From a virus: DNA of 64,000 bases. Made by a program: the position numbers and the translations under genes. The stretch spans positions 4,828-68,827 of IMG/VR virus record IMGVR_UViG_3300020578_000058. One strand, given 5' to 3'. Positions 1 through 64,000 of the stretch are shown here, one piece after another (the stretch's first letter is position 1; every line of letters begins with the position of its first letter). A model generated the notes under the pieces. That model was not told the origin of the DNA. It was given only the letters and a program-made list of their open reading frames with translations, and did not search any database.

Positions 1-822
1 GAGGCCGAAGGCATTGCTTACGAGAAGGAGGCCCTTGTCACGGTCGCCGCGCTGACCGAGTGCCACATTCGGGACGCCCTCAAGACCGTCGAGGGTGTCG
101 CCATGCTCGGAGGCGTCACCAAGCAGACCGTCTCGCAGTACCTACGGCTCGACGCCAACGAGACGGTTCTCGACCTCCTGCTTGCGGTTGGGAGGCGCGA
201 CACCGCCGAGTGTGTGCGGTTGGCTGACGCCCTCTCCACTACGCTGTCGCCCTCGGCTGCTTACGAGCGGTTGGCCGAGGCTTGCATGGTGGTCTACCGG
301 CACCGGCTTGGGGTCACGCCCCCACCTGCTTATTGGAGCCGTGAGCGCGTCACGGCGGTTGCCGACGCTTTGGGGGACGCGGTTCTGCATGTGGCGGCGA
401 CCTTCGCAGACCCGCCGCGCCGCCCCGCGCCAGCGTCGTTGGCGCTCGATGTCGCGCAGGCTTGCTTTGCGCTCTCGGGTGCCCCTGTTGTTCATAGGGT
501 TCCCGCGGAAGTTGTCGCGGTTCCCACAACTTCGACACCCGCGCCGTCAACACCCGCGGTAAGTTCCCGCGTGGGTAGTGTGGCACCAGCCGCCACCTCT
601 CGACCAACGACACCCGCGCCGAACGCTGCCCCCCATGAAACCCCAAACGGGGTCTACATTGACCCGCGAGCGGTGCGAAAGTCTACCTCAATGGAAGGAA
701 CCTCTCCTGCTCGCCCTTCTGCGCTATCGCCAACGCTCTTTCGGGACGCTCTTGCGACCCGTCTCTCGGAGTTGAGAGATGAGGCGCGACGAACGGGACG
801 CTCAAACATGGGCGGTGCTTGA
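1..822 (+). CDS. DNA polymerase III gamma/tau (DnaX)-like clamp-loader subunit, 5'-truncated by the window edge
   Basis: Frame 1 is open from base 1 (EAEGIAYEKEALVTVAALTECHIRDALKTVE...), resembling the AAA+ lid 'E.I..E.EAL..IA....G..RDAL' of DnaX/RFC. A helical domain and a Pro/Thr-rich linker follow. Confidence 0.7.
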   Translation, partial: EAEGIAYEKEALVTVAALTECHIRDALKTVEGVAMLGGVTKQTVSQYLRLDANETVLDLLLAVGRRDTAECVRLADALSTTLSPSAAYERLAEACMVVYRHRLGVTPPPAYWSRERVTAVADALGDAVLHVAATFADPPRRPAPASLALDVAQACFALSGAPVVHRVPAEVVAVPTTSTPAPSTPAVSSRVGSVAPAATSRPTTPAPNAAPHETPNGVYIDPRAVRKSTSMEGTSPARPSALSPTLFRDALATRLSELRDEARRTGRSNMGGA

Positions 823-1336
823 ACTCACCCGTGCAGGTGAGCGGCTCATAGAAGAAGGGAAGATGGAGGAGGCGCTTCGGCGGCACCTCAAGTGCGGAGA
901 CGAGCACCGTATCTTCATTCCCGCCGTTTTCTACCCCCCTGTCCGGCCTGACGACACGCCCATTGTCCTGTCCGTCACGGAGGGGTATGTCTTTGTTGCT
1001 ACCGGGCTTCCCGATAGCAACCTCTACGCCCTTGAAGCAACCCCGCTCGTTCGGAAGGTGCTCCACACGCGCAGCCCCAACGGGATGCGCGTGCTCATGA
1101 CGGTGCCCGACCACTCTTTGTCGGAACTGCGTCGAGGGCTGGCAAAACTCGTCGCCTCGTCCATTTCTGCGGGAATGCCCGTTCTTGTCCTGCACGGTCT
1201 ACTTGCAGGCTTGGAGGGCTCCGTAGTCTCGGACAACGGGGAGACGATAGATGTGTATGTGGAGATGCGTTCATTGCGCCTCCTGCGACGACTTCCCAAG
1301 ACTTCGGTAAGACCTGTGAAGTCAACAGGGGGCTGA
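779..1336 (+). CDS. NusG/RfaH-like transcription antitermination factor
   Basis: NGN-like N-terminus (WAVL...IFIP...EGYVFV...LVRKVL) and a C-terminal KOW motif (GMPVLVLHGLLAGLEGSV). Confidence 0.75.
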   Translation: MRRDERDAQTWAVLELTRAGERLIEEGKMEEALRRHLKCGDEHRIFIPAVFYPPVRPDDTPIVLSVTEGYVFVATGLPDSNLYALEATPLVRKVLHTRSPNGMRVLMTVPDHSLSELRRGLAKLVASSISAGMPVLVLHGLLAGLEGSVVSDNGETIDVYVEMRSLRLLRRLPKTSVRPVKSTGG

Positions 1337-1360
1337 CCCTTCACCTTGGGGCACCTCCGC

Positions 1361-1972
1361 ATGTCGAACTACTGGAACGGGCTTCGGGTCATGGACCCGA
1401 GCGATATGGAGCGGTTCTTCTCCGAGGAGGACACTCTCGGCAACATTAGCATCACCGGCTCTGACATGCTTTCGGACGAGAGCGAGGTCCAAGTCGAGAT
1501 GGTGCGGAAGGTGCTTGACCGCTTGCCACCCCGCGAAGCCGACTTCGTGGAACTTTACTTTTTCAAGAAGATCCGGCAGACAACCATTGCATCCATGTTC
1601 AATGTCTCGCAGCCGACCATCTGCTACCGCTTGCAGCGGGCAGCAGCGCGCATCAAGTACCTGCTCTCGCTCCCCGAACTTGCGCCGGGCGAGTTGGAGA
1701 AGGCCATGCGGGGCGTCATTTCCGACGAGATGGACATTCGGATTATGGTCGGCATGGCCGATACGACTTGCCAAAGCGGGGTCGCCAAGAGCCTCGGGGT
1801 GAGCCAAGGGCTCGTGCGCCACAGGTTCTTCCGCACGCTGAACCGGCTCAAAGCCCTCGACGGCATGGAGAAGTATGTCCTTCTCTTTCAAGCCGTGGCC
1901 GACAACCTCAACATCATGCGCGAGGTCTACCGCGCCGAGTGGGATGAGCCTGTCATTCACTTCGTCATGTAA
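1361..1972 (+). CDS. Sigma-70 region-4-like protein with two HTH motifs (candidate phage transcription regulator)
   Basis: LDRLPPREADFVELYFF...QTTIASMFNVSQPTICYRLQRA is a typical region 4. A second HTH reads QSGVAKSLGVSQGLVRHR. No clear region 2. Confidence 0.7.
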   Translation: MSNYWNGLRVMDPSDMERFFSEEDTLGNISITGSDMLSDESEVQVEMVRKVLDRLPPREADFVELYFFKKIRQTTIASMFNVSQPTICYRLQRAAARIKYLLSLPELAPGELEKAMRGVISDEMDIRIMVGMADTTCQSGVAKSLGVSQGLVRHRFFRTLNRLKALDGMEKYVLLFQAVADNLNIMREVYRAEWDEPVIHFVM

Positions 1973-2054
1973 GCCGTGGCGGTGACTACGCTATGAAGAA
2001 CCGCAGGGGTGGAGGCGTCCGGTGTCCCACCATTCTTGCGTAAAGCGGATTGTC

Positions 2055-2333
2055 ATGGCGAAGCGGGTTGCTGCGCGTTGGGTTGAGGCCCATGCGACCC
2101 CGCACCACCGCCTGACGGTCTACTTGTCCGCCGACAACATGACCAACATCCCGGCGGCGCTGCGCTCCTTCCGTAACGGGAACATGCGCCTTGCCTCCGT
2201 GCCTCCCATTCCCGACCTCGGGCTGCAAGTGGAGTTCGACCACCTCACCGTGTGGTCGCAGAACCGCACGGCCATGCTCGCCTTGGAGAAGTGGTTGCAG
2301 GCCCGAGGGTGCGAAACCATCGGAGTTTGGTGA
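2055..2333 (+). CDS. Hypothetical protein with N-terminal RVAARW motif
   Basis: ORF follows a late-promoter-like motif, and its stop overlaps the next start (TGATG). Start uncertain (2022 or 2055). Confidence 0.6.
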   Translation: MAKRVAARWVEAHATPHHRLTVYLSADNMTNIPAALRSFRNGNMRLASVPPIPDLGLQVEFDHLTVWSQNRTAMLALEKWLQARGCETIGVW

Positions 2334-2761
2334 TGGCCGCGTCTCTCATTCAGTCGGAGTTCGTCTACCGCTCGGGCCTTCCCTCCGAGCAGTACACCTT
2401 CACCATTGTCTCCAATAGCGTCGGCGTGCTCGCGGTGCGGGACATTCAGAATCCTTACGGGTTCATTATCAGCCCGTACTCGCCCATTCCGCAGACCGTT
2501 ACCAACGACATCAGCACCGCCATGCAACAGGTGGAGGCACTCTTGGCTGCTACCTCTGCCGTCAACGGCACCCTCACCTTCGTCACCGAGAACACCAAGA
2601 CCTACACTTTTGCCTCGGCGCTTGCAACGGCGAACTACCGCGTGCAAGTCACGACAAATTCCTTTGTGCCGCTGCGCGTCACGGGGCAGACGACCACCTC
2701 GTTCACCATCCAAGCCGCCGCGACCTTCACGGGAACGGTCGGCTTCGATGTGTTCATCTAA
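2333..2761 (+). CDS. Putative virion protein (beta-rich C-terminal domain)
   Basis: MAASLIQSEF...; the C-terminus (NYRVQVT...TTTSFTI) resembles the C-terminal domain of the next ORF (NYTVLL...TATDFTV). Confidence 0.6.
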   Translation: MAASLIQSEFVYRSGLPSEQYTFTIVSNSVGVLAVRDIQNPYGFIISPYSPIPQTVTNDISTAMQQVEALLAATSAVNGTLTFVTENTKTYTFASALATANYRVQVTTNSFVPLRVTGQTTTSFTIQAAATFTGTVGFDVFI

Positions 2762-2773
2762 CGGACGCCCACC

Positions 2774-4330
2774 ATGCCGCAGCCGCCGTTTCTCATTGAC
2801 CAACTGCAAGTTGAGCCGGGTTCGGGGCAAACGCTCCTTATCAACCGGGACTCGGCCACCGGGTCATTGAAGTTCACCGACGCCGTGGTGACCACCGGGG
2901 CCTTGCTCAAAGACCTATTGAGCCTCAATGGCGTCACGGGCACCTTCATTGTCGGGTCGGGTGGTTCGGGGGCCGACTACACCTCCATTCAAGACGCCCT
3001 CGACGCTATCCCGAACACCTCGTCGCCCTTGGCCCCGTCTCTCGTGCTGGTCCTGCCGGGGGAGTACACCGAGAACTTGACCATTGAGAAGGACGGCGTG
3101 GCGCTCGTTGGCCTCGGCAGCGTCTACTTGCAGAACTCGGGCGCGAGAGACACCGTTACGGTCGTCGCTTCGCCGGGGGCCACGCCCGAGAATGTCGTTT
3201 TGCGCGGGTTGACCATCACCAACAACCAAGTGGGCTACGCCTGCGTGAAGGTGGACGGCGCGTTCACCTTTGCCTCGGCCACGGTGACGGTGAACTCGGC
3301 TCCTCTCGCGGCGGGGGACACCATCGTTATCAACGGGGTCACGCTCACGGCGGTCTGCCCCTCTCGCACTTCGGGCAGCGACGATTTCAGCGTGGCGTTC
3401 TTGACCCCCACCGCTATTGCAGCGGAGATTGAGGCGGCGGTCAACGACCCGGCCAACTCGTTCGCCTCGTTCGTGACGGCGACGGCGGTTGGCCCCGTCG
3501 TCACCCTGTCCGCCAACACGCCGGGCGCGGGCGGGAACGCCTACACGCTTACGGCGACCACGACCCCGGCGGGCGGCTTCACCCTGTCGGGGGCAACCTT
3601 CGCGGGAGGCGGCTCGGCAGGCAGCACCGTCGCTCTTGGGGAGGTGTTGGTCGAGGGTTGTATTCTCGTGGCGAGCGCGGCGGGCGGCTACACCGTTCGC
3701 GGGGACACGGCGAACCACATTCGGGTGCAAGGCGGCACCTGCCGAGGCTCGTCCTCCACGGCGCAAGTCCTTGTGGAGAACTGCGCGGCCCTGCGTATGT
3801 TCGGCGTAGAGCAAGTGCCGAATGTGAGCCTGTCCTACGACACCACGGCTGACCGACCCTCGGACTTGTCTTGCGCGTACCTGCTCTCGGGGTGCGGCGA
3901 AGTTGGGGATGTGCTGTGCGACCTCAACGGGGCGGGTTCGCTCACCCTTGCGAACTGCCCCGTGGTCGGCACGGTCGGGCAGGCGGGCGACCAAGTTCTT
4001 TCGGTGGTGCGGTCCTCTCTTGGGGTACTCACCCTCAATGACACGACGGCGGCGACCCTCTCGCAGTCCACCCGTGGTGCGGTGGCCGCCGACCCCACGG
4101 CTACGCTCGCAGAGACGACCGCTTCGGGCAGCGTGGTCTTTGCTGCTTCTGTAAGCGAGACGGTGAACCTTGACGCCCCCGCCCCCAATGCGAACTACAC
4201 CGTGTTGCTCGACACCGGCAGCACGGCTGAAACCTTCGCCGTGACGGCGCGCACGGCCACCGACTTCACCGTGGACGCCTCCATTGCTGCGACCACGACC
4301 GTTCGGTACACCATTCTTCGGAGCGTGTGA
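2774..4330 (+). CDS. Putative virion structural/fibre protein with beta-helix-type start and a sheath-like insertion module
   Basis: GADYTSIQDALDAI...VLVLPGEYTENLTI is a parallel beta-helix N-cap motif. The protein is Ala/Gly/Thr-rich and carries the 'IAAEIEAAVN...VVTLSA' module. Confidence 0.6.
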   Translation: MPQPPFLIDQLQVEPGSGQTLLINRDSATGSLKFTDAVVTTGALLKDLLSLNGVTGTFIVGSGGSGADYTSIQDALDAIPNTSSPLAPSLVLVLPGEYTENLTIEKDGVALVGLGSVYLQNSGARDTVTVVASPGATPENVVLRGLTITNNQVGYACVKVDGAFTFASATVTVNSAPLAAGDTIVINGVTLTAVCPSRTSGSDDFSVAFLTPTAIAAEIEAAVNDPANSFASFVTATAVGPVVTLSANTPGAGGNAYTLTATTTPAGGFTLSGATFAGGGSAGSTVALGEVLVEGCILVASAAGGYTVRGDTANHIRVQGGTCRGSSSTAQVLVENCAALRMFGVEQVPNVSLSYDTTADRPSDLSCAYLLSGCGEVGDVLCDLNGAGSLTLANCPVVGTVGQAGDQVLSVVRSSLGVLTLNDTTAATLSQSTRGAVAADPTATLAETTASGSVVFAASVSETVNLDAPAPNANYTVLLDTGSTAETFAVTARTATDFTVDASIAATTTVRYTILRSV

Positions 4331-4902
4331 CCATGAGCCAAGACTTTTGGGCTTCCCTGACCGAGAACTCCTCCTCGCAGTTGCTTACGGCTGCTATGGA
4401 CACGCACCTGTCGGGCAAGGCTATTGGCGAGTCCTTTGAGGGCGTTCGTGCTCTCACCGACGCGGGCCGGGCCAAGCAGGCGCTTTCTCTCCCGGTCGAA
4501 GTCGGCACCCGTGTCGCTTTCGTCGGCGGGCTTGGTGCGGTTCTCACCTACGAGAACCCTCCCGAGACGGGCAGCATGGGCAGCGTTGTCCATGTCAAGA
4601 GCGCGGGCGGGAACCTCACCTCGCACGAGGGCAAGGTGTTCGTGTCGTGGGATGACGGGCGGTTCCTTCCCGTCCACGCCGAGCACTTGCGGTTGGCGGG
4701 CCAGCCTGCGGGACGGGTCAAGCGGCAGGCGTCCGTGCGCCGTATTGCCAGCCTCGGAGACTTGACCTCGTTCTTCACCAAGGTCGGCACCGATACGCTC
4801 ATCCACAAGAGCACCCGCGACCTGTGGGCCTTGAAGCAGGACGCCGGGGGCTACCTTATTGAGCGGCTCTTTGACGACAGCGGCGAACCCCTCAAAGGAT
4901 AG
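4327..4902 (+). CDS. Hypothetical protein (SH3-like region, RQAS linker)
   Basis: Clean ORF with GTGA overlap to the upstream gene. Confidence 0.6.
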   Translation: MTMSQDFWASLTENSSSQLLTAAMDTHLSGKAIGESFEGVRALTDAGRAKQALSLPVEVGTRVAFVGGLGAVLTYENPPETGSMGSVVHVKSAGGNLTSHEGKVFVSWDDGRFLPVHAEHLRLAGQPAGRVKRQASVRRIASLGDLTSFFTKVGTDTLIHKSTRDLWALKQDAGGYLIERLFDDSGEPLKG

Positions 4903-4953
4903 CGTGGGGGCGGTAGTCGCCTTATCGCTCGACTTCCCGTAGGAGCGTTCGCC

Positions 4954-5655
4954 TTGTCCGCTGACCCGAACCGCGTACTTGCCGCCTATCTTGCCCGCCC
5001 CCCCAAGGTGGCGGGCGAAGTGCGCTTCGTCAAAGACCGCTCGGGCGACAAGTCCGAGTGGGGTTGGGGGCCTCCCGGCCCTGCCGAGCGGGACATTGAC
5101 GAGCAGTTCGTGTTCAATGCCAAGCACCTCAAACCGCTTGCGCTGACCCTGCGCTCGTCGCTCATGGCTCTCGGTCATGTGGCTTCGGCCTACACGCGCT
5201 TCACGAAGATCAAGTCCTCCAATGTGTCTCCTGACGGGAACCTCGGCGGCAAGGGGTACATTCAGAAGATTGCCGATATGCGGCGGCAGTTGGTGAACTG
5301 CGTAGAGGCGTTGTCGTCGCTCACGGACACCATCTACGACGAACTCAATGCACCGCATTGGAACCCTGCCGAGGACACCATGTCCCCCCGTGACCGGGAT
5401 GAGGTCAAAGAAATCGTCCAAGAGGCCGAGGAAATCAAGGAAGATCCCGAAGCGTGGGCGCAAGAGGAGGAGGACACCACCCTCTCCATGACGACCGGGC
5501 CTCGCAAGACGGCCTCGGGCAAGCAGGCGCAAGTCACGCGCTCGCTGCGGTTCCTCCGCGCAGCAGCCACCAGCGGGCACCTCTCCTCCGAGCAGATGCA
5601 GCGGTTGGCGCATGAACTTGCCCGCATTGAGCAGACCCTCGTGGAGCAACAATGA
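4954..5655 (+). CDS. Hypothetical protein, candidate head/internal protein
   Basis: RBS-like AGGAG upstream, RVLAAY, KVA and KTAS motifs, and an ATGA overlap with the next gene. Confidence 0.6.
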   Translation: MSADPNRVLAAYLARPPKVAGEVRFVKDRSGDKSEWGWGPPGPAERDIDEQFVFNAKHLKPLALTLRSSLMALGHVASAYTRFTKIKSSNVSPDGNLGGKGYIQKIADMRRQLVNCVEALSSLTDTIYDELNAPHWNPAEDTMSPRDRDEVKEIVQEAEEIKEDPEAWAQEEEDTTLSMTTGPRKTASGKQAQVTRSLRFLRAAATSGHLSSEQMQRLAHELARIEQTLVEQQ

Positions 5656-8084
5656 AGAAGAAGCCTGTCATTGCCTCCGTTGAGGTTCTTGGCGAAGCCC
5701 ACCTTCCCGCAGACCTTCTCACGCCCACGATGGGGTCGAACTACGGCCTCGACGGCTACGAGGACATGGACTACGGCTCGGGCGTCATGTACGGCGGGCG
5801 CGGACTTGCGCCCGTGACCCAAGAGGCTCCTGCCACCCCCACGGGCATCAACCGGGGCGCGTCGGAACACCTCGTTTTGGACGACATGCTCAAAGAGGCG
5901 TCGAACCTTGCGGAGCACTCGTGGCTCTCCGAGGCGGTGCAGGACTTGGAGCGGTTGCCCGAGAACCCCGTCCACATTGTCCCCGAGTTGGAAGAACTGT
6001 GGGGGGCCAACCGCCCTACGGACGGCCTTCGGGTCTATGAGCGGGACTTGAAGCAAGCCTCGTTTGAGGAGCAAGACGACGAGCCGACCGTCAAGCACGC
6101 CACCGAGCGCGACCTTGCGGCGTTCGTCGCGCAGGCCATGCGCCGTTCCGCTGCGGGCCACCCGCTCGCGGACATTCTTCGCGCGACCTACCTCGATGTC
6201 GGCAAGCACGACGCTCCCCGTATTCGCGCTGCCATGCAGTTGGTGCAGGCCGAGCACGGCCTTGCCGGGAATGTGTTCGTCCGGCACTCGGCGTACCCGA
6301 AGTACGAGCAGGGCAAGTGGACGGAGCACCTTCGCCGCACGGCCAAGGACGCCCGCTACCTCGTCGTGGCTCCGCAAGTTCTCAAGTCGGCAACATGGGT
6401 GCAGGACGGGCGTTGCACTCTGACCGGGCGGTGTGTGGTCACCGAAGTCCCGTGGCGCGAGGCACACGCCTACTACGCTCCCCGGCTGCGGGACGCAGGG
6501 CGCCGCGTAGCGTCGGGCGACCCCCGCGAGGCGTTGCGGGTCGCGTTCCTGTCTCTCCCCGAGAAGCGGGTGGCGACGGGTGAGAACTTGCCCACGCATG
6601 TCACGCCGTCCGAGCGTGTGTCGAGCGGAGAGGCCCGCACGGCGTTCGCCAACACCAAGGTCGAGCGCAAGGTCTACGACCCTACGCCCGCCCACGACGC
6701 GAGGGTTCGTGCTGCACTTCACCGCAAGTTGGCGAGCATGGCCGAGAACCACCTGCTCGCCCCCGGTGACCGGGACCGGCTTGTGGCGTCCACGGCGCAC
6801 CCGAAGGAAGTGTTGAAGGCTGCTGCGGCGCTCGCGGGAGCCGCGAAGAACGGCACCTATGAGGGTGCCCGCATGGGGGTCTTCGCGGGACTTGCCCGCG
6901 CTGTTCCGGTTGAGCAGGTCGAAGGGGCGTGGCAGGCACGGGAGGGTGCCAAGCAGCGGGCTCGCGTTGCTGCGGCGGTGGAGAAGATCAAGACCTCCAT
7001 CGAGCACGGCATCCGAGGGGGCGCACTCCAACAGGCCATATCTCGCACGGTTCACCCCGAGGACTTCCGGCTTGTAAGTGCCGAAATCTCCCCGCTTCTG
7101 CGGGCGACCAATGCCCTTGCCGAACCCGACCGCACCCCGACCAAGTACGCGGGAGAGCAACTGCGCCCCTTCACGGGCGCGGTGAAGCACACCCCCACCG
7201 AGCAGGTTGCGGGCGCATGGCAGGCGAGCGCACAGACCAAGCAGGCGTCTCGTGTGGCCTCTGCGGTGGAGAAGGTCAAGAAGGCGGTCGAGCACGGCCT
7301 TCGTGGTGCTGCTCTCAAAGAAGTCATCACCCGCACGGTCCACCCCGAAGATGTCCGGCTTGCGGGCCGGGCACTCGACCCGCTCTTGCGGGAGACGAAC
7401 GCGCTTGCCGAGCCTGACCGCACCCCCACCCGGTACTCGGGGGCCAAGTACGCCGCGCATGTGGCAAAGAAGGCTGCGAGCGCGGTTTCCCCGAACACGG
7501 TGCAGTCCGTGGTCGGGTGGGTGCGCCGGGCCATGAACGAGGGCTTTGCAGGCAATGACCTTGACGCGCTCGTGGAGAAGCGGTTCGCCTCCGAGGTGCT
7601 CGCCGCCGCCCGTGAGAACATCACGGCAGCACGGCGCGAGCACGAGGGCGGCGCAGGCTTCCTGTACATTGAGGCGTCGGCCTATGCGACGGCGGACGGC
7701 GTGAAGGGCTGCGAGCAGGGTGCGCTCAAACACCGCGCCAACCAAGTCAAGACGCTGCTTGCCATCCCGAACAAGTGCGGCTCCTGTGTCCACGCCCGCG
7801 CACTTGCGGACGGCACGCAGAAGTGTGCCCTCTACAACAAGGTGCTCGTCGCCCGAGACGACTTCGGTGCGACCCTCGACAACATGAAGCGGGCCAACAT
7901 CCGGTCGGCCAACATGGACGACCAAGAGGCCACCGCTTCGCTTTTCGCTCCGTCCTACGACGAGGGTGAGTTCAACCTGCACAACGCTTCCCTTGACGGC
8001 TTCTCCCTCACCGCGTTCCCCGAGAACGACAAGGTGAACGAGGTCGCCTTCGGCGGGTTGTTCGTCAGCAACCCGTGGGAGTAG
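5652..8084 (+). CDS. Large hypothetical protein with a 96-aa internal duplication and Cys-rich C-terminus
   Basis: 810-aa ORF with KEAS/KQAS/RVAS linkers and CGSC...C motifs near the C-terminus. Confidence 0.7.
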   Translation: MKKKPVIASVEVLGEAHLPADLLTPTMGSNYGLDGYEDMDYGSGVMYGGRGLAPVTQEAPATPTGINRGASEHLVLDDMLKEASNLAEHSWLSEAVQDLERLPENPVHIVPELEELWGANRPTDGLRVYERDLKQASFEEQDDEPTVKHATERDLAAFVAQAMRRSAAGHPLADILRATYLDVGKHDAPRIRAAMQLVQAEHGLAGNVFVRHSAYPKYEQGKWTEHLRRTAKDARYLVVAPQVLKSATWVQDGRCTLTGRCVVTEVPWREAHAYYAPRLRDAGRRVASGDPREALRVAFLSLPEKRVATGENLPTHVTPSERVSSGEARTAFANTKVERKVYDPTPAHDARVRAALHRKLASMAENHLLAPGDRDRLVASTAHPKEVLKAAAALAGAAKNGTYEGARMGVFAGLARAVPVEQVEGAWQAREGAKQRARVAAAVEKIKTSIEHGIRGGALQQAISRTVHPEDFRLVSAEISPLLRATNALAEPDRTPTKYAGEQLRPFTGAVKHTPTEQVAGAWQASAQTKQASRVASAVEKVKKAVEHGLRGAALKEVITRTVHPEDVRLAGRALDPLLRETNALAEPDRTPTRYSGAKYAAHVAKKAASAVSPNTVQSVVGWVRRAMNEGFAGNDLDALVEKRFASEVLAAARENITAARREHEGGAGFLYIEASAYATADGVKGCEQGALKHRANQVKTLLAIPNKCGSCVHARALADGTQKCALYNKVLVARDDFGATLDNMKRANIRSANMDDQEATASLFAPSYDEGEFNLHNASLDGFSLTAFPENDKVNEVAFGGLFVSNPWE
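6912..7445 (+). repeat. Intragenic tandem duplication, ~288-bp period
   Basis: EQVEGAWQA...RTVHPED...NALAEPDRTPTKY (from 6912) matches EQVAGAWQA...RTVHPED...NALAEPDRTPTRY (from 7200). Confidence 0.85.
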
Positions 8085-8086
8085 TC

Positions 8087-8965
8087 ATGCCTTCGCCCTC
8101 CACTCAACAGTCCGAGGTCGTTGCCATGCGCTTGCAGGGCATTCTTTCGGTGCTGCGGGCGCAGTATATGTCCTACCAAACCTCGCATTGGCAGGCGCGT
8201 GGGCAGGCGTACTACGGGAACCACCTCCTGTTCCAACGGCTCTACGAATCGGTGCAGGCCGAAGTAGACGCCGTGGCCGAGAAGGCGGTTGGCTACCTCG
8301 GTGCCGACGCCGTAGAACTCGTCCCGCAAGTCGAACTCGTGTTCTCGTGGGTGTCCCGGTGGTCGAAGGTGTCCGACCACCACATGCGGGGCTTGCAGTC
8401 CGAGCGTGATGTGCAGGCAGTTCTGCAAGCCGCCTACGACGCCATCAAGGCGGCTCGGGCCATGACCCTCGGCCTCGATGATTGGATCATGGCGACGGCG
8501 AACGCCCACGACACGAACGCCTACCTGCTCCAACAGGTCGTGCAGGCCCCTGCGGGGCGCGTGGCCTCCCTCGTCAACAAGCGGTTCGCTGCGCCGTCCG
8601 ACTCGGGGGCGCCGTCTGCCGAGGGCGCGTTTCGCAACATGAACCCCAAGTTCCACGAGACGCGGCAGTTCGCGGAGACGGGGGCCATCACCAACAGCAA
8701 GACCGTCGCGCAGAAGGCTGCACCCATCCTCGACATCTCCAAGTCCGAGGCGAAGGAGGGCGTCAACCAAACGCCTCCTACCACCAAGGAAATCTTGCAA
8801 GAGCCGGGCGGCAAGACGCTTTCCACGCTGAACCGCGCTCTCTACGACACCGTGGACCCGAAGGTGGAGAAGGACAAGGGCAGGCGCGCGAAGGGGGCGA
8901 CCCTTGCGGCTTGGACCTACCTCACCCCCGAGGGCGGGTGGACGCTTGCCCGTAGGAGCGAGTGA
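8087..8965 (+). CDS. Dps/ferritin-like protein with C-terminal extension
   Basis: HWQARGQAYYGNHLLFQRLYE...VDAVAEK matches the Dps pattern HW...H..F..LY......D..AE. The second half follows an RVAS linker. Confidence 0.75.
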   Translation: MPSPSTQQSEVVAMRLQGILSVLRAQYMSYQTSHWQARGQAYYGNHLLFQRLYESVQAEVDAVAEKAVGYLGADAVELVPQVELVFSWVSRWSKVSDHHMRGLQSERDVQAVLQAAYDAIKAARAMTLGLDDWIMATANAHDTNAYLLQQVVQAPAGRVASLVNKRFAAPSDSGAPSAEGAFRNMNPKFHETRQFAETGAITNSKTVAQKAAPILDISKSEAKEGVNQTPPTTKEILQEPGGKTLSTLNRALYDTVDPKVEKDKGRRAKGATLAAWTYLTPEGGWTLARRSE

Positions 8966-9543
8966 TGAACAAGAAGGTCGTCGGGGGGCAGAAGCCCTTC
9001 ACCATCCTCGTCGCCAACCTCAAAGGGGGGTCTGACCCGTCCCGTGGGGCTGCGTTCAACCCCGTGAAGCAGCGCACGGCGTTCACCATGCAGCACTTCG
9101 TTGAGGTCGGCGGGCGCGGCGAGACGACCTTCCCCCTATCCCGGTCCACCCCCGGCACCGCCACCCGCGTTGGGTACGCGACCTACACCGTGGCGGACAC
9201 CCCCGTTCGGGGTTCTGGCACCGTGACCGTGGCGAACAACTCGTTCCTCGGCCCGACTACCGTGACGGTGGGCAAGTACGAGTTCTTGTCGGGGTCTGAC
9301 TTCGCCATTGGGGCCGGGGTCAACAACACCGCCACGAACCTCGCAGCGGCTATTGACGCCACGTCCGAGTATTCGGCAAGTGCCGTAGGAGCCGTGGTGA
9401 CGGTCACGGGGCTGACCGGCCCGCTCGGCAACGAGGTCGCCTTCTACGCGGGTGGGGCTTCCCCCAACAACTTCACCTTCTCCCCGGCCAACCGCATGGC
9501 AGGGGCCGAGCCGTACATTGGCCCCGTGCTCATCGTGCCGTAG
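8962..9543 (+). CDS. Putative virion structural protein
   Basis: Gly/Thr/Ala-rich, with a TATNLAAAID...GAVVTVT module shared with other structural ORFs. Confidence 0.55.
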   Translation: MMNKKVVGGQKPFTILVANLKGGSDPSRGAAFNPVKQRTAFTMQHFVEVGGRGETTFPLSRSTPGTATRVGYATYTVADTPVRGSGTVTVANNSFLGPTTVTVGKYEFLSGSDFAIGAGVNNTATNLAAAIDATSEYSASAVGAVVTVTGLTGPLGNEVAFYAGGASPNNFTFSPANRMAGAEPYIGPVLIVP

Positions 9544-9582
9544 GGCGGCGGTAAGGTGGGGGCACAACGGTAGAGGTGCCTC

Positions 9583-10260
9583 ATGACGGCAGAAGAACGC
9601 GCCCAACTACTCGCCATGTTGCCCCAAGGCATTTCCCGCGTTCGTGTCACGAACGCGGAGGGCAAGCAGTACTACAAGGCAGTTCCAGACATTCTTGACA
9701 CCGACACGGTGGACCTGACCGCTGCGGGTAAGCCTATTGTCATGCGGGCACCTCCCGGTCGCCCGGTCGGCTCCACCGCGAAGCCTGCGTTGCCCCCGGT
9801 GTCGAAGCAGGCCGAAGAAGTCTCGCAGGCGAAGGACAACCACGAGGCCCTTTCGGACCTCGTGGCCGTCACGAAGCAGAACTCCGAGGCTGACGCGGTG
9901 TTCCACACGCTCATGAACGGGCTTGCGGTGGAAATCACCTCTTTGGAGTTTGAGCGCCGGGAAGCCGAGCGCAAGGGCGAGGACACCTCCAACATCTCGT
10001 CCAAGCGCGTCCGCGCTATCAAGACCATGACCGACGCATGGTTGAAGAAGCGGGAGAAGGTGGACTCGGGCACCATTGACATGGAAGGGGTGGCCTTCAA
10101 GACGCTGTTCTCGTTCACCCTTGAAACGGTGCGCGCGGCTATGGGCGATAGCGGTATGCGCCCCGAGCACATCGAGACGGTCTTTGCGAAACTCTCCAAG
10201 CGGCTTGCGGACGGGTGGGCCGAGGACGCCAAGGCCCGTATGCGTGAGGCAACGAAGTGA
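9583..10260 (+). CDS. Putative terminase small subunit
   Basis: Helical protein directly upstream of and overlapping the large terminase. Call is based on position. Confidence 0.45.
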   Translation: MTAEERAQLLAMLPQGISRVRVTNAEGKQYYKAVPDILDTDTVDLTAAGKPIVMRAPPGRPVGSTAKPALPPVSKQAEEVSQAKDNHEALSDLVAVTKQNSEADAVFHTLMNGLAVEITSLEFERREAERKGEDTSNISSKRVRAIKTMTDAWLKKREKVDSGTIDMEGVAFKTLFSFTLETVRAAMGDSGMRPEHIETVFAKLSKRLADGWAEDAKARMREATK

Positions 10261-12179
10261 GCCTTGCGGACCTTGCCATCGCAGCGGGTCGGCGCACCAC
10301 TTCGGACGCGACCGACACGGGTGTAGATGTCATCACCTTCATTGAGGCCCCGTGGGGGCTTGGGCTACGCCTGTTCCCCGTGCAACGGGTCATCCTCAAA
10401 GCCCACTACGGCTTGGAGTTAGACGACAACCCGCACGGGTTCGACCTCGCACAGCCTGTTCCGGCAGACCACCCCGAGTACCGCCTCGACCTCGTGGACG
10501 ACGACGGGTTCTACGCGCTTCGCATTCCGGTCACAGACTGGCGGCGGCAGAACCTTCGGTACTTGACCGAAGCGGGCTACCTCCGCTACCTGTACGACGA
10601 CGGGCGGTGCAATGTCCGTGAGGTCGTTCCCGGCAAGGAGCGCCGGGAAATGGTGCTCTCGGTCGGACGGCGTTCGGGCAAGACGCTCATCACTTCCTGC
10701 ATTATTGCCTATGAAACCTACAAGTTGCTCCTCAAAGGCAACCCGCAGGCGTACTACGGCTCGTCGCAAAGCAATGTCGTGCAACTTATCTCGGTGGCAA
10801 CGGACAAAGACCAAGCGGGTCTGCTGTACCGGGAGGCAAGCGGCCACTTCTCCAAGTGCGACTTCTTCAAGGCGTACATGGCGAACGCCACGCAGTCGTT
10901 CGCCACCTTCCAGACGCCCTTCGACATTGAGCGGTACGGCTCCTACAAGGACAACCCGAAGGCCCGCTACTCGATCAATGTGACCTTTCGCTCTTGCGTG
11001 GCGAAGGGGCTGCGCGGCGGTGCCAACATTCTCGTTGCCTTGGACGAGGTTGCCCACTTCACCGACGAGGGGCAGTCGTCGGCGGACGATGTGTACCAAG
11101 CCGTCGAGCCGTCTACCCGAACCTTCTCCCCGAAAGACCCAAAGAACACCACCAAGCCCATCGGAGAGAACGAGGGTCGCATCATCCTCATCTCGTCGCC
11201 GCTCGGTAAGCAGGGGTTGTTCTACAAGCAGTACACGCTCGGGTTCACGGGTGGTGTGGCCGCCGACAACATGCTCTGCATTGAGGCCCCGACTTGGGAG
11301 GTCAACCCGACCGTCCCCGCAGGCACCTTTGAGGGCTCGTACCTCAAAGACCCCCGTGTGTTCTTCACCGAGTTCGGCGCGCAGTTCACCGACCGGACCC
11401 GTGGTTGGATTGAGAGCGCGGACGACCTGTTCGCTTGCATTGACCCCGACGCCCGCCCCAAGACCCGTGGGGCTCCGCGCTACCCGCACTTCATGGGCCT
11501 CGATGTGGCGCTCGTGGGCGACTACACCTCCGTCGCTATTGGGCATGTCACGCCCGAGGGCAAGGTGGCCCTCGACTACATTGACCGCATTCGTGCCGGG
11601 GAGGGCGACTACCGCAACCAAGAGCGGTTGGAGTTTGACGATGTGGCCGATTGGGTAGAGCGCCTCTCCAAGCAGTTCTACATAAGCGAAGGCATCTTCG
11701 ACCAATGGGCCGGTATCCCAATGGAGCAGGCTCTTGCCAAGCGCGGGCTCGGGCAAATGAAGTCCGTCCACCACACGCGCTCGCTCACCTCGCAGATGTT
11801 TCAGAACTTCAAGGACATGATGCTCGACAAGCGGCTGGTCTTGTTCGACTGGCCCAAGCCCGAGGGCGAGGATCACGCGGAGTACCTTCAAGAACTGCTG
11901 GAACTCCAAGCCGAGGTCGTCAGCAAGTATGTCATCCTCGTGTCCGCCCCCAACATGGACGGCAAGCACGACGACTACGCGGACGCCCTCGCGCGCATGG
12001 TGTGGGTTGCCACCGCCAAGGCAGGCAAGCCCGTCACTATCACCGGGGTCCACTCCTCCCGCTCGCTTGCCTCTATGTCTCGCACGGTGTCGCCGGTTGG
12101 CAACCTTCTCCGTCTCAAACGGACGGGGAGCCATCCCGACCGCATGGTGCCCAAGGCCCACAAGAAGAACAGGCGGTGA
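10257..12179 (+). CDS. terL: Terminase large subunit
   Basis: LFPVQ adenine-binding motif, Walker A GRRSGKT, Walker B VALDEVAH, coupling motif ISSP, RNase H-like GLDVA...D and HDDYAD. Confidence 0.93.
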   Translation: MSLADLAIAAGRRTTSDATDTGVDVITFIEAPWGLGLRLFPVQRVILKAHYGLELDDNPHGFDLAQPVPADHPEYRLDLVDDDGFYALRIPVTDWRRQNLRYLTEAGYLRYLYDDGRCNVREVVPGKERREMVLSVGRRSGKTLITSCIIAYETYKLLLKGNPQAYYGSSQSNVVQLISVATDKDQAGLLYREASGHFSKCDFFKAYMANATQSFATFQTPFDIERYGSYKDNPKARYSINVTFRSCVAKGLRGGANILVALDEVAHFTDEGQSSADDVYQAVEPSTRTFSPKDPKNTTKPIGENEGRIILISSPLGKQGLFYKQYTLGFTGGVAADNMLCIEAPTWEVNPTVPAGTFEGSYLKDPRVFFTEFGAQFTDRTRGWIESADDLFACIDPDARPKTRGAPRYPHFMGLDVALVGDYTSVAIGHVTPEGKVALDYIDRIRAGEGDYRNQERLEFDDVADWVERLSKQFYISEGIFDQWAGIPMEQALAKRGLGQMKSVHHTRSLTSQMFQNFKDMMLDKRLVLFDWPKPEGEDHAEYLQELLELQAEVVSKYVILVSAPNMDGKHDDYADALARMVWVATAKAGKPVTITGVHSSRSLASMSRTVSPVGNLLRLKRTGSHPDRMVPKAHKKNRR

Positions 12180-12181
12180 CC

Positions 12182-12439
12182 ATGCCCTCGTACTCCTCCG
12201 AAACCCCCGTGCGCGCAAGTCACCGCTACATTGCCCGGCTGCTCAAGACCGACTTCAAGGACAAGCACCGCTTGCCCGACCCCGAGGCGTGCGACCGCGT
12301 GAGCGAGGTGTTCGCACGCCTCGGGGGGTCGTGGGCTGACCTGTTTCTCGGCTCCTCGGAACAGGTGGCTCTGCTTCGCAATGTCATTACTGCGGCTATC
12401 AGTAGCGGTGTGCTGCCGCCGAAGCCGAAGTGGAGTTGA
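12182..12439 (+). CDS. Hypothetical protein
   Basis: MPSYSSETPV...KPKWS fills the gap between terL and the next gene. Confidence 0.55.
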   Translation: MPSYSSETPVRASHRYIARLLKTDFKDKHRLPDPEACDRVSEVFARLGGSWADLFLGSSEQVALLRNVITAAISSGVLPPKPKWS

Positions 12440-12442
12440 ACC

Positions 12443-13033
12443 ATGCCCCCCACCCGTCAAATCATTCAGAACTCCTCCGTCGAGGACTGCGGGGATGTGG
12501 AACTGCACCTTCGCGGTGACCGCTTCTTCGTGCAGCCGGGTCCGGTGCTGCTCTCGACGGGCTGGCGCGGCGGGCTGTGGGTTCGCTATGTCTCCGGTGA
12601 CTACGACTTCACCGTAGAAGCGAGCGACGGGAACACCTGCACCGGCTTCCTGCTCTTTCAGTCCGAGGACTACCAGCCATCCCCCCCGCCTTTCGGCACA
12701 GGCGTCGGCTCTCCCGAGAACTACCTTGCCCACCAGTTCCTTGCGAACGGGCAGGGCGGGCAGAACATCGCCACCCTCATCGCAGGTGGAACGCGCTGCT
12801 ACTTCAAGGTCTACGAGCAGTTTCAACTGAACGGCGGGGTCCGCGACCCGAACCTCCCCATCACCTATGTCCTCAATGAGAACTTGAAGGTGAGTGAGAA
12901 CGGCTTTCTTTGCAACGACAGCGATGTGGAACTTGCGCTCGCGGGTGTGACTACCCCGAAGGTCGTGGGCGTGTGCTCGGCGGTGCCGAACGACACCAAC
13001 CAGAGCCGTCTCGGCTTCGACCTCAAGTACTGA
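12443..13033 (+). CDS. Hypothetical virion protein, possibly a capsid decoration/cement paralogue
   Basis: C-terminus (LKVSENGFL...VVGVCSAVP...LGFDLKY) resembles that of 24429-25142 (LIASLNGYL...IAILRMPA...IVFDQRI). Confidence 0.5.
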   Translation: MPPTRQIIQNSSVEDCGDVELHLRGDRFFVQPGPVLLSTGWRGGLWVRYVSGDYDFTVEASDGNTCTGFLLFQSEDYQPSPPPFGTGVGSPENYLAHQFLANGQGGQNIATLIAGGTRCYFKVYEQFQLNGGVRDPNLPITYVLNENLKVSENGFLCNDSDVELALAGVTTPKVVGVCSAVPNDTNQSRLGFDLKY

Positions 13034-13058
13034 CGGGTACTCTGTCCGTGAGGTCGTC

Positions 13059-13379
13059 ATGCCGCGCCCCACAACCCTCGACCCCGCCGAAGTAGACCGC
13101 ATGGTGGAGCGGCAGGTGCGCTCTGCGGCGCAAGCCGTGGCATCGGCGTTGCGGGCGGTAGAGCAGACGCACACTCCCCGTTCTCGGCGGGTGGCGCGGC
13201 ACCTTGCAGGCGTGCTGCGAATGCTCCAAGACACGGGCAGGGTCACCTCACCCTTCGACCCCGTGGACGAGCCCTCCACAGGTCGGGCGGCAAAGGTCGC
13301 CGCCCCACTCCCCGAGCCCCCTCCTCCCGTCGAACCTCCTGCACCCCCGGCAACAGAAGTAGAGGCACCCGATGCGTGA
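13059..13379 (+). CDS. Hypothetical protein (Pro-rich tail)
   Basis: GAGG upstream; overlaps the portal start. Confidence 0.55.
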   Translation: MPRPTTLDPAEVDRMVERQVRSAAQAVASALRAVEQTHTPRSRRVARHLAGVLRMLQDTGRVTSPFDPVDEPSTGRAAKVAAPLPEPPPPVEPPAPPATEVEAPDA

Positions 13380-15075
13380 GCAAGACGACGCTACGCCGGT
13401 CGGGCATGTTCCCTCGGGTGACGGCAAGTCCAAGGCCAAGACGGGCAAGCCCCGCAAGGTCGCCACGACGGCCATGCGCTCCAAGTTCGCCTCCATCGGA
13501 GGGGGTTTGGGCGGTGCGGGCACCGTGCAGGGCATGGGCGGCAACTTCTACTCGCCCGAACTCTCAACCGACTTCCTTGAACTCCCGCAAAGCCTTCACG
13601 AACAATGGAACTACTATCGGTTCTTCTACCGTTCCGAGCCGTTCGTCGGGCAGGCCATTGATCTCCACACCGAACTCCCGCTCTCCAAGATCCGCATTGC
13701 TCGCCCGAAGGCCAAGAATGTGGAACTCGCACAGGAGGCCACGCGCTTCTGCGAGCGGTGGGCGCAGCGCATTGGGCTGCTCCACCGGCTCATCGCCATC
13801 GTCCACGAACGCAACCTCATTGGCGAGGTGTTCATTTGGTGCGAGGACGCCAACCCCGACATGCCCCGCGAGGTGCGCGAAGAAGTCCTGCGTGAACTGA
13901 ACGAGGACGGCGAAGCCGTTGAGCGGTGGGTGGTTCGGGACGACGCCGACGAGCGCGCCGCCCGGTGGCTGCGGAAGAACTACAAGGGGTGGACGGGCGT
14001 GCGGTGCTTGCCCCCCGAACAGGTGCGCGTCGAGTCGTTCAACTTCACCGACGAACGCATCTTTGAGTTGATCCCCGACAGCAAGACCAAGAGCATTATT
14101 GAGAAGTCCGACTCGGGGGACGCGAACGCGCAGCGCGTGGTGGCGTCCATGCCACCGGATGTGGTGGCGGCGGTGCGTAACGGCGCGAACATTCCGTTGA
14201 ACACCGACCCCGACGCGGGCTCCTTCGTCTACTACATGGCGAACCGCAAGTCGGACTACGAGCAGCGTGGGCGCAGCATTCTTGAACGCTGTATGCGCGT
14301 CTTGGTGTACCGGGACAAGTTGCGGCAGGCGCAGACAAGCATCGCTTCGCGGCACATGACCCCCATTCGGCTCGTGTACGCCGAGGACATGGATCAAGCC
14401 GATGTGGAGGCGTTGCGTGAGCAGGTAGACCTTGCCCTGCAAGACCCCGACTACTCCATCATTGCGAACTTCCAAGTGAACTGGGAAGAAATGGGGGCCG
14501 ACCAACGGCTTCTCGATCTTGGGACCGAGTACGACATGACCGACCGGCAGTTGTACGCGGGCTTGGGCGTGACGGAGGGCTTGCTCTCGGGCGAGAGCGC
14601 CTACTCGGGCGACCGCATCAACTTGGAGGTCATCAACACGCGCTACATGCTGCTGCGGGAGCAGGTGCAAGACCTCGCGGAGAACGCCTTCTTCCGGCCC
14701 ATGTGTGCGCGCATGGGCTTTGTGGAGGAGGACGAGTACGGCGAAATGCAAGTTCTTGTGCCGCGCTTGTCGTTCACGCGGCTTGCGCTCCGCGACAACT
14801 CCGACACCTTCGACGCCCTCTACAACCTCTACACGAAGGGGTCGCTCGATGTGGACACCATCCTTGAACTTCTGAACCTTGACCCTATTGCGGTCAGGGA
14901 GAAGGTCGAGCGTGACCTGTTCACGGTCAATGACCCGACCTTCAATGAAGTCATGCGGGGCATCTACGGAGACGCGGGCCGCAAGTTGGCCGAGGAGAGC
15001 GATGTTGTCACCAAGATCGCCAAGGGTCTTGGCCTCAAACACACGCCCCCCAAGGAGGGGGGCGACCGCTTTTAG
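13372..15075 (+). CDS. Portal protein
   Basis: 567 aa downstream of terL. YRFFYRSEPFVGQAIDLH, GEVF, RGRSILERC and LYAGLGVTEGLL are typical of portal proteins. Confidence 0.85.
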   Translation: MREQDDATPVGHVPSGDGKSKAKTGKPRKVATTAMRSKFASIGGGLGGAGTVQGMGGNFYSPELSTDFLELPQSLHEQWNYYRFFYRSEPFVGQAIDLHTELPLSKIRIARPKAKNVELAQEATRFCERWAQRIGLLHRLIAIVHERNLIGEVFIWCEDANPDMPREVREEVLRELNEDGEAVERWVVRDDADERAARWLRKNYKGWTGVRCLPPEQVRVESFNFTDERIFELIPDSKTKSIIEKSDSGDANAQRVVASMPPDVVAAVRNGANIPLNTDPDAGSFVYYMANRKSDYEQRGRSILERCMRVLVYRDKLRQAQTSIASRHMTPIRLVYAEDMDQADVEALREQVDLALQDPDYSIIANFQVNWEEMGADQRLLDLGTEYDMTDRQLYAGLGVTEGLLSGESAYSGDRINLEVINTRYMLLREQVQDLAENAFFRPMCARMGFVEEDEYGEMQVLVPRLSFTRLALRDNSDTFDALYNLYTKGSLDVDTILELLNLDPIAVREKVERDLFTVNDPTFNEVMRGIYGDAGRKLAEESDVVTKIAKGLGLKHTPPKEGGDRF

Positions 15076-15515
15076 TAGAGCGGGCCGAATTCCGCCCGCC
15101 GCAGGGCGAGCGTCTCGGCCATGTCCTCGGGGTGCGGGTCTTCCCACCCCTCGTCCAGCATGTCGAGGGCGGTGGCGAGCGCCTTGCGCTCCCCGGTCAC
15201 CCGCACCCACTCGGGGCGGGCGAAGTTCACCACCCACCGCTCGGTGACGGCGAGGGCGTGCTTGCACGCCCCCACCCGCCCGTGGTCGGGGCAAGTACAG
15301 TTGAAGGTGGCGCGGTCGAGGTCCACGCGCACCGCGTATTCCTCGCTGCCGAGGACGCGGGCGACGAGGAGTCCCCCGTTGTTACGGGCCACGGCCCACG
15401 CCACCTTGACGGTGGCGGCGCGCTCGCGCCGGGCGCGGTTCGCGCCGTCGAGGAGGCGGCGAGCCGCCTGCCCACGAGCGCGGAGGGTGGCGAGCGCGGC
15501 GTCGAAGTCGTTCAT
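15072..15515 (-). CDS. SWIM zinc-finger protein
   Basis: YAVRVD...FNCTCPD...ACKHALAV (CxC...CxH). AAGGAG RBS before the ATG at 15515. Confidence 0.8.
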   Translation of the reverse strand: MNDFDAALATLRARGQAARRLLDGANRARRERAATVKVAWAVARNNGGLLVARVLGSEEYAVRVDLDRATFNCTCPDHGRVGACKHALAVTERWVVNFARPEWVRVTGERKALATALDMLDEGWEDPHPEDMAETLALRRAEFGPLY

Positions 15516-15556
15516 GCGGTGCTCCTTGCCTGTGAAACAGGACGGGCGGGGTGAGA

Positions 15557-15590
15557 GGGGTACGCGGCACCGGGCTACCGCGAAACCCCC
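15557..15590 (-). promoter_or_regulatory. Conserved phage promoter-like motif, copy 1
   Basis: Minus strand reads GGGGG TTTCGC-N17-TACCCC. Confidence 0.7.
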
Positions 15591-16009
15591 TCCACGAACG
15601 AAATGTCGAGGGTCCACTCATGCCGGGACCGCTCCTCCCATTCAGCCCGCGCCCGGTCAAGGTAGTCGGCGCACTCCTGCTCCGACCAACCGTTCACTTT
15701 GCGGAGGTGCTTGACGGCTTGCGGACCACGCCCAACGGCGAACGCCCGCCCAATGTGCTTGACCTCGTGGCAGGACGGGCAGAGGGCCACGAGCCCCACG
15801 AGCCGTTGGACCCGTGTGGTGTCGTCGTACTCCCACCGCTCGTGCGCCTCGACGGGCCACTTGCGGCCCTTGCCGCCGCAGACCTCGCACCTGTGCCCTG
15901 CCGCCTCGTAGCAGGCACGGCGCAGCCTGTCCCACTCCGAGGGGCGCAACCGCGAGCGTAGGTTGTCGCCCCATTGGCTCGCGGGCACGAGGTCTACTGT
16001 GAGCCTCAT
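15575..16009 (-). CDS. HNH-like endonuclease
   Basis: WDRLRRACY...CEVCG...EAHERW...LVALCPSCHEVKH. GGAGG RBS. Confidence 0.8.
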   Translation of the reverse strand: MRLTVDLVPASQWGDNLRSRLRPSEWDRLRRACYEAAGHRCEVCGGKGRKWPVEAHERWEYDDTTRVQRLVGLVALCPSCHEVKHIGRAFAVGRGPQAVKHLRKVNGWSEQECADYLDRARAEWEERSRHEWTLDISFVEGVSR

Positions 16010-16029
16010 GCGGCCTCCGACCAATCCAG

Positions 16030-16063
16030 AATGTACGCAGCACCCTTGTCCCCCGAAACCCCC
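16030..16063 (-). promoter_or_regulatory. Conserved phage promoter-like motif, copy 2
   Basis: Minus strand reads GGGGG TTTCGG-N17-TACATT. Confidence 0.65.
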
Positions 16064-16131
16064 TCCTGCATGAAAAGTTCGGGGGCGGTGACGAGCCTAT
16101 GCACCGTCCCGAAGCAAGGTGAACCACGCCC

Positions 16132-19100
16132 ATGCTCCGTCGCCACGCTGCCACACCCAAGAAGTACGAGCACATCGACTTCACCCCGCCCGAGGGTGCG
16201 GCCAATGCTGCTGCGAAGGGCTTGGAGTACCGTGAGAAGGCCAGCCCTTCCAACAAGGGCGGGCTTACGCCTGCCGAGGCGAGCAAAGAGGGCATTGGTT
16301 CGGGCGTGCAGCGTGCGGTGAACTTGAAGAACCGCAACACGCTCTCACCCGACACCATCAAGCAGATGCACGGCTTCTTCTCGCGCCACGAGAAGAACAA
16401 AGGTGTGGCCCCCGAACACAAGTCCGAGCCGTGGAACGACAAAGGGCATGTGGCGTGGCTTCTGTGGGGGGGAGACGCAGCAAGGTCGTGGGTCGATAAG
16501 GTTCTCGGGCAAATGGAGAAGGCCGACGAGAGAGAGGCCGTGAAAAAGGCTGCTCGGTTCCTCGCTTCCGGCCCGTCCCTGTCATTGGACGACCTCGGCT
16601 ACGGGAGCCTCACGACGGACGAGGAAGCCTTGTTGCTCACCCCCTCGGCTGCGTTCCCGGCGAATGTGCTTGCGTTCATTCCGCAGGTGCCTTGCCCCGA
16701 GAACTCGTCTTTGGAGACGCGGCGGGAACTTGCCCACTTGCTTCGGTTGCAGCACGAGGCCCGGCCCTACCTCGCACAGCAGGTAGCCGCGACCGACGAG
16801 AACGCTACGGCCACCTTGGAGGCGTACTGCGCCGAGCACGGGTTGGACGCAAGCGGTGTGCTCCCCATCACGAACGCTGCCCGCCCGGTGATCCTGCAAG
16901 TCAAGCGGCTCTATAACCGCCCGCGCCCGTACCAACTGGCCGAGTTCTTGGAGCCGGGGTTCCGCCCCATGTCGTCCACGACGGCCCACACGCCGTCGTA
17001 TCCGAGCGGTCATTCGGCGCAGGCGGTGCTTGTCGCGCTGCTCCTGTCGGGGCTTTACCCCGAGCACCGGGACGCTTTCATGGCTCTCGCCCAAGAAGTC
17101 GGCACACACCGCATGGTCGGCGGCTATCACTTCCTTTCGGACATTACCTACGGCGAGCAAGTCGGGCGGGTGCTCTACGAAAGCATGGCCCGCGCCTCGG
17201 TGCGTACCGCTGCCGCCAAGTACGCTGCCGCCAAGTACGCTGCCGCCAAGTACGCTGCCGCCAAGTACAAGGAAAAGAAGAAGGTTCCCAAGGCGGACGG
17301 GTCGGGCAAGACGACCGTGTATGTCTACTCCGAGCGGCAGGTGGCGAACCGTCACCGGGAGAAGGCCGAGCGGTTGGAGGACTTCAAGCCCGCTCTCGCG
17401 GAACTTCGCGCACAGGTCAAGAAAGACCTCGACGCGAATGACCCGAAGAAGAACTTGGTCGCCCTCGCCGTGGGCCTCATTGACGCGACTTACGAGCGGG
17501 TCGGCAACGAGGACAGCGCCGACAATGGGCACTACGGGGTCACGGGGTGGCTCCGCAAGCATGTGACCTTCAAGGGCAAGCGTGCCGTCATTCGCTATGT
17601 GGGCAAGTCGGGCGTCAAGCACGAGAAGTCGGTGGACGACGAGGCTCTTGTCGGCGCATTGAAGAAATGCTGCGGAGACAAGGACGGGGACGAGGCCGTG
17701 CTCTCCCTTGGCAAGCACACCGTCACCTCCGATGAGGTGAACAAGTACCTCAAACCCTACGGCATCACCGCCAAGGACTTGCGGGGGCTGCACGCCAACC
17801 GGGAGATGCAGGAGCGCCTGCGCGCTATCCGCAGCAAGGGGCCGAAACTGCCCCGGCTTCGGAAGGAGCGCGACCCCATTCTCAAAGAGGAGTTCCAGAA
17901 GGCGTTGGAGGGTGCCGCCGAAGCCGTGGGGCATGAGCCTGCGACCTTGCGGAAGCAGTACCTCGTCCCCGGCATCGAAGAAGCCTACATGAAGGACGGC
18001 ACGGTGACCCGCGACCTCACGGCGAGTACCCGTGTCGCCGCCCTCTACTTGCGGGCGACCAAGACCGACGCCGAGCGCGAGGACGAGGAGGCCGAGCGGC
18101 TGCTCAAACCCGAGCCGAAGTACAAGCCACCTCGGAACGACTTGCGCCGTCGCCGTGTCGAGACGGAGCAGGACGCCGACCCCGACAAGAAGCAAGACGA
18201 CAAGGACAGGTCGCAGAACTACAAGGACGCTGCTCACCGAGCGTTGGTGCAGCGCGTGGCCGCACGCTTCTTGTTTGCGAAGTCCGGTCCCGGTGGGAGT
18301 GCTACCAACACCTTGCAGGAGCGCGCACAGAAGGAGTTCGACGCCTACGAGAAGGAACACCCCGACACCGAACTCAAGGTCGAGGACTTCGTAGAGCGCA
18401 TCCAGAAGCAGCAGCAGGGGTCCAGCGGTGGGGCTCCACTCAATGAGAAGGCCCAAGCCGCCCAACAGAAAGCGGAGTTGGCAGCGTTAGAGGTCAAGCG
18501 AAAGTCCGAGGGTGTGCAAAAGGCCGTGGACAAGGTTTCGGCTATGTGGAAGGACATGCCGAACCTTCCCGGCATGTCCAAGCAGAACCACGAGCGCATC
18601 AAAGAAGCCGTCTCGTCCTTTGGCCCCAAGCAGCGCGAGGAGTTCCTTGCCGCCTTTGAGACAGAGAAGGACGCCCTCGTAGGCAAGTACGCCGGGGACA
18701 AGAGCGAGTACGACCCGGCGTTTGTCGAAGAAGCCCTGCAAAGCATGGAGAACACCCCGAAGGGCAAAGACCCCAAGGCCGTGGGAAAGAAAGCCATGCA
18801 GGCCATCTTCACCGACCGTGTGCTGCTCAACCCGCTTATGCTCACACCCTCGGATCCCTTGTCAGACAACCCTGACAAGGGAGACGAGCGACACCCCCCT
18901 GCCAAGGCAGCGAAGCGGGTGGGCCAAGCCGTCAAGCGGTTCTCCCGCGCTTCCAAGGCCGAAGTGGACGCCATGAGCGGCAGGCTCAAGTCTGCCCTCA
19001 AAGCGTGTGAGCCCGGCTCCCCCCAACACGAGGAGTTGCTTGCCATGCAGTATGGCATGGCGGTGGCCGCTGCCATGCCCAAGGCGAAACCCAAGGGCAG

Positions 19101-19803
19101 GCACGGAGACGAGCCCGAAGGAGAGGGGGGGAAGCCCGAGAAGGCCGCGAAGCCTCCCGAGGGCATGTCCGGCGTCGAGTTCGGCTTGCTCCAACACCTG
19201 CACAAGAAGGGGGACGACACATCCGAGTTGGTGGGGTTGTCGTTCCGCAATAGCCGGGACGACAAGAGCGCCGTGGCAGACACCAAGAAGTTTGTCCGCG
19301 AACAGGCAGATGGCATGAGCATGGGCGAGTTGAACGACATGCTCCCCCCGAACATGCAAAGTCTCTCTGCGTCGTTCCTCGCCTTGAAGAAGTCGCTCCC
19401 CTTTGTGAGCGAGGGGTTGTTCTCGGGCTTCTCGGAAAAGTCGCGCTCCAAGCAGCGTGCAGAGCAAGAAGCCGGGTGGAGCAAAGACGAGGCTCGGATC
19501 GCAGACGAACTCCGCACGACGCTCGTAGACTGCGTTTCCGAGACGGTCGGCAAGGACGAGAAGGCGGTCACACGAGCAAGCAGGTCCGTCAAGGACTACG
19601 CTCATGACACCGCAACGCCCAAGGGGGACGCAAGCAAGTCCGGCAAGTCGTGGGCAGACTGGTTGCAAGGGTTGCGGGCAGACTTCATGAAGGCGCTTGG
19701 CTCGTCCTCCAAGACGGGTTCCCGTCGAGTGTGGTCACCCACCGTGCCCGGCTACGCGCTTGACGCGCCTCCGCTCTCGGTAGCGGCTCTATACACCCTC
19801 TGA
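16132..19803 (+). CDS. Multidomain polyprotein: head-associated N-terminal domain + PAP2/haloperoxidase-type phosphatase + DNA topoisomerase IB + charged helical C-terminus
   Basis: PAP2 motifs KRLYNRPRP, PSYPSGHS and RMVGGYHF (~16680-17190). Topo IB motifs ERVGN, YVGKSG, TAKDLR and VGHEPATLRKQYL (~17270-18010). Confidence 0.85.
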   Translation: MLRRHAATPKKYEHIDFTPPEGAANAAAKGLEYREKASPSNKGGLTPAEASKEGIGSGVQRAVNLKNRNTLSPDTIKQMHGFFSRHEKNKGVAPEHKSEPWNDKGHVAWLLWGGDAARSWVDKVLGQMEKADEREAVKKAARFLASGPSLSLDDLGYGSLTTDEEALLLTPSAAFPANVLAFIPQVPCPENSSLETRRELAHLLRLQHEARPYLAQQVAATDENATATLEAYCAEHGLDASGVLPITNAARPVILQVKRLYNRPRPYQLAEFLEPGFRPMSSTTAHTPSYPSGHSAQAVLVALLLSGLYPEHRDAFMALAQEVGTHRMVGGYHFLSDITYGEQVGRVLYESMARASVRTAAAKYAAAKYAAAKYAAAKYKEKKKVPKADGSGKTTVYVYSERQVANRHREKAERLEDFKPALAELRAQVKKDLDANDPKKNLVALAVGLIDATYERVGNEDSADNGHYGVTGWLRKHVTFKGKRAVIRYVGKSGVKHEKSVDDEALVGALKKCCGDKDGDEAVLSLGKHTVTSDEVNKYLKPYGITAKDLRGLHANREMQERLRAIRSKGPKLPRLRKERDPILKEEFQKALEGAAEAVGHEPATLRKQYLVPGIEEAYMKDGTVTRDLTASTRVAALYLRATKTDAEREDEEAERLLKPEPKYKPPRNDLRRRRVETEQDADPDKKQDDKDRSQNYKDAAHRALVQRVAARFLFAKSGPGGSATNTLQERAQKEFDAYEKEHPDTELKVEDFVERIQKQQQGSSGGAPLNEKAQAAQQKAELAALEVKRKSEGVQKAVDKVSAMWKDMPNLPGMSKQNHERIKEAVSSFGPKQREEFLAAFETEKDALVGKYAGDKSEYDPAFVEEALQSMENTPKGKDPKAVGKKAMQAIFTDRVLLNPLMLTPSDPLSDNPDKGDERHPPAKAAKRVGQAVKRFSRASKAEVDAMSGRLKSALKACEPGSPQHEELLAMQYGMAVAAAMPKAKPKGRHGDEPEGEGGKPEKAAKPPEGMSGVEFGLLQHLHKKGDDTSELVGLSFRNSRDDKSAVADTKKFVREQADGMSMGELNDMLPPNMQSLSASFLALKKSLPFVSEGLFSGFSEKSRSKQRAEQEAGWSKDEARIADELRTTLVDCVSETVGKDEKAVTRASRSVKDYAHDTATPKGDASKSGKSWADWLQGLRADFMKALGSSSKTGSRRVWSPTVPGYALDAPPLSVAALYTL
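17209..17268 (+). repeat. Perfect tandem repeat (GCTGCCGCCAAGTAC)x4 encoding (AAAKY)4
   Basis: Seen directly at the phosphatase/topoisomerase junction. Confidence 0.95.
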
Positions 19804-19881
19804 ATGGTAAGCCCCCTTGCGCTCCGCATTCGGGCGGGGCAGTTTCACTCCCATTCCCTCCGAAACCGCAGGAGTTCTCCA

Positions 19882-20550
19882 ATGGCCCGTCTCACCCGCC
19901 AAGGGGCGCGCAACCTCACCGCAGCCCTCGACAACATCGCCCAAGTCGTCCAGCAGCGCGCCGCGTTGCTCGGCCTCGACACGCGCACGGCTACCGACTT
20001 CGCGTACCGTTGCGACCTCTTGTCGGACGCTATTGAGCGCACCGCTTCCGCGAACTTCCCGCTCTCCCGGCAGGCCACAGACGCCTATGGCAAGGGCAGC
20101 GACGACGAGGGCATGAGCGTCGAGCACGGCGAGGGTGGGTTCGACCCGAACTTGATTGGGGACGAGGTTCCCGGCCCGTTGGAGATCATCGAGCCCCCGA
20201 GCGAGCCGTGGATGGACGGGCACTTCACGCAGGAGAAGTACCACGTCCTCGGTGAGTTGCAGGAGGCGGGCGAACTCGGCCCCGTTCACCTCGCTTCGCT
20301 TCTGACCAAGGCTGCGGGCATCATCCTCGCGCAAGAGAGCGACAAGGAGGAGCAGGAGGAGGAGCAGCAGGAGGTCAAGAAGTCGGCCAAGAAGGGCCAG
20401 CAGAAGGGCAAAGTTCCTCCGCAGTTCCTTGAGCAGCAGAAGAAGAACAAGGGTGAGGAGCAGCAGGCCGAGAAGGAGGAGCAGCAGGAGAAGGGCGCCA
20501 AGAAGAAGGCGTCGGCTGCGAATGATTGGGGCTTCAACCTCACCCGCTGA
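19882..20550 (+). CDS. Head/scaffold-associated hypothetical protein (E/Q/K-rich)
   Basis: AGGAG RBS. The low-complexity EEQQ/KKGQQK segments are shared with the scaffold ORF. Confidence 0.65.
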   Translation: MARLTRQGARNLTAALDNIAQVVQQRAALLGLDTRTATDFAYRCDLLSDAIERTASANFPLSRQATDAYGKGSDDEGMSVEHGEGGFDPNLIGDEVPGPLEIIEPPSEPWMDGHFTQEKYHVLGELQEAGELGPVHLASLLTKAAGIILAQESDKEEQEEEQQEVKKSAKKGQQKGKVPPQFLEQQKKNKGEEQQAEKEEQQEKGAKKKASAANDWGFNLTR

Positions 20551-20573
20551 ACCTCTTGCTGCGAGGCGAGCCC

Positions 20574-21140
20574 GTGAGCCGCACCCACCGCACCGCACAG
20601 AACTATGTCAACTACCAAGAACGGGCTTCCGAGTTCGCGGTAGGTGATGTAGTCGTTCCCTTCGGCTATTGGCCGGGGGTGTCGGGCCGTATTGTGGCCT
20701 TGTGGCCCGCTATCGGCATGGCCGATGTGCAGTTCACGGGCGGGACAAAGCGGTATCCCGTCGAAGAACTGCAACGCATTGACGCTGATGGCAATGCCAA
20801 CCCCCCGCGCACCGATAGCGTGCCGGGGGGCAAGGGCACGGTGCCGGTTCCCACGACATCGCCCCCGCAGCGGGACGACATTGACGCGCTCGCCACGCGG
20901 GTCGCGCACGGCTTCGTGCGGAACGCGCTCTACTGGTCGGCGCCGGGGCGCAAGTACCGCTTGACCCGCTCCGAACAAGACGCAGGCTGCTACAACTGCC
21001 CGAAGTGTGACGACTCCCCCTTGCGCCGCACCGTGTACAAGCGCATGAACGGGGTGAGCGAGCGGTTGCTCGGCTGTCCCGCCTGTCTCTTTCTCATCAA
21101 GGAAGGGGACATTCTCGGGCACGACCGCGAGGGTGGGTGA
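20574..21140 (+). CDS. Hypothetical protein: SH3-like domain + zinc ribbon
   Basis: FAVGDVV...GRIVALW...VQF, followed by CPKC...CPAC. Confidence 0.6.
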   Translation: MSRTHRTAQNYVNYQERASEFAVGDVVVPFGYWPGVSGRIVALWPAIGMADVQFTGGTKRYPVEELQRIDADGNANPPRTDSVPGGKGTVPVPTTSPPQRDDIDALATRVAHGFVRNALYWSAPGRKYRLTRSEQDAGCYNCPKCDDSPLRRTVYKRMNGVSERLLGCPACLFLIKEGDILGHDREGG

Positions 21141-21143
21141 CGC

Positions 21144-22619
21144 ATGGCTTTCATGAAGTACGCTCGCGCGCAGGTCATGCACCCCCGCATCACGGGGGCC
21201 GCGTGGCAGGGCATCCGTAAGCAGGCGTCGTCTGCCCCCACGGCGTCAAAGAACCTCGTGGCGCAAGCAGGCGAGATCCTCGGGGAGACTTTCTCCCCTG
21301 AGCGGTACTTGTTGACACACTGTTCGATTGTGGCAAGCGTCGATGTGGATACGGTGCCGAATGTGAAGTTGGGCACCGAGAAGGTCGGCTCCCGCACCGT
21401 CACGCGGAAGTGGGCCGACTACTACATCAAGCCAGAGTGCGCGCAGTTTGTGAACAACAACGGCGACTCGTGGTCCCGCGAAGTGCTCATGAAGTCGTTC
21501 CGCACCTTCATTGGGGCGCACAACTTCTTGGAGCATGTGCAAATCGAGGAGCAGTCGAAGGGCCGCATCATTGACGCCGTGGCCCGCAACATTGGCCCTT
21601 CGGTCTATGTGGACATTCTCGTGGCGACCGACCGCAAGCACGCCCAACTCGTGCAGGACATTGAGAGCGGTAAGATGAGCACGCTCTCGATGGGCTGCTC
21701 CTGCGAGTTCACGCTTTGCTCTCAATGCGGGAATGTCGCGGTGGACGAGACGGACCTTTGCGAGCATGTGAAGTACTCCAAACTCAACACCTTCTTCGAT
21801 GCCCGTGGGCAGCGGCGGGTCATTGCAGAACTGTGTGGGCACTCCTCTCACGGGGAAACGGGTGGGGTTCAATTCATTGAGGCGTCTTGGGTCGCCGTTC
21901 CGGCCTTCGCAGGCGCGGTCATGCGGAACATCCTTGACCCCGGTTCCGTCTCGCCCGAGAAGGCCAAGCATTTCTCCGAGGTGCTATCGGCACCTCCTGC
22001 CGAGTGGGGCACCAACATCCTCCGCGCTGCGTCCGAGCACCGCACGGCGCAGCAGTTCGACTTCGGGGACGAGGGTGGCGACGAGGGTGGTGAAGGGGAG
22101 GGGGACACCAAACCCCCCGAGAAACCTTCCAGCCCTTTCGCGGACATGGAGGACGAACTCTACACGGCGGTCAAGAACCGCGTGAAAGAGCGGTTGGAGA
22201 AGGAACTGCGTGAGCAGAATGTCGAGAAGGCTCTCGACACCCCGACCGCCCCGAACGAGAGCGTCATCAAGGAAGCGGCTATAACCAAGGCCGCTGTGCA
22301 GAAGTTCGCCCGTGAAGCCCATGCCAAGAGCGTTGACACGCTTCTTCGGGTAGCATCCTCGGACGCTGCTTTCGTGGACGGGCTTGTGGAAATCGACCGT
22401 TCTTTTGGACTTCGCGTTCCACAGTCTGTCTATCGCACGGCCCTTACGGTAGGTGCGACCACGAACTACCTTTCTCCTGACGACTACTTCTGCGCCTGTC
22501 ATAAGCAAGCGCGGAGGGTGCTCTCCCCTTCCGAACTTCGGGTCGCATACCGAATCGGCAACCTGCTCACCCGAAAGGGGAGCATTCACCCCCGCAACCG
22601 AGGACACAACCATGCGTGA
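21144..22619 (+). CDS. Prohead (capsid maturation) protease with zinc-ribbon insertion
   Basis: NNNGDSW, FLEH, KGRIIDA, LSMGC...CSQC...CEH and FIEASWVAVPA follow the HK97/assemblin-fold protease pattern. Located before the scaffold and MCP. Confidence 0.8.
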   Translation: MAFMKYARAQVMHPRITGAAWQGIRKQASSAPTASKNLVAQAGEILGETFSPERYLLTHCSIVASVDVDTVPNVKLGTEKVGSRTVTRKWADYYIKPECAQFVNNNGDSWSREVLMKSFRTFIGAHNFLEHVQIEEQSKGRIIDAVARNIGPSVYVDILVATDRKHAQLVQDIESGKMSTLSMGCSCEFTLCSQCGNVAVDETDLCEHVKYSKLNTFFDARGQRRVIAELCGHSSHGETGGVQFIEASWVAVPAFAGAVMRNILDPGSVSPEKAKHFSEVLSAPPAEWGTNILRAASEHRTAQQFDFGDEGGDEGGEGEGDTKPPEKPSSPFADMEDELYTAVKNRVKERLEKELREQNVEKALDTPTAPNESVIKEAAITKAAVQKFAREAHAKSVDTLLRVASSDAAFVDGLVEIDRSFGLRVPQSVYRTALTVGATTNYLSPDDYFCACHKQARRVLSPSELRVAYRIGNLLTRKGSIHPRNRGHNHA

Positions 22620-24195
22620 GCGTCTGACTTGGAAGCGCGGCGGGGCTCTCAATGCTCCCCCGCGCCGTGCTTCTGCCCACCCCGCCTACCCCGACGAGGG
22701 TGCCGCCTCCCCGGCTTACCAGCCCGACCCCGAGGCCGACGCCTACGAGAACGGCAATCCTTCTGCGTGGGCCGAAGACCCGAACCCCGGCCCGTACCCG
22801 CAGTCGGCGCACCCCTCGTACCCCGACGAGGGGCCTGCCTCTCCCGCCTACATCGCCAAGCAGGGCAGCGTTGCCCTCGCCTTGGAGCGCAAGGCCGCCA
22901 AGTGCGTTCGCCTCGCTTCGGCCATGCTCGGGCCGACCGCTTCGCAGCACGAAGTCGAGAGCCAAGCGTTCGCGTTCATGGACATGAGCGAGCGCGCCCT
23001 CCAAGCCTCCCTCTCCCGTCTCGCGCAGCAGGACGAGGAGGAGCAGCAGGACGCCGAGGAGCAGCAGGCCGAGGAGCAGGCCAAGAAGGCCGCCCTCCGT
23101 CGCCGCGCGCAGCAGGCCAAGAAGGACGCCGAGGAGCAGCAGGCCGAGGAGCAGCAGGCCGAGGAGCAGCAGGAGGTCAAGGGTGGCAAGAAGGCCGCTC
23201 TCGCCAAGGCTGCTTACTTGCGCCGCCTCGCGCAGCAGATTGAGGAAGAAGTCGAGGAGGAGGTCGAGGACGACGACTCCGACGAGGACGAGGACGAGGC
23301 GCAGCAGGAGAAGGGAGCCAAGAAGGCTTCCGTTCTTGACGCCCGCCTTGCCCGCATCGAGCGCCTCCTGACCGCTGGCGTTCCCGGCATGTTCATGCAG
23401 CACAACATGGCGCAGCAGAAGTCTCCCGAGGAGGCCATGTTTGAGGCCATGCAGGACGAGGCCATGCAGGACGAGGCGCAGTCCTTGGAGGAGATGCTCT
23501 TGGAGGAGATGCAGGACGAGGCGCAGCAGGACGAGGCGCAGCAGGACGAGGCGCAGTCCTTGGAGGAGATGCTCTTGGAGGAGATGCAGGACGAGGCGCA
23601 GCAGGCCCCCAAGCCCTTCGGCATGATGGCCGAGCAACTTGCCATGCAGGGCGACAACGCTGGCCCGATGGTCGAGTCCATGCGGCACAACATGGCGCAG
23701 CAGGCTCCCATTGAGGCGCAGTTGGCCGAGATGCTCCAAGAGGAGGGCATGGCCGGTGTGCTTGGTGCCGAGTACGCGGACGAAGCCGAAGCCATGCTCG
23801 TTGACCCGAGCGGCGACGACTACATCGGCGCAGACGGGATGCTCGTTGACCCGAGCGGGGACAACTACGACGACGGCATGGTGGCCGACCCGATGGGCCT
23901 CATGGGTGACGGCGGCAACGAGGACGACGCCATTCTTGCGTCCCTCTTTGGTGGCGAGGCCATGAAGTACGCCAAGAAGGGTCAGCAGGGCCATGCCGAC
24001 GCCGAGGCGCAGGAGGAGGAGCAGGAAGCCGACGAGCCCAAGAAGGGCCAGCAGAAGGCCGCTGCCCTTCGCCCGCAGCCCCGCAAGGCGTCCACGGGTG
24101 CCACCCGCCTCGGGGGCATCACGAAGGAGGCTGCCGAGGTTGGCGACCTGTCGAAGTTGTGGGAGTCGGCCCCCGATGTGAGCAAGTACTTCTAA
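22612..24195 (+). CDS. Capsid scaffolding protein (very acidic, repetitive)
   Basis: GAGGA RBS, E/Q/D/M-rich repeats, many K/R-x-A linkers, and position between the protease and capsid genes. Confidence 0.7.
   Translation: MRERLTWKRGGALNAPPRRASAHPAYPDEGAASPAYQPDPEADAYENGNPSAWAEDPNPGPYPQSAHPSYPDEGPASPAYIAKQGSVALALERKAAKCVRLASAMLGPTASQHEVESQAFAFMDMSERALQASLSRLAQQDEEEQQDAEEQQAEEQAKKAALRRRAQQAKKDAEEQQAEEQQAEEQQEVKGGKKAALAKAAYLRRLAQQIEEEVEEEVEDDDSDEDEDEAQQEKGAKKASVLDARLARIERLLTAGVPGMFMQHNMAQQKSPEEAMFEAMQDEAMQDEAQSLEEMLLEEMQDEAQQDEAQQDEAQSLEEMLLEEMQDEAQQAPKPFGMMAEQLAMQGDNAGPMVESMRHNMAQQAPIEAQLAEMLQEEGMAGVLGAEYADEAEAMLVDPSGDDYIGADGMLVDPSGDNYDDGMVADPMGLMGDGGNEDDAILASLFGGEAMKYAKKGQQGHADAEAQEEEQEADEPKKGQQKAAALRPQPRKASTGATRLGGITKEAAEVGDLSKLWESAPDVSKYF
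23452..23604 (+). repeat. Intragenic repeats encoding QDEA(Q/M) units and QDEAQSLEEMLLEEM twice
   Basis: CAGGACGAGGCGCAGTCCTTGGAGGAGATGCTCTTGGAGGAGATG occurs twice. Confidence 0.9.
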
Positions 24196-24222
24196 CCCCT
24201 GACGGGGGGAGAAGTCCCTGAC

Positions 24223-24264
24223 GGGGGGCGGGAGGCACAACCTCTCGCCCCCCGGTTCGTTTTT
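24223..24264 (+). terminator. Possible intrinsic terminator/hairpin after the scaffold gene
   Basis: GGGGGCGGGAGG-cacaa-CCTCTCGCCCCC followed by GGTTCGTTTTT. Confidence 0.5.
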
Positions 24265-24428
24265 GGCACCCACTTCCGTCAATAGTGAGTGCATACCAAC
24301 CCGCATGGGTACAGCCGCAAACTTCTTTGGAAGGGTGTGGTTGCGGGTTGGGGGGCAGTTCCGCTCACCGCTCTGATTTCGGCAACACCCCATCCCTGTA
24401 AACAGGGAGCAACGCCAAGAGGTTCATC

Positions 24429-25142
24429 ATGGCTATGCTTGGACAGGCGAGTGGTGGGTTTACGGAGTCGTCCTCGGCTTTGCGCTTGCTGCATGTCGGC
24501 ATTCGCAACACGAACGCCATCCTCACGGACGACGCCTTCACCCAGACCAACCCGCCCATCATCACCACCGCTTCCACCATCTCCGACACCGTGGACACCT
24601 CGGTTCTCGGCGTTCTGTCCGGCTCGGTCGCCATTGCGCGCCCCGACCAAGGCAGCAACTATGTTGGTGGCCCCGGCTCCTCGACCCTCATCACCGTAGG
24701 CGGTGGTGGCGGTACGGCATCCACGGCGTCCGCGACGAGCCTCCCGCGCAACTACACGCCGGTCGGCTTGTTCATCAACAACGCCGTTGGCAACGCCTAC
24801 GAGAACACCCCCGGCCCCGCGTCGGGCCTCGGCCCGTATGTGTCGGCAATGGGCACCTACGCCTCGCAGTTGTACGAGACGCAGGCCCTCGCCGCCATCG
24901 GCGCAATCGCTGCCGGTGGCGACCTCCCGTACATCTCGGGTGTCGCGCTCATCGCTTCGTTGAACGGCTACCTCATGCCCGCTCGGGTGTGGACGGGTGC
25001 CGCCGACGCGAGCGCCGACCTCGTGACGACCGCCCTTCAGTCCGCCGTCTTGAACTCGGCTGGCGCCTCTACCACCATCGCGATTCTTCGGATGCCTGCT
25101 GACAGCACGCAGCCCGAGATCGTGTTCGACCAGCGCATCTGA
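24429..25142 (+). CDS. Capsid decoration / minor capsid protein
   Basis: Immediately upstream of the MCP, small-residue-rich, with strongly biased codon usage like the MCP. Confidence 0.6.
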   Translation: MAMLGQASGGFTESSSALRLLHVGIRNTNAILTDDAFTQTNPPIITTASTISDTVDTSVLGVLSGSVAIARPDQGSNYVGGPGSSTLITVGGGGGTASTASATSLPRNYTPVGLFINNAVGNAYENTPGPASGLGPYVSAMGTYASQLYETQALAAIGAIAAGGDLPYISGVALIASLNGYLMPARVWTGAADASADLVTTALQSAVLNSAGASTTIAILRMPADSTQPEIVFDQRI

Positions 25143-25157
25143 CGGGAGGGCACGAGC

Positions 25158-26033
25158 ATGTCTGTCAACAACAGCGTCAAGCAGAAGTTGATCTCGGAGT
25201 ACATCAACACTCCGCAGGGTCGCGCCAAGTTGGCCGCGTCGATGACGCAGCCGCTCCGTCTGCGCCGTGACTACATGGCGGTTGGTCGCAAGACCTTCCT
25301 CGTGGAGCAACTGCCGGACGGCGCGCTGCCGATCTACGACAAGGATCCCGATGTGACCGCGTTCGTGGTCGGTGAGGAGGGCGAGAACATCGTCGCCATC
25401 ACCAAGCCCCGCCGCGTCATCTTCCCCCTGTTTGAGATCGCGTCCAACCCCGAGATCCCCCTCACGCAAATCAAGGAGCGTCGGTTCGACCTCATTGAGC
25501 GCGCACAGGACTTGGCTCGGGCGCAGATCCAAGCAGCCGAGGACGAGCGGGTGTTCTCCGTTCTCGACGCCATCGCCACCAACGGCTTCGACTCGGTTTC
25601 GGGGCAGTTCAACCCCGACATCCCGGTTGTCGCCCCCATCAGCGGTGCCGTCCTCGCGGACGCCTACGCCGAGATCGAGCGGAACGACCTCCGCGTTGCC
25701 CGCGTGTTCATGAACGCTCGGGACTACGCGGACCTCCGCAAGTTCGGTCGGGACATCCTCGACATCGAGAGCCAGCGCGAGTTGCTCAAGACGGGCCTCA
25801 TGGGCACGCTTTGGGGCGCGCAGATCATCGTGTCGCGTCTCGTCCCGGTCGGCACGGTCTATGTCTGCTGCGAGCCCGAGATGTTCGGTCGGATGCCCGT
25901 CCGTACCGAGTTGACCGTGCTCTCTGCCGACGACCCGAAGGCCCGCACCATCGGCTTCTCCGTGTTCGAGAACATCGGTATCGGGGCCTACAACCCGAAG
26001 GGCCTCACGCGGTTGACCATCACCCGCGCGTAA
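25158..26033 (+). CDS. Major capsid protein (short HK97 fold)
   Basis: GGAGG RBS and 291 aa after protease/scaffold/decoration. FEIASNP, AQIQAAEDERVF, VFMNARDY and GTLWGAQIIVSRLVP resemble HK97-fold P/A domains. Strong terminator downstream. Confidence 0.85.
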   Translation: MSVNNSVKQKLISEYINTPQGRAKLAASMTQPLRLRRDYMAVGRKTFLVEQLPDGALPIYDKDPDVTAFVVGEEGENIVAITKPRRVIFPLFEIASNPEIPLTQIKERRFDLIERAQDLARAQIQAAEDERVFSVLDAIATNGFDSVSGQFNPDIPVVAPISGAVLADAYAEIERNDLRVARVFMNARDYADLRKFGRDILDIESQRELLKTGLMGTLWGAQIIVSRLVPVGTVYVCCEPEMFGRMPVRTELTVLSADDPKARTIGFSVFENIGIGAYNPKGLTRLTITRA

Positions 26034-26052
26034 GCCTCCTACCGGGGTTTCC

Positions 26053-26094
26053 TGCAAGGCCGCACACCGCGAGGTGTGCGGCCTTCGCACTTTT
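26053..26094 (+). terminator. Rho-independent terminator after the MCP
   Basis: AAGGCCGCACACC-gcga-GGTGTGCGGCCTT followed by CGCACTTTT. Confidence 0.85.
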
Positions 26095-26194
26095 GGGGTG
26101 GCAGCGGTGGCGCATTTCCGGCACATTGTTGGGGGGCGGTAGCCCTTCGATACTCAAAGGGGGTGGTACACACCTCCTTGTCGAGTAGGCCCAC

Positions 26195-27508
26195 ATGAAC
26201 CGCACCGCAGCCGAAGAAGTTCGTCTCGTCGCCTACTTCGGCAAGACGCCCGACCCCACGCCTTCGGCCAAGTCCCGCTACGAGTGGGAACTTGCCGGGG
26301 ACGACGCGCTCACCCCTGCCGCCGAAGCCGCTCTCGTGGACAACTTGCGGAAGCGCATCTTTGGGCAGCGCACCGTGGGGCTCGTGGTTCGCATTCCCTT
26401 GTTCGGGAAGTCTCCCGTTTCGTTCTCGGGGCTGACCCTGCAAGACCTTCCGAAGAAGTTGCAGGGTGAGGTGTCGAACCTCGTTGCACCTTCGGGGGGT
26501 TCGCGCACCGTGAGCCACCCCAACCCCACGAACCTTCCCGAAGCCCCGCAAGGCACCATGCTCCGCGAGTTCGCGGCACCTGCGCCCGACCCCGACAGCC
26601 TCACCTCGCGCACCACGAAGTTGGCGGCGGGCCTCCCTCACGGCTCTCCTCTGCGCCGGTTCCTCGTGGCGACCGTGAAGGCTGCGTGCCCCGGTCACCT
26701 TGGGAACCCCATGCAGACCCCGCCGCAGTTGAGCCGCGCAAGCGCGCCGGGCGTGTCGTGCGGTTCCTGCACCTACTTCTGCCCGACCCGCAATGTCTGC
26801 AAGGCGTTCGGGGACTTCCCGGTGTCCGCTGACATGGTGTGTGCGGCATGGCAGGCCGAGGGCGAAGCAGGCATGGGCCAGCCTTCCGAGTTCGGGCTGC
26901 TCACGGCGTCCACAAAGAGAATGGCAAAGGGCACCCCCCGCTCCTTCTTGGAGCAGAACCCGACCGCACAGGTCGAGGTCATGCCCGAAGCAGGTATCAC
27001 CGTCATTCGGTACAACGGCGCCAAGTCGGGCAAGCCCGCCGCAGCCGTCTACTCGGGCAAGAGCGACAGCCCCTTGTGGGACTACTTCTTCGGGTCCGAG
27101 AGTGCCCGCGAGCAGTACATTGCCGACCAAGTGGAAAAGAGCAAGGCCGCCATGTCTGCTCGGCAAGAGCGGGCACAGGCCAAGCGGGACTTCCAACACG
27201 GCTTGAAGGACGGCGACATTCTCTATTCGTCGTGGGGCTACGACCAAACGAACATCAACTTCTACGAGGTCGTCGGCGTCGTCGGCAAGCAGGTGCTTAT
27301 CCGCGAAGTCGAGTCGAAGGCCGTCCGACACGAGCGCGGCGCTGACTATGTGGTGCCGGTCCCCGGTCGATACACGGGTGCGGTCTTGAAGAAAATCCCG
27401 CAGAAGGGCTACCGCGACCAAGCGTATGTGAAGGTGACCACCTCGCAGAACGCCTACCCGTGGGACGGCAAGCCCAAGTACGAGACGGCAGGGGGCTTCG
27501 GCCACTAA
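26195..27508 (+). CDS. Multidomain hypothetical protein (internal cargo-leader motif, HiPIP-like Cys domain, C-terminal WGYDQTN domain)
   Basis: CGSCTYF...C...F...V.....CAAW, followed later by GDILYSSWGYDQTNINFYEV. Confidence 0.65.
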   Translation: MNRTAAEEVRLVAYFGKTPDPTPSAKSRYEWELAGDDALTPAAEAALVDNLRKRIFGQRTVGLVVRIPLFGKSPVSFSGLTLQDLPKKLQGEVSNLVAPSGGSRTVSHPNPTNLPEAPQGTMLREFAAPAPDPDSLTSRTTKLAAGLPHGSPLRRFLVATVKAACPGHLGNPMQTPPQLSRASAPGVSCGSCTYFCPTRNVCKAFGDFPVSADMVCAAWQAEGEAGMGQPSEFGLLTASTKRMAKGTPRSFLEQNPTAQVEVMPEAGITVIRYNGAKSGKPAAAVYSGKSDSPLWDYFFGSESAREQYIADQVEKSKAAMSARQERAQAKRDFQHGLKDGDILYSSWGYDQTNINFYEVVGVVGKQVLIREVESKAVRHERGADYVVPVPGRYTGAVLKKIPQKGYRDQAYVKVTTSQNAYPWDGKPKYETAGGFGH

Positions 27509-27552
27509 CCTTCCGCGTGGGTAGGGTGGTCCCGTAGGGGGGGGCGTGGAAG

Positions 27553-28152
27553 GTGCTGATCGCCGTTTCGGGAAACATCGGGGCTGGAAAGTCTACTCTC
27601 GCCAAAGCCTTATGTGAGCGAGGTGGGCTTCACCTCATTCCCGAGCCGGTTGAGGACAACCCCTACCTCGCGGACTTCTACGCCGACCCTGTGCGGTGGG
27701 CGTACCACGCGCAGACCTTCATTATGGCCGTCCGGCATGAGCAACAGAAGCGGGCACACGATTTCTCCCGGTCGGGGACTTCGTGCTTGCTCGACAGGTG
27801 CTTGCACGAGGACCGCATCTTCGCAGCCGTGGCCCGCGACAAGGGGTATTTGGCCCCAAGGGAGTGGAACACCTACGCGACCTTGCACCGGGCGTTGCTC
27901 GCGTCGGCGCCGCCTCCCGAAGTAGTGGTTTACCTTCGCACCACGCCCGAGGTCGCGCAGTCCCGTATCTCGCTACGGGGCCGCACCGAAGAAGCGACCA
28001 TCCCGCTCGACTACCTCGCGGCGCTTCACGCCGAGTACGAGCAATGGGCCGAGAGCATGGAACTCACGACCCGCGTGCTCGTCGTGGACGCTTCGGAGAA
28101 CTTTGCTGACGCCGACGCCGTGTGGGCCGAGGTTCAAGCCTTCCGGTTGTAG
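27553..28152 (+). CDS. Deoxynucleoside kinase
   Basis: GNIGAGKST P-loop, EPV, DRCLHED (ERS/DRS-like) and lid RISLRGR..E. Confidence 0.9.
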   Translation: MLIAVSGNIGAGKSTLAKALCERGGLHLIPEPVEDNPYLADFYADPVRWAYHAQTFIMAVRHEQQKRAHDFSRSGTSCLLDRCLHEDRIFAAVARDKGYLAPREWNTYATLHRALLASAPPPEVVVYLRTTPEVAQSRISLRGRTEEATIPLDYLAALHAEYEQWAESMELTTRVLVVDASENFADADAVWAEVQAFRL

Positions 28153-28649
28153 CGGGCGAGCAGGGCGCGCACGGCTTCTTCGTCCGAAGCGTTCTCAATG
28201 GCGTTCGCCAAGTCGTCGTCCCCTTCTTCGGGTTCGGGTTCCATGCCCCCATCCTCGTCCATGCCCCCATCTTCGTTGTCGAGTTCGTCCTCCTCGTAGT
28301 AGGCGAACCTGTCCTCCAAGACAGGTTCTTCGACGGGAAGCGGGGTCAAGGGTGCCGGGGGTGCTGCGGGCCTCGGAGCCGCGACCACGGGCTGCGCCGG
28401 AAGCAGGGCCAACAACCCCTTCAATGCGGCCACCTCTCCTGCAAGGAAGTCGGCACGGCTCTGCACCTTCTTGCGAAGGCTTTCCACCTCGTCGTGGATT
28501 GCCTTCACGCGCCCTGCGGCGTCCTGTTCAACCTCTGCGATTTTGGTGTCGAACTGTGCTTTGAGCGTGTCGAACTGCTGCGGCAGCGCGCCGCGCTCTT
28601 GCGTCAAGAGGTTGATTTGCTCGGTCAGGTAGGCGCGAAGGTCGGTCAT
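28134..28649 (-). CDS. Coiled-coil protein with acidic tail
   Basis: Heptad-like N-terminus, Pro-rich linker and D/E-rich C-terminus. Confidence 0.7.
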   Translation of the reverse strand: MTDLRAYLTEQINLLTQERGALPQQFDTLKAQFDTKIAEVEQDAAGRVKAIHDEVESLRKKVQSRADFLAGEVAALKGLLALLPAQPVVAAPRPAAPPAPLTPLPVEEPVLEDRFAYYEEDELDNEDGGMDEDGGMEPEPEEGDDDLANAIENASDEEAVRALLARYNRKA

Positions 28650-28652
28650 GGG

Positions 28653-29021
28653 CTAACACACTCCCGGTTTCACGAACGATACCCGTAGCCCGGCCCCCGC
28701 CCCTCCCCCGGTGTCGCTGAACAAGTCCACCTCTTGTTCTGCGCTAATTGTGAGCGATGTCAAGGGCTCCGTTCCCTGCATGACCCCGTAGAGCACAATG
28801 GCGTCCGAGAGGTACGAGGGGACGGTCACGGTGTAAGCGAACCGCCCCGTGTCTCCCGGCACCGCCGTCATTGGAGTCGCGGGGGGCACGAGCACCGTCT
28901 TGACGCCGTTCACGAAGTAGAAGGCATAGATAGTCGGGTCGGCGGGCACAACGGGATCTCCGGCCCCGTCGAGGAACAGGACCGTGAAAGTGAACGGTTG
29001 ACCAATGACCGCCTTCGCCAT
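28653..29021 (-). CDS. Small beta-sandwich hypothetical protein
   Basis: AAGGA upstream. Resembles the Ig-like N-terminal part of 40743-41639 (P..P......Y...G...L..P....P.......G.Y/F). Confidence 0.6.
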   Translation of the reverse strand: MAKAVIGQPFTFTVLFLDGAGDPVVPADPTIYAFYFVNGVKTVLVPPATPMTAVPGDTGRFAYTVTVPSYLSDAIVLYGVMQGTEPLTSLTISAEQEVDLFSDTGGGAGAGLRVSFVKPGVC

Positions 29022-29404
29022 GTTGGGTCAGTCCTTCTTGGCGCGGGCTTCCCACGCGGCCTTCGGCACCCAAGTCGCACCGTCCCACACCATGCCGTCG
29101 CGCTCCTCACCCACCGCTACGGAAGGCGCGTGGAGGTTCGGAAGGCTCGTTGACTTCGGGGCCGTGACGGACACGCTGCGCTTCAAGAAGGCCATGTTCT
29201 ACTCCTTTCCGACTACGGGAGCATAGCACCGCTACCGGCACAAAAACTTCTGCGGTTGCCCGCCTATGCAACCCTATATGGGCAAGGGCACCACGGCACG
29301 GGCCGCTCAACCTACGACACGATCCGTGCGAGTGTCCACCCCTCCTCCCGTCGCGCTTTCCCCTCGGGCTTCGCTCACACAATTCCTCCCAAGAGGTAGT
29401 CCAC

Positions 29405-32400
29405 ATGGCTACGCAGGACAAGAACCTGATCGTTCTCAACAGCGGTCAGTTGGAGAAGGCCGCCGCCACCGACACCATTCGGGTTTACAGCCTGACGGTG
29501 GACGCGGGCGCCGACATCACGGGCGACACCAAGATCACGGGTGATCTGGAAGTCACCGGCACCATTGTCAGCAAGGACACCGAGAACGTCGTCATCAGCG
29601 ATGCGTTCCTCGACCTTGCTTTCGGCAACACCACGACCACGCCCTCGGCGGGTGGTATCACCGTCACGATGAACCGTGCCTCGGGCTTCACGCTTGAGAC
29701 GGTCACGGCCTTCACGGCGGGTTCGGCTCCCACTACCCCCCCGACCTTCACCGTGTCGGGCGGCTCCACCGCTCTCGCGGCTGGCGACATTGTTGCCATC
29801 ACGGGTGCAACCGATGTGAACAACGACGGCTTGTTCGTCGTTGCGGGCGTTGCGGCTGGCGTCGTGACCATCAAGGGTATCGGCGGCACCTCCCCGAGCG
29901 GCTCTGTCCCCTTCGTGCAGAACCAGTTCACGGCGGGCACGGCGCAAACTGCTTCGGCCTACAAGGTGGACCTCTCGGCCTTCGCGTTTGCGGACGGCAC
30001 GGCCTCCTTCAAGGAGCCGGGTGGCGCTTCTTGGGGCAAGGGCACCTTCGTCACGGCCTACGCCTCGAACGCCACCGAGAGTGACTTCACCGGCAACGGC
30101 GATTGGGACTCGGCAGCGCAGACCTCCTTGCAGGAGGCGTATATCGTCGGCAACACCATCACCACGTCTGTTGGTGAGGGCGATGTTGTTGTTGCGGGCA
30201 CCGAGAAGTTGGATGTGACCGCCACGGGCGGCGTGTCCATCAGCACCATCCTCGACCTCAACGGCTCGATGGACGCCGATGTTACCACCTACGATGTGGA
30301 CGCCTCTGGCGCGTACACGGTCACGGCGGGCGCAGCGTCGAAGATCAACACCACGGCTGGGGACTTGACCCTCGACGCCGAGGCGGCGAGCCTCGTCCTC
30401 GACGGTGGTGAAGCCGCTGCCGACGCGGTGCGTATCGTCGCTTCCAACGCGGGCGGCGGTATCGACATCGACGCGGGCACGGCGGGTATTGCCCTCGACA
30501 GCACCGGGGCCATCAGCCTCGCTGCGGTTGGCGCTTCGGACTTCACGGTGGCGGGCAACCTCACCTTGGAGACGAGCGGCGCGGGCATCACCGATGTGAA
30601 GTCGGCTGCCGAAGTGCAGGTCACCACGCTCCTGCTCGATGTGAACGCCTCGGGCGCGGTCGAAGTGAACGCCGCTGCGGCTTCGCACTTCACGGTCGCG
30701 GGCGCTGCCCTCACCCTGTCCACCACCACGAGCGGCAACCTCGTTCTCGGCGCCGCTGGCAACATCGACGCCGACGCCGTGCAAGTCACCGTTGACGCCA
30801 CCAACTTGGTGTCCATCGGTGCCGGTGCCGCCTCCAACTTCACCGTGTCCACGGGCGACCTGTCGCTCACCGCCACGGCGTCTTCGGTGGTCATCACGGG
30901 CGGCGAGGCCGCTGCCGACGCCGTGACCATCACCGCTTCCAACGCGGCGGGTGGCCTCGACCTCAACGCGGGCACGGGTGGCATCACCCTCGACACCTCG
31001 GGCGCGTTGAGCCTCGACTCGACCGGCACCGCCTCCAACCTGTCGCTCACCGCGAACGACGCTGGCACCGCCACGTTGACCATCGCGGCGACCAACGCGG
31101 GTGCGGGCGTTGCCGACCTCGACATTGACGCGGACGGGGCCATCACCGTTGACGGTGCCTCGTTCAGCGTTGACGGTACGAGCGCGTCGAACATGACCGT
31201 GACGGGGGGCAACCTCACCGTCAGCACGGTCACGAGCGGTGTTCTCGCCGTCACGGCGGCGGGCAACCTCGACATGGACGCGGGTGGCGCCGTCACCCTC
31301 GACGCCTCCGGTGGTTCCATCAGCATCGGCGGCAACGCCAACGCCCACGGGATCAACATCGGCACGGGTGCGGCGGCTCGCACCATCACGGTCGGTAACA
31401 CGACGGGGGCCACCGCCCTCGATGTGAACCTCGGCACGGGTGGTATGACCGTTGACACGCAGTCCGGCGGGGCCATCAGCCTCGACGCGGTGGGTGCGGC
31501 CTCCAACTTCTCGGTTGACGGCGGCAACCTCACCCTGTCCACGGCCACGAGCGGCAACCTCATCCTCGCCTCGGCTGCTGCCGTGGACATGGACGCGGCG
31601 ACCGATGTGACCGTTGACGCGGGCGGGCTCATCAGCCTCGACGCGGCGACCTCCTCCAACTTCACCGTCACGGGCTCGGGTCAGGACTTGACCCTCGCGG
31701 TGGCGGGCGGCGGCGCGCAGAAGTTGGTGGCTTCTTCGGCGGGTACGGGCGCGGACGCGGTTCGCGTCAACGCCTCGGCAGGCGGTATCGACATCGACGC
31801 TTCGGCGGGCGGCATCACCGTGGACACCACGGGCGTTCTGTCCCTCGACGGCGGTGACTTCACCGACCTGACCATGAGCGCCAACAACGCCGCGGGCAAG
31901 ACCCTCACCATCGAGGCCAAGAACGCGGGTGCGGGCACCGCCAACATCGCCGTGAAGGCCAAGAGCGTCATCCAGTTGGGCGACTCGTCCACCTACTCCT
32001 CGGCGTTCATTCAAGCGCAGCACTTCCTCGTGTTCCAGCAGGCCGCAGGCTTGGATGTCGAGGCGGGTGAGGCGTTGGCGCAGGGTGATGCGGTTGTCGC
32101 CAAGTGGGACGCGGGTGCCTCCAAGGTCCGCTACTTCAAGGCGGCGAACAACGCCGGTTCCGACTTGGAGCGCAATGTCCACGGCATCGCGCAGAACCCG
32201 GCGGGTGCTGCGGGCAACATGATCAAGATGGGCTCCGTGCCCGGCGTGCAGATGACCACCGCTCTCACCAGCCTCACCAGCGCGGACATCGGCAAGCCCC
32301 TGTTCCTCGGAACGGGTGGTGCGCTCTCGGTCACCCCGCCGACCGCTTCGGGCACCTCGGTGTTCCGTGCGGGCTTCGTGATCAGCCACAACGGCGGTCC

Positions 32401-32455
32401 CGGCGGCAAGGCCATTGTGCTGTTCCAGCCGCAGTTCATCGCCAAGATCCTCTGA
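29405..32455 (+). CDS. Long fibre protein (repetitive beta structure) with C-terminal capsid-cement/head-fibre-like domain
   Basis: 1,016 aa, G/A/T/S-rich, with recurring ASNFTVxxGxLTLST and GGIxIDAGTGGITLD units. C-terminus reads AGEALAQGD...GKPLFLGTGGALSVTPP. Confidence 0.7.
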   Translation: MATQDKNLIVLNSGQLEKAAATDTIRVYSLTVDAGADITGDTKITGDLEVTGTIVSKDTENVVISDAFLDLAFGNTTTTPSAGGITVTMNRASGFTLETVTAFTAGSAPTTPPTFTVSGGSTALAAGDIVAITGATDVNNDGLFVVAGVAAGVVTIKGIGGTSPSGSVPFVQNQFTAGTAQTASAYKVDLSAFAFADGTASFKEPGGASWGKGTFVTAYASNATESDFTGNGDWDSAAQTSLQEAYIVGNTITTSVGEGDVVVAGTEKLDVTATGGVSISTILDLNGSMDADVTTYDVDASGAYTVTAGAASKINTTAGDLTLDAEAASLVLDGGEAAADAVRIVASNAGGGIDIDAGTAGIALDSTGAISLAAVGASDFTVAGNLTLETSGAGITDVKSAAEVQVTTLLLDVNASGAVEVNAAAASHFTVAGAALTLSTTTSGNLVLGAAGNIDADAVQVTVDATNLVSIGAGAASNFTVSTGDLSLTATASSVVITGGEAAADAVTITASNAAGGLDLNAGTGGITLDTSGALSLDSTGTASNLSLTANDAGTATLTIAATNAGAGVADLDIDADGAITVDGASFSVDGTSASNMTVTGGNLTVSTVTSGVLAVTAAGNLDMDAGGAVTLDASGGSISIGGNANAHGINIGTGAAARTITVGNTTGATALDVNLGTGGMTVDTQSGGAISLDAVGAASNFSVDGGNLTLSTATSGNLILASAAAVDMDAATDVTVDAGGLISLDAATSSNFTVTGSGQDLTLAVAGGGAQKLVASSAGTGADAVRVNASAGGIDIDASAGGITVDTTGVLSLDGGDFTDLTMSANNAAGKTLTIEAKNAGAGTANIAVKAKSVIQLGDSSTYSSAFIQAQHFLVFQQAAGLDVEAGEALAQGDAVVAKWDAGASKVRYFKAANNAGSDLERNVHGIAQNPAGAAGNMIKMGSVPGVQMTTALTSLTSADIGKPLFLGTGGALSVTPPTASGTSVFRAGFVISHNGGPGGKAIVLFQPQFIAKIL

Positions 32456-32544
32456 TCTTTCGGTGAACTGAAACCAGCGGGGGTGGGGGGTGAGAGCCCT
32501 CCATCCCCGTTCGGTTTATGGGTATTGTCCACCTCGGAGGCTAC

Positions 32545-33048
32545 ATGGCTACGCCCGCTACCCAACCTGTCGCCAACAAGCAGATGCGTGTCGGGCTCGG
32601 AGAAGCCATTCAACGCCTCTTGCGAGTTGAGGCCCGTCTTATGAACGGCTTTGCCGCCGTCGAAGAAGAAGACCTCGCGCAGCGACAACTCATTCTTGAC
32701 GCGCTCAACCTCACGCAACTTGACCTCGGGTTCGACTGCGACGGGGACGACATTCCCGACACGGTGGACATTTTTGAGAAGGCGGCGCAGACCTCGTGCT
32801 GCCGCATTGTCACCGAGGCCCCCAAGCAGAAGAAGGCGAAGGGCAAGTCCCGTGTGGCCGAGGAGAAGGCGGCGGCTCCTGCGCCCGTCTTTGAGGTGGT
32901 GGCCCCCGCACCTGCGCCCCCCGAACTTCCGCCGGTTCCCGCCCCGGCTTCCGAGGCGCAAGCAGACACCAACCCCACCGCCAAGAAGCAACCAAAGAAG
33001 TCCAAGGGCTTCTTCGGAACGCTGTTCGGCGGCTCCAACGACGAGTGA
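32545..33048 (+). CDS. Hypothetical protein (possible fibre chaperone)
   Basis: GGAGG RBS, DCDGDDIPD Ca-binding-like loop and Pro-rich tail. Confidence 0.55.
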   Translation: MATPATQPVANKQMRVGLGEAIQRLLRVEARLMNGFAAVEEEDLAQRQLILDALNLTQLDLGFDCDGDDIPDTVDIFEKAAQTSCCRIVTEAPKQKKAKGKSRVAEEKAAAPAPVFEVVAPAPAPPELPPVPAPASEAQADTNPTAKKQPKKSKGFFGTLFGGSNDE

Positions 33049-33056
33049 GGTGACCC

Positions 33057-33392
33057 GTGCCGACCTTCCTGTTTCTTTGTGCGGCCTACGGCTTGTGCTT
33101 CGGGCTCATGAACGACAAGGCACCTCTCGTGCCCTTGCTTCGCAAACTTCCGCTGTTCCCTGACGCGGAGGGGCGGACCTTCTTCTCGCGCATGTTCGCA
33201 TGTCCCTACTGCACGGGGTTCCATGCAGGGTGGCTCACTTGGTTGCTCCTGCGCCTGCCGGGACACCTCGTAGCAGGGGGCCTCGACCCTCTCGTGCTCG
33301 GGGGTGAGGTTCTTGCTCACGCCTTTGCGGCGAGTGCGTTCTGCTACCTTGCGGACATTGTGGCCCAATGGGTCGAAGAACAGACTTCCTGA
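33057..33392 (+). CDS. Small membrane protein (DUF1360-like, CPYC motif)
   Basis: Hydrophobic segments and MFACPYCTGFHAG. Confidence 0.6.
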   Translation: MPTFLFLCAAYGLCFGLMNDKAPLVPLLRKLPLFPDAEGRTFFSRMFACPYCTGFHAGWLTWLLLRLPGHLVAGGLDPLVLGGEVLAHAFAASAFCYLADIVAQWVEEQTS

Positions 33393-33410
33393 CCCTTACC
33401 GGGTGCGCGC

Positions 33411-33710
33411 ATGTCCCGTCCTACTGACAGCAGGGCAATGGTCCGGTGTGAGGTGACAATGGGGGGCGAAAGCCCCTTCGGCACCTACGCCAATGCCTTC
33501 CGCATTGTCCCCGACAATGAGCATGAGGTGTTCTTGGACTTTTGCATCTACTCGGCGCACACCAACACCGCCCAAGTGGTGTCCCGCGTCCGCGTGGCCG
33601 TGGAGTTCCTTGCGACCGTGCAAGAGCGGATTGCTCGGGATGTTGAAGCCGCCCCGACGCGCAATACGCTGTTTTTGGTGAACCTTCCGAACGGTGGTGA
33701 GGAGAACTGA
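33411..33710 (+). CDS. DUF3467-like protein
   Basis: YANAFRI...EVFLDF...VVSRVRV pattern. Start uncertain. Confidence 0.55.
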   Translation: MSRPTDSRAMVRCEVTMGGESPFGTYANAFRIVPDNEHEVFLDFCIYSAHTNTAQVVSRVRVAVEFLATVQERIARDVEAAPTRNTLFLVNLPNGGEEN

Positions 33711-33711
33711 C

Positions 33712-34128
33712 ATGCCCGTTGCGCGTGGCACCAACGCTATCGGAACAGGGGCCTTCGTTACGCTCCCCAATGTGCTCGCCTCGGAGTCATTGGCTACGGG
33801 GCTGGCCGTAGGGCTGAACCCCTCGGGAGAAGTGGTGCGGTGCTCGGCGGCTACTCTCGGCTACACCTTCCTTGGGTTCATGTTGACAAGCGCGGCAACC
33901 GGCGCTCCTGTCTCCATTGTCTCCATGCGCGGGTCCGCCGTCGTGCCCGTGGTCGAAGGCGGCGGGCCGCTCACCCCCGGCGACAAGGTGTTCCTCTCGG
34001 GGACTTTGGGCGAAGTGTCGCACACGCCTCCCACGGGCGCGGGCTTCACCTCGGTCCAAGTAGGCATTGCGACCTCGGCCACGCAAATGGTTCTGCTCAC
34101 CGACCAACGGGTGCTGTTGCTCGGGTGA
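33712..34128 (+). CDS. Capsid-cement/head-fibre-base-like protein, paralogous to the fibre C-terminus
   Basis: ASESLATGLAV...LTPGDKVFLSGTLGEVSHTPP...VQVGIA aligns with the C-terminus of 29405-32455. Confidence 0.6.
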   Translation: MPVARGTNAIGTGAFVTLPNVLASESLATGLAVGLNPSGEVVRCSAATLGYTFLGFMLTSAATGAPVSIVSMRGSAVVPVVEGGGPLTPGDKVFLSGTLGEVSHTPPTGAGFTSVQVGIATSATQMVLLTDQRVLLLG

Positions 34129-34182
34129 GGCGGGTACGGTTCTTCACCCGCTCTCGCCTTTCCTTTCAGTCAGGAGAACTTC

Positions 34183-35241
34183 ATGCAAGCCGACACCGCG
34201 TTCCGTGCCTACCGCGCCATCTACAAGATTCATGTGGGAGGATTGGAGCGGGACATTCTCAAAGACGATGTGGTTCACTTCGACGGGACGAGCATGAAGG
34301 TGGGCGACAAAGCGGTGGAAGCCCCCACGCTCGTCGCCGCTATCAAGGTCGGGTGGCTTGTTCCCTTTGACCAGCAGGGGGGCGAGTACAAGCCTGCACC
34401 GGCCAATGTGCAGATGCACAAGGCGGCTCCTACCGGCCCCGAGCGCAAGCCCATCGCCAAGACCGTCGTTCACGACGAGGAGCGCGATGTGGGCCACCTG
34501 TCCCGTGTCCGTGGTGCGAACGCCCCCGAGACGCACACCGCGAAGAACGCGGGCATGACCCACAAGGCTGCGAGCGCCAAGGAGGAAGCAGGCTCCGTGG
34601 ACGACGGCGTGGTGGTCGGGCGTTTCAAGACCCCTGCGCGTGCCGGGGCCATTGAGGTGGGCAAGGACGATCAGCGCGTGATACGCGACCTTGACCCGCT
34701 CACGGGTCGCAAGTTGGAGAGCCTCGTCGTCAAGACGGCTACGGGGGATGTGCAGGAACCTCGGGTGGGAGACACGCTGGACGAACTTCTGCCCGACGCG
34801 GCTTCGTCCTCTGTGCCCGATCCGGGCACCACCGACCCTGACACGCGCGCCCGCAACTACCGGGACATGGACACCCGCGCCAAGACCTTCGTGGGCAGTT
34901 CTTCGGTCGGCGGCATGGAGGAGGGCACCGTTATCGGCAAGGTCGGCACCAAGACCGCGACTTCCGAGAAGCAGGAGGCCCCCGCTATCGAACTCCCCGC
35001 CGAGAAGCAGGAGGAAACCGTCGTGGACGAGGTGCCGCCCGAGGCCATCGTCCAAGCCAAAATCGAGATGATTCAACAGTTCGTGCCGGGGTTCTCGTGG
35101 GACATGAAGGAGAACTGGATGGTGCGGGCCAAGACCGCCCTCGACAAGTACAAGGGCAACATGCCGGTTCTCAACGCCATTCTGTCCATTGAGACGCCCC
35201 CCGTCCGCAAGCGCATCATGAAGGCGCTCTACGGGGAGTAG
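34183..35241 (+). CDS. Hypothetical protein
   Basis: AGGAG RBS, 352-aa ORF with the phage codon pattern. Confidence 0.7.
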   Translation: MQADTAFRAYRAIYKIHVGGLERDILKDDVVHFDGTSMKVGDKAVEAPTLVAAIKVGWLVPFDQQGGEYKPAPANVQMHKAAPTGPERKPIAKTVVHDEERDVGHLSRVRGANAPETHTAKNAGMTHKAASAKEEAGSVDDGVVVGRFKTPARAGAIEVGKDDQRVIRDLDPLTGRKLESLVVKTATGDVQEPRVGDTLDELLPDAASSSVPDPGTTDPDTRARNYRDMDTRAKTFVGSSSVGGMEEGTVIGKVGTKTATSEKQEAPAIELPAEKQEETVVDEVPPEAIVQAKIEMIQQFVPGFSWDMKENWMVRAKTALDKYKGNMPVLNAILSIETPPVRKRIMKALYGE

Positions 35242-35303
35242 GCTCTTTCGGTGGCGCGGCTATCCCCCACCACACCGTAGGCGTGTGAGAAGGAGCGGTA
35301 GCC

Positions 35304-36257
35304 GTGCCCCGTAAGTCCGCAAGCACAGGTACACCCCTCGCGTGGTCGCTCCTCACCGAAGGGGCGACCAACGCCTCGTTGGAGGCGCACCGCTTGCGGC
35401 AGATGGTGAACCGGCTGCTCGTGCTCGTGGAGGCGTCCGAGAAGCGCGACCACCTGTACGAAGTGGCCGGGGACATCATCGTGGACTTCCCGCGCCACTT
35501 GCAGAACCTTGAGCGGCACCTCGACCGGCTCAACTACGCGCTTGCCTCGGTGGGGAAGAAGCAGTACCGCGACCGCATCCCCCTCACCGACAGGTACAAG
35601 GTGGACTACGCCATGCAAGACGCGGCGTTCCCCCTTGTCTCGGACGAGGCCCAAAGCCCGTTCCCCCCGCCGAAGCCCGAGACGGCGGCGCAGCGGGTGG
35701 CTCGGCGCTACGCCCAACAACGGCGGGCGGACCTGTCCCCGCCTCTCGGCGTCCCCGGCGGGCCGTGCCAAGTCATGAGGCGCATTGAGGACCGGGTGCG
35801 GAACCCGAGGGTGCGGGAAGAACTCATTGAGGATGTGGAGAGCGGCGGCGACCTCGACAACCAAGAGGCGTCGAAGGTCTACTCCCTTGAAGGTGAGAAG
35901 GGGGTGGACGGCACCCCCTTCAAGAGCCTCGTGCTGACCGCCCATGTGCAGTTTCGCATGGATCAACGCGCCGTGTCGGTGGCCGATGTGAAGGCGGCGC
36001 TGCTCAAGTTCCACGAGGCTTACGGCAAGGAGAAGTCCACCAACTCGCCCAAGTGGAAGGCGTGGGAGCAAGACCTCGACCGAGGGGAGCCTATTCGGTG
36101 GGACTCCCCCACGGGGCTGACCGTGGTGTTCACCGCTCGCGCGGTGGGTGTGGACCCCAAGGGGCGCAAGTTGCGGCAGGCTACGCTCGTGACGACCTAC
36201 TGGACCGGCAAGCCGAACCCCCGTCCGACCCCGGTGAACTCGTGCCCCGCCATGTGA
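35304..36257 (+). CDS. Multidomain hypothetical protein with RVARRY linker and C-terminal DUF4258/RelE-like domain
   Basis: AAGGAG RBS. C-terminal TAHVQFRMDQRAVS...LTVVF...LVTTYW. Confidence 0.55.
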   Translation: MPRKSASTGTPLAWSLLTEGATNASLEAHRLRQMVNRLLVLVEASEKRDHLYEVAGDIIVDFPRHLQNLERHLDRLNYALASVGKKQYRDRIPLTDRYKVDYAMQDAAFPLVSDEAQSPFPPPKPETAAQRVARRYAQQRRADLSPPLGVPGGPCQVMRRIEDRVRNPRVREELIEDVESGGDLDNQEASKVYSLEGEKGVDGTPFKSLVLTAHVQFRMDQRAVSVADVKAALLKFHEAYGKEKSTNSPKWKAWEQDLDRGEPIRWDSPTGLTVVFTARAVGVDPKGRKLRQATLVTTYWTGKPNPRPTPVNSCPAM

Positions 36258-38284
36258 AGGACGCGGCGAGCGCCGTGCCGGGCATTTCTACGGTTGTCTC
36301 GGACAAGTCGAAACTCAACCTGCCCACCGACATTGACCGGGAGAAGGAGAGTGTTCTGCCCCCCGGCTCCGCACACCCCGGCAGCGGCGGGCGGGACATT
36401 CGACAGCGGTTTGAGTTCAACACCCCTGACAACGACATTGACAAGCGCCCTCGCACCAAGGGGGTGGAGGGGGACCAGTACGGCAACCCGTCAAAGGACG
36501 ATACAGCGGGCGTCACGCGGCGCACCATGACGGCGTTTCTGACCAAGACCGCCTTCATGGAGATGGTCGCTCGGGTGGTCGAAGCCTACCAGCGGCGGCG
36601 TGTTCGCACGCGCAAGCAGCGGGGGCGTGCCCGCACCAAGTCGCGGCAGTACTATCAGCGGAACCGCACGAAAATCAAGATGCGGAGCCGCGCTTGGCGC
36701 AGGCGGAACAAGAACAACGCGCAGCACAAGGCGAATGTCCGGCACTACCGGAAGCACCCGAGTATGCACCGCCGTCTTGCGTGGCAGACCACGACGACAC
36801 AGCCGACCTTCCAGCACAAGCAGAACCCGCAGAAGAAGCGCAAGGACAACCGCGCGTACAAGGCGCAGCGCAGCCTCAAAAACAAGAAAGCCCTCATTCG
36901 CTACCACAAGTTCTGCAAGCACAACTCCATGTGCTTGCGGCAGCGGGAGCAGCAGCGGGAGCACCCCAAGCGGTTCAAGCGCAGGCCCTTCCGCACCGAG
37001 GAGCAAGTGAAGAAGGACCGGCGGGAGCGTGAGCAGGCGCAGCGGGACAAGCAGGCGCAGTTCGACACGGGCGGGTCGCTCTTGGTCGGGCAGAGTGTCG
37101 GCTTCTCGCTCGCCCCGAGCATGGACGCTGCGTATGTGAACAACATCAACCCCGAGACGGGCGAGGTGACTTTCACTTACGAGGTGGAGGACGCCACCGA
37201 AGTCCCCGAGCAGGGCACGCTGCCTTTGCCCGTGTTCTTGGAAGCGGCGGTGTTCTACGACGACGAGGGCGAGGACGCCTTCTTCGACCTCATTGACACC
37301 ACGCTCGGGGTGGAAGCCTACGAGGAGTTGGACGAGGCGACCGTGCAGGCGTGCGCGGTGCTATTTGACCACGACCCTGACGCCCCTGACTTCCAAGCCC
37401 GGTGTCGCCGCCTGCTCGACGGAGGAGAACTTGCCAAAGCGGACCCCGGTGAACTCCGCAGCGTGCTCGACCTCGTGGTTCGTGCCCCCGAGGGCGAGGA
37501 CATTCTCGACGCTGTGACGCGGGTGGCCCGTCGCAAGTTGGCGGGTGACCTCATCCTTTACGACAAGGAGAACCCGAAGCAGGAGACAGACCAACCGGGA
37601 GCCAACACGCAGTATTCGGCTGTGGGGCCGGGGACTTATCAGCGCAAGCCTGACGAGAAGGAGGGCTTGCCAAGTGGTAGTCAGATGCCTGACAACCACA
37701 CGGACAATGTTCCCGCAGGTTCGTCCCGCGTCGTGCCCAACGGGCAAGGGCAAATGTGGTCGGGGGACGCGACCTACATGCAGGCGTCCCTTGGCTCCGG
37801 TGCGCGCCACAAGGTCGCCGTGACCATTGCAGAACTGCTCTCGGCAACCGACCCCGCCGTGGTGGTTCGTGGCAAGGGCATTGTGCCCAAGTTGAAGCGG
37901 GCGCGGCCTGACAAGGGATTTTGGGCGTTCACGGTTTCCGGTAGCAAGGGTGCTACCTACACCGTGAAGGTCAAGGCTGTCGTGAAGGGCGCAACCAAGT
38001 ACATTGAGAAGGGGCAGGTGCAGGTGTCCTGCACCTGCGAGTTCTTCCGGTGGCAAGGCCCCGAGCATTGGGCCAAGGTTCAGAAGTACCTGTACGGGAA
38101 GCCCGTGGGCACGGCAAGCAAGCCCTCGGTCAAAGACCCCGACGCCCGCAACCGGATTTGTAAGCATGTCGCAGGAGTGCTCTCCTTCGCACGCAAGAAC
38201 AAGTACCGGGTGGCTTCGGAGAATCACCTTCCGGCATGGGTGCTCGACACCGAGTGGGTTCCCGTCCTCGACGCGGGGGGGTAG
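36254..38284 (+). CDS. Multidomain protein: extremely basic segment, acidic segment, C-terminal SWIM-like zinc finger
   Basis: R/K-rich stretch at ~36590-37060 and VSCTCEFFRWQG...ICKHV. GTGA overlap with the upstream stop. Confidence 0.7.
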   Translation: MKDAASAVPGISTVVSDKSKLNLPTDIDREKESVLPPGSAHPGSGGRDIRQRFEFNTPDNDIDKRPRTKGVEGDQYGNPSKDDTAGVTRRTMTAFLTKTAFMEMVARVVEAYQRRRVRTRKQRGRARTKSRQYYQRNRTKIKMRSRAWRRRNKNNAQHKANVRHYRKHPSMHRRLAWQTTTTQPTFQHKQNPQKKRKDNRAYKAQRSLKNKKALIRYHKFCKHNSMCLRQREQQREHPKRFKRRPFRTEEQVKKDRREREQAQRDKQAQFDTGGSLLVGQSVGFSLAPSMDAAYVNNINPETGEVTFTYEVEDATEVPEQGTLPLPVFLEAAVFYDDEGEDAFFDLIDTTLGVEAYEELDEATVQACAVLFDHDPDAPDFQARCRRLLDGGELAKADPGELRSVLDLVVRAPEGEDILDAVTRVARRKLAGDLILYDKENPKQETDQPGANTQYSAVGPGTYQRKPDEKEGLPSGSQMPDNHTDNVPAGSSRVVPNGQGQMWSGDATYMQASLGSGARHKVAVTIAELLSATDPAVVVRGKGIVPKLKRARPDKGFWAFTVSGSKGATYTVKVKAVVKGATKYIEKGQVQVSCTCEFFRWQGPEHWAKVQKYLYGKPVGTASKPSVKDPDARNRICKHVAGVLSFARKNKYRVASENHLPAWVLDTEWVPVLDAGG

Positions 38285-38457
38285 CACCCCTCTTTACGGG
38301 TAGGGGTGGGCCATGCTCACCTTCCTGTCCGGCTTCGCCTGTGGGGCCATCTCTACGGCAGCGTTTGTCGTCGTGCTTTGCTTCGCGCTCGACCGGGCGG
38401 TGCAGCCTCCGAACGGCGGGTAGCGTCCACCCGTCAACAAACGGAGTTCTATTCCCC

Positions 38458-38844
38458 ATGCCCATCTACGGCTACAACTGCCCCGCGTGCGGGCACCAGT
38501 TCGACCGCAGGCTCCCCATCGCGCAATACGACGAGCCGCAGTCGTGCCCCGAGTGCGGAGCCCAAGCCAAGAAGCAAGTTTCCTTGCCCATGTTCAACCT
38601 CGTCGGAGATGACTGGCCGGGCAAAGCCAACCGCATCAACTCTCAAATGGCCGAGAAGAACAAGCGGCTCTCGGCCCGTCAGGCGGCGAACCACGGCGCA
38701 CCGGCACGCCTCGTTCCCAATGTGGAAGGCGAGCGCACCGAGTCGTGGTCCGACGCTGCGAAGTTGGCGAAGGACAAGGGCAAGGACGCGAGCGGCTACG
38801 AGCGCATGGCCGCAACGGAGAAGGTCAAGCCTTCGACCTCGTGA
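38458..38844 (+). CDS. FmdB-family zinc-ribbon protein
   Basis: MPIYGYNCPACGHQF...CPECG; GGAG RBS. Confidence 0.8.
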   Translation: MPIYGYNCPACGHQFDRRLPIAQYDEPQSCPECGAQAKKQVSLPMFNLVGDDWPGKANRINSQMAEKNKRLSARQAANHGAPARLVPNVEGERTESWSDAAKLAKDKGKDASGYERMAATEKVKPSTS

Positions 38845-38894
38845 GGTGCGTTAGGCTATCTATCCGCCGCGAGGGGGCACGGAGGTAGCCCCGC

Positions 38895-39602
38895 GTGGAA
38901 CCCTGTCCCCTGCTCATTGAGCGCAAACCGGGAGTGGTGAGCCTTGCCGTCCGCACGACGGCGGGTGTGCAGTCCTACTCCTTTGGGGCGGCGTTGTCCC
39001 TCGACGCGGCCTTCTCGGGCGTTACCGCCATGTTTGAGGTGCCTGCGAATGGCTCTTTCTCGTCGCCCACCCTCCGCAAGTCACGGGTGAACGCGGTGCA
39101 GGAGAGCAACCGGGGGCTGACCCGCGTGCAGTTCGCCCCGGTGGACTACGCCTCGGCCACTATCCCCGGCGACACCTACACGACCTTCTTGCGGGTGCGA
39201 GAGCGGAACTCTGCGGGCACGCTGCTCGCGGCAGGCCCCATTCTTGTGGTGCCTCCCGGCGACTTCTTCTGGACGAACCGGCGCAGCCTCGTGCTCAATG
39301 GCACAGCACCGGACGTGTCGGGCGCGGGCGCGAACAACTACCCGCCGCCGGGGGCCATGCGGTTCGTGCTGCCACAGTTCGCGGACCAACTGCAAATCAT
39401 GAACACGGGCGCAGTCAACACCCTGTATGTGTCCTTCGGTCAGGGGTTGCAGGAAACGCCCATTCCACCTACGGGTGCGGGCGCCCCCGTGGTTTCGGTC
39501 CCGTTTTGGCAAGCCGGTGCTTCGGAACTGTTCGTGCGAGCCCAAGGTGGCACCACCCCGTTCACCGTCATTGCGGCGGTCGTGAATGGCCTGCACGCTT
39601 GA
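38895..39602 (+). CDS. Hypothetical virion protein
   Basis: GGAGG RBS, beta-rich, preceded by a late-promoter-like motif. Confidence 0.6.
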   Translation: MEPCPLLIERKPGVVSLAVRTTAGVQSYSFGAALSLDAAFSGVTAMFEVPANGSFSSPTLRKSRVNAVQESNRGLTRVQFAPVDYASATIPGDTYTTFLRVRERNSAGTLLAAGPILVVPPGDFFWTNRRSLVLNGTAPDVSGAGANNYPPPGAMRFVLPQFADQLQIMNTGAVNTLYVSFGQGLQETPIPPTGAGAPVVSVPFWQAGASELFVRAQGGTTPFTVIAAVVNGLHA

Positions 39603-39682
39603 CCTCCCCTCCCGGTAGTCCGTCAATACAGGGCCGCTTGTAGGAAGCCTCCCCTCACCCTTCTTCTTCGGAGAACACCCCC

Positions 39683-40330
39683 ATGCCGTTCATTGCCATG
39701 CGCCGCACGGACATCCCCAACGGTGTCCTGCAAGTCCTCGACCTCGTTCCGAACACCTCCCTTCGGAACCAAATCTACGACCCCATCGGTCAGACCAAGT
39801 ACATCAACCGCTTCTCCACGGACACGGTTGCGGCCCTGTCCGCGAACGCGACGGTTGCCGAGTACTCGGGCCTCGCCGCCTACCTGCTCGACCATGTGAC
39901 GGACGCCGGAACCGCCGTGACCATCACCGTCACCGTGGCGAACGCGACGGCGGTTGCTATCGAGGCACTTCTCGACGCGGGTAGCGCGGTCACCGTCGCG
40001 GCGGTGAACGCGGCCCTTATCGCGGCGGGCGCGGGCGCGGGCACGGGGCTGGCGACGGCTCCCTCTGACGGTGCCATTGCCGACATCCTGCAAATCCTCG
40101 CGGGTGGGCAGTATGTTCTTCCGGCAGGCAGCGTGGTCGGCAACGAGGCCGCTCCTGCGGGCCTCGGCTCCTTCACGAGTGGTGTCTACCTCTCGACCTA
40201 CGACACGGGCGCGTTCCAAATCTCCCTCGGGAGCGGGCAACTCTCCGTGTTCACCTCGTCCGCGTTCGACTACCTCGGCACGACCGGCGCGGCCCTCGCC
40301 GTCTACAACGACGACGGCACGCTCGCCTAA
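39683..40330 (+). CDS. Putative virion structural protein
   Basis: GGAG RBS, Ala/Gly/Thr-rich, followed by hairpins. Confidence 0.65.
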   Translation: MPFIAMRRTDIPNGVLQVLDLVPNTSLRNQIYDPIGQTKYINRFSTDTVAALSANATVAEYSGLAAYLLDHVTDAGTAVTITVTVANATAVAIEALLDAGSAVTVAAVNAALIAAGAGAGTGLATAPSDGAIADILQILAGGQYVLPAGSVVGNEAAPAGLGSFTSGVYLSTYDTGAFQISLGSGQLSVFTSSAFDYLGTTGAALAVYNDDGTLA

Positions 40331-40435
40331 CCAGCGAGCCTCCCCGCTTGGGGTTGAGGGGCTTCCTCGGGCCTCGGCGGGTAGCGTGAAGCGACCCGCC
40401 GAGGCCCGACTTCTTTACCAAGGTGCCCGCACTTC

Positions 40436-40696
40436 ATGGAACCCATGTACCGCACAACCGACCTCTACTACGCCGCCTACTTGAAAGTGGCGGGCGTGTC
40501 CTTTCAAGGGACCGAGCGCGAGGGCGGGCGCGTGTTCTTCTTGTTTGACGACCAAGGCCCGCTCGTCATGCGCGACTTGCGGAACGCCTACTTCACCGAC
40601 ACGGCGAAAGTCGCCCCGCTCATGTTCGTGCAAGCCATCAAGACCATGAAGGCGCTGACCTTCAATGACCGTGGCGAACGGCCCCCTTCTACTTGA
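40436..40696 (+). CDS. Small DUF5659-like protein
   Basis: YRTTDLYYAAYL...GRVFFLF pattern. Confidence 0.55.
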   Translation: MEPMYRTTDLYYAAYLKVAGVSFQGTEREGGRVFFLFDDQGPLVMRDLRNAYFTDTAKVAPLMFVQAIKTMKALTFNDRGERPPST

Positions 40697-40730
40697 CCCG
40701 CCCTCTACTTGACCCGCCCTACTTGACCCG
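40689..40730 (+). repeat. Three direct copies of CTACTTGACCCG
   Basis: Copies start at 40689, 40705 and 40719. Confidence 0.9.
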
Positions 40731-40742
40731 AAGGAGCACTCC

Positions 40743-41639
40743 ATGAGCGTCGTCTACCAACAGGGGCAGGTGCTTGGGCGTGGGGACTTGGACATCTACC
40801 TCACGAACTCGGCGGGCAACCCCGCGAACGCCTACACCATCACCTACGCCGTCTACTATGTGGACCCGACCTCGTGTGTAGAGGTTCTCATTGGGCCACC
40901 TGACCGGACGCCCGTGAACCCGGCGGTGGGTGAATACTACGCAGCCCTGCAAGTTCCTGCGGGAGCCGCACCGGGGACATACCGTATTCGGTGGTTGTTC
41001 CAAGAGACGGCGGCCACTCCGCAAGCAGGAGCGGTGCAGGAGTTCGGTGTCGTTTCTTCGCAGGTGCAGACGAGCACGAACACCATGACAGGCTGCATGG
41101 CTGACCTCGTGCGGAAGATGCGGGTCATGACCCGCGACAACAACCCCGACCGCAACTACCGCTTCCGACCCCCCGAGGGTGAGGGCACCATCGGGTGCTA
41201 CAACCAAGTGTTCGGCTATGTGTGGACGGACGAGGAGTTCGCAGACTACCTCACCATCGCTCTCGACAAGTGGAACCTCCACCCGCCCGAGACGGAAGAA
41301 CTGCGGACGGTGGACATGGTGTGCTCGCAGAAGCCCGCGTGGCGTGCGGCTCTCCTGTGGGGGGCCTTGGTGAACGCCGCACAGGCGCTTGCTTACAACT
41401 GGACTGTGAACGAGTTCTCGTATTCCATTGGCGGCATCTCCCTCGACATTCAGCGCACCTCGTCCTACATGGACTTGAAGCGAAATGCCGAGGAACAATG
41501 GGACAAAATGACGGAAGCCAAGGCACGCACGACAAAGTTCTTGCGCGGCTTGCAGCAGCCCCGCTTCGGACGCGGCGTGCGTAGTGCCTTCGGCCCTTAT
41601 GTCGGAAAGGGGGTTTTGTCGCCCCGTAACTTCGTGTAG
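40743..41639 (+). CDS. Head-tail adaptor/neck protein with N-terminal Ig-like domain
   Basis: AAGGAG RBS. LVRKMRVMTRD...WTDEEFADYL...FSYSIGGISLDI resembles head-completion (gp15/gp6-like) proteins. Confidence 0.6.
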   Translation: MSVVYQQGQVLGRGDLDIYLTNSAGNPANAYTITYAVYYVDPTSCVEVLIGPPDRTPVNPAVGEYYAALQVPAGAAPGTYRIRWLFQETAATPQAGAVQEFGVVSSQVQTSTNTMTGCMADLVRKMRVMTRDNNPDRNYRFRPPEGEGTIGCYNQVFGYVWTDEEFADYLTIALDKWNLHPPETEELRTVDMVCSQKPAWRAALLWGALVNAAQALAYNWTVNEFSYSIGGISLDIQRTSSYMDLKRNAEEQWDKMTEAKARTTKFLRGLQQPRFGRGVRSAFGPYVGKGVLSPRNFV

Positions 41640-41761
41640 TTTTTTAGCCTCTACATCGGGAACGGGGTATGGGTTGTTGGAGGCTCTCCGACATGCCGAC
41701 CACCTGTCCCAACTGCTCTCGTGAGTTCAAGGGTTCTCGGGTAGACGGATAGAGGCAGACC

Positions 41762-42118
41762 GTGGCGACAGGAACCGCAACCAAAGAACTCCGCAAGGTC
41801 GTCCGTGAGGCAAAGGCCCACGGCGTACCTGTCCTCGTGGACTTTTGGGCTCCGTGGTGCGGGCCGTGTCGTGCGCTCGCCCCCCACTTGGAAGTTCTTG
41901 CCCGCGAGCACGGTGACCGGCTTCTCATCTTGAAGGTGGACATTGAAGCCCACCCCGATGCCGCCACCACCTACGAGGTGCGGGCACTCCCGACGCTCGT
42001 GTTGTTCCGCGACGGGAAGGAGGCCAAGCGCCATGTCGGGGCTGCGAACCTCGCACTCCTGCAAGACCTCGTGGCCCCTCCCGCTCCTACCCCCCCTGCT
42101 CCTACCCCCGCATCGTAG
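41762..42118 (+). CDS. trxA: Thioredoxin
   Basis: PVLVDFWAPWCGPC...KVDIE...VRALPTLVLFRDGK. Confidence 0.93.
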   Translation: MATGTATKELRKVVREAKAHGVPVLVDFWAPWCGPCRALAPHLEVLAREHGDRLLILKVDIEAHPDAATTYEVRALPTLVLFRDGKEAKRHVGAANLALLQDLVAPPAPTPPAPTPAS

Positions 42119-42596
42119 CGGTAGGGGGGGTGGTGACCCGCGTGACGCGGGCGAACCCCTCGCGCACATGGGGCGGGAAGCGGCTCAACTTGTCGGCCAT
42201 GCCTCGCACCGTCTCCTCGGGCACCTGTCTGTCGGGCGTGCGGGCCGCGTTGCGGGCCAAGCACACCGCGAGCGGGGTGTCGAGCCACACAACCTCGACG
42301 GGCTTGTTCATGCTGCGGGCGAGCGTGACGAACTCGGCCCGCGCCTTGTCTCCGCAGAGGGTCGCGTCGAAGTACACCGCGCCCTGCTCCCCGTGGGAGC
42401 CGAGCCAAGTGCTCTTGCCCGCGCCGGGGATGCCGACCATGAGCACGAGCCGCTCGGCGTCGGGCAGCACCGCCCGAAGGTGTGCGCGGGCCATGTCCCA
42501 CGCGCGGGCCACGCGGGGGACAGACCACTCGTACTGCCCCGCCTCGTTCACGAGGTGGGCGTCGGGGGACACGACGGTGACGGGGGATTTGCCCAT
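42102..42596 (-). CDS. P-loop kinase (polynucleotide-kinase/AAA_33-like)
   Basis: LMVGIPGAGKSTW, YFDAT, LDTPLAVCLARNAAR...VPEE. Confidence 0.8.
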   Translation of the reverse strand: MGKSPVTVVSPDAHLVNEAGQYEWSVPRVARAWDMARAHLRAVLPDAERLVLMVGIPGAGKSTWLGSHGEQGAVYFDATLCGDKARAEFVTLARSMNKPVEVVWLDTPLAVCLARNAARTPDRQVPEETVRGMADKLSRFPPHVREGFARVTRVTTPPTATMRG

Positions 42597-42600
42597 ACTC

Positions 42601-42634
42601 GGAGTACGCACGAACACCTCTCCGCGAAAGCCTC
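42601..42634 (-). promoter_or_regulatory. Conserved phage promoter-like motif, copy 3
   Basis: Minus strand reads GAGGC TTTCGC-N17-TACTCC, four bases before the ATG. Confidence 0.65.
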
Positions 42635-42639
42635 TTGGT

Positions 42640-42816
42640 TCATCCACGCCCTGTTCCGGCTTCGTGTTCGGGAACGGTGAGGTCGTGAACCCTGTCGGAC
42701 CAGCGGCGCAGCCCGACTTGGAACAGAAGTTCTGAAAGCGGGTGCGCCACGAGGTTGTGCAGCGACCACTGGAACCGCTCGGGCAACTTGCCGAGCAAGT
42801 GGGGCAAGCGGTTCAC
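42640..42816 (-). CDS. Small hypothetical protein, 58 aa (not in ORF track)
   Basis: Translated by hand: MNRLPHLLGKLPERFQWSLHNLVAHPLSELLFQVGLRRWSDRVHDLTVPEHEAGTGRG*. GTGA overlap with the upstream gene. Confidence 0.6.
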   Translation of the reverse strand: MNRLPHLLGKLPERFQWSLHNLVAHPLSELLFQVGLRRWSDRVHDLTVPEHEAGTGRG

Positions 42817-43220
42817 GGCTCGTCCTGCTCTTGGCGACGGGGTGACAAGTGCTCACGGGACTTCATGGCGTCCACGAACGCGCACCACATAGCCCGAGCC
42901 GCAGCCTCGACCGTGGGCAGCACCTCCTCAACCTCCTCGCGCTTTATCGAGTAGATGGTGGCTCGGAGCCAACGCCCGTCACCCGCCTCGCCCCCCACAT
43001 CGAACTCCACCGACCCGTCGAACTTGTCTCCCGTCGAAGGGTGTCGAAAGTCCGCGTAGGCGTTCACATGCACGCTCGGCGGCTTGTCGTTGCACGCGCA
43101 GTCGGGTGCGCCCACGAGCCGTGCCATGCCAAAGCAGCGCGTTCCTTCGGGCTTGGTGCGGTCGGTGTACTCCTTCCCCCCGAGCCGGATGAGCAGGTCA
43201 CAGGTTTCCTCGTGGGTCAT
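42813..43220 (-). CDS. Hypothetical protein
   Basis: MTHEETCDLL..., GAGGA RBS, ATGA-coupled to the upstream mini-ORF. Confidence 0.6.
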   Translation of the reverse strand: MTHEETCDLLIRLGGKEYTDRTKPEGTRCFGMARLVGAPDCACNDKPPSVHVNAYADFRHPSTGDKFDGSVEFDVGGEAGDGRWLRATIYSIKREEVEEVLPTVEAAARAMWCAFVDAMKSREHLSPRRQEQDEP

Positions 43221-43375
43221 GTCATCCTCATGGTTCGCCGCAGGTACTCCACGGCCTGTTGCACACGCTCGTCGTCGGGCAATGCCTCGGAGGTCTGTTC
43301 GACCGCGAGGATGCAGTCGTAGAGGCGCACGCCTGTCAAGGCGCGAACCCGCACGGCGAGCGTCCGTGTTCTCAT
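43217..43375 (-). CDS. 52-aa protein resembling the EF-Ts N-terminal (UBA-like) domain (not in ORF track)
   Basis: AAGGAGG RBS; MRTRTLAVRVRALTGVRLYDCILAVEQTSEALPDDERVQQAVEYLRRTMRMT*. Confidence 0.55.
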   Translation of the reverse strand: MRTRTLAVRVRALTGVRLYDCILAVEQTSEALPDDERVQQAVEYLRRTMRMT

Positions 43376-43396
43376 GCCTCCTTCTTACGCGGGCGG

Positions 43397-43903
43397 TCAA
43401 GACCACGACACCCCCCAGCCCTGTTGGGCGCAGGTGGAGAGCAAGTCCCGTACTTGCGATACGCAGCGCACCACTCGCTCGTCCTCCACGGCCCCCATGA
43501 ACACGCGCGGCCCCGTGGTGATAGCCGGAAGCCCGTCCTCACACACTCCCACGCGCACGGTGCGGGGGGCTTCGCCTCCTTCGGAGAGGTGGGGGACGCG
43601 CACACCCTCCTTTCCGAGCACGACCATGCACCGCTGCAAGAGGAACGGCAGGGCAGCGTGCTCAATGGAGCCGACCAACCCGTGCTCGCTCTCGCCCTCA
43701 ATGGCAAGGAGGTCGAACACCACCCGCGCCATAGCGTTGGTCATGTCCACGGGCGGCACGGCGTACTCGTCCGCCCACTCCTGCCCGTCCTCGCAGTAGC
43801 CGCACCGCTCCTCTGCGGTGCAGGTCAGCCCCATGCTCGGGGACGAGCATGGGCGGCGCACCGACTCGCACGGTGCGCCGGTCGCGGCGAAGGTGACGCT
43901 CAC
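43397..43903 (-). CDS. Hypothetical protein (Cys cluster)
   Basis: GGAGG RBS before the GTG at 43903, overlapping the upstream stop. Confidence 0.55.
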   Translation of the reverse strand: MSVTFAATGAPCESVRRPCSSPSMGLTCTAEERCGYCEDGQEWADEYAVPPVDMTNAMARVVFDLLAIEGESEHGLVGSIEHAALPFLLQRCMVVLGKEGVRVPHLSEGGEAPRTVRVGVCEDGLPAITTGPRVFMGAVEDERVVRCVSQVRDLLSTCAQQGWGVSWS

Positions 43904-44223
43904 GCGCCCTCCACGCGGGCGCGGGCGGCGGCGAAGCCCGCCGCAATTTCGATGCGGGTGGGAGCGAACTCCACCCCGCAGTCTTCCCACCGCTCCGCGA
44001 TCAAGGACGCCGCAGCGTCCATCACCTCGTCGGAGGTGTTGCCGAGTGCTCGGGCCACACCACCGTTGTTGAAGTGGCCGAAAATGGCCTCCCCCACCGT
44101 CTCGTTGCTAAACTGGGACCACCCGCCGAAGGCGGTGGCGAGCGCGTCGAGGACGAGGCCCGCCGCCTCGGTGGCGGCGGCGGTGGGGGCGGCGGTGAGG
44201 GCGACGGTGGCGGGGGTGGTCAT
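43900..44223 (-). CDS. Hypothetical protein
   Basis: GGAG before MTTPATV; first gene after promoter motif copy 4. Confidence 0.55.
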   Translation of the reverse strand: MTTPATVALTAAPTAAATEAAGLVLDALATAFGGWSQFSNETVGEAIFGHFNNGGVARALGNTSDEVMDAAASLIAERWEDCGVEFAPTRIEIAAGFAAARARVEGA

Positions 44224-44250
44224 TTGGGGCTCCATGTTGGGGTGACACAT

Positions 44251-44285
44251 GGGGTACGCTTGACCCGCTTATGGCGAAAGCCCCC
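44251..44285 (-). promoter_or_regulatory. Conserved phage promoter-like motif, copy 4
   Basis: Minus strand reads GGGGGC TTTCGC-N17-TACCCC. Confidence 0.7.
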
Positions 44286-44303
44286 ACGGGAGAGTTTTTC
44301 AGC

Positions 44304-44816
44304 GTGAACCCGAAGCACCTCGACCTTCGTATCCGTCAATGCCTCATTCTCGCGGAGGCAAGCAACTGCCCGCGCAGGAAGTTCGGGGCGTTACTCCTTG
44401 ACCCGCTCCGCAATGTCGTGCTCGCGGACGGCTACAACGGTGCGCCTCGGGGTGGCTCGCACCTGTGCGGCACCGACACCGTATGCGAGCGCGACCGGCT
44501 CGGAGTCGTGTCGGGGACACGCATGGAGGTCGGGTGCCACCATGCCGAAGCGAATGTCGTCTGCAACGCAGCGGCGAATGGCACACCTACTCGGGGGGCC
44601 GTGCTTGTGGTGACGGGCGAGCCGTGCCTCATGTGTGCCAAACTTCTTCACCACGCCGGGGTGTGTGAAGTCGTGGTCGTGCGGGGTGGCTACGCAGGCG
44701 GCACGGACGGCACCGACTACTTGGAGCGTCACGGGGTCAAGGTCACCTACCGTGAAGGCCCCCGCGACCCTCGGGCAAGTGGTCCCGGCGAGAGCGCGCC
44801 CTACGAAATGACTTGA
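44304..44816 (+). CDS. dCMP deaminase
   Basis: SNCPRRKFGA, GYNGAPRG, HAEAN and EPCLMC zinc-deaminase motifs. Confidence 0.92.
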   Translation: MNPKHLDLRIRQCLILAEASNCPRRKFGALLLDPLRNVVLADGYNGAPRGGSHLCGTDTVCERDRLGVVSGTRMEVGCHHAEANVVCNAAANGTPTRGAVLVVTGEPCLMCAKLLHHAGVCEVVVVRGGYAGGTDGTDYLERHGVKVTYREGPRDPRASGPGESAPYEMT

Positions 44817-44819
44817 CCC

Positions 44820-45038
44820 TCACCGCTTCAAGAACGAGGCGGCAGCGGTGAACCCCTTCGCGGAGACGCGCGGTGGGTTGGACTTCGTGAGCCAGCCCTT
44901 GTCGAGCGCGCACTTGACATACGGGCTGCTTGTGTCCGCATCGAAGTCGAGCGCCAAGCCCCGCACGCAGCGGTCGGCCCACACCACGAGCAGGCTGCGG
45001 GTGTACTCCTCCACGAAGTCAGACTCGGCTTGCGTCAT
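44820..45038 (-). CDS. Small hypothetical protein (possible winged-helix fragment)
   Basis: GAGGAG RBS on the minus strand; 72 aa. Confidence 0.6.
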   Translation of the reverse strand: MTQAESDFVEEYTRSLLVVWADRCVRGLALDFDADTSSPYVKCALDKGWLTKSNPPRVSAKGFTAAASFLKR

Positions 45039-45157
45039 GGGGTAGGCTCCTCAAAGGGCGGGCCGGTTCGTTGGCCGTTCTATACGGCACAGAGAGGTGG
45101 ACGCCCTCGATCCGCCCCCCCGGTTTCTCTACCCGTCCCTTCAAGGAGACTTCACCC

Positions 45158-46009
45158 ATGTCCGACACCGTGCTTCGTCAACGGCTCATTCGTGTCGCTT
45201 CGCAGTTGCCGAAGGGCAGCGCGGAGCGTCGGCAAGTTCTCGCCCTCCTCGCGCCGGACACCCTGCGGAGCAAGGTCGCCGTCAACCAAAAGACGCAGGA
45301 CTTCGTGGAGTGGGTGGTCAACACCGACCCGGTTCCTATGTCCGAGGCCGAGATTGTGAAGTTCGTGAAGGGCACGCTCCGCATGGAGATCAAGCCCCCC
45401 ATTCAGAAGCGTGAAGGTCCGCGCTTTCAACCGGGTGACCGGGTGAAGGTCCAGAAGGACAAGCACAAGGACGAGGCGACTTCCGGCCCGTACATCGAGT
45501 TCAACGGCAAGATTGGTACGGTGGTTACCGTTGAGGGGCAGGACGCCCTCGTGAAGATGGACAGCGGCCCGTCCGAGCCCGTCCGCTTCATTGGTGCGCT
45601 CAAGCCCCGTGGTGTCGGCCTGTTCAAGTACACCCCCGCCTTCGTCATGGAGGGCTCCGTGGCGGTGGAGATGGTCTACTACATGGACGCCGAGGCCGAT
45701 GTGAAGGAGGAGCAGGCGGTCGTGGTTGAGCAGTACATGGGCCGTGCCCGTCAGGGCGAGAAGCGGTCCATGAACTACTACACGGGCCACCTGTTCAATG
45801 CGCGGCTCAATCAAGCGGGTCAGGTCTACTTCCAGATGTTCCCGCAGCAGCGCGTCGAAGTGGACCCCGAGAGCGAGGGGGGTTTCTTGGCCCGCTCGTT
45901 CAACCCGTCGAAGGGCAAGGTGCTCTACATCGGTCGCCTCAACACCGACCGCCCGACCGGGTGGGAGAAGGAGTTGGCCGACATGCGTGCGAAGGCGGGC
46001 GTCCCGTAG
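45158..46009 (+). CDS. Cargo-leader protein with KOW/SH3-like domain
   Basis: AAGGAG RBS, N-terminal LIRVASQLPKGSAERRQVLA leader and FQPGDRVKV...FNGKIGTVV. Confidence 0.7.
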   Translation: MSDTVLRQRLIRVASQLPKGSAERRQVLALLAPDTLRSKVAVNQKTQDFVEWVVNTDPVPMSEAEIVKFVKGTLRMEIKPPIQKREGPRFQPGDRVKVQKDKHKDEATSGPYIEFNGKIGTVVTVEGQDALVKMDSGPSEPVRFIGALKPRGVGLFKYTPAFVMEGSVAVEMVYYMDAEADVKEEQAVVVEQYMGRARQGEKRSMNYYTGHLFNARLNQAGQVYFQMFPQQRVEVDPESEGGFLARSFNPSKGKVLYIGRLNTDRPTGWEKELADMRAKAGVP

Positions 46010-46044
46010 TGTACGGGTAGCGTGTCCGGCAGGAGAAGAACTTC

Positions 46045-46317
46045 ATGTCGGACACGCCCTCGACTTACGGACAGGTGGACAACAAGGTGCTCAATGCCGT
46101 CTCGCGGCTCAAAGCACGGGTGCGCGACCTCACCTCCGAGGTCGGGCGCGTCGAAGTCCACAAGTCGCGCCTCCTTGCAGAAATCGAGCACCTTGACGCA
46201 GAGGCGGCGCGTCTTCTCACCGAGGAGGCTCGCCGCCTTGGTGTTCCCGAGGGCACCCCTTGGCGTATCGGAGAGGACGGGCACGCAGAGGCGGTGCCCC
46301 AACCCGCAGGAGGCTGA
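46045..46317 (+). CDS. Small coiled-coil protein
   Basis: AGGAG RBS and heptad pattern. Confidence 0.6.
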   Translation: MSDTPSTYGQVDNKVLNAVSRLKARVRDLTSEVGRVEVHKSRLLAEIEHLDAEAARLLTEEARRLGVPEGTPWRIGEDGHAEAVPQPAGG

Positions 46318-46320
46318 ACC

Positions 46321-48447
46321 ATGACGGCGACAGGATGGACGCCTACGGCGGGGGAGTTCCCCTTCGCACCTGCCAACGGCACCGTCATGTCGGCGTTCAC
46401 CGGCAACGCTTTCGACATTCGGTGGGACGACCCCTCCACGCTGAACACGGGGCCTGCCACGCCAAGCGTGCGGGCTTCCGTTACGGTCACGGTGGTCGGG
46501 ATGCCCGTGACGCGGAGTGCCGCCACAGGCACGCTTACGGTGGTCACGGCTCCCGTTCCCGTGGGGGCCAATGTCACCATTCAAGGCACGACCTTCTACT
46601 CGGTCGCAGGTGTGCCGGGGGCCAATCAGTTCAACGGTTCTTCGGCCTCCGTGTCCACCGTTGCTGCGAACCTCGCCGCAGCCGTCAATTCAAGCCCGCT
46701 CTACTCGGGCGGGGTCGTTGCGGCCTCGTCCGTGGGGGGTGCGGTCACTCTCACGGCGCGTACCGAAGGGGCAACGGGCAACTTGGTCACGCTCGGTTCG
46801 GCCACACCCACGGTGGTTGTCTCGGGGGGGACACTCTCGGGCGGGGGTGACGGGGCGTACATCTTGCTCGCCACGCAGTACCTCTACGCGGCTACCACGC
46901 GCACGTCGGGGGGCATGGACTTCGCGGTGAGCGCAAGCCCCTACGAGACGGCGCAGAGCATTGCCGCAGCCATCAACGACAAGGCGAACTCGGTCGGGTT
47001 CGTCACCGCTTCGGCCTACGAGAATGTCGTGACCCTCTACGCAGCCATTGACGGGAGCGTGGGCAACGGCGTCATGGTCGAGACGAACGACGCGGCCCTC
47101 ACTCTTTCGGGAAGTCAGACCTCGGGAGGCTACGGTGTCCCCTGCTTGGGGAAGTCGAACTCTCGGTGGAACATCATTGGGGTCAATGTCTACCGCTCGG
47201 ACACGGGCGAGCGCGGCCCGTACTTCCGCGTGAACAAGGTTCCTGTCGGGAGTGATTTCTTCCGCGACCGCACGGACATTGTGCTTGTAGAGGACGAGGT
47301 TGTTGATTGGTCTTGGGGGTGGGTCTACAAGGGTGACGCCCCGAACTTGAACCTGTGGCGGCTCCGCACGCGGCACCGGCCCCTCGTGAAAGAGGCCGGG
47401 GACGCGGTGCCCGCGAACTCACCCGCCGATGTGCTTGTGACGGTGGACGGGCGCGTGGCCCCTGTCTCGCGGGTCTTGGGGCAGTCGGGGGAGATAGACC
47501 TCGACCCCGACCCGGTGTGGAACCCTGCGACCGAGAACTATGTCTACCCCCCGGTCCCGAAGCCTGACGGTACTTCGGTGGTCACGGTGTCCTACCGCTA
47601 CTCGCGGCTGAACCTCGTGACTTCGCTCGACGCGAACTCCAAGGTGTTCTACCGTCTCACGACGGTTGCGGTGGACCCCACGGGGACTTCACCTTCGGGC
47701 TTGGTCGAAACCCCGCTCGGGTACTCGGAGCCCTTGTCTGCGCTCAACAGCGAAAAGACCGACTACATTTGGACGGAGGCCGTTCGCCGGAACCGTTGGA
47801 TCTTGGAGCAGGGTGGCGAGCGGGTCAAGTTGTTCATTCGCCGGGTGACGGGCGTACCCTGTCCTTGTCAATGGGATGTGGCGGTGTTCGCGTTCGCCAA
47901 GCAGCCCTACAACTACTGTTCGTGCTGCTACGGCACCGGCTTCTTGGGCGGCTACGAAGGCCCTATTGACATTATCGTGGCCCCCGACGAGAGCGAACGC
48001 CGCGTCACGCAGACTCCAATGGGCCGTCGTTTGGAGAACACCTACGAGGTGTGGACCGGCCCGCGCCCCATGCTCTCGCAGCGGGACTTCATTGTGAAGC
48101 AGAACGGCGAGAGGTTCAGCGTCGGCCCCGTGCGCCGCACACAGGTGCGGGGCTACACCTTGCAACAGGCGTTCTCTATCGGGAACCTTGACGAGAAGGA
48201 CATTCGGTACTGCGTTCCGCTCACGGGGCTGGAAACCCTGCCGTGGCCCGAGACGCGCTACACCAACCCCGAGAACGCTTACGAGCGTCCCGAAAGCCCC
48301 TGCGCCGAGGGCGACCCGTTCCCCGTGGGCTATGACTACCAAGCCACGCCTATGGGCACCAATGTCCCGAAAGTGCCCGAAGGACGCCAACTTCGCGGGC
48401 GTACTCCGGTGTGGGCGAACATCATGTACGGGGGCAAAGGCCCATGA
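46321..48447 (+). CDS. Neck/head-closure-type virion protein with two sheath-like insertion modules and a Cys cluster
   Basis: GGAGG RBS, two 'AANLAAAVN/AQSIAAAIN' modules, and C-terminal GERVKLFIRR...CPC...CSCCYGTGFLGGY. Confidence 0.6.
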   Translation: MTATGWTPTAGEFPFAPANGTVMSAFTGNAFDIRWDDPSTLNTGPATPSVRASVTVTVVGMPVTRSAATGTLTVVTAPVPVGANVTIQGTTFYSVAGVPGANQFNGSSASVSTVAANLAAAVNSSPLYSGGVVAASSVGGAVTLTARTEGATGNLVTLGSATPTVVVSGGTLSGGGDGAYILLATQYLYAATTRTSGGMDFAVSASPYETAQSIAAAINDKANSVGFVTASAYENVVTLYAAIDGSVGNGVMVETNDAALTLSGSQTSGGYGVPCLGKSNSRWNIIGVNVYRSDTGERGPYFRVNKVPVGSDFFRDRTDIVLVEDEVVDWSWGWVYKGDAPNLNLWRLRTRHRPLVKEAGDAVPANSPADVLVTVDGRVAPVSRVLGQSGEIDLDPDPVWNPATENYVYPPVPKPDGTSVVTVSYRYSRLNLVTSLDANSKVFYRLTTVAVDPTGTSPSGLVETPLGYSEPLSALNSEKTDYIWTEAVRRNRWILEQGGERVKLFIRRVTGVPCPCQWDVAVFAFAKQPYNYCSCCYGTGFLGGYEGPIDIIVAPDESERRVTQTPMGRRLENTYEVWTGPRPMLSQRDFIVKQNGERFSVGPVRRTQVRGYTLQQAFSIGNLDEKDIRYCVPLTGLETLPWPETRYTNPENAYERPESPCAEGDPFPVGYDYQATPMGTNVPKVPEGRQLRGRTPVWANIMYGGKGP

Positions 48448-49064
48448 AGGTCAGCCTCAAACCCAAGGGCCGCAGGGTCTACGGTCGCCCTCTCTTGAAG
48501 AAGTTCGGCGGGGACGGCGCACCCGTGGACTTGACCCCCGAGGTGTTGGAGGAAATCGGCAAGACCATCCTCGATTCGGTGAAGCACGAGGCGCGTATCG
48601 AGATTGCCAAGTACATGAACAAGCCCACCCGCGACGGCGGTGGAGACACGCCTGCTTACATTCGGGACATGAAGGCGTTTCTTGCGATGCTCAAAGTGCG
48701 GGTCGGCGGCAAGAGCAGCGTTGAGTTCTACTTGGCCGAAGGTAAGCGCAAGAAGCGCGTGGGCGACCGCTTGCACACGGTCAACCCGTACCACCACAGG
48801 TTCATCAGCAGCGACCCCAAGGACCAAGCACCCTTCGTCATGGACACCCTCAAGTCGAAGGTTGGCAAGACGGTGCCCCTCGTGGAGTTGGACGGTGAGG
48901 TGGTGTTCCGTGTTGTGCTGCCGAACGCGGCTTGGGTTCACCCCGGCTTCTTGAAGTACACCTTCCTTGAACGAGGCATAACGAAGGGTCGGGCCAAAGC
49001 CGCCGATATTATCCGCGAGAAGGTCATTGTGCCCCTCATTGCCAACGGAGACATTTTCACATGA
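48444..49064 (+). CDS. Putative tail-completion/neck protein (basic; WVHPG...FLERG)
   Basis: HPG motif and FLERGI end typical of HK97 gp10-like virion morphogenesis proteins. ATGA overlap. Confidence 0.5.
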   Translation: MKVSLKPKGRRVYGRPLLKKFGGDGAPVDLTPEVLEEIGKTILDSVKHEARIEIAKYMNKPTRDGGGDTPAYIRDMKAFLAMLKVRVGGKSSVEFYLAEGKRKKRVGDRLHTVNPYHHRFISSDPKDQAPFVMDTLKSKVGKTVPLVELDGEVVFRVVLPNAAWVHPGFLKYTFLERGITKGRAKAADIIREKVIVPLIANGDIFT

Positions 49065-49753
49065 CCGAACTGCGCGTGACCGAACTGCGCGTGGAGTGCA
49101 TGGCTGACCGCGCAGAAATGCCTGACCTCGGCCTCTCCTTGCGCCGAGGCCAAGTGGCGTGGGTGCCTGCCGACAGCGGTGCCAAGTCTGCTTGCCTTCG
49201 GGCTTTGCGTGACATTCGCGCCGTGTCGGTAGTATCAGCGCAGAGGTGTTCCGCCATGCGAAGTCCGCCACCCCCCTCCTTCCGCCTTGCGCGGAAGGGC
49301 ACCACGCCCCGAGTGCCGACCAGCGGCCCTGTACCCGTGGTTGTGCAGGGGGGTGTTCCCGTCGAAGAACTGGACGCGCGTATTGAGCAGGCCGTCGCAG
49401 GAGCCGTGGACAAGTTGGCCGACCGCCTTGTGGCCGCGCTCGGGCAGCAGCGGACTGCACCTGCAAGCAGCGCGCCTCTCAATGAGGAAGCCCTCTCGCG
49501 GGCCGTGGCGGACGCTGTATCGCAGGCTCTTTCGCAGCAGGTGGGCGGCGCCCTTCGCTCGGGAGGTGGGGGCTCTCGGGCCTTGGTGAGCGGCCCCGAA
49601 GAACCTGTTTACATTCCCTCGGGTATCGTCTCGTCCGAGACGGCCACCGACCTTCAAGTGACGGCGCAGGCTACGGACGCGGGCGACCTTGCCGGTGCCG
49701 CGTCTGCCCTTCGCAAGACCCGCACCCGCAAGACCACAGGAACCCCCGAATGA
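49061..49753 (+). CDS. Hypothetical protein, translationally coupled to the actin-like ATPase
   Basis: ATGA overlaps on both sides; begins with a 15-bp duplication (TELRV x2). Confidence 0.6.
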   Translation: MTELRVTELRVECMADRAEMPDLGLSLRRGQVAWVPADSGAKSACLRALRDIRAVSVVSAQRCSAMRSPPPPSFRLARKGTTPRVPTSGPVPVVVQGGVPVEELDARIEQAVAGAVDKLADRLVAALGQQRTAPASSAPLNEEALSRAVADAVSQALSQQVGGALRSGGGGSRALVSGPEEPVYIPSGIVSSETATDLQVTAQATDAGDLAGAASALRKTRTRKTTGTPE

Positions 49754-50769
49754 GCACCGACAAGAGCGACAAGACCAAGCCCAACCGTGGGGTCGGGCTC
49801 GACCTCGGGACAATGAACATTGTCTCGGCTCGCTCTCGCAGCGGCAAGGTGGACTTCTCTCGCATCCGAGACGCCTTCCTCGACCTCGACATCAGCGCCA
49901 AGAAGATGCTCAAGTTGAGCGGCGTGTCCTACATTGAGCGCGGTGAGAACATCGTCGTCATCGGTGACGCCGCTATGGAAATGGCGAACGTCTTTGGTCG
50001 GGAGGCCCGTCGCCCTCTGTCCCGTGGCTTGGTGGCCGCAGGTGAAGTCGAAGCGTTGGAAGTCCTCGGGGTCATGGTCAAGAATGTCCTCGGCGCCCCC
50101 GTGGAGCCGAACGAGGTCTGCTACTTCTGCGTGCCCGCTGCGCCCGTGGACGAGGACCGGGATGTGGTCTACCACCGGGGCGTCTTTGAGCGCATTGTGA
50201 CCGAGTGCGGCTACAAGGCCATCTCCTCCAACGAGGCTATGGCGATTATCTACTCCGAGACGGCCAACGAGGGCTTCTCGGGCCTCGCCATCTCCTTCGG
50301 CAGCGGCATGTGCAATGTCGCCCTTGCCGTCAACGGCATTGAGGGATTCTCGTTCTCCGTTGCCCGTGGGGGCGATTGGATTGACGAGGGTGCAGCCCGC
50401 GCCGTGGGCAGCACCCGCTCCCGTATCTGTGCCTTGAAGGAGAAGGGCTTCGACTTGCTCGCGCCCGTGGGCCGGGAGCAGGAGGCGCTTGCCCTCTACT
50501 ACAAGAGCCTCATCGAGTACTGCTTGGAGACGACCGCCCGCGAGTTCCTTCGCATCAAGGACAAGTTCTCGCTTCCCAAGGCTGTGCCCTTCGTGGTGTC
50601 GGGCGGGACGAGCCTGCCCACTAACTTCGTGCCATTCCTGACCTCGGTGTGGAGCCGCATGAAGAAGAAGTTCCCGTTGGAGGTGAGCGAGGTTCGCCAC
50701 GCCTCCGACCCCATGAACGCCGTCGCTCGGGGTTTGCTCGTGCTCGCCCTGCAAGAGTACGACGACTGA
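49750..50769 (+). CDS. Actin-like ATPase (MreB/MamK/ParM superfamily)
   Basis: Phosphate-1 GLDLGT, connect-1 NEAMA, phosphate-2 SFGSGMCN, GGDWID, adenosine VVSGGTS and connect-2 PMNAVARG. Confidence 0.88.
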   Translation: MSTDKSDKTKPNRGVGLDLGTMNIVSARSRSGKVDFSRIRDAFLDLDISAKKMLKLSGVSYIERGENIVVIGDAAMEMANVFGREARRPLSRGLVAAGEVEALEVLGVMVKNVLGAPVEPNEVCYFCVPAAPVDEDRDVVYHRGVFERIVTECGYKAISSNEAMAIIYSETANEGFSGLAISFGSGMCNVALAVNGIEGFSFSVARGGDWIDEGAARAVGSTRSRICALKEKGFDLLAPVGREQEALALYYKSLIEYCLETTAREFLRIKDKFSLPKAVPFVVSGGTSLPTNFVPFLTSVWSRMKKKFPLEVSEVRHASDPMNAVARGLLVLALQEYDD

Positions 50770-50813
50770 TAGGGCGGGCGTGCCTATTGCCCGCGTGAGG
50801 TCGGAGAAGGCCC

Positions 50814-52061
50814 ATGTTCGCTAACCTCACCGAGTCCATGAAGCGGCGCATCCTCTTGGAGTTGCGCCGCTTTTGGTCTTTCGACCCGAAGTACCGCGAC
50901 ACCCTTGTTGACAACATCCAAGGGAAGTACGCTTTCTCCGAACGCCCCCAAGTGGGCATTATCCTCAAAGGCTCGTCTGCCAGCCCTATGCAGTTGTCCG
51001 CCGACAACTTCCAAGGCACGGTCGTCTCCTACTGCCACCTTGCCAAAGTCTACGGGAAGCCGGGGTTGAGCATTGAGTGGGTCCGCGAGGACTCCCGCGC
51101 CATCCAGAAGAACGGCGGCGTGTTCCCCTCGCCCCGTGGCATCTACTTCATTGAGGTTCGCTTGGAGGAGGTCAGCCTCCCGGTCGAAGCCTGCCCAACG
51201 CCCATGAACGGCGAGCAACTCGTGTTCTATGTGGACCCGCTGCTCGATGTCATTGACGAACGGGCTGCTCGGCTTACCGCGTTTCAGTACCAAGTGGCGC
51301 AAGGTGAGTTCTACGACGGCTCCCTGCGCGTCTACGAAATGCCGGGGAACATTCCCCTCACCTTGGGGCTGGACTACACCGCCGACCCCGCCACAGGAAC
51401 CATCACGCTCGTCCGCCCTGTACCTTCCTCGGACTTCTTGTCCGTGGACTACCGCTACGCGGGCGAGAGTGTCGGGCCGTTTCCCGTGCCGCAGGACGGC
51501 TCCAACAACACGGCCATTCCCGGCGTCGTGCTTGCCTTCGGGCGGCGCTCCGAGGACGGCGACATCATGCTCGTCGTGGTCGGGGACACACGCGAGGCGT
51601 CCGCTCGGGAGTACGGCGGGCGGTGGGAGATGAACTTCGACCTCGACATTATGGCGCGGGACACGGCGGCGCAGCAGGAGATCACCGACCGGACCCTCAT
51701 GTTCTTCCACGCCGTCGCCCGCAACCGGCTCTCGGAGGAGGGCATTGAGATCACGCAAGTCTCAATGGGCGGCGAGGCCGAAGAAGTCTACGACGAGACG
51801 GGCGACGACTACTACTTCACCGCAAGCATCAGCCTCACCATTCTCACAGACTGGTGCCTGTGGGTGCCGCTCGACCATGCTTTCACGCGGATCATTCCGG
51901 TGGCGTTGGCTTCGGAGCGGGCGGTCACGGGTCTGACGGACGACCAACTTGCGGCGTCGGGTTCTCCGACGAGCCTGTATGTGGCGCAGGACTTGCGGTT
52001 CCTGTCCCCGACCGACCCGTTCTTTCGGGACCGGACGCGGGACTACGAGTTGATCCGGTAG
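50814..52061 (+). CDS. Putative tail terminator/completion protein
   Basis: Located in the neck cluster. Contains the WEMNFDLDIMARD...EITD pattern and a DYTAD..TGTITL insertion. Confidence 0.55.
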   Translation: MFANLTESMKRRILLELRRFWSFDPKYRDTLVDNIQGKYAFSERPQVGIILKGSSASPMQLSADNFQGTVVSYCHLAKVYGKPGLSIEWVREDSRAIQKNGGVFPSPRGIYFIEVRLEEVSLPVEACPTPMNGEQLVFYVDPLLDVIDERAARLTAFQYQVAQGEFYDGSLRVYEMPGNIPLTLGLDYTADPATGTITLVRPVPSSDFLSVDYRYAGESVGPFPVPQDGSNNTAIPGVVLAFGRRSEDGDIMLVVVGDTREASAREYGGRWEMNFDLDIMARDTAAQQEITDRTLMFFHAVARNRLSEEGIEITQVSMGGEAEEVYDETGDDYYFTASISLTILTDWCLWVPLDHAFTRIIPVALASERAVTGLTDDQLAASGSPTSLYVAQDLRFLSPTDPFFRDRTRDYELIR

Positions 52062-52422
52062 CCTGCTTGCGCTGCTCGTGGCGGCGCACAATGCGCTGCT
52101 CGGTGTTGGGCACGCGCTCCCGACCGGCAACGGGGCCACGGCGACCAATGCGCTTGCGCTCACCCGTGCCAATCTCCTGTATGCCCGTGAGTGCGCCTTG
52201 CTCGTCCACCGTGCCGACGAACCGCACGGTGTTCGACGGCGGCGTGGACCTCTTGGGCTGCGGCTTCTTCGTCGTGACCCGACCCTTCTCCTTGCCACGG
52301 AACAGGTGTGCGACCTCACCCGACTTCGGGTGGACCTTGGTGTGGTAGTAGAGTTCTTCGATCACCCGTCCCTGCCTTCGCAGCAGGGTGTGTGCTGCCA
52401 TGAGCAGGGCGTCGGGGGTCAC
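51925..52422 (-). CDS. Basic hypothetical protein (3' end uncertain)
   Basis: GTG overlaps the stop of the upstream minus gene, but the ORF runs ~135 bp into the convergent + gene. Confidence 0.35.
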   Translation of the reverse strand: MTPDALLMAAHTLLRRQGRVIEELYYHTKVHPKSGEVAHLFRGKEKGRVTTKKPQPKRSTPPSNTVRFVGTVDEQGALTGIQEIGTGERKRIGRRGPVAGRERVPNTEQRIVRRHEQRKQATGSTRSPASGPERTGRSGTGTASPAPHTGSSENPTPQVGRPSDP

Positions 52423-52631
52423 GAGCCGTGCCCCCCACGGCGACCGGAGCGGCAGTAGCGACACCACGATTGGTTTCGCACCACATCTTCGCCGTTCGGT
52501 CCCGCGTGCTTCATGCGCCGAAGGCCGAACTCGTTGAGGGGCTTTGTGACCCCGCAGGACGGGCACTTGCGGTTCACCGCGCCCGTCTTGTGGTCCCGCT
52601 CTCCCTGCACTACTACGATGTCGCGCTGCAT
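52419..52631 (-). CDS. Small zinc-finger protein (CxxC...CxxC)
   Basis: GGAGG RBS; RKCPSCGVTKPLNEF...QSWCRYC. Confidence 0.65.
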   Translation of the reverse strand: MQRDIVVVQGERDHKTGAVNRKCPSCGVTKPLNEFGLRRMKHAGPNGEDVVRNQSWCRYCRSGRRGGHGS

Positions 52632-52712
52632 GGTTCCACCTCCCATGAACGCATACACGACGAGGGGGGTGCTTCCACCCCCCACCACCGCGCCCTTTCC
52701 GAGAGGGGGCGG

Positions 52713-53600
52713 CTACGCCGGAACCGGATAGTCGCGCTTGTCGGTCCACCGGAGGAGCGCCTTGCCCGTCTCGGGGCAGAGCAGGCTGCGCCCGGTGACC
52801 ACTTCACCGTCCACACTCTCGCCCATGTACTCCATGTTGGAGTGGGCGATCCACCGCGACCCCACGGGGCCGAGCACATACTCCCGGCCAGCGAAGGTGA
52901 CGCGCTCGCCCGCTGCCTTGTAGGCCCCGCCCGAAGCCTGCCACTCGGCGGCGAGCGCCTTGCGGGCCTCACCGGCCTTGCGGGCCTCCTCACGCTTGCG
53001 GGCCTCAACAGCGCGCCGCTCGGCGCGAGCGACCAGCGTGCCCGCGTCCCCCGCCCCCATGAGGGCGCGGAGGCCCAACTTGGCCTCCGCGTCGTGAAGG
53101 GCAATGAACGCCTCCACCTCGGCGACCACCGCGCGGGCCAGCGCCACGAGCGCGTCGGCCTCCTCGACCGTGAACCACCGCACATCGAACCATTCACCCA
53201 GGCGGGTGCCGACCTCGGCGTAGCGGGCCGTGAGGGCGGCGCGCTCCTGCGCCACGGCGGGGAGGGGCACCACGCCCGTCTCCACGAGCACGGCGGGGTG
53301 GTTCGGCCCCCGCCGCACGCAGCGCACGGTGGGCCGCACATAGCCGGTGCGGCCCCCGCCAACCTGATAGTCAAAGCCCGTCGTGCGGGCGTAAAGATCG
53401 CCGGGCAGGAGCCCGTGGTGCTCACGGCGAGCCGTGTGGTAGGTGGTGCGGCGCACCTCCACAATACAATCCTCGCACCCTTCACAGCCCGAAACCACGC
53501 CCTCGCCGCCGCAGGACGACGGCGATTCGTCGCCGTCGTCCTCGACGCCGCAGCAGGGGCAGTAGGAACAGGAGTAACCACGGCAGACTTCGCACGACAT
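52713..53600 (-). CDS. Hypothetical protein with Cys-rich N-terminus and coiled coil
   Basis: GGAG RBS before MSCEVCRGYSCSYCPCCG; follows promoter motif copy 5. Confidence 0.6.
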   Translation of the reverse strand: MSCEVCRGYSCSYCPCCGVEDDGDESPSSCGGEGVVSGCEGCEDCIVEVRRTTYHTARREHHGLLPGDLYARTTGFDYQVGGGRTGYVRPTVRCVRRGPNHPAVLVETGVVPLPAVAQERAALTARYAEVGTRLGEWFDVRWFTVEEADALVALARAVVAEVEAFIALHDAEAKLGLRALMGAGDAGTLVARAERRAVEARKREEARKAGEARKALAAEWQASGGAYKAAGERVTFAGREYVLGPVGSRWIAHSNMEYMGESVDGEVVTGRSLLCPETGKALLRWTDKRDYPVPA

Positions 53601-53644
53601 TCGGAACTCCGTGCCCGCTCGGCGGGACAGGTGGGGGTGTGAGA

Positions 53645-53678
53645 GGGGTACGCGGCACCTCCTCGGAGCGAAACCCCC
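53645..53678 (-). promoter_or_regulatory. Conserved phage promoter-like motif, copy 5
   Basis: Minus strand reads GGGGG TTTCGC-N17-TACCCC TCTCAC, nearly identical to copy 1 around the -10 element. Confidence 0.7.
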
Positions 53679-53719
53679 ACGGGTAAGGTTTTTCGTCCTT
53701 CGCTTCATGGAGCAGGGTC

Positions 53720-54211
53720 ATGCCCGTCTACGAGTTCACCTGCCATTCCTGCGGCCTTCGGTTCGACAAGTTGTTCCGGCGCATGGAGAGCAGCGACACC
53801 CTTGCGGAAACCCCGTGTGACTCCTGCGGGGAGCCTGCTTACCGACAGGTCACGGCAGCGGCGTTCAAGTTCTCGCACGCCCCCTCCCAAGTACGAGGCG
53901 CGGCTCCCCCGAACACCGGCACGAGCGACGATTGGAACTACGACAAGGCCATTGGCCGAGACGCCGAGCAGAAGTGGAAGGTAGTCGAGAAGCGGGACGC
54001 GGAGAAAGCCCGCGTCATCCGGCAGGGGCGCGAAAACGGGCTTGCTCTCAACAACGGTCAACTCGTGCGCTCGCGGGAGGACGGCTCTTACCGGGCCATC
54101 ACCGAGCCCGAGCGCAAGGTGGTGAACGAGCGTCGGGATGTAGCGTTCCAAGTGGCGCAAGCGGCACGGGAGCAGTCGAAGAAGAAGCCGCCCGAGGGGA
54201 CCGGCGGCTGA
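53720..54211 (+). CDS. FmdB-family zinc-ribbon protein (second copy)
   Basis: MPVYEFTCHSCGLRF...CDSCG; GGAG RBS. Confidence 0.8.
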   Translation: MPVYEFTCHSCGLRFDKLFRRMESSDTLAETPCDSCGEPAYRQVTAAAFKFSHAPSQVRGAAPPNTGTSDDWNYDKAIGRDAEQKWKVVEKRDAEKARVIRQGRENGLALNNGQLVRSREDGSYRAITEPERKVVNERRDVAFQVAQAAREQSKKKPPEGTGG

Positions 54212-54343
54212 TAGCGTCCCTATACGGGGCAGGAAGGAAAGAACTCCCCCACGAGGGGACGGCTACGACCTATACCGCCGTGCTTGCACTTCTCGGCCCT
54301 CTCGCACCGTGAGCGGGTTCGCACCACTTCTCCGAGGTTCCCA

Positions 54344-57300
54344 ATGGCCTTCCCCGGCAGCGTCTATGCCCCTCCCGGCGTTTACACGCAGACCAACTTT
54401 GAGTCCCCCGTGCAGGGCATTGCCGCGAACCTCCGCGTTCCGGTGTTCATTGGCACCGGCAACGAGATCCTCGCGCAGTCGAACCTTGAAGTCGTGCGCG
54501 GTTCTTCCGCGAGCGTTGACCAGCGGGTTGTCGAGGAGGACGAGACGGGCCGTGCGGTCACCTTCGTCTCCCCGAGCGGGTCGGTGACCCTCGGTGCTTT
54601 CAATGGCACCTATGACCGTGTGCAGGTGCGGCACTTCCCCATCGTGACCGGCAACGGCACGGGGACGACGGCGACGGACACCTCCTCGGTGAGCGTCACT
54701 GTGAACGGCGACCCCGTGGTTGTCCTGTCCATGAACGCGGCCCTTGGCATTCTCAAGTTGAGTGTGGCCCCGGCTGCGACCGACACCGTGCGCGTCACCT
54801 ACTACTTCGACCGCACCGACACGCTCATCACCGATGACCTCTCCGAGCAGGTGACGCCCGAGGCCCCCGTGCTCTACGGCGCGGTGGGGCAGAACTACAC
54901 CATCACGACGGGCAGCAACGACACGCTCTCCTTCACGGTGGACGACACGGACACGGTGAGCGTCACCATTTCTGCTTCTCCGAGCGGCGGGTGGACGGCG
55001 GCGCAGGTGGCGGCGTTCATCAACAGCGCGGCGACGGGCACGAGCCTCGTGGCCGGTACGGCGACCAACAACTTCGGGCAGGTGGTCCTCACGCTGACTG
55101 CCGACCGCGATGTGACGGTCGGGAACGGGACCGCGAACACGACCCTCGGCTTCTCCTTCGGGGACACGACGGCGCGCAACAAGGTGTTCTACACCTTCCA
55201 GCAGCCCATTGTGGACGGCTCGGGCGGCGGCGTCACCACGACCGACCCTTCCGATGTGACGGTGAAGGTGGACGGCGTGCAGGTCATCCCCTCGGCGGTG
55301 GACGGGCAGTCCGGTGCCGTGACCCTGCCCTTCGCCCCCGAGGTTGGGGCCACGGTCACGGTGGAGTACTACTTCAACTCGTGGCAGGACACCTTCGACT
55401 ACTTGGCGAACCGCAACATCACGGACATCACGCTCTGCGGCGTGGCGCCCGACCGTTCGGACTATGTGGACGGAACGGACTTCGTGCTCCAAGACGACAA
55501 GATTGTTTGGGGCACGGCGGTTCTTGTGGCGTCCGGCACGCACACCTCGGGCGCTACTTACTTGGACGAGTCGCAGGTGACGCCGACCCTCGTGGACGCC
55601 CGGCAGTACCTCGCCCCTTGTGCGACCGTGAGCGCGACCACCTTCACGCTGCCTTTGCAGCCCACGACGGGCAACGGGCGTGACACCCCGCTCGGCACCG
55701 CGACCTACAACAAGGTCGCCAACGGGCGCATCGACCTCCCGACGAACCGCCCCGACCTCGTGTACGCCTATTGGGGCTACTCGGTCGAGGACGCGCTCGA
55801 CCGTGGCCGCGTGACCGTGACCAAGGTGGACAGCGCCACGAGCACCATCACGCTCTCCGAGCCGGTGCCCACGGGTGCGACGGTCTACGCGACTTTCTAC
55901 TACAACACCATCGTTGACCAAGCCTACACGCTCACGAGCGTCACGCCGGGTCCGAGCGGCGTTGGCACCTACACCGTGAGCAACGAGGACGGCACGCTTC
56001 TCGTGACCCCGACCTCGGGCAGCAAGTCCGCCGGGCTTGCCACCATTGAGTTGGTGTTTCCGAGCGGCTCCGAGAGCCTGCCCGACTTCCGCTACGAGAC
56101 GCCGTTCGACGCCGACCTGTTCACGGGAGCCGTCGAAGAAGATGTCACGGTGACCTTCGCATCCAAGGACGCGACCCCCGCCAAGTACGCGGTCCCGTCG
56201 AGCGGGCCGTACTACGCGGTGTCGGGTTCTTCCGACCGCTTCCGCTTGAAGGTGGACGGCTCTGACCTCGTGAGCGGTGCAGCGGGTCTGAACCTGTCTC
56301 GTCCTCTCGCGGGGGTCACGGGGCTCGGCTTCCCGGCGCAGTTGGTCGGCAACGAGGCCGTGTACGACGCTCCGAGCGGTGGCGCTTCCTTTGAGGTGGA
56401 CGCGACCAACAACACGGTCAACATGGAAGTGGACGGGGTGCTCGTGCAGGCGGTGGCCGACGACAACGCCTCGGCTACGCTGGCCGACTTCGCGGCTGCA
56501 ATCAACCGCGCCGCTTCGGGCGAGGTGGACACGGCGGCGGGCGGCGGCGCTTCGACCATCACCCTTGCGGCCTCCGCGTCGTCGCAGGACGACTTCTATG
56601 TGGGCTACAAGGTGCATGTGACGGCGGGTGCCGCCATTGGCGACATTCGCACCGTGACCGCCTACAACGGCACCACTCGGGTCGCCACGGTGACGCCCGC
56701 TTGGACGGGTGCTCCCGGCGGCGGCGACACCTACTCGGTGTACGACGAAGCCACCCTTCCGCAGTATGTGACCGGCACGGCGTTCACCTCTCCTGTGGTC
56801 ATTTCGGCGGGCGACTACGACCAACTCCGGTTCGTCTACTCGGGCGATACCTCGGCGTCCTTGGGCACGCTCACCGCGACCCTCACTCCTGGCACCTACA
56901 CCTCCTCTGCGGCTCTTGCGGCGGCGGTGCAGACGGCAATTGACGCCGCCATCGCGGCGGCTCCTCCCGCTGCCTACGGTGCATTCTCGGTGGTGGTCGC
57001 TGCGAACACCTCGGGCAAGTTGGTGTTCTCGCTCGTGCGCGACCCGACCGACACGAACGGCTACTTGGAGTTCGTCACCAACGCGGCCCCGGCGCGGGAC
57101 TTCGCGGTTCTTGCGGGCATCTCCGCTGCAAGTGCTGCGAACGGCGCACAGGCCAAGTTGGTGAACGGGGCCATTGCTCGTCACTTTACGGTTGGCGCTG
57201 CTCCGCTCCTGTACGACCGCTTGGTGCTCCGTTCTCGGTTGGTGCCGGGCAGCGGCAGCGTGGACGGTCAGGGTGTTCTTGCCGTCACGCAACTCAAGCA

Positions 57301-59542
57301 ACTCGGCGGCACCGGGGCTTCGCTCGCGGGCCTTACCGCCAACGAGAACGCCTACGCCGGGTTGAAGGGCACCATTCTGCCCGCCACCCTGCTCGGGACG
57401 GTCGGCCTTGCGGGCGGGCAGGTTCCGGCTGCGGCCTACGGTGACGCCCGCGACGGTCAGCCCGTGGTGACCTTCTTCGCGGCGGGCGGCACGAGCGCGC
57501 AGAACAACGAGTTCAAGTTCACCTTCGACAATGTGCCGGTGACGGTGGTGTTCACCGACGCGGCGGGTGCGGCTATCCCCTCGGGTGGCAGCGCCGATGT
57601 TCCGCTCGGTCCTGCAACGACGGCCAACACCGTTCTCAACCAAGTGGCGGCGGCTATGGCTTCCGTTGGCTTGGGTGCGAGCGCGGCAGCGGTGGTGTCG
57701 GCGGGCTTGGTGCGGCAGGAGGGCGCAAGCATTCGCTTCCGCTCGGCCCTGTCCACCCCGACCTCGGGCATCGTGGTCGGCACGGCGAACGCGAACGACA
57801 CCCTCGGGTTCGGCGCGGGCGACAGCGCGGAGCGCACGAACCTGCAAGTCGAAGTTCTTGTCTCGGCGCTCATGGCGCACTTCGACGGCTCGGTGGCGAA
57901 CTCGCTGCTCAACTGGTCGTCGGGCGGCGCGGCGACGTACTTCGCGGGCGAGGCTCTTGCCAAGCGCGTGACGGACGCCAGCAACGCCGAGTACCTCTAC
58001 TTGCAGTCGTTGGGCAACGCGGGCTTGGGCACGACTTCTTCGGTCGAGTTCGCGGCTGCTACTTCGGCAAGCGTCACGCTTCCCGGCGTCGGCTTGGGGG
58101 TCATCGCGGGCGACGGGGCGACGGGCGAAGCGGCTATCAGCGGCTTCTATGTCACCTCGACCGACATTGTGAGCGGCTCGGGCACGGCCAACACCTCGTA
58201 CCTCAACAGCGGCACGGGGCAGGACGGCGTGGTGGGGCAGACCTACCGTGACGCGGTGACGGGCTTGACCTTCACGGTTCTTCCGCGAGCGGGCAACCTC
58301 GCCTACCCGAGCGGGCAGTTCTTCACCATCGTCGCTCGCAAGTTGGTCACGACTGACGCCAACACCCCGGTCAACACGCTTCCCGGTGTGGCCCTCACGG
58401 TGAGCAACACGCTCGGTGTGGCGGCGGGGGACACGGCGACGGTCACGACCTACGCGCGCAGCGGGTCGCAGCCTGCGGTGGGGGATGTCTACTATGTCTC
58501 CTACACCTACACGAAGCAGGACTACAACACGGCCCTCTACACCAAGTTGTCGGCTATTGAGGCTGCTTACGGCCCCAACAGCCCGCTCAACCCGGTGGTG
58601 CTCGCCTCCTACCTCGCCATTCTCAACGGCGCGGTGCTGGTCGGCATCAAGCAGGTGCAGAAGGACACGGACGCCGACAACAACGGCGAGTTCGATACGG
58701 CCTCCGAGAGCGCGTACCTCGCGGCCATTGACGACCTTGAAGGGCAGTTGCCGGGGGGCATCCTCCCCGACATTCTGACCCCGCTCAAGGGCGACAGCGT
58801 GAACCTGTTCCAGTACCTCGCCAAGCAATGCGACATTCAGAGCAGCATTCGCTACCGTGCCGAGCGCACGGGCGTAGTCGGGTTCTCGGCGGGCACGCAG
58901 CCCACGGCGGCAGGCAACGCGGCGGTCGCGGTCGGTCGCACGCGCCTTCGGTGTGTGTACCCCGACATTGCGAACCTCACGCTCTCCCGTGCGGACGGTG
59001 CGACGGACACCTACTTGGTGGACGGCACCTTCCTTGCGGCGGCTCTCGTGGGCTCGCTCGTGTCCCCGACGACCGATGTGGCTACCCCGTGGACGGGTCG
59101 CCGCCTGTTCGGCTTCGACCGTATCGCCCGCATCCTCGACGCGGTTCAGCAGAACCAAGTCGCGGTCAAGGGCATCACGATCCTTGAAGATCGCAACCCG
59201 GTCATTCGCGTTCGGCAGGGCTTCTCTACCGACATGACGAATGTGCTGACCCGTACCCCGACCGTCATCACCATTGCGGACGAGGTGCAGCAGCAGACCC
59301 GCGCCACGCTCGACAGGTTCATCGGCATCAAGTTCTTGCCGGGGGTCACGTCGCAGATCGAGGGGCAGGTGAGCAACACGCTCAAGCAGTTGGTCGCCGC
59401 GCAGATCATCACGGCGTACACCGGGGTCAAGGCCAAGGTGTCCGAGGACGACCCCACGGTGGCCGAGGTCGAGGCGTACTATCAGCCCGTGTTCCCACTT
59501 TTGTATATCGTGGTCACATTCAACCTGCGGTCGAGCCTCTAA
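54344..59542 (+). CDS. Tail sheath protein, very large (~1,732 aa)
   Basis: N-terminal YAPPGVYTQT...VPVFIG and C-terminal sheath core (RAERTGVVG, VYPD, GITILE, VEAYYQPVFPLLYIVVTFNL), with ~1,200 aa of inserted domains. Confidence 0.9.
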   Translation: MAFPGSVYAPPGVYTQTNFESPVQGIAANLRVPVFIGTGNEILAQSNLEVVRGSSASVDQRVVEEDETGRAVTFVSPSGSVTLGAFNGTYDRVQVRHFPIVTGNGTGTTATDTSSVSVTVNGDPVVVLSMNAALGILKLSVAPAATDTVRVTYYFDRTDTLITDDLSEQVTPEAPVLYGAVGQNYTITTGSNDTLSFTVDDTDTVSVTISASPSGGWTAAQVAAFINSAATGTSLVAGTATNNFGQVVLTLTADRDVTVGNGTANTTLGFSFGDTTARNKVFYTFQQPIVDGSGGGVTTTDPSDVTVKVDGVQVIPSAVDGQSGAVTLPFAPEVGATVTVEYYFNSWQDTFDYLANRNITDITLCGVAPDRSDYVDGTDFVLQDDKIVWGTAVLVASGTHTSGATYLDESQVTPTLVDARQYLAPCATVSATTFTLPLQPTTGNGRDTPLGTATYNKVANGRIDLPTNRPDLVYAYWGYSVEDALDRGRVTVTKVDSATSTITLSEPVPTGATVYATFYYNTIVDQAYTLTSVTPGPSGVGTYTVSNEDGTLLVTPTSGSKSAGLATIELVFPSGSESLPDFRYETPFDADLFTGAVEEDVTVTFASKDATPAKYAVPSSGPYYAVSGSSDRFRLKVDGSDLVSGAAGLNLSRPLAGVTGLGFPAQLVGNEAVYDAPSGGASFEVDATNNTVNMEVDGVLVQAVADDNASATLADFAAAINRAASGEVDTAAGGGASTITLAASASSQDDFYVGYKVHVTAGAAIGDIRTVTAYNGTTRVATVTPAWTGAPGGGDTYSVYDEATLPQYVTGTAFTSPVVISAGDYDQLRFVYSGDTSASLGTLTATLTPGTYTSSAALAAAVQTAIDAAIAAAPPAAYGAFSVVVAANTSGKLVFSLVRDPTDTNGYLEFVTNAAPARDFAVLAGISAASAANGAQAKLVNGAIARHFTVGAAPLLYDRLVLRSRLVPGSGSVDGQGVLAVTQLKQLGGTGASLAGLTANENAYAGLKGTILPATLLGTVGLAGGQVPAAAYGDARDGQPVVTFFAAGGTSAQNNEFKFTFDNVPVTVVFTDAAGAAIPSGGSADVPLGPATTANTVLNQVAAAMASVGLGASAAAVVSAGLVRQEGASIRFRSALSTPTSGIVVGTANANDTLGFGAGDSAERTNLQVEVLVSALMAHFDGSVANSLLNWSSGGAATYFAGEALAKRVTDASNAEYLYLQSLGNAGLGTTSSVEFAAATSASVTLPGVGLGVIAGDGATGEAAISGFYVTSTDIVSGSGTANTSYLNSGTGQDGVVGQTYRDAVTGLTFTVLPRAGNLAYPSGQFFTIVARKLVTTDANTPVNTLPGVALTVSNTLGVAAGDTATVTTYARSGSQPAVGDVYYVSYTYTKQDYNTALYTKLSAIEAAYGPNSPLNPVVLASYLAILNGAVLVGIKQVQKDTDADNNGEFDTASESAYLAAIDDLEGQLPGGILPDILTPLKGDSVNLFQYLAKQCDIQSSIRYRAERTGVVGFSAGTQPTAAGNAAVAVGRTRLRCVYPDIANLTLSRADGATDTYLVDGTFLAAALVGSLVSPTTDVATPWTGRRLFGFDRIARILDAVQQNQVAVKGITILEDRNPVIRVRQGFSTDMTNVLTRTPTVITIADEVQQQTRATLDRFIGIKFLPGVTSQIEGQVSNTLKQLVAAQIITAYTGVKAKVSEDDPTVAEVEAYYQPVFPLLYIVVTFNLRSSL

Positions 59543-59586
59543 GGGCAGCCTCACAGTAGCAGGAAGCCACTTGCTAATATAGTGGG

Positions 59587-59632
59587 TTGATAGTAGACCT
59601 CCATTCGGGTACACTCCCGAGTGGAGGTCTAC
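59587..59632 (+). promoter_or_regulatory. Sigma70-like promoter embedded in an inverted repeat that also covers an RBS
   Basis: TTGATA-N17-TACACT. Arms GTAGACCTCCATTCGGG / CCCGAGTGGAGGTCTAC flank the TACACT. Confidence 0.6.
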
Positions 59633-59638
59633 CTGCTC

Positions 59639-59719
59639 ATGGAGTGCCCTGTCTGTCAGTTCTCGGTCACCGACCTGCGTGGCCTTGCCGCGCACCGCTT
59701 CTCGACAGGTAGGCGGTAG
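59639..59719 (+). pseudogene. Truncated zinc-finger ORF (26 aa), probable remnant of a deleted insertion
   Basis: MECPVCQFSVTDLRGLAAHRFSTGRR* is a C2H2-like start lacking the second His; GGAGG RBS. Confidence 0.45.
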
Positions 59720-59780
59720 TGGTTCTATTCCCCGCGCACGGGCGCAGAGCCGCTGAACCCGCCACAGGGGAGTACCCATC

Positions 59781-60230
59781 ATGTCCACGACTGCCCTCAC
59801 CGCCTCCGAACGGGCCGTCCTCCTCCGCTACGCTTCGTCTCTCCCCAAGGGGAGCGAGACGCGCCGCGCCATTGTCGCAGCCGTGAAGGTCGCGGGCTGG
59901 ACGGACTTCATGAACTTCGTCCAAGGCTCGGACGCGAATGAATGCTTCCGCGAGGCTCAAGAAGACGCGGCTGCGGAGCATCGTGCGGATTGGGAGTCCG
60001 ACTACGACGAGGACGACGATTACGAGGCGTCCTACACCGGGACCATCGCAGAGAAGTCCAGGTTCGTGTTCCGTAGCCGAGAGCCTATGTCGAAGGCTGA
60101 CGCCTATAAGTTCGCAGACAAGGACATCAAACACAACGACAAGTGGGGGCCTGCGTTCGCTATTCCTGTTGCTGACCCCTCGGGCAAGCGCACCATTGGC
60201 TACTTGTTCTACGGTTACGCGTCGAGTTGA
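59781..60230 (+). CDS. Cargo-leader protein, unknown C-terminal domain
   Basis: GGGAG RBS; leader LTASERAVLLRYASSLPKGSETRRAIVAAVKVA. Confidence 0.75.
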   Translation: MSTTALTASERAVLLRYASSLPKGSETRRAIVAAVKVAGWTDFMNFVQGSDANECFREAQEDAAAEHRADWESDYDEDDDYEASYTGTIAEKSRFVFRSREPMSKADAYKFADKDIKHNDKWGPAFAIPVADPSGKRTIGYLFYGYASS

Positions 60231-60241
60231 GGCACCTCCAC

Positions 60242-61402
60242 ATGACCCTCACCGCCTCCGAGCGTGCTGACCTTCTCCGGTACGCTTCTTCTCTCCCCGT
60301 GGAGAGCGAAGTGCGACGGGCCGTGCTTGCGAGCCTGTCCCGTATTGCAGCGGGAACCGAGGACGACATTCGGCAGTACCTACCCGTCTTGAAGTCGGGC
60401 TACGCGGGCTATGTGCGGGCCATTCGTGACGCGGAAGCGCGTGCCTTGTCGGGCGACTCTATGGTTGTTCGACATTGGGCCAACCAACCGTGGTTGGACA
60501 TTATCGAAAGCGGCGGCAAGGTCGTGGCCGGGGTCTTGTCCGTCCGCAGCATCCCCGACAAGAGCGCGAAGCCCTTGGAGATGGTCTACCGGCTCATGGA
60601 AAACAGCCGCCGTATGCCGCAGGACATTTACAAGTGGTGGGAGGACAACGGCAAGCGGGTCAAGTTTCTCATTGAGGCCGCAGAGAACTGGCCCGCCAAG
60701 TCCGAAGGCACCGATGAGTTGTTCACGCTCGGGCCGTTCAAGGTCCACAACACCGTGGGCGCCAAGGGCGCAGAACTTGACTCCTTGAAGAAGGGCTTGG
60801 AGCGCGTCGAGAAGGCCGTGAAGTCAAACCCCGTGCCCGGCTTCGCCCGCGTGCTCTACGGGGATGTGCATGTCGTGCCGCGCATCACGAAGGCCCACCA
60901 TGCCGCGTGGTACTACCCCGGTGACGACAGCCTCTACTTGCGGCGTGCGAAGTCCACGGGCATTGACGAGGTTCACGCTCTCATCCACGAACTCGGCCAT
61001 AGGTACTGGCACAAGTTCGCTGCCGAGCCGCAGAAGAAGGCGTGGGCTTTGCACCACTCGCGCGCTGCGAGCAAGACCGTCGAGGTCGAACTCCCCAAGG
61101 TCGGGGACGAACTTCCCGTCGCCATCAAGGGCGTCAAGAACCGCTACCCCACCATTGTCGCCGTGGAGCCGGGTGTGTTCCGCTACGCGATTGACATTGA
61201 CGGGAAGCCCTACACGAACTCCATTTCGACCAAGACCGTGTACGACTTCTATCGGGGGCAGCAGAAGGCCACCAAGAACTTCCCGACGAAGTACTCGGCC
61301 ACGAGTGAGCAAGAGCACTTCTGCGACTCGGTGGCGATGCTCGCGCTGGGCAACCTGCCCGACGAGTTCGCGGTTCCGTTCAACGCCGTGTGGAACCCCT
61401 GA
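60242..61402 (+). CDS. Cargo-leader protein with zincin-type metallopeptidase domain
   Basis: Same leader (LTASERADLLRYASSLP.ESEVRRAVLA). HELGH (HExxH) with downstream YSATSEQEHFCD, like anthrax-LF-type/phage zincins. Confidence 0.75.
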   Translation: MTLTASERADLLRYASSLPVESEVRRAVLASLSRIAAGTEDDIRQYLPVLKSGYAGYVRAIRDAEARALSGDSMVVRHWANQPWLDIIESGGKVVAGVLSVRSIPDKSAKPLEMVYRLMENSRRMPQDIYKWWEDNGKRVKFLIEAAENWPAKSEGTDELFTLGPFKVHNTVGAKGAELDSLKKGLERVEKAVKSNPVPGFARVLYGDVHVVPRITKAHHAAWYYPGDDSLYLRRAKSTGIDEVHALIHELGHRYWHKFAAEPQKKAWALHHSRAASKTVEVELPKVGDELPVAIKGVKNRYPTIVAVEPGVFRYAIDIDGKPYTNSISTKTVYDFYRGQQKATKNFPTKYSATSEQEHFCDSVAMLALGNLPDEFAVPFNAVWNP

Positions 61403-61434
61403 CCCTCCCCCCGCACCCCAAGAGAGACGCGCCC

Positions 61435-61950
61435 ATGCCCTACGACCCCGAGAAGTCCGGTGATGTGAAAAAGATCACCGAGAAACTCCGCAAGACCTAC
61501 AAGAACATCTCGGACACCGCTGCCCGGCAGGCCATTCATGTGTTCAACTCCGTCATGGACTCGACGGGGGACGAGGGCAAGGCGTGGGCCTCGGTTTACT
61601 CCAAGATGAACGAGCGGGGGCTTGCCAAGAACGCGGGTGTCGAGCATGACATTCTCGGGTCGTCCTACTACGAGGTCAAAGTCGGTGGCTTTGAGTTGCA
61701 GGTGTACCCGTTGACCCAAGCCGACGACGATTGGGAGCGAACGGGCGACGGTGGTGTTCGCATTGACATGGGCAAGAACGGTCGCGGGGGGTACGCGCTG
61801 CTCAACAAGCAGCAGTTCGCCCTGCTCATGGTCGAGTTGAAGAAAGCGGCAGCGTTGGTGGAGGAGGTTCACACCACCAAGAAGTCTGCCTCGCAGACCT
61901 TGGCCGCGAAAGTGGCTGCTCGGTACGCGGCTTCGCGGCGTCACGGCTAA
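61435..61950 (+). CDS. ChaB-like domain protein with C-terminal KVAARY motif
   Basis: MPY...AARQAIHVFNSV...DEGKAWASVYS resembles ChaB; ends KKSASQTLAAKVAARYAA. Confidence 0.55.
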   Translation: MPYDPEKSGDVKKITEKLRKTYKNISDTAARQAIHVFNSVMDSTGDEGKAWASVYSKMNERGLAKNAGVEHDILGSSYYEVKVGGFELQVYPLTQADDDWERTGDGGVRIDMGKNGRGGYALLNKQQFALLMVELKKAAALVEEVHTTKKSASQTLAAKVAARYAASRRHG

Positions 61951-62036
61951 CGCCACAACCCCGACCCTGACGCGCTATCCGTTCTATCCGGCAGGGGAAG
62001 GCAACTGACCCTCCCGCCTGTTGGAGACGCCCTCCC

Positions 62037-62555
62037 ATGCCCGACAAGCCTAACGACGGTATCTACGCAGCCGTAGACGAGGTTCGCCGCAAGACCGAGT
62101 TCTTGCACACGCGGGTCGAAGAAGTGAAGGAGCAAGTCTCCTCCTTGGAGAACCGCATTGAGCGGTTGGAGGAGCAGATGAAGGCGTCGAACCGGCACCT
62201 CACCACGCTCGTCACCGAAGCCAAGACAACGAACGCCATTCTGCGGGAAGACCTCGACCACCGCAAGACACTCGACCAGCACCGCATGGTCATGGAGCGC
62301 GAGGAGAAGGAGTGGCGGCGCAAGGTCGAGGAGCGGTCCTTGGAGACGCAGGCGCAGGCGTCACGCTTCAAGCGCACCCTCGTCCAAGAGGCGTGGGAGA
62401 TGTTCAAGCAGCCCGTGGGAATGCTCATCACCGCTGCCCTCGCGTGGGCGGGTTGGTACTACTTTACGGTCCCTTCGGCGCAGGTCACCGAAGCCGCACC
62501 CGCGCCGTCCGTGCAAGAGCCCCAAGAACCCCAAGAGGACGAGCAGGTTCCCTGA
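62037..62555 (+). CDS. Coiled-coil protein with one C-terminal transmembrane helix
   Basis: GGAG RBS, long heptad region, then PVGMLITAALAWAGWYYF. Confidence 0.7.
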   Translation: MPDKPNDGIYAAVDEVRRKTEFLHTRVEEVKEQVSSLENRIERLEEQMKASNRHLTTLVTEAKTTNAILREDLDHRKTLDQHRMVMEREEKEWRRKVEERSLETQAQASRFKRTLVQEAWEMFKQPVGMLITAALAWAGWYYFTVPSAQVTEAAPAPSVQEPQEPQEDEQVP

Positions 62556-62575
62556 CCGCAAACTTCGCGGTCGAG

Positions 62576-62620
62576 CGAAAGCCCCTCCCGGCTTGTGACC
62601 GGGAGGGGCTTCGTCGTTTC
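62576..62620. terminator. Hairpin between convergent transcripts (likely bidirectional terminator)
   Basis: AAGCCCCTCCCGG-cttgtga-CCGGGAGGGGCTT. Confidence 0.75.
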
Positions 62621-62627
62621 GGGGAAG

Positions 62628-62714
62628 TGGTGCCTCGGGCGGGACTTGAACCCGCAAGCCCGCAGGGGGCGGGGGATTTTGAGTCCCCTGTGTCTGCCAT
62701 TCCACCACCAAGGC
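62628..62714 (-). tRNA. trnL: tRNA-Leu(CAA)
   Basis: Minus strand GCCTTGGTGGTGGAATGGCAGACACAGGGGACTCAAAATCCCC...GGTTCAAGTCCCGCCCGAGGCACCA: CAA anticodon, long variable arm, encoded CCA. Confidence 0.96.
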
Positions 62715-62758
62715 GGCAGCACCACCTTACCCGCGCACCACCACCGCTACGGGAGCCG

Positions 62759-63334
62759 TTAGCCCGCCATAGCCTTGTCCTTCCACCATGCGAAGGCGGT
62801 GCGAAGGGCTGCGACGAACTGCTCGTCACTCATGCCCGTAGCCGTACCACCGGACGAGCCGAAGTGGTTGTGCATCAGCACCATCGGGTCGATGGGCATG
62901 TCGCCCTCGACGGGGGAAGCGTTGAGGGAAATCAACTCCCACCCACCGCTGTCGGCGGGGAGGGTGTTGTCGCCGCCCTCCGCGAGCACATCGGCACGGT
63001 AGAGCACCGCGTAGGCCGAGAGGGCGGGCATCTTGGTTGCGCCCTTGGCGAGCACCTGTTGACGCGGCTCCTCGCCCTTGCGGCGGGCCTTGAACGCGCC
63101 GACCAGTTCCGCGCCCTCTGTGAGCGTCACCACGCCCGAGAGGATGTCCTCGGGCGCAATGTCCACGAGCACCACCCCGTCGCGGTAGCCGTCCCGCACC
63201 GCGCCCGCCTCGAAGGCGGCACGGATGCGGGCGACGAGGGTGTCCCACCCCCCCTCCCCCGTGAAGCACGAGAAGGGCGAGTCCGCCGTTTGGCGGACGA
63301 CGAAGGGGTTGGCGACGATGGTGGCGGTGGTCAT
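62759..63334 (-). CDS. DUF3228-like protein
   Basis: NPFVVRQ, DGYRDGVVLV, VLYRADVL and PIDPMVLMHNHFGSSGGT; GAGG RBS. Confidence 0.6.
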   Translation of the reverse strand: MTTATIVANPFVVRQTADSPFSCFTGEGGWDTLVARIRAAFEAGAVRDGYRDGVVLVDIAPEDILSGVVTLTEGAELVGAFKARRKGEEPRQQVLAKGATKMPALSAYAVLYRADVLAEGGDNTLPADSGGWELISLNASPVEGDMPIDPMVLMHNHFGSSGGTATGMSDEQFVAALRTAFAWWKDKAMAG

Positions 63335-63357
63335 GGTGAGTACCTCGCAGGGTGGGT

Positions 63358-63395
63358 GGAGTACGCGGGACGAGGGGGGGCTGCGAAAGCCCCCC
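63358..63395 (-). promoter_or_regulatory. Conserved phage promoter-like motif, copy 6 (19-bp spacer)
   Basis: Minus strand reads GGGGGC TTTCGC-N19-TACTCC; the spacer contains a C7 run. Confidence 0.6.
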
Positions 63396-63407
63396 TCGGG
63401 CGAAAAG

Positions 63408-63740
63408 TTAGGCGGTGGCGACGAGGCGGGTGACGCCGATGATGTGCCCCGCCTCGTTGCCGGGGACGAACACATCGGTGCGGCCCTTGCCCGCGAGGGC
63501 CGAGCCGACCATGCCCGACACAATGAACGCGGTGCCCGCGCTCGGGTCGGGGAGGCCCGTCACTTCCCCGAACACGGTCGGAGACGCGACCGCGCAGGGG
63601 AACCCGTCGCGTGCCCCCACCGTGCCGGGGGTCGAGGCGACACGCGCCACCGACCCGCTCGGGGGGAGGACGGTGTGCTCCCCCGTCGCGGAGACGAGGG
63701 TGAGGGCGTGGGGGGTCAGGTTCACGAGGGTCAGGGACAT
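63408..63740 (-). CDS. Small phage protein with NLTPH motif
   Basis: MSLTLVNLTPH...PPSGSVARV...GEVTGLPDP...IVS...RTDVFVP is a common phage hypothetical pattern; GGAG RBS. Confidence 0.7.
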   Translation of the reverse strand: MSLTLVNLTPHALTLVSATGEHTVLPPSGSVARVASTPGTVGARDGFPCAVASPTVFGEVTGLPDPSAGTAFIVSGMVGSALAGKGRTDVFVPGNEAGHIIGVTRLVATA

Positions 63741-63765
63741 GAGAGGCTCCGGTGATGGTGTGAGT

Positions 63766-63800
63766 GGAGTACGCGGGACAGGGCGAGGGCGAAAGCCCCC
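63766..63800 (-). promoter_or_regulatory. Conserved phage promoter-like motif, copy 7
   Basis: Minus strand reads GGGGGC TTTCGC-N17-TACTCC. Confidence 0.7.
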
Positions 63801-63888
63801 GTGGCGAAGTTGTTGGGGGGTTGCGCTTGCCCCCCGTAGACGCCCGCACCTTGTCGGAGCGGACACCCACAGGTGAACTTTTTTAGCG

Positions 63889-64000
63889 TTAGCGGATTGC
63901 CTTGGCCGACACGACCACGACCGTCCCGACGACGGGGAAGCCCAAGACCGCGCTCGCGGTGGGGTTCGGGGGAAGCCCGATGAGGAGTCCCTCCTCGTTC
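63889..64000 (-). CDS. 3' end of a DUF3846-like protein (truncated by the window edge)
   Basis: ...NEEGLLIGLPPNPTASAVLGFPVVGTVVVVSAKAIR*. Confidence 0.5.
   Translation of the reverse strand, partial: NEEGLLIGLPPNPTASAVLGFPVVGTVVVVSAKAIR

Follow-up and report, generated by a model that had tools for sequence, protein, structure and literature searches.

A Volactin-family actin and its predicted docking adaptor in the neck and tail gene region of a huge phage

Why would a huge phage carry the gene for an actin beside the genes for its neck and tail? To our knowledge, the cytoskeletons that phages build have so far been known mainly as PhuZ tubulin. Here, we analyzed a 64,000-nucleotide stretch of DNA (the window; positions 4,828 to 68,827 of IMG/VR record IMGVR_UViG_3300020578_000058), which belongs to a genome fragment from a very large phage of fresh water and amounts to ∼15% of a huge-phage genome. 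As a sigma-70-type gene is present in the window, we attribute the actin to a bacteriophage rather than to an archaeal source. We describe the genes that surround it, the family to which it belongs, the partner that is predicted to dock on it, and the part that the two may play in the infected cell.

Gene layout around the actin gene

The actin gene is the last of four plus-strand genes that form a chain (Table 1), in which stop and start codons overlap as ATGA at 48444, 49061, and 49750, just where they had been reported by a first-pass annotation made from the letters and open reading frames. At the head of the chain, at 46321, the preceding gene ends 3 nt upstream without an overlap. The annotation had also given 49061 to 50769 as the span of its entry on an actin-like ATPase. 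This span covers two genes, the actin-like one at 49750 to 50769 and a separate one at 49061 to 49753. No promoter or terminator signal was found to delimit a transcription unit between 42000 and 61000, where a scan for sigma-70 promoters and terminators returned sites no more commonly than in shuffled sequence. Among sequencing runs, none listed as RNA carries the stretch, and two that were flagged as possible RNA but are probably DNA contain only diverged relatives, as contigs.

Table 1. Features of the actin locus, in window coordinates
Feature	Coordinates	Strand	Basis
708-aa protein	46321..48447	+	ORF; first gene of the chained block
206-aa protein	48444..49064	+	ORF; start overlaps the 708-aa stop (ATGA)
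230-aa adaptor-like protein	49061..49753	+	Directly 5′ of the actin gene in 31/31 viral loci
Adaptor docking segment, codons 182-221	49604..49723	+	Conservation and predicted complex
339-aa actin-fold ATPase, Volactin family (PF25216)	49750..50769	+	Pfam, AF2, and PDB matches
Phosphate-2 loop SFGSGMCN, actin residues 182-189	50293..50316	+	Alignments; noncanonical
415-aa tail-terminator-fold (neck) protein	50814..52061	+	AF2 model, Foldseek, structural Z
163-aa zinc-ribbon protein	53720..54211	+	Pfam Zn_ribbon_8, E = 1.7e-9
1752-aa tail sheath protein	54284..59542	+	phrog_2839, E = 3.4e-24, residues 1393-1748

The downstream neighbors of the actin gene are structural genes. The first of them, encoding the 415-aa protein, begins after a gap of 44 nt. 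PHROGs gave nothing for this protein, and a profile search against the PDB gave nothing usable. Its AF2 model (pLDDT 74), which has an inserted beta domain at approximately residues 144 to 216, matched the neck chain 8q01_M of phage 812 in Foldseek (E = 2e-6), with a probability of 1.00 for several neck chains. The structural Z scores were 14.4 against 8q01_M, 13.1 against the E217 gateway protein, 11.3 against lambda gpU, and 9.6 against T4 gp15, and the ESM Atlas lead was SP10_terminator (score, 0.91). The modeled fold is of the gpU/gp15 tail-terminator type, in keeping with the earlier description of this gene as tail completion-like. Farther downstream, sheath homology is restricted to the last ∼360 residues of the 1752-aa protein, and homologues of the zinc-ribbon protein occupy the same position, just 5′ of the sheath gene, in 7 of 31 related viral loci.

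The two genes that open the chain are conserved as well, with a homologue of the 708-aa protein lying 5′ of the actin gene in 28 of the 31 loci and a homologue of the 206-aa protein present in 27. The 708-aa protein has four invariant cysteines (C514, C516, C533, and C536 in alignment A3), which include a CxxCxG stretch. In its N-terminal part, it resembles the product of the window gene at 2774 to 4330, indicating paralogy. Its only family match is phrog_28344, annotated as of unknown function; neither the PDB nor Pfam gave a match, and a search of the ESM Atlas yielded no relative with a name. The 206-aa protein carries an invariant W-x-H-P-G motif (alignment A4) and received no assignment from Pfam, PHROG, or the PDB, the family profile yielding a lone weak PDB match to TM1012 (residues 8 to 78); its 74 database relatives are all unnamed. 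Per-member Pfam scans of the alignments of the 206-aa protein, the 230-aa protein, and the 708-aa protein produced scattered single-member matches only. As the 708-aa and 206-aa proteins have no assigned function, "neck module" is a label of position for this part of the block.

A Volactin-family actin with a noncanonical phosphate-2 loop

The 339-aa protein matched the Volactin family (PF25216) with 243.6 bits against a cutoff of 35 (E = 4.7e-72), over profile positions 3 to 321 of 321, i.e., above the gathering threshold over the full-length model. A genome-level search with the same family gave 243.3 bits, and among 14 control genomes, 4 had any match at all and only Haloferax volcanii exceeded the cutoff. 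Volactin was the sole family returned by a Pfam scan of the protein (E ≤ 0.01), in which the MreB_Mbl family model was not matched. Relatives of the actin fall into 1057 clusters at 50% identity (E ≤ 1e-3) and at least 1798 clusters at 90% identity, making up a very large family whose members are entirely unnamed. With such a score and so many relatives, the earlier call of an actin-like ATPase stands far beyond chance.

The AF2 model of the protein (pLDDT 93; pTM 0.91) has a two-lobed actin/ASKHA fold and consists of the actin core alone, without a substrate-binding domain. The closest solved structure is the MamK filament (5ljv_A; Z = 29.5, rmsd of 2.7 over 294 residues, 20% identity), followed by BeeR (Z = 27.9), MreB (Z ∼26), and then F-actin, within an overall range of Z = 25 to 29.5. 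Profile searches of the PDB matched MamK (E = 2.8e-13), BeeR (E = 3.9e-6), MreB (E = 1.7e-5), and also FtsA, and they matched neither Hsp70 nor any ParM chain. A single-sequence phmmer search of the PDB returned noise only (best E = 0.12), PHROGs returned nothing, and a library of predicted viral structures held no close relative, the best matches being Hsp70s and unnamed proteins at ≤16% identity. We conclude that the protein is an actin-fold member of the Volactin family that is closest in structure to the MamK filament. The first-pass annotation had named neither the family nor the closeness to MamK, nor had it remarked on the noncanonical phosphate-2 loop.

MamK, the best solved-structure relative, organizes its cargo via a partner protein, and we propose the same for the phage actin, although the phage locus has no magnetosome context. 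The BeeR filament (8r2n), second best by both structure and profile, shares only 17% identity with the phage actin and is a bacterial cellular protein; we know of no adaptor relationship for it.

All actin motifs had been reported as present, and four of the five are canonical: phosphate-1 (DLGTMN), connect-1 (NEAMAII), adenosine (SGGTS), and connect-2 (DPMNAVARG). The exception is phosphate-2, which reads SFGSGMCN, with Ser182 standing where MreB, MamK, and ParM carry Asp. In those three proteins, the Asp is required for hydrolysis, and its replacement by Ser speaks against the cytoskeletal reading that we favor below. Ser at the start of phosphate-2 is a family-wide trait, found in 84 of 86 family representatives, with Asp in the other 2. 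Among the same 86 representatives, the counts at the motif columns are 82 for D18, 83 for G20, 84 for E162, 84 for S182, 86 for G186, 85 for N189, 86 for G285, and 86 for G328. The Volactin-type nucleotide motifs (DxGT, NE, SxGxGMxN, GGT/S, and the connect-2 Gly) are present in the 339-aa protein, and volactin family representatives, including P0085, which is haloarchaeal-like in composition, share the phosphate-2 signature S-x-G-x-G-M-x-N with it. Inteins in homologues sit after S182, M187, N189, and R206.

These features bear on two other readings of the gene. That the actin is itself built into the virion, for instance in the neck, collar, or fibers, seems to us extremely improbable. Its gene does lie between conserved upstream genes and the tail terminator, but a complete, conserved, and intein-targeted nucleotide-binding site would point to an active enzyme, and no solved phage neck chain is among the 50 top-ranked structural matches of the actin in the PDB. 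Quite improbable, too, is an Hsp70-like role, in which a nonfilamentous ASKHA ATPase would chaperone the assembly of neck or tail parts and the 230-aa protein would be its cofactor or client. Closterovirus Hsp70h is required for virion tail assembly. The phage gene sits among morphogenesis genes. In addition, the phosphate-2 loop is altered, Hsp70 domains are near equal to the actins structurally (Z ∼25 for the nucleotide-binding domain of DnaK), and Hsp70s top the viral-library matches. An actin core that lacks a substrate-binding domain speaks against a chaperone, however, as do sequence profiles that match MamK, BeeR, MreB, and FtsA instead of Hsp70 and the polymerization described for the family founder, volactin (PMC10869688).

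A predicted adaptor on the actin

The 230-aa protein consists of a conserved, Arg-rich N-terminal domain of ∼70 aa, followed by an Ala/Pro-rich linker that varies and by a conserved C-terminal segment that is predicted to dock, and it has a basic tail. The codon-position GC of its ORF is atypical (0.73/0.59/0.70). Conservation at 24 to 57% identity and invariant motifs argue against a high-GC noncoding artifact, which we rejected, and the ORF, being conserved, is a real gene. The C-terminal segment combines a P-x-[FY]-I-P-x-x-I stretch with an A-A-x-A-L-[KR]-x-x-R helix; across 25 aligned sequences (alignment A6), P186 and L217 are invariant, and P182, A213, and R221 are nearly so. Pfam, PHROG, and PDB searches gave no match to the protein (the closest solved chain by profile had an E value of 0.12), and a database search with it returned 34 matches, every one unnamed.

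Structure prediction placed the 230-aa protein on the actin with ipSAE values of 0.72, 0.71, and 0.72, compared with 0.00 for the best control; the score is the model's own confidence, and among solved complexes, 58 of 80 attain its mark, as do 2 of 110 mismatched pairs. The partner pLDDT was at least 69, and at least 86% of the contacts agreed between runs. On the adaptor side, the predicted contacts (residues 185 to 191, 194 to 218, and 220 to 221) take in the most conserved positions (I185, P186, I189, A213, A216, L217, and R221). Their partners on the actin, Y141, I149, A172, F176, L330, and Q335, are also conserved, with predicted actin interface residues as a whole no more conserved than the remainder (0.756 versus 0.750). 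Helices are known to bind in the groove of actins, and part of the ipSAE pass may therefore reflect that likeness. In the ParM system, the C-terminal helix of ParR occupies the groove that separates subdomains IA and IIA, and we take the predicted adaptor site on this actin to be equivalent. We predict from these models that the 230-aa protein is a dedicated actin partner that docks via its C-terminal segment. An adaptor role had been suggested before for the product of the gene at 49061, and both its place upstream of the actin gene in every one of the 31 loci and the predicted docking argue for it.

An adaptor of this kind could also serve DNA. In a ParMRC- or AlpAC-type scheme, its N-terminal domain would bind phage DNA, and the filament would move or anchor genomes that are to be replicated, packaged, or carried in the manner of a plasmid, an arrangement that we consider unlikely here. 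The Arg-rich N-terminal domain and the basic tail are consistent with it, and ParM/ParR/parC likewise pairs an actin-like ATPase with a small adaptor that docks by its C terminus, a mode that the docking predicted for the phage pair resembles. However, as the first-pass annotation had observed, centromere-like repeats are missing nearby: we found no iteron, array, or centromere-like repeat families, and hence none like parC, in 44000 to 54500, ∼5 kb on either side of the pair. The sole tandem in that interval is a 15-nt sequence present twice at 49062 to 49092, inside the 230-aa ORF. The phage locus further differs from ParMRC in giving no ParM profile match and in its reversed gene order, with the adaptor first.

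The N-terminal domain of the adaptor has no detectable DNA-binding family match or solved relative in Pfam and PDB profile searches, and the pair shares its block with structural genes rather than with genes for replication or lysogeny. A comparable organization is that of Corynebacterium prophage CGP3, a phage-encoded actin-like protein, AlpC, with a cotranscribed adaptor gene upstream (PMC4446434). The two-gene logic and the gene order are the same as in alpA-alpC, and as far as that source describes it, AlpA binds a DNA site as well as AlpC, and the system is induced early and serves replication. The likeness drawn here is one of gene organization; the phage locus lacks the repeats, has structural-gene neighbors that suggest late expression, and encodes an actin of a different family.

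Conservation of the pair and its proposed role

The pairing of adaptor and actin is strict. The adaptor ORF was found directly 5′ of the actin gene in all 31 viral loci, which range from 37 to 68% GC (14 by tblastn and 17 by reading the ORF), and the pair also occurs in one 485-kb phage genome record and in three MAG-binned contigs. The association with tail genes is looser: terminator and sheath genes lie 3′ of the actin gene in 22 of the 31 loci and are absent within 8 kb downstream in 9 (L004 to L012), which retain the upstream block of 708-aa, 206-aa, adaptor, and actin genes. One of these nine records has the terminator ∼16 kb off, on the opposite strand. The link between actin and tail genes is therefore not obligatory, and the neck/tail setting claimed earlier holds for the window, where the terminator and then the sheath follow the actin gene, but not for these nine loci. 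Tubulin (PF00091) was detected in none of five related records, including the 485- and 595-kb genomes, by a search that a very divergent PhuZ could escape.

Volactin itself (VolA, HVO_2015) makes dynamic cytoplasmic filaments in vivo and governs cell shape in Haloferax, as described in the founding report (PMC10869688). The phage actin falls well within the same Pfam family, a likeness drawn via the PF25216 profile. It differs in being encoded by a huge bacteriophage rather than by an archaeon, in having a dedicated adaptor, which is named in no source, and in lying among virion genes, whereas volactin has a role in cell shape. That role makes it conceivable, if very unlikely, that the phage actin disturbs or replaces the shape or division cytoskeleton of the host, for example, to make the cell larger or differently shaped for giant virions. 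In fold, the actin is close to MreB, and cellular relatives of the actin were found in Omnitrophota MAGs. Against this, the actin is strictly paired with an adaptor specific to phages and belongs to a conserved, phage-only gene block, which points to a partner internal to the phage. In a FastTree phylogeny, a branch with a support of 95 separates the syntenic phage actins from the Omnitrophota copies and P0085.

We instead favor, with confidence that is about evenly balanced, a two-component phage actin cytoskeleton made up of a filament and an end-docking adaptor and co-organized with neck and tail genes. The 339-aa MamK-like Volactin-family ATPase would be the filament-forming subunit, and the 230-aa protein, whose translation immediately precedes that of the ATPase, would be its dedicated adaptor. 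The C-terminal strand and amphipathic helix of the adaptor are predicted to dock on actin subdomain IA and, presumably, in the IA/IIA groove, which would leave the N-terminal domain of ∼70 aa free to hold a putative cargo. Together, the filament and the adaptor may place or transport some cargo inside the infected cell while particles are being assembled. The tight same-strand block running into the terminator and sheath genes suggests that the pair is probably made together with the virion neck and tail proteins. PhuZ, the cytoskeleton built by nucleus-forming jumbo phages, is the functional model; it positions structures and carries capsids, as summarized in a jumbo-phage review, and is a tubulin, whereas the present locus encodes an actin. 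More tentatively, it is possible, if doubtful, that Volactin-type filaments with end-docking adaptors carry or align heads, necks, or tails in the cells infected by a broad clade of huge phages.

We found no printed description of an adaptor-paired phage Volactin system, and the predicted docking partner is previously undescribed. The word "actin" was absent from a 2026 review of jumbo-phage biology in a term search, except within "Actinobacteria," and the literature mentioning volactin is, judging by the titles listed for 14 of 17 papers, all on archaea. The actin and adaptor genes are small, soluble looking, and easily expressed, and the central claims are therefore directly testable. A recently named family, together with its predicted docking partner, is conserved across huge phages whose GC contents span 37 to 68%, and if our reading is true, the Volactin family extends beyond archaea. 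If the phage actin polymerizes and carries cargo, it would provide an actin-based model of intracellular organization by phages. Should the clade-wide filament reading also hold, these proteins would do with actin what the PhuZ spindle does with tubulin and serve as a line along which giant particles are put together.

Gene content and conservation of the block

The window, positions 4828-68827 of a 68.8-kb virus record with a completeness estimate of 15%, comes from the genome of a very large bacteriophage. Its sequence occurs in lake-water and freshwater metagenome runs. Among its other products, the 1223-aa fusion protein combines a PAP2 phosphatase (residues 257 to 345) with a eukaryotic-type topoisomerase IB catalytic core (residues 406 to 608). 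By ORF reading, 46321-50769 holds four same-strand genes. The ATGA start/stop overlaps by which the first-pass annotation had chained an actin-like gene to an adaptor are real (at 48444, 49061, and 49750). The span given there, 49061-50769, contains two genes, the adaptor gene and the actin gene. The actin gene has a normal high-GC codon structure (GC1/2/3 = 0.60/0.43/0.85), and the adaptor gene has odd values (0.73/0.59/0.70) because of the high Ala, Gly, and Pro content of its product. No intergenic gap in 45152-52061 exceeds 45 nt, a packing that is compatible with a single transcription unit without demonstrating one, and a simple scan for promoters and terminators around the block gave nothing above background.

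The gene following the actin gene had been called tail-completion-like, which its product bears out. The model of the 415-aa protein (pLDDT 74) matches chains of phage necks and terminators (Z = 14.4 for the phage 812 neck, 13.1 for the E217 gateway, 11.3 for lambda gpU, and 9.6 for T4 gp15), with a Foldseek probability of 1.00 for several of these phage chains; by its predicted fold, the protein is a tail terminator that carries an inserted domain. The last ~360 residues (1393 to 1748) of the 1752-aa protein match the tail-sheath PHROG (E = 3.4e-24). This sheath is unusually large, and its first ~1390 residues yield only a weak DUF2460 match (residues 323 to 365). The reverse-strand genes that break up the terminator-to-sheath stretch are common only to the window and L001, its closest relative, a distribution that suggests they were inserted recently. 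No family could be assigned to the 708-aa and 206-aa proteins from Pfam, PHROGs, or profile searches against the PDB. A 518-aa protein of the window is a paralogue of the 708-aa protein's N-terminal part (33 to 37% identity in related loci); the C-terminal 430 residues of the 708-aa protein carry invariant C514, C516, C533, and C536, one pair being in a CxxCxG arrangement.

Coordinates of features in the window and in related loci, with homologues among 31 viral loci
Feature	Sequence	Coordinates (strand)	Loci with homologue (tblastn) and position
518-aa protein	Window	2774-4330	
Early genes matched in L007	Window	8962-9543; 9583-10260	
1223-aa PAP2 phosphatase/topoisomerase-IB fusion	Window	16132-19803	
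Sigma-70 region-4 protein	Window		
Weak large-terminase match	Window		
Deoxynucleoside kinase and dCMP deaminase	Window		
708-aa gene	Window	46321-48447 (+)	28/31, upstream of actin
206-aa gene	Window	48444-49064 (+)	27/31, upstream of actin
Adaptor, 230 aa	Window	49061-49753 (+)	14/31, directly upstream of actin
15-nt tandem duplication	Window	49062-49092	
Actin, 339 aa	Window	49750-50769 (+)	
Span of intein sites	Window	50293-50370	
415-aa gene	Window	50814-52061 (+)	22/31, within 8 kb downstream of actin
89-aa and 331-aa (Cys-rich) genes	Window	52419-53708 (-)	
1752-aa gene	Window	54284-59542 (+)	22/31, within 8 kb downstream of actin
Vsr/DUF559-type ORF, 260 aa	L017	3138-3920	
Vsr/DUF559-type ORF, 260 aa	L021	5549-6331	
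Omnitrophota Volactin paralogues	L038	5977-8183	
Omnitrophota Volactin paralogues	L040	5908-8180	
Omnitrophota Volactin paralogues	L039	229-3333	

The 31 viral loci, which include several near-duplicates of one another, have actin relatives with 46 to 91% identity and span 37% to 68% GC. ORF reading revealed a 230-aa-type gene in all 17 loci beyond those detected by tblastn (one copy being truncated by a contig end), so that every one of the 31 loci has the adaptor-actin pair. The same order occurs in a 485-kb phage genome record and in contigs binned as Actinomycetota, Legionellales, and an unclassified MAG, which we counted as phage contigs, the bins not being used as host evidence. In two loci, an endonuclease ORF, probably a homing endonuclease, lies exactly between the two genes. 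A 297-kb viral contig (L007 and L010) carries two adaptor-actin modules on opposite strands, with local GC of 0.556 and 0.597; duplication of the module or chimerism of the assembly could account for this.

Nine loci (L004 to L012) show that linkage of the actin to tail genes is not obligatory. None has a match to any window gene within 8 kb downstream of the actin, save for two reversed matches to early window genes in L007. In the sole large record of this group with a terminator, the terminator lies ~16 kb off on the opposite strand. As these loci nest within the window's own well-supported subclade (FastTree), the loss of adjacency looks derived.

A Volactin-family actin

The actin matches the Pfam family Volactin (PF25216) over the whole model (E = 4.7e-72; 243.6 bits against a cutoff of 35). 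Across 14 control genomes, this model scored above the cutoff in Haloferax volcanii only, the matches in E. coli, Deinococcus, and Thermotoga staying below it. The AF2 model (51 input sequences; pLDDT 93; pTM 0.91) is structurally closest to the MamK filament 5ljv_A (Z = 29.5; rmsd, 2.7; 294 residues; 20% identity [Foldseek, VIA]), followed by BeeR (27.9), MreB (~26), F-actin (~25.7), crenactin (25.4), and DnaK (~25). Among solved chains, the alignment profile matched MamK (E = 2.8e-13), BeeR (3.9e-6), MreB (1.7e-5), and FtsA (1.2e-3) and no ParM chain.

All actin-fold motifs had been reported as present, which holds for phosphate-1, connect-1, adenosine, and connect-2. Phosphate-2, on the other hand, reads SFGSGMCN, with Ser182 aligned to an Asp of MamK (HMMER). 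The phosphate-2 Asp is important for hydrolysis in MamK, ParM, and MreB. Ser occupies this position in 84 of 86 single-domain family representatives and Asp in 2, so the substitution characterizes the family and is no sign of decay. Many ~700-aa members (P0001, P0003 to P0005, P0011, P0012, and others) contain inteins (Intein_splicing with HNH or LAGLIDADG). Their insertion points fall after S182, M187, N189, and R206 (window numbering), four within 25 residues in and just past the phosphate-2 loop, and these different points suggest that the nucleotide-binding site was invaded repeatedly and independently. Of relatives P0053 and P0006, one (1160 aa) has the Volactin domain fused to Wzz, GNVR, and ParA-like tyrosine-kinase domains, which are those of polysaccharide co-polymerases, and the other (729 aa) has it tandemly duplicated.

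The family comprises 1057 clusters at 50% identity with E ≤ 1e-3 (332 with E ≤ 1e-30), and a word-indexed search with the actin scored at least 1798 proteins. Among the matches listed, 120 of 120 carry PF25216; they are nameless or "hypothetical protein" and come from contigs of up to 350 kb. Only two records of the phage collection matched, both from uncultured phages: a 485-kb genome (58% identity) and a 595-kb genome (31%). Three Omnitrophota MAG contigs encode two or three tandem paralogues each (36 to 39% identity) in a cellular context, with response regulators, a pyruvate-dehydrogenase-E1-like gene, and a small 96- to 103-aa ORF upstream; the Volactin family therefore has bacterial cellular members. 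In the actin tree (FastTree, midpoint root, SH-like support; near-duplicate loci L005, L010, L024, L025, L028, and L029 and representatives outside 300 to 400 aa excluded), a branch with support of 95 separates the 27 syntenic phage sequences from the Omnitrophota copies and from an acidic, haloarchaeal-like representative.

Predicted docking of the adaptor

The adaptor alignment (n = 25) shows a conserved N-terminal domain of ~70 residues (D22 and S43 invariant; L23, G30, L46, and V55 near-invariant), a variable low-complexity linker, and a conserved C terminus (P-x-F-I-P-x-x-I, a short strand, and the helix A-A-x-A-L-K-A-L-R-K-K). Just past the start codon, an exact 15-nt tandem duplication gives MTELRVTELRV; L001 is single-copy here. 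With the actin alignment and adaptor residues 170 to 230 as input, the predicted complex reached ipSAE values of 0.72, 0.71, and 0.72, against 0.00 for all three controls. The benchmark for the ipSAE mark (attained by 58/80 solved complexes and 2/110 mismatched pairs) is rough here, as custom alignments were used. Partner pLDDT was at least 69, and contact agreement between runs was at least 86%.

Predicted contacts involve adaptor residues 185-191, 194-218, and 220-221 and actin residues 29, 32-39, 60-74, 100-115, 141-153, 168-176, 195-196, and 320-335. The lowest-error pairs set adaptor A213, A214, and L217 against actin Y168, A172, F176, V331, L334, and Q335 and adaptor strand 200-205 with actin strand 34-39. 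On the actin side, the secondary structure of the model places the contacts on the C-terminal helix and on the helix that follows connect-1; from actin-fold topology, we take this region to be the IA surface together with the groove that separates subdomains IA and IIA. In ParM, this groove binds the C-terminal helix of ParR, and in actin it binds WH2-type helices. A binding mode of this general type is already known. Because solved chains include none related to the adaptor in sequence, its docking is unlikely to reflect memory of the pair itself. Conservation is not higher at the actin interface than elsewhere in the protein (0.756 versus 0.750) because the entire actin is highly conserved, and the contacted adaptor residues are the adaptor's most conserved ones. 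Strict synteny and predicted docking thus each support, independently of one another, the adaptor role proposed by the first-pass annotation.

Possible role and known phage cytoskeletons

In the reading that we prefer, to which we give about an even chance, the actin would form a filament, and the adaptor would be its dedicated docking partner and hold cargo through its N domain, both being produced together with the neck and tail proteins. Polymerization would follow by analogy from family membership, the MamK-like fold, and filament formation by volactin (PMC10869688). Should polymerization bury the groove, as in ParM, the adaptor would be found on monomers or at a filament end and could then act as an end-tracking carrier, nucleator, or cap. 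Both proteins may have a role in virion assembly, a suggestion drawn from gene position, which is itself not universal.

That the actin is instead a nonfilament chaperone seems quite unlikely. It is highly unlikely that the actin is a host-shape takeover factor, and extremely improbable that it is a virion component. A DNA-positioning system of the AlpAC/ParMRC-like type is unlikely; centromere-like repeat arrays are absent from 44000-54500, and the context is one of structural genes. A tubulin-family gene was found in none of five related records, the 485-kb and 595-kb genomes among them (a very divergent PhuZ could escape), so the actin may be the sole cytoskeletal gene of the clade.

AlpC/AlpA is a known phage actin-like case (PMC4446434). 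Bacillus phage 0305phi8-36 has an "mreB-like" gene in its map, and actin-like proteins of Bacillus pumilus phages are, by its title, the topic of a cited paper. By term search, a 2026 jumbo-phage biology review presents the phage cytoskeleton as PhuZ and related tubulin structures only, with "actin" occurring only inside "Actinobacteria." Among the matches listed, the "volactin" literature concerns archaea or the general cytoskeleton by title. The literature covered, which excludes the volactin-paper supplements (a possible distribution list), contains no description of a phage Volactin-family actin, its adaptor, or its neck/tail placement. The locus is a new form of the known phage and plasmid actin-plus-adaptor systems, widespread in huge phages, nameless in databases, and readily testable.
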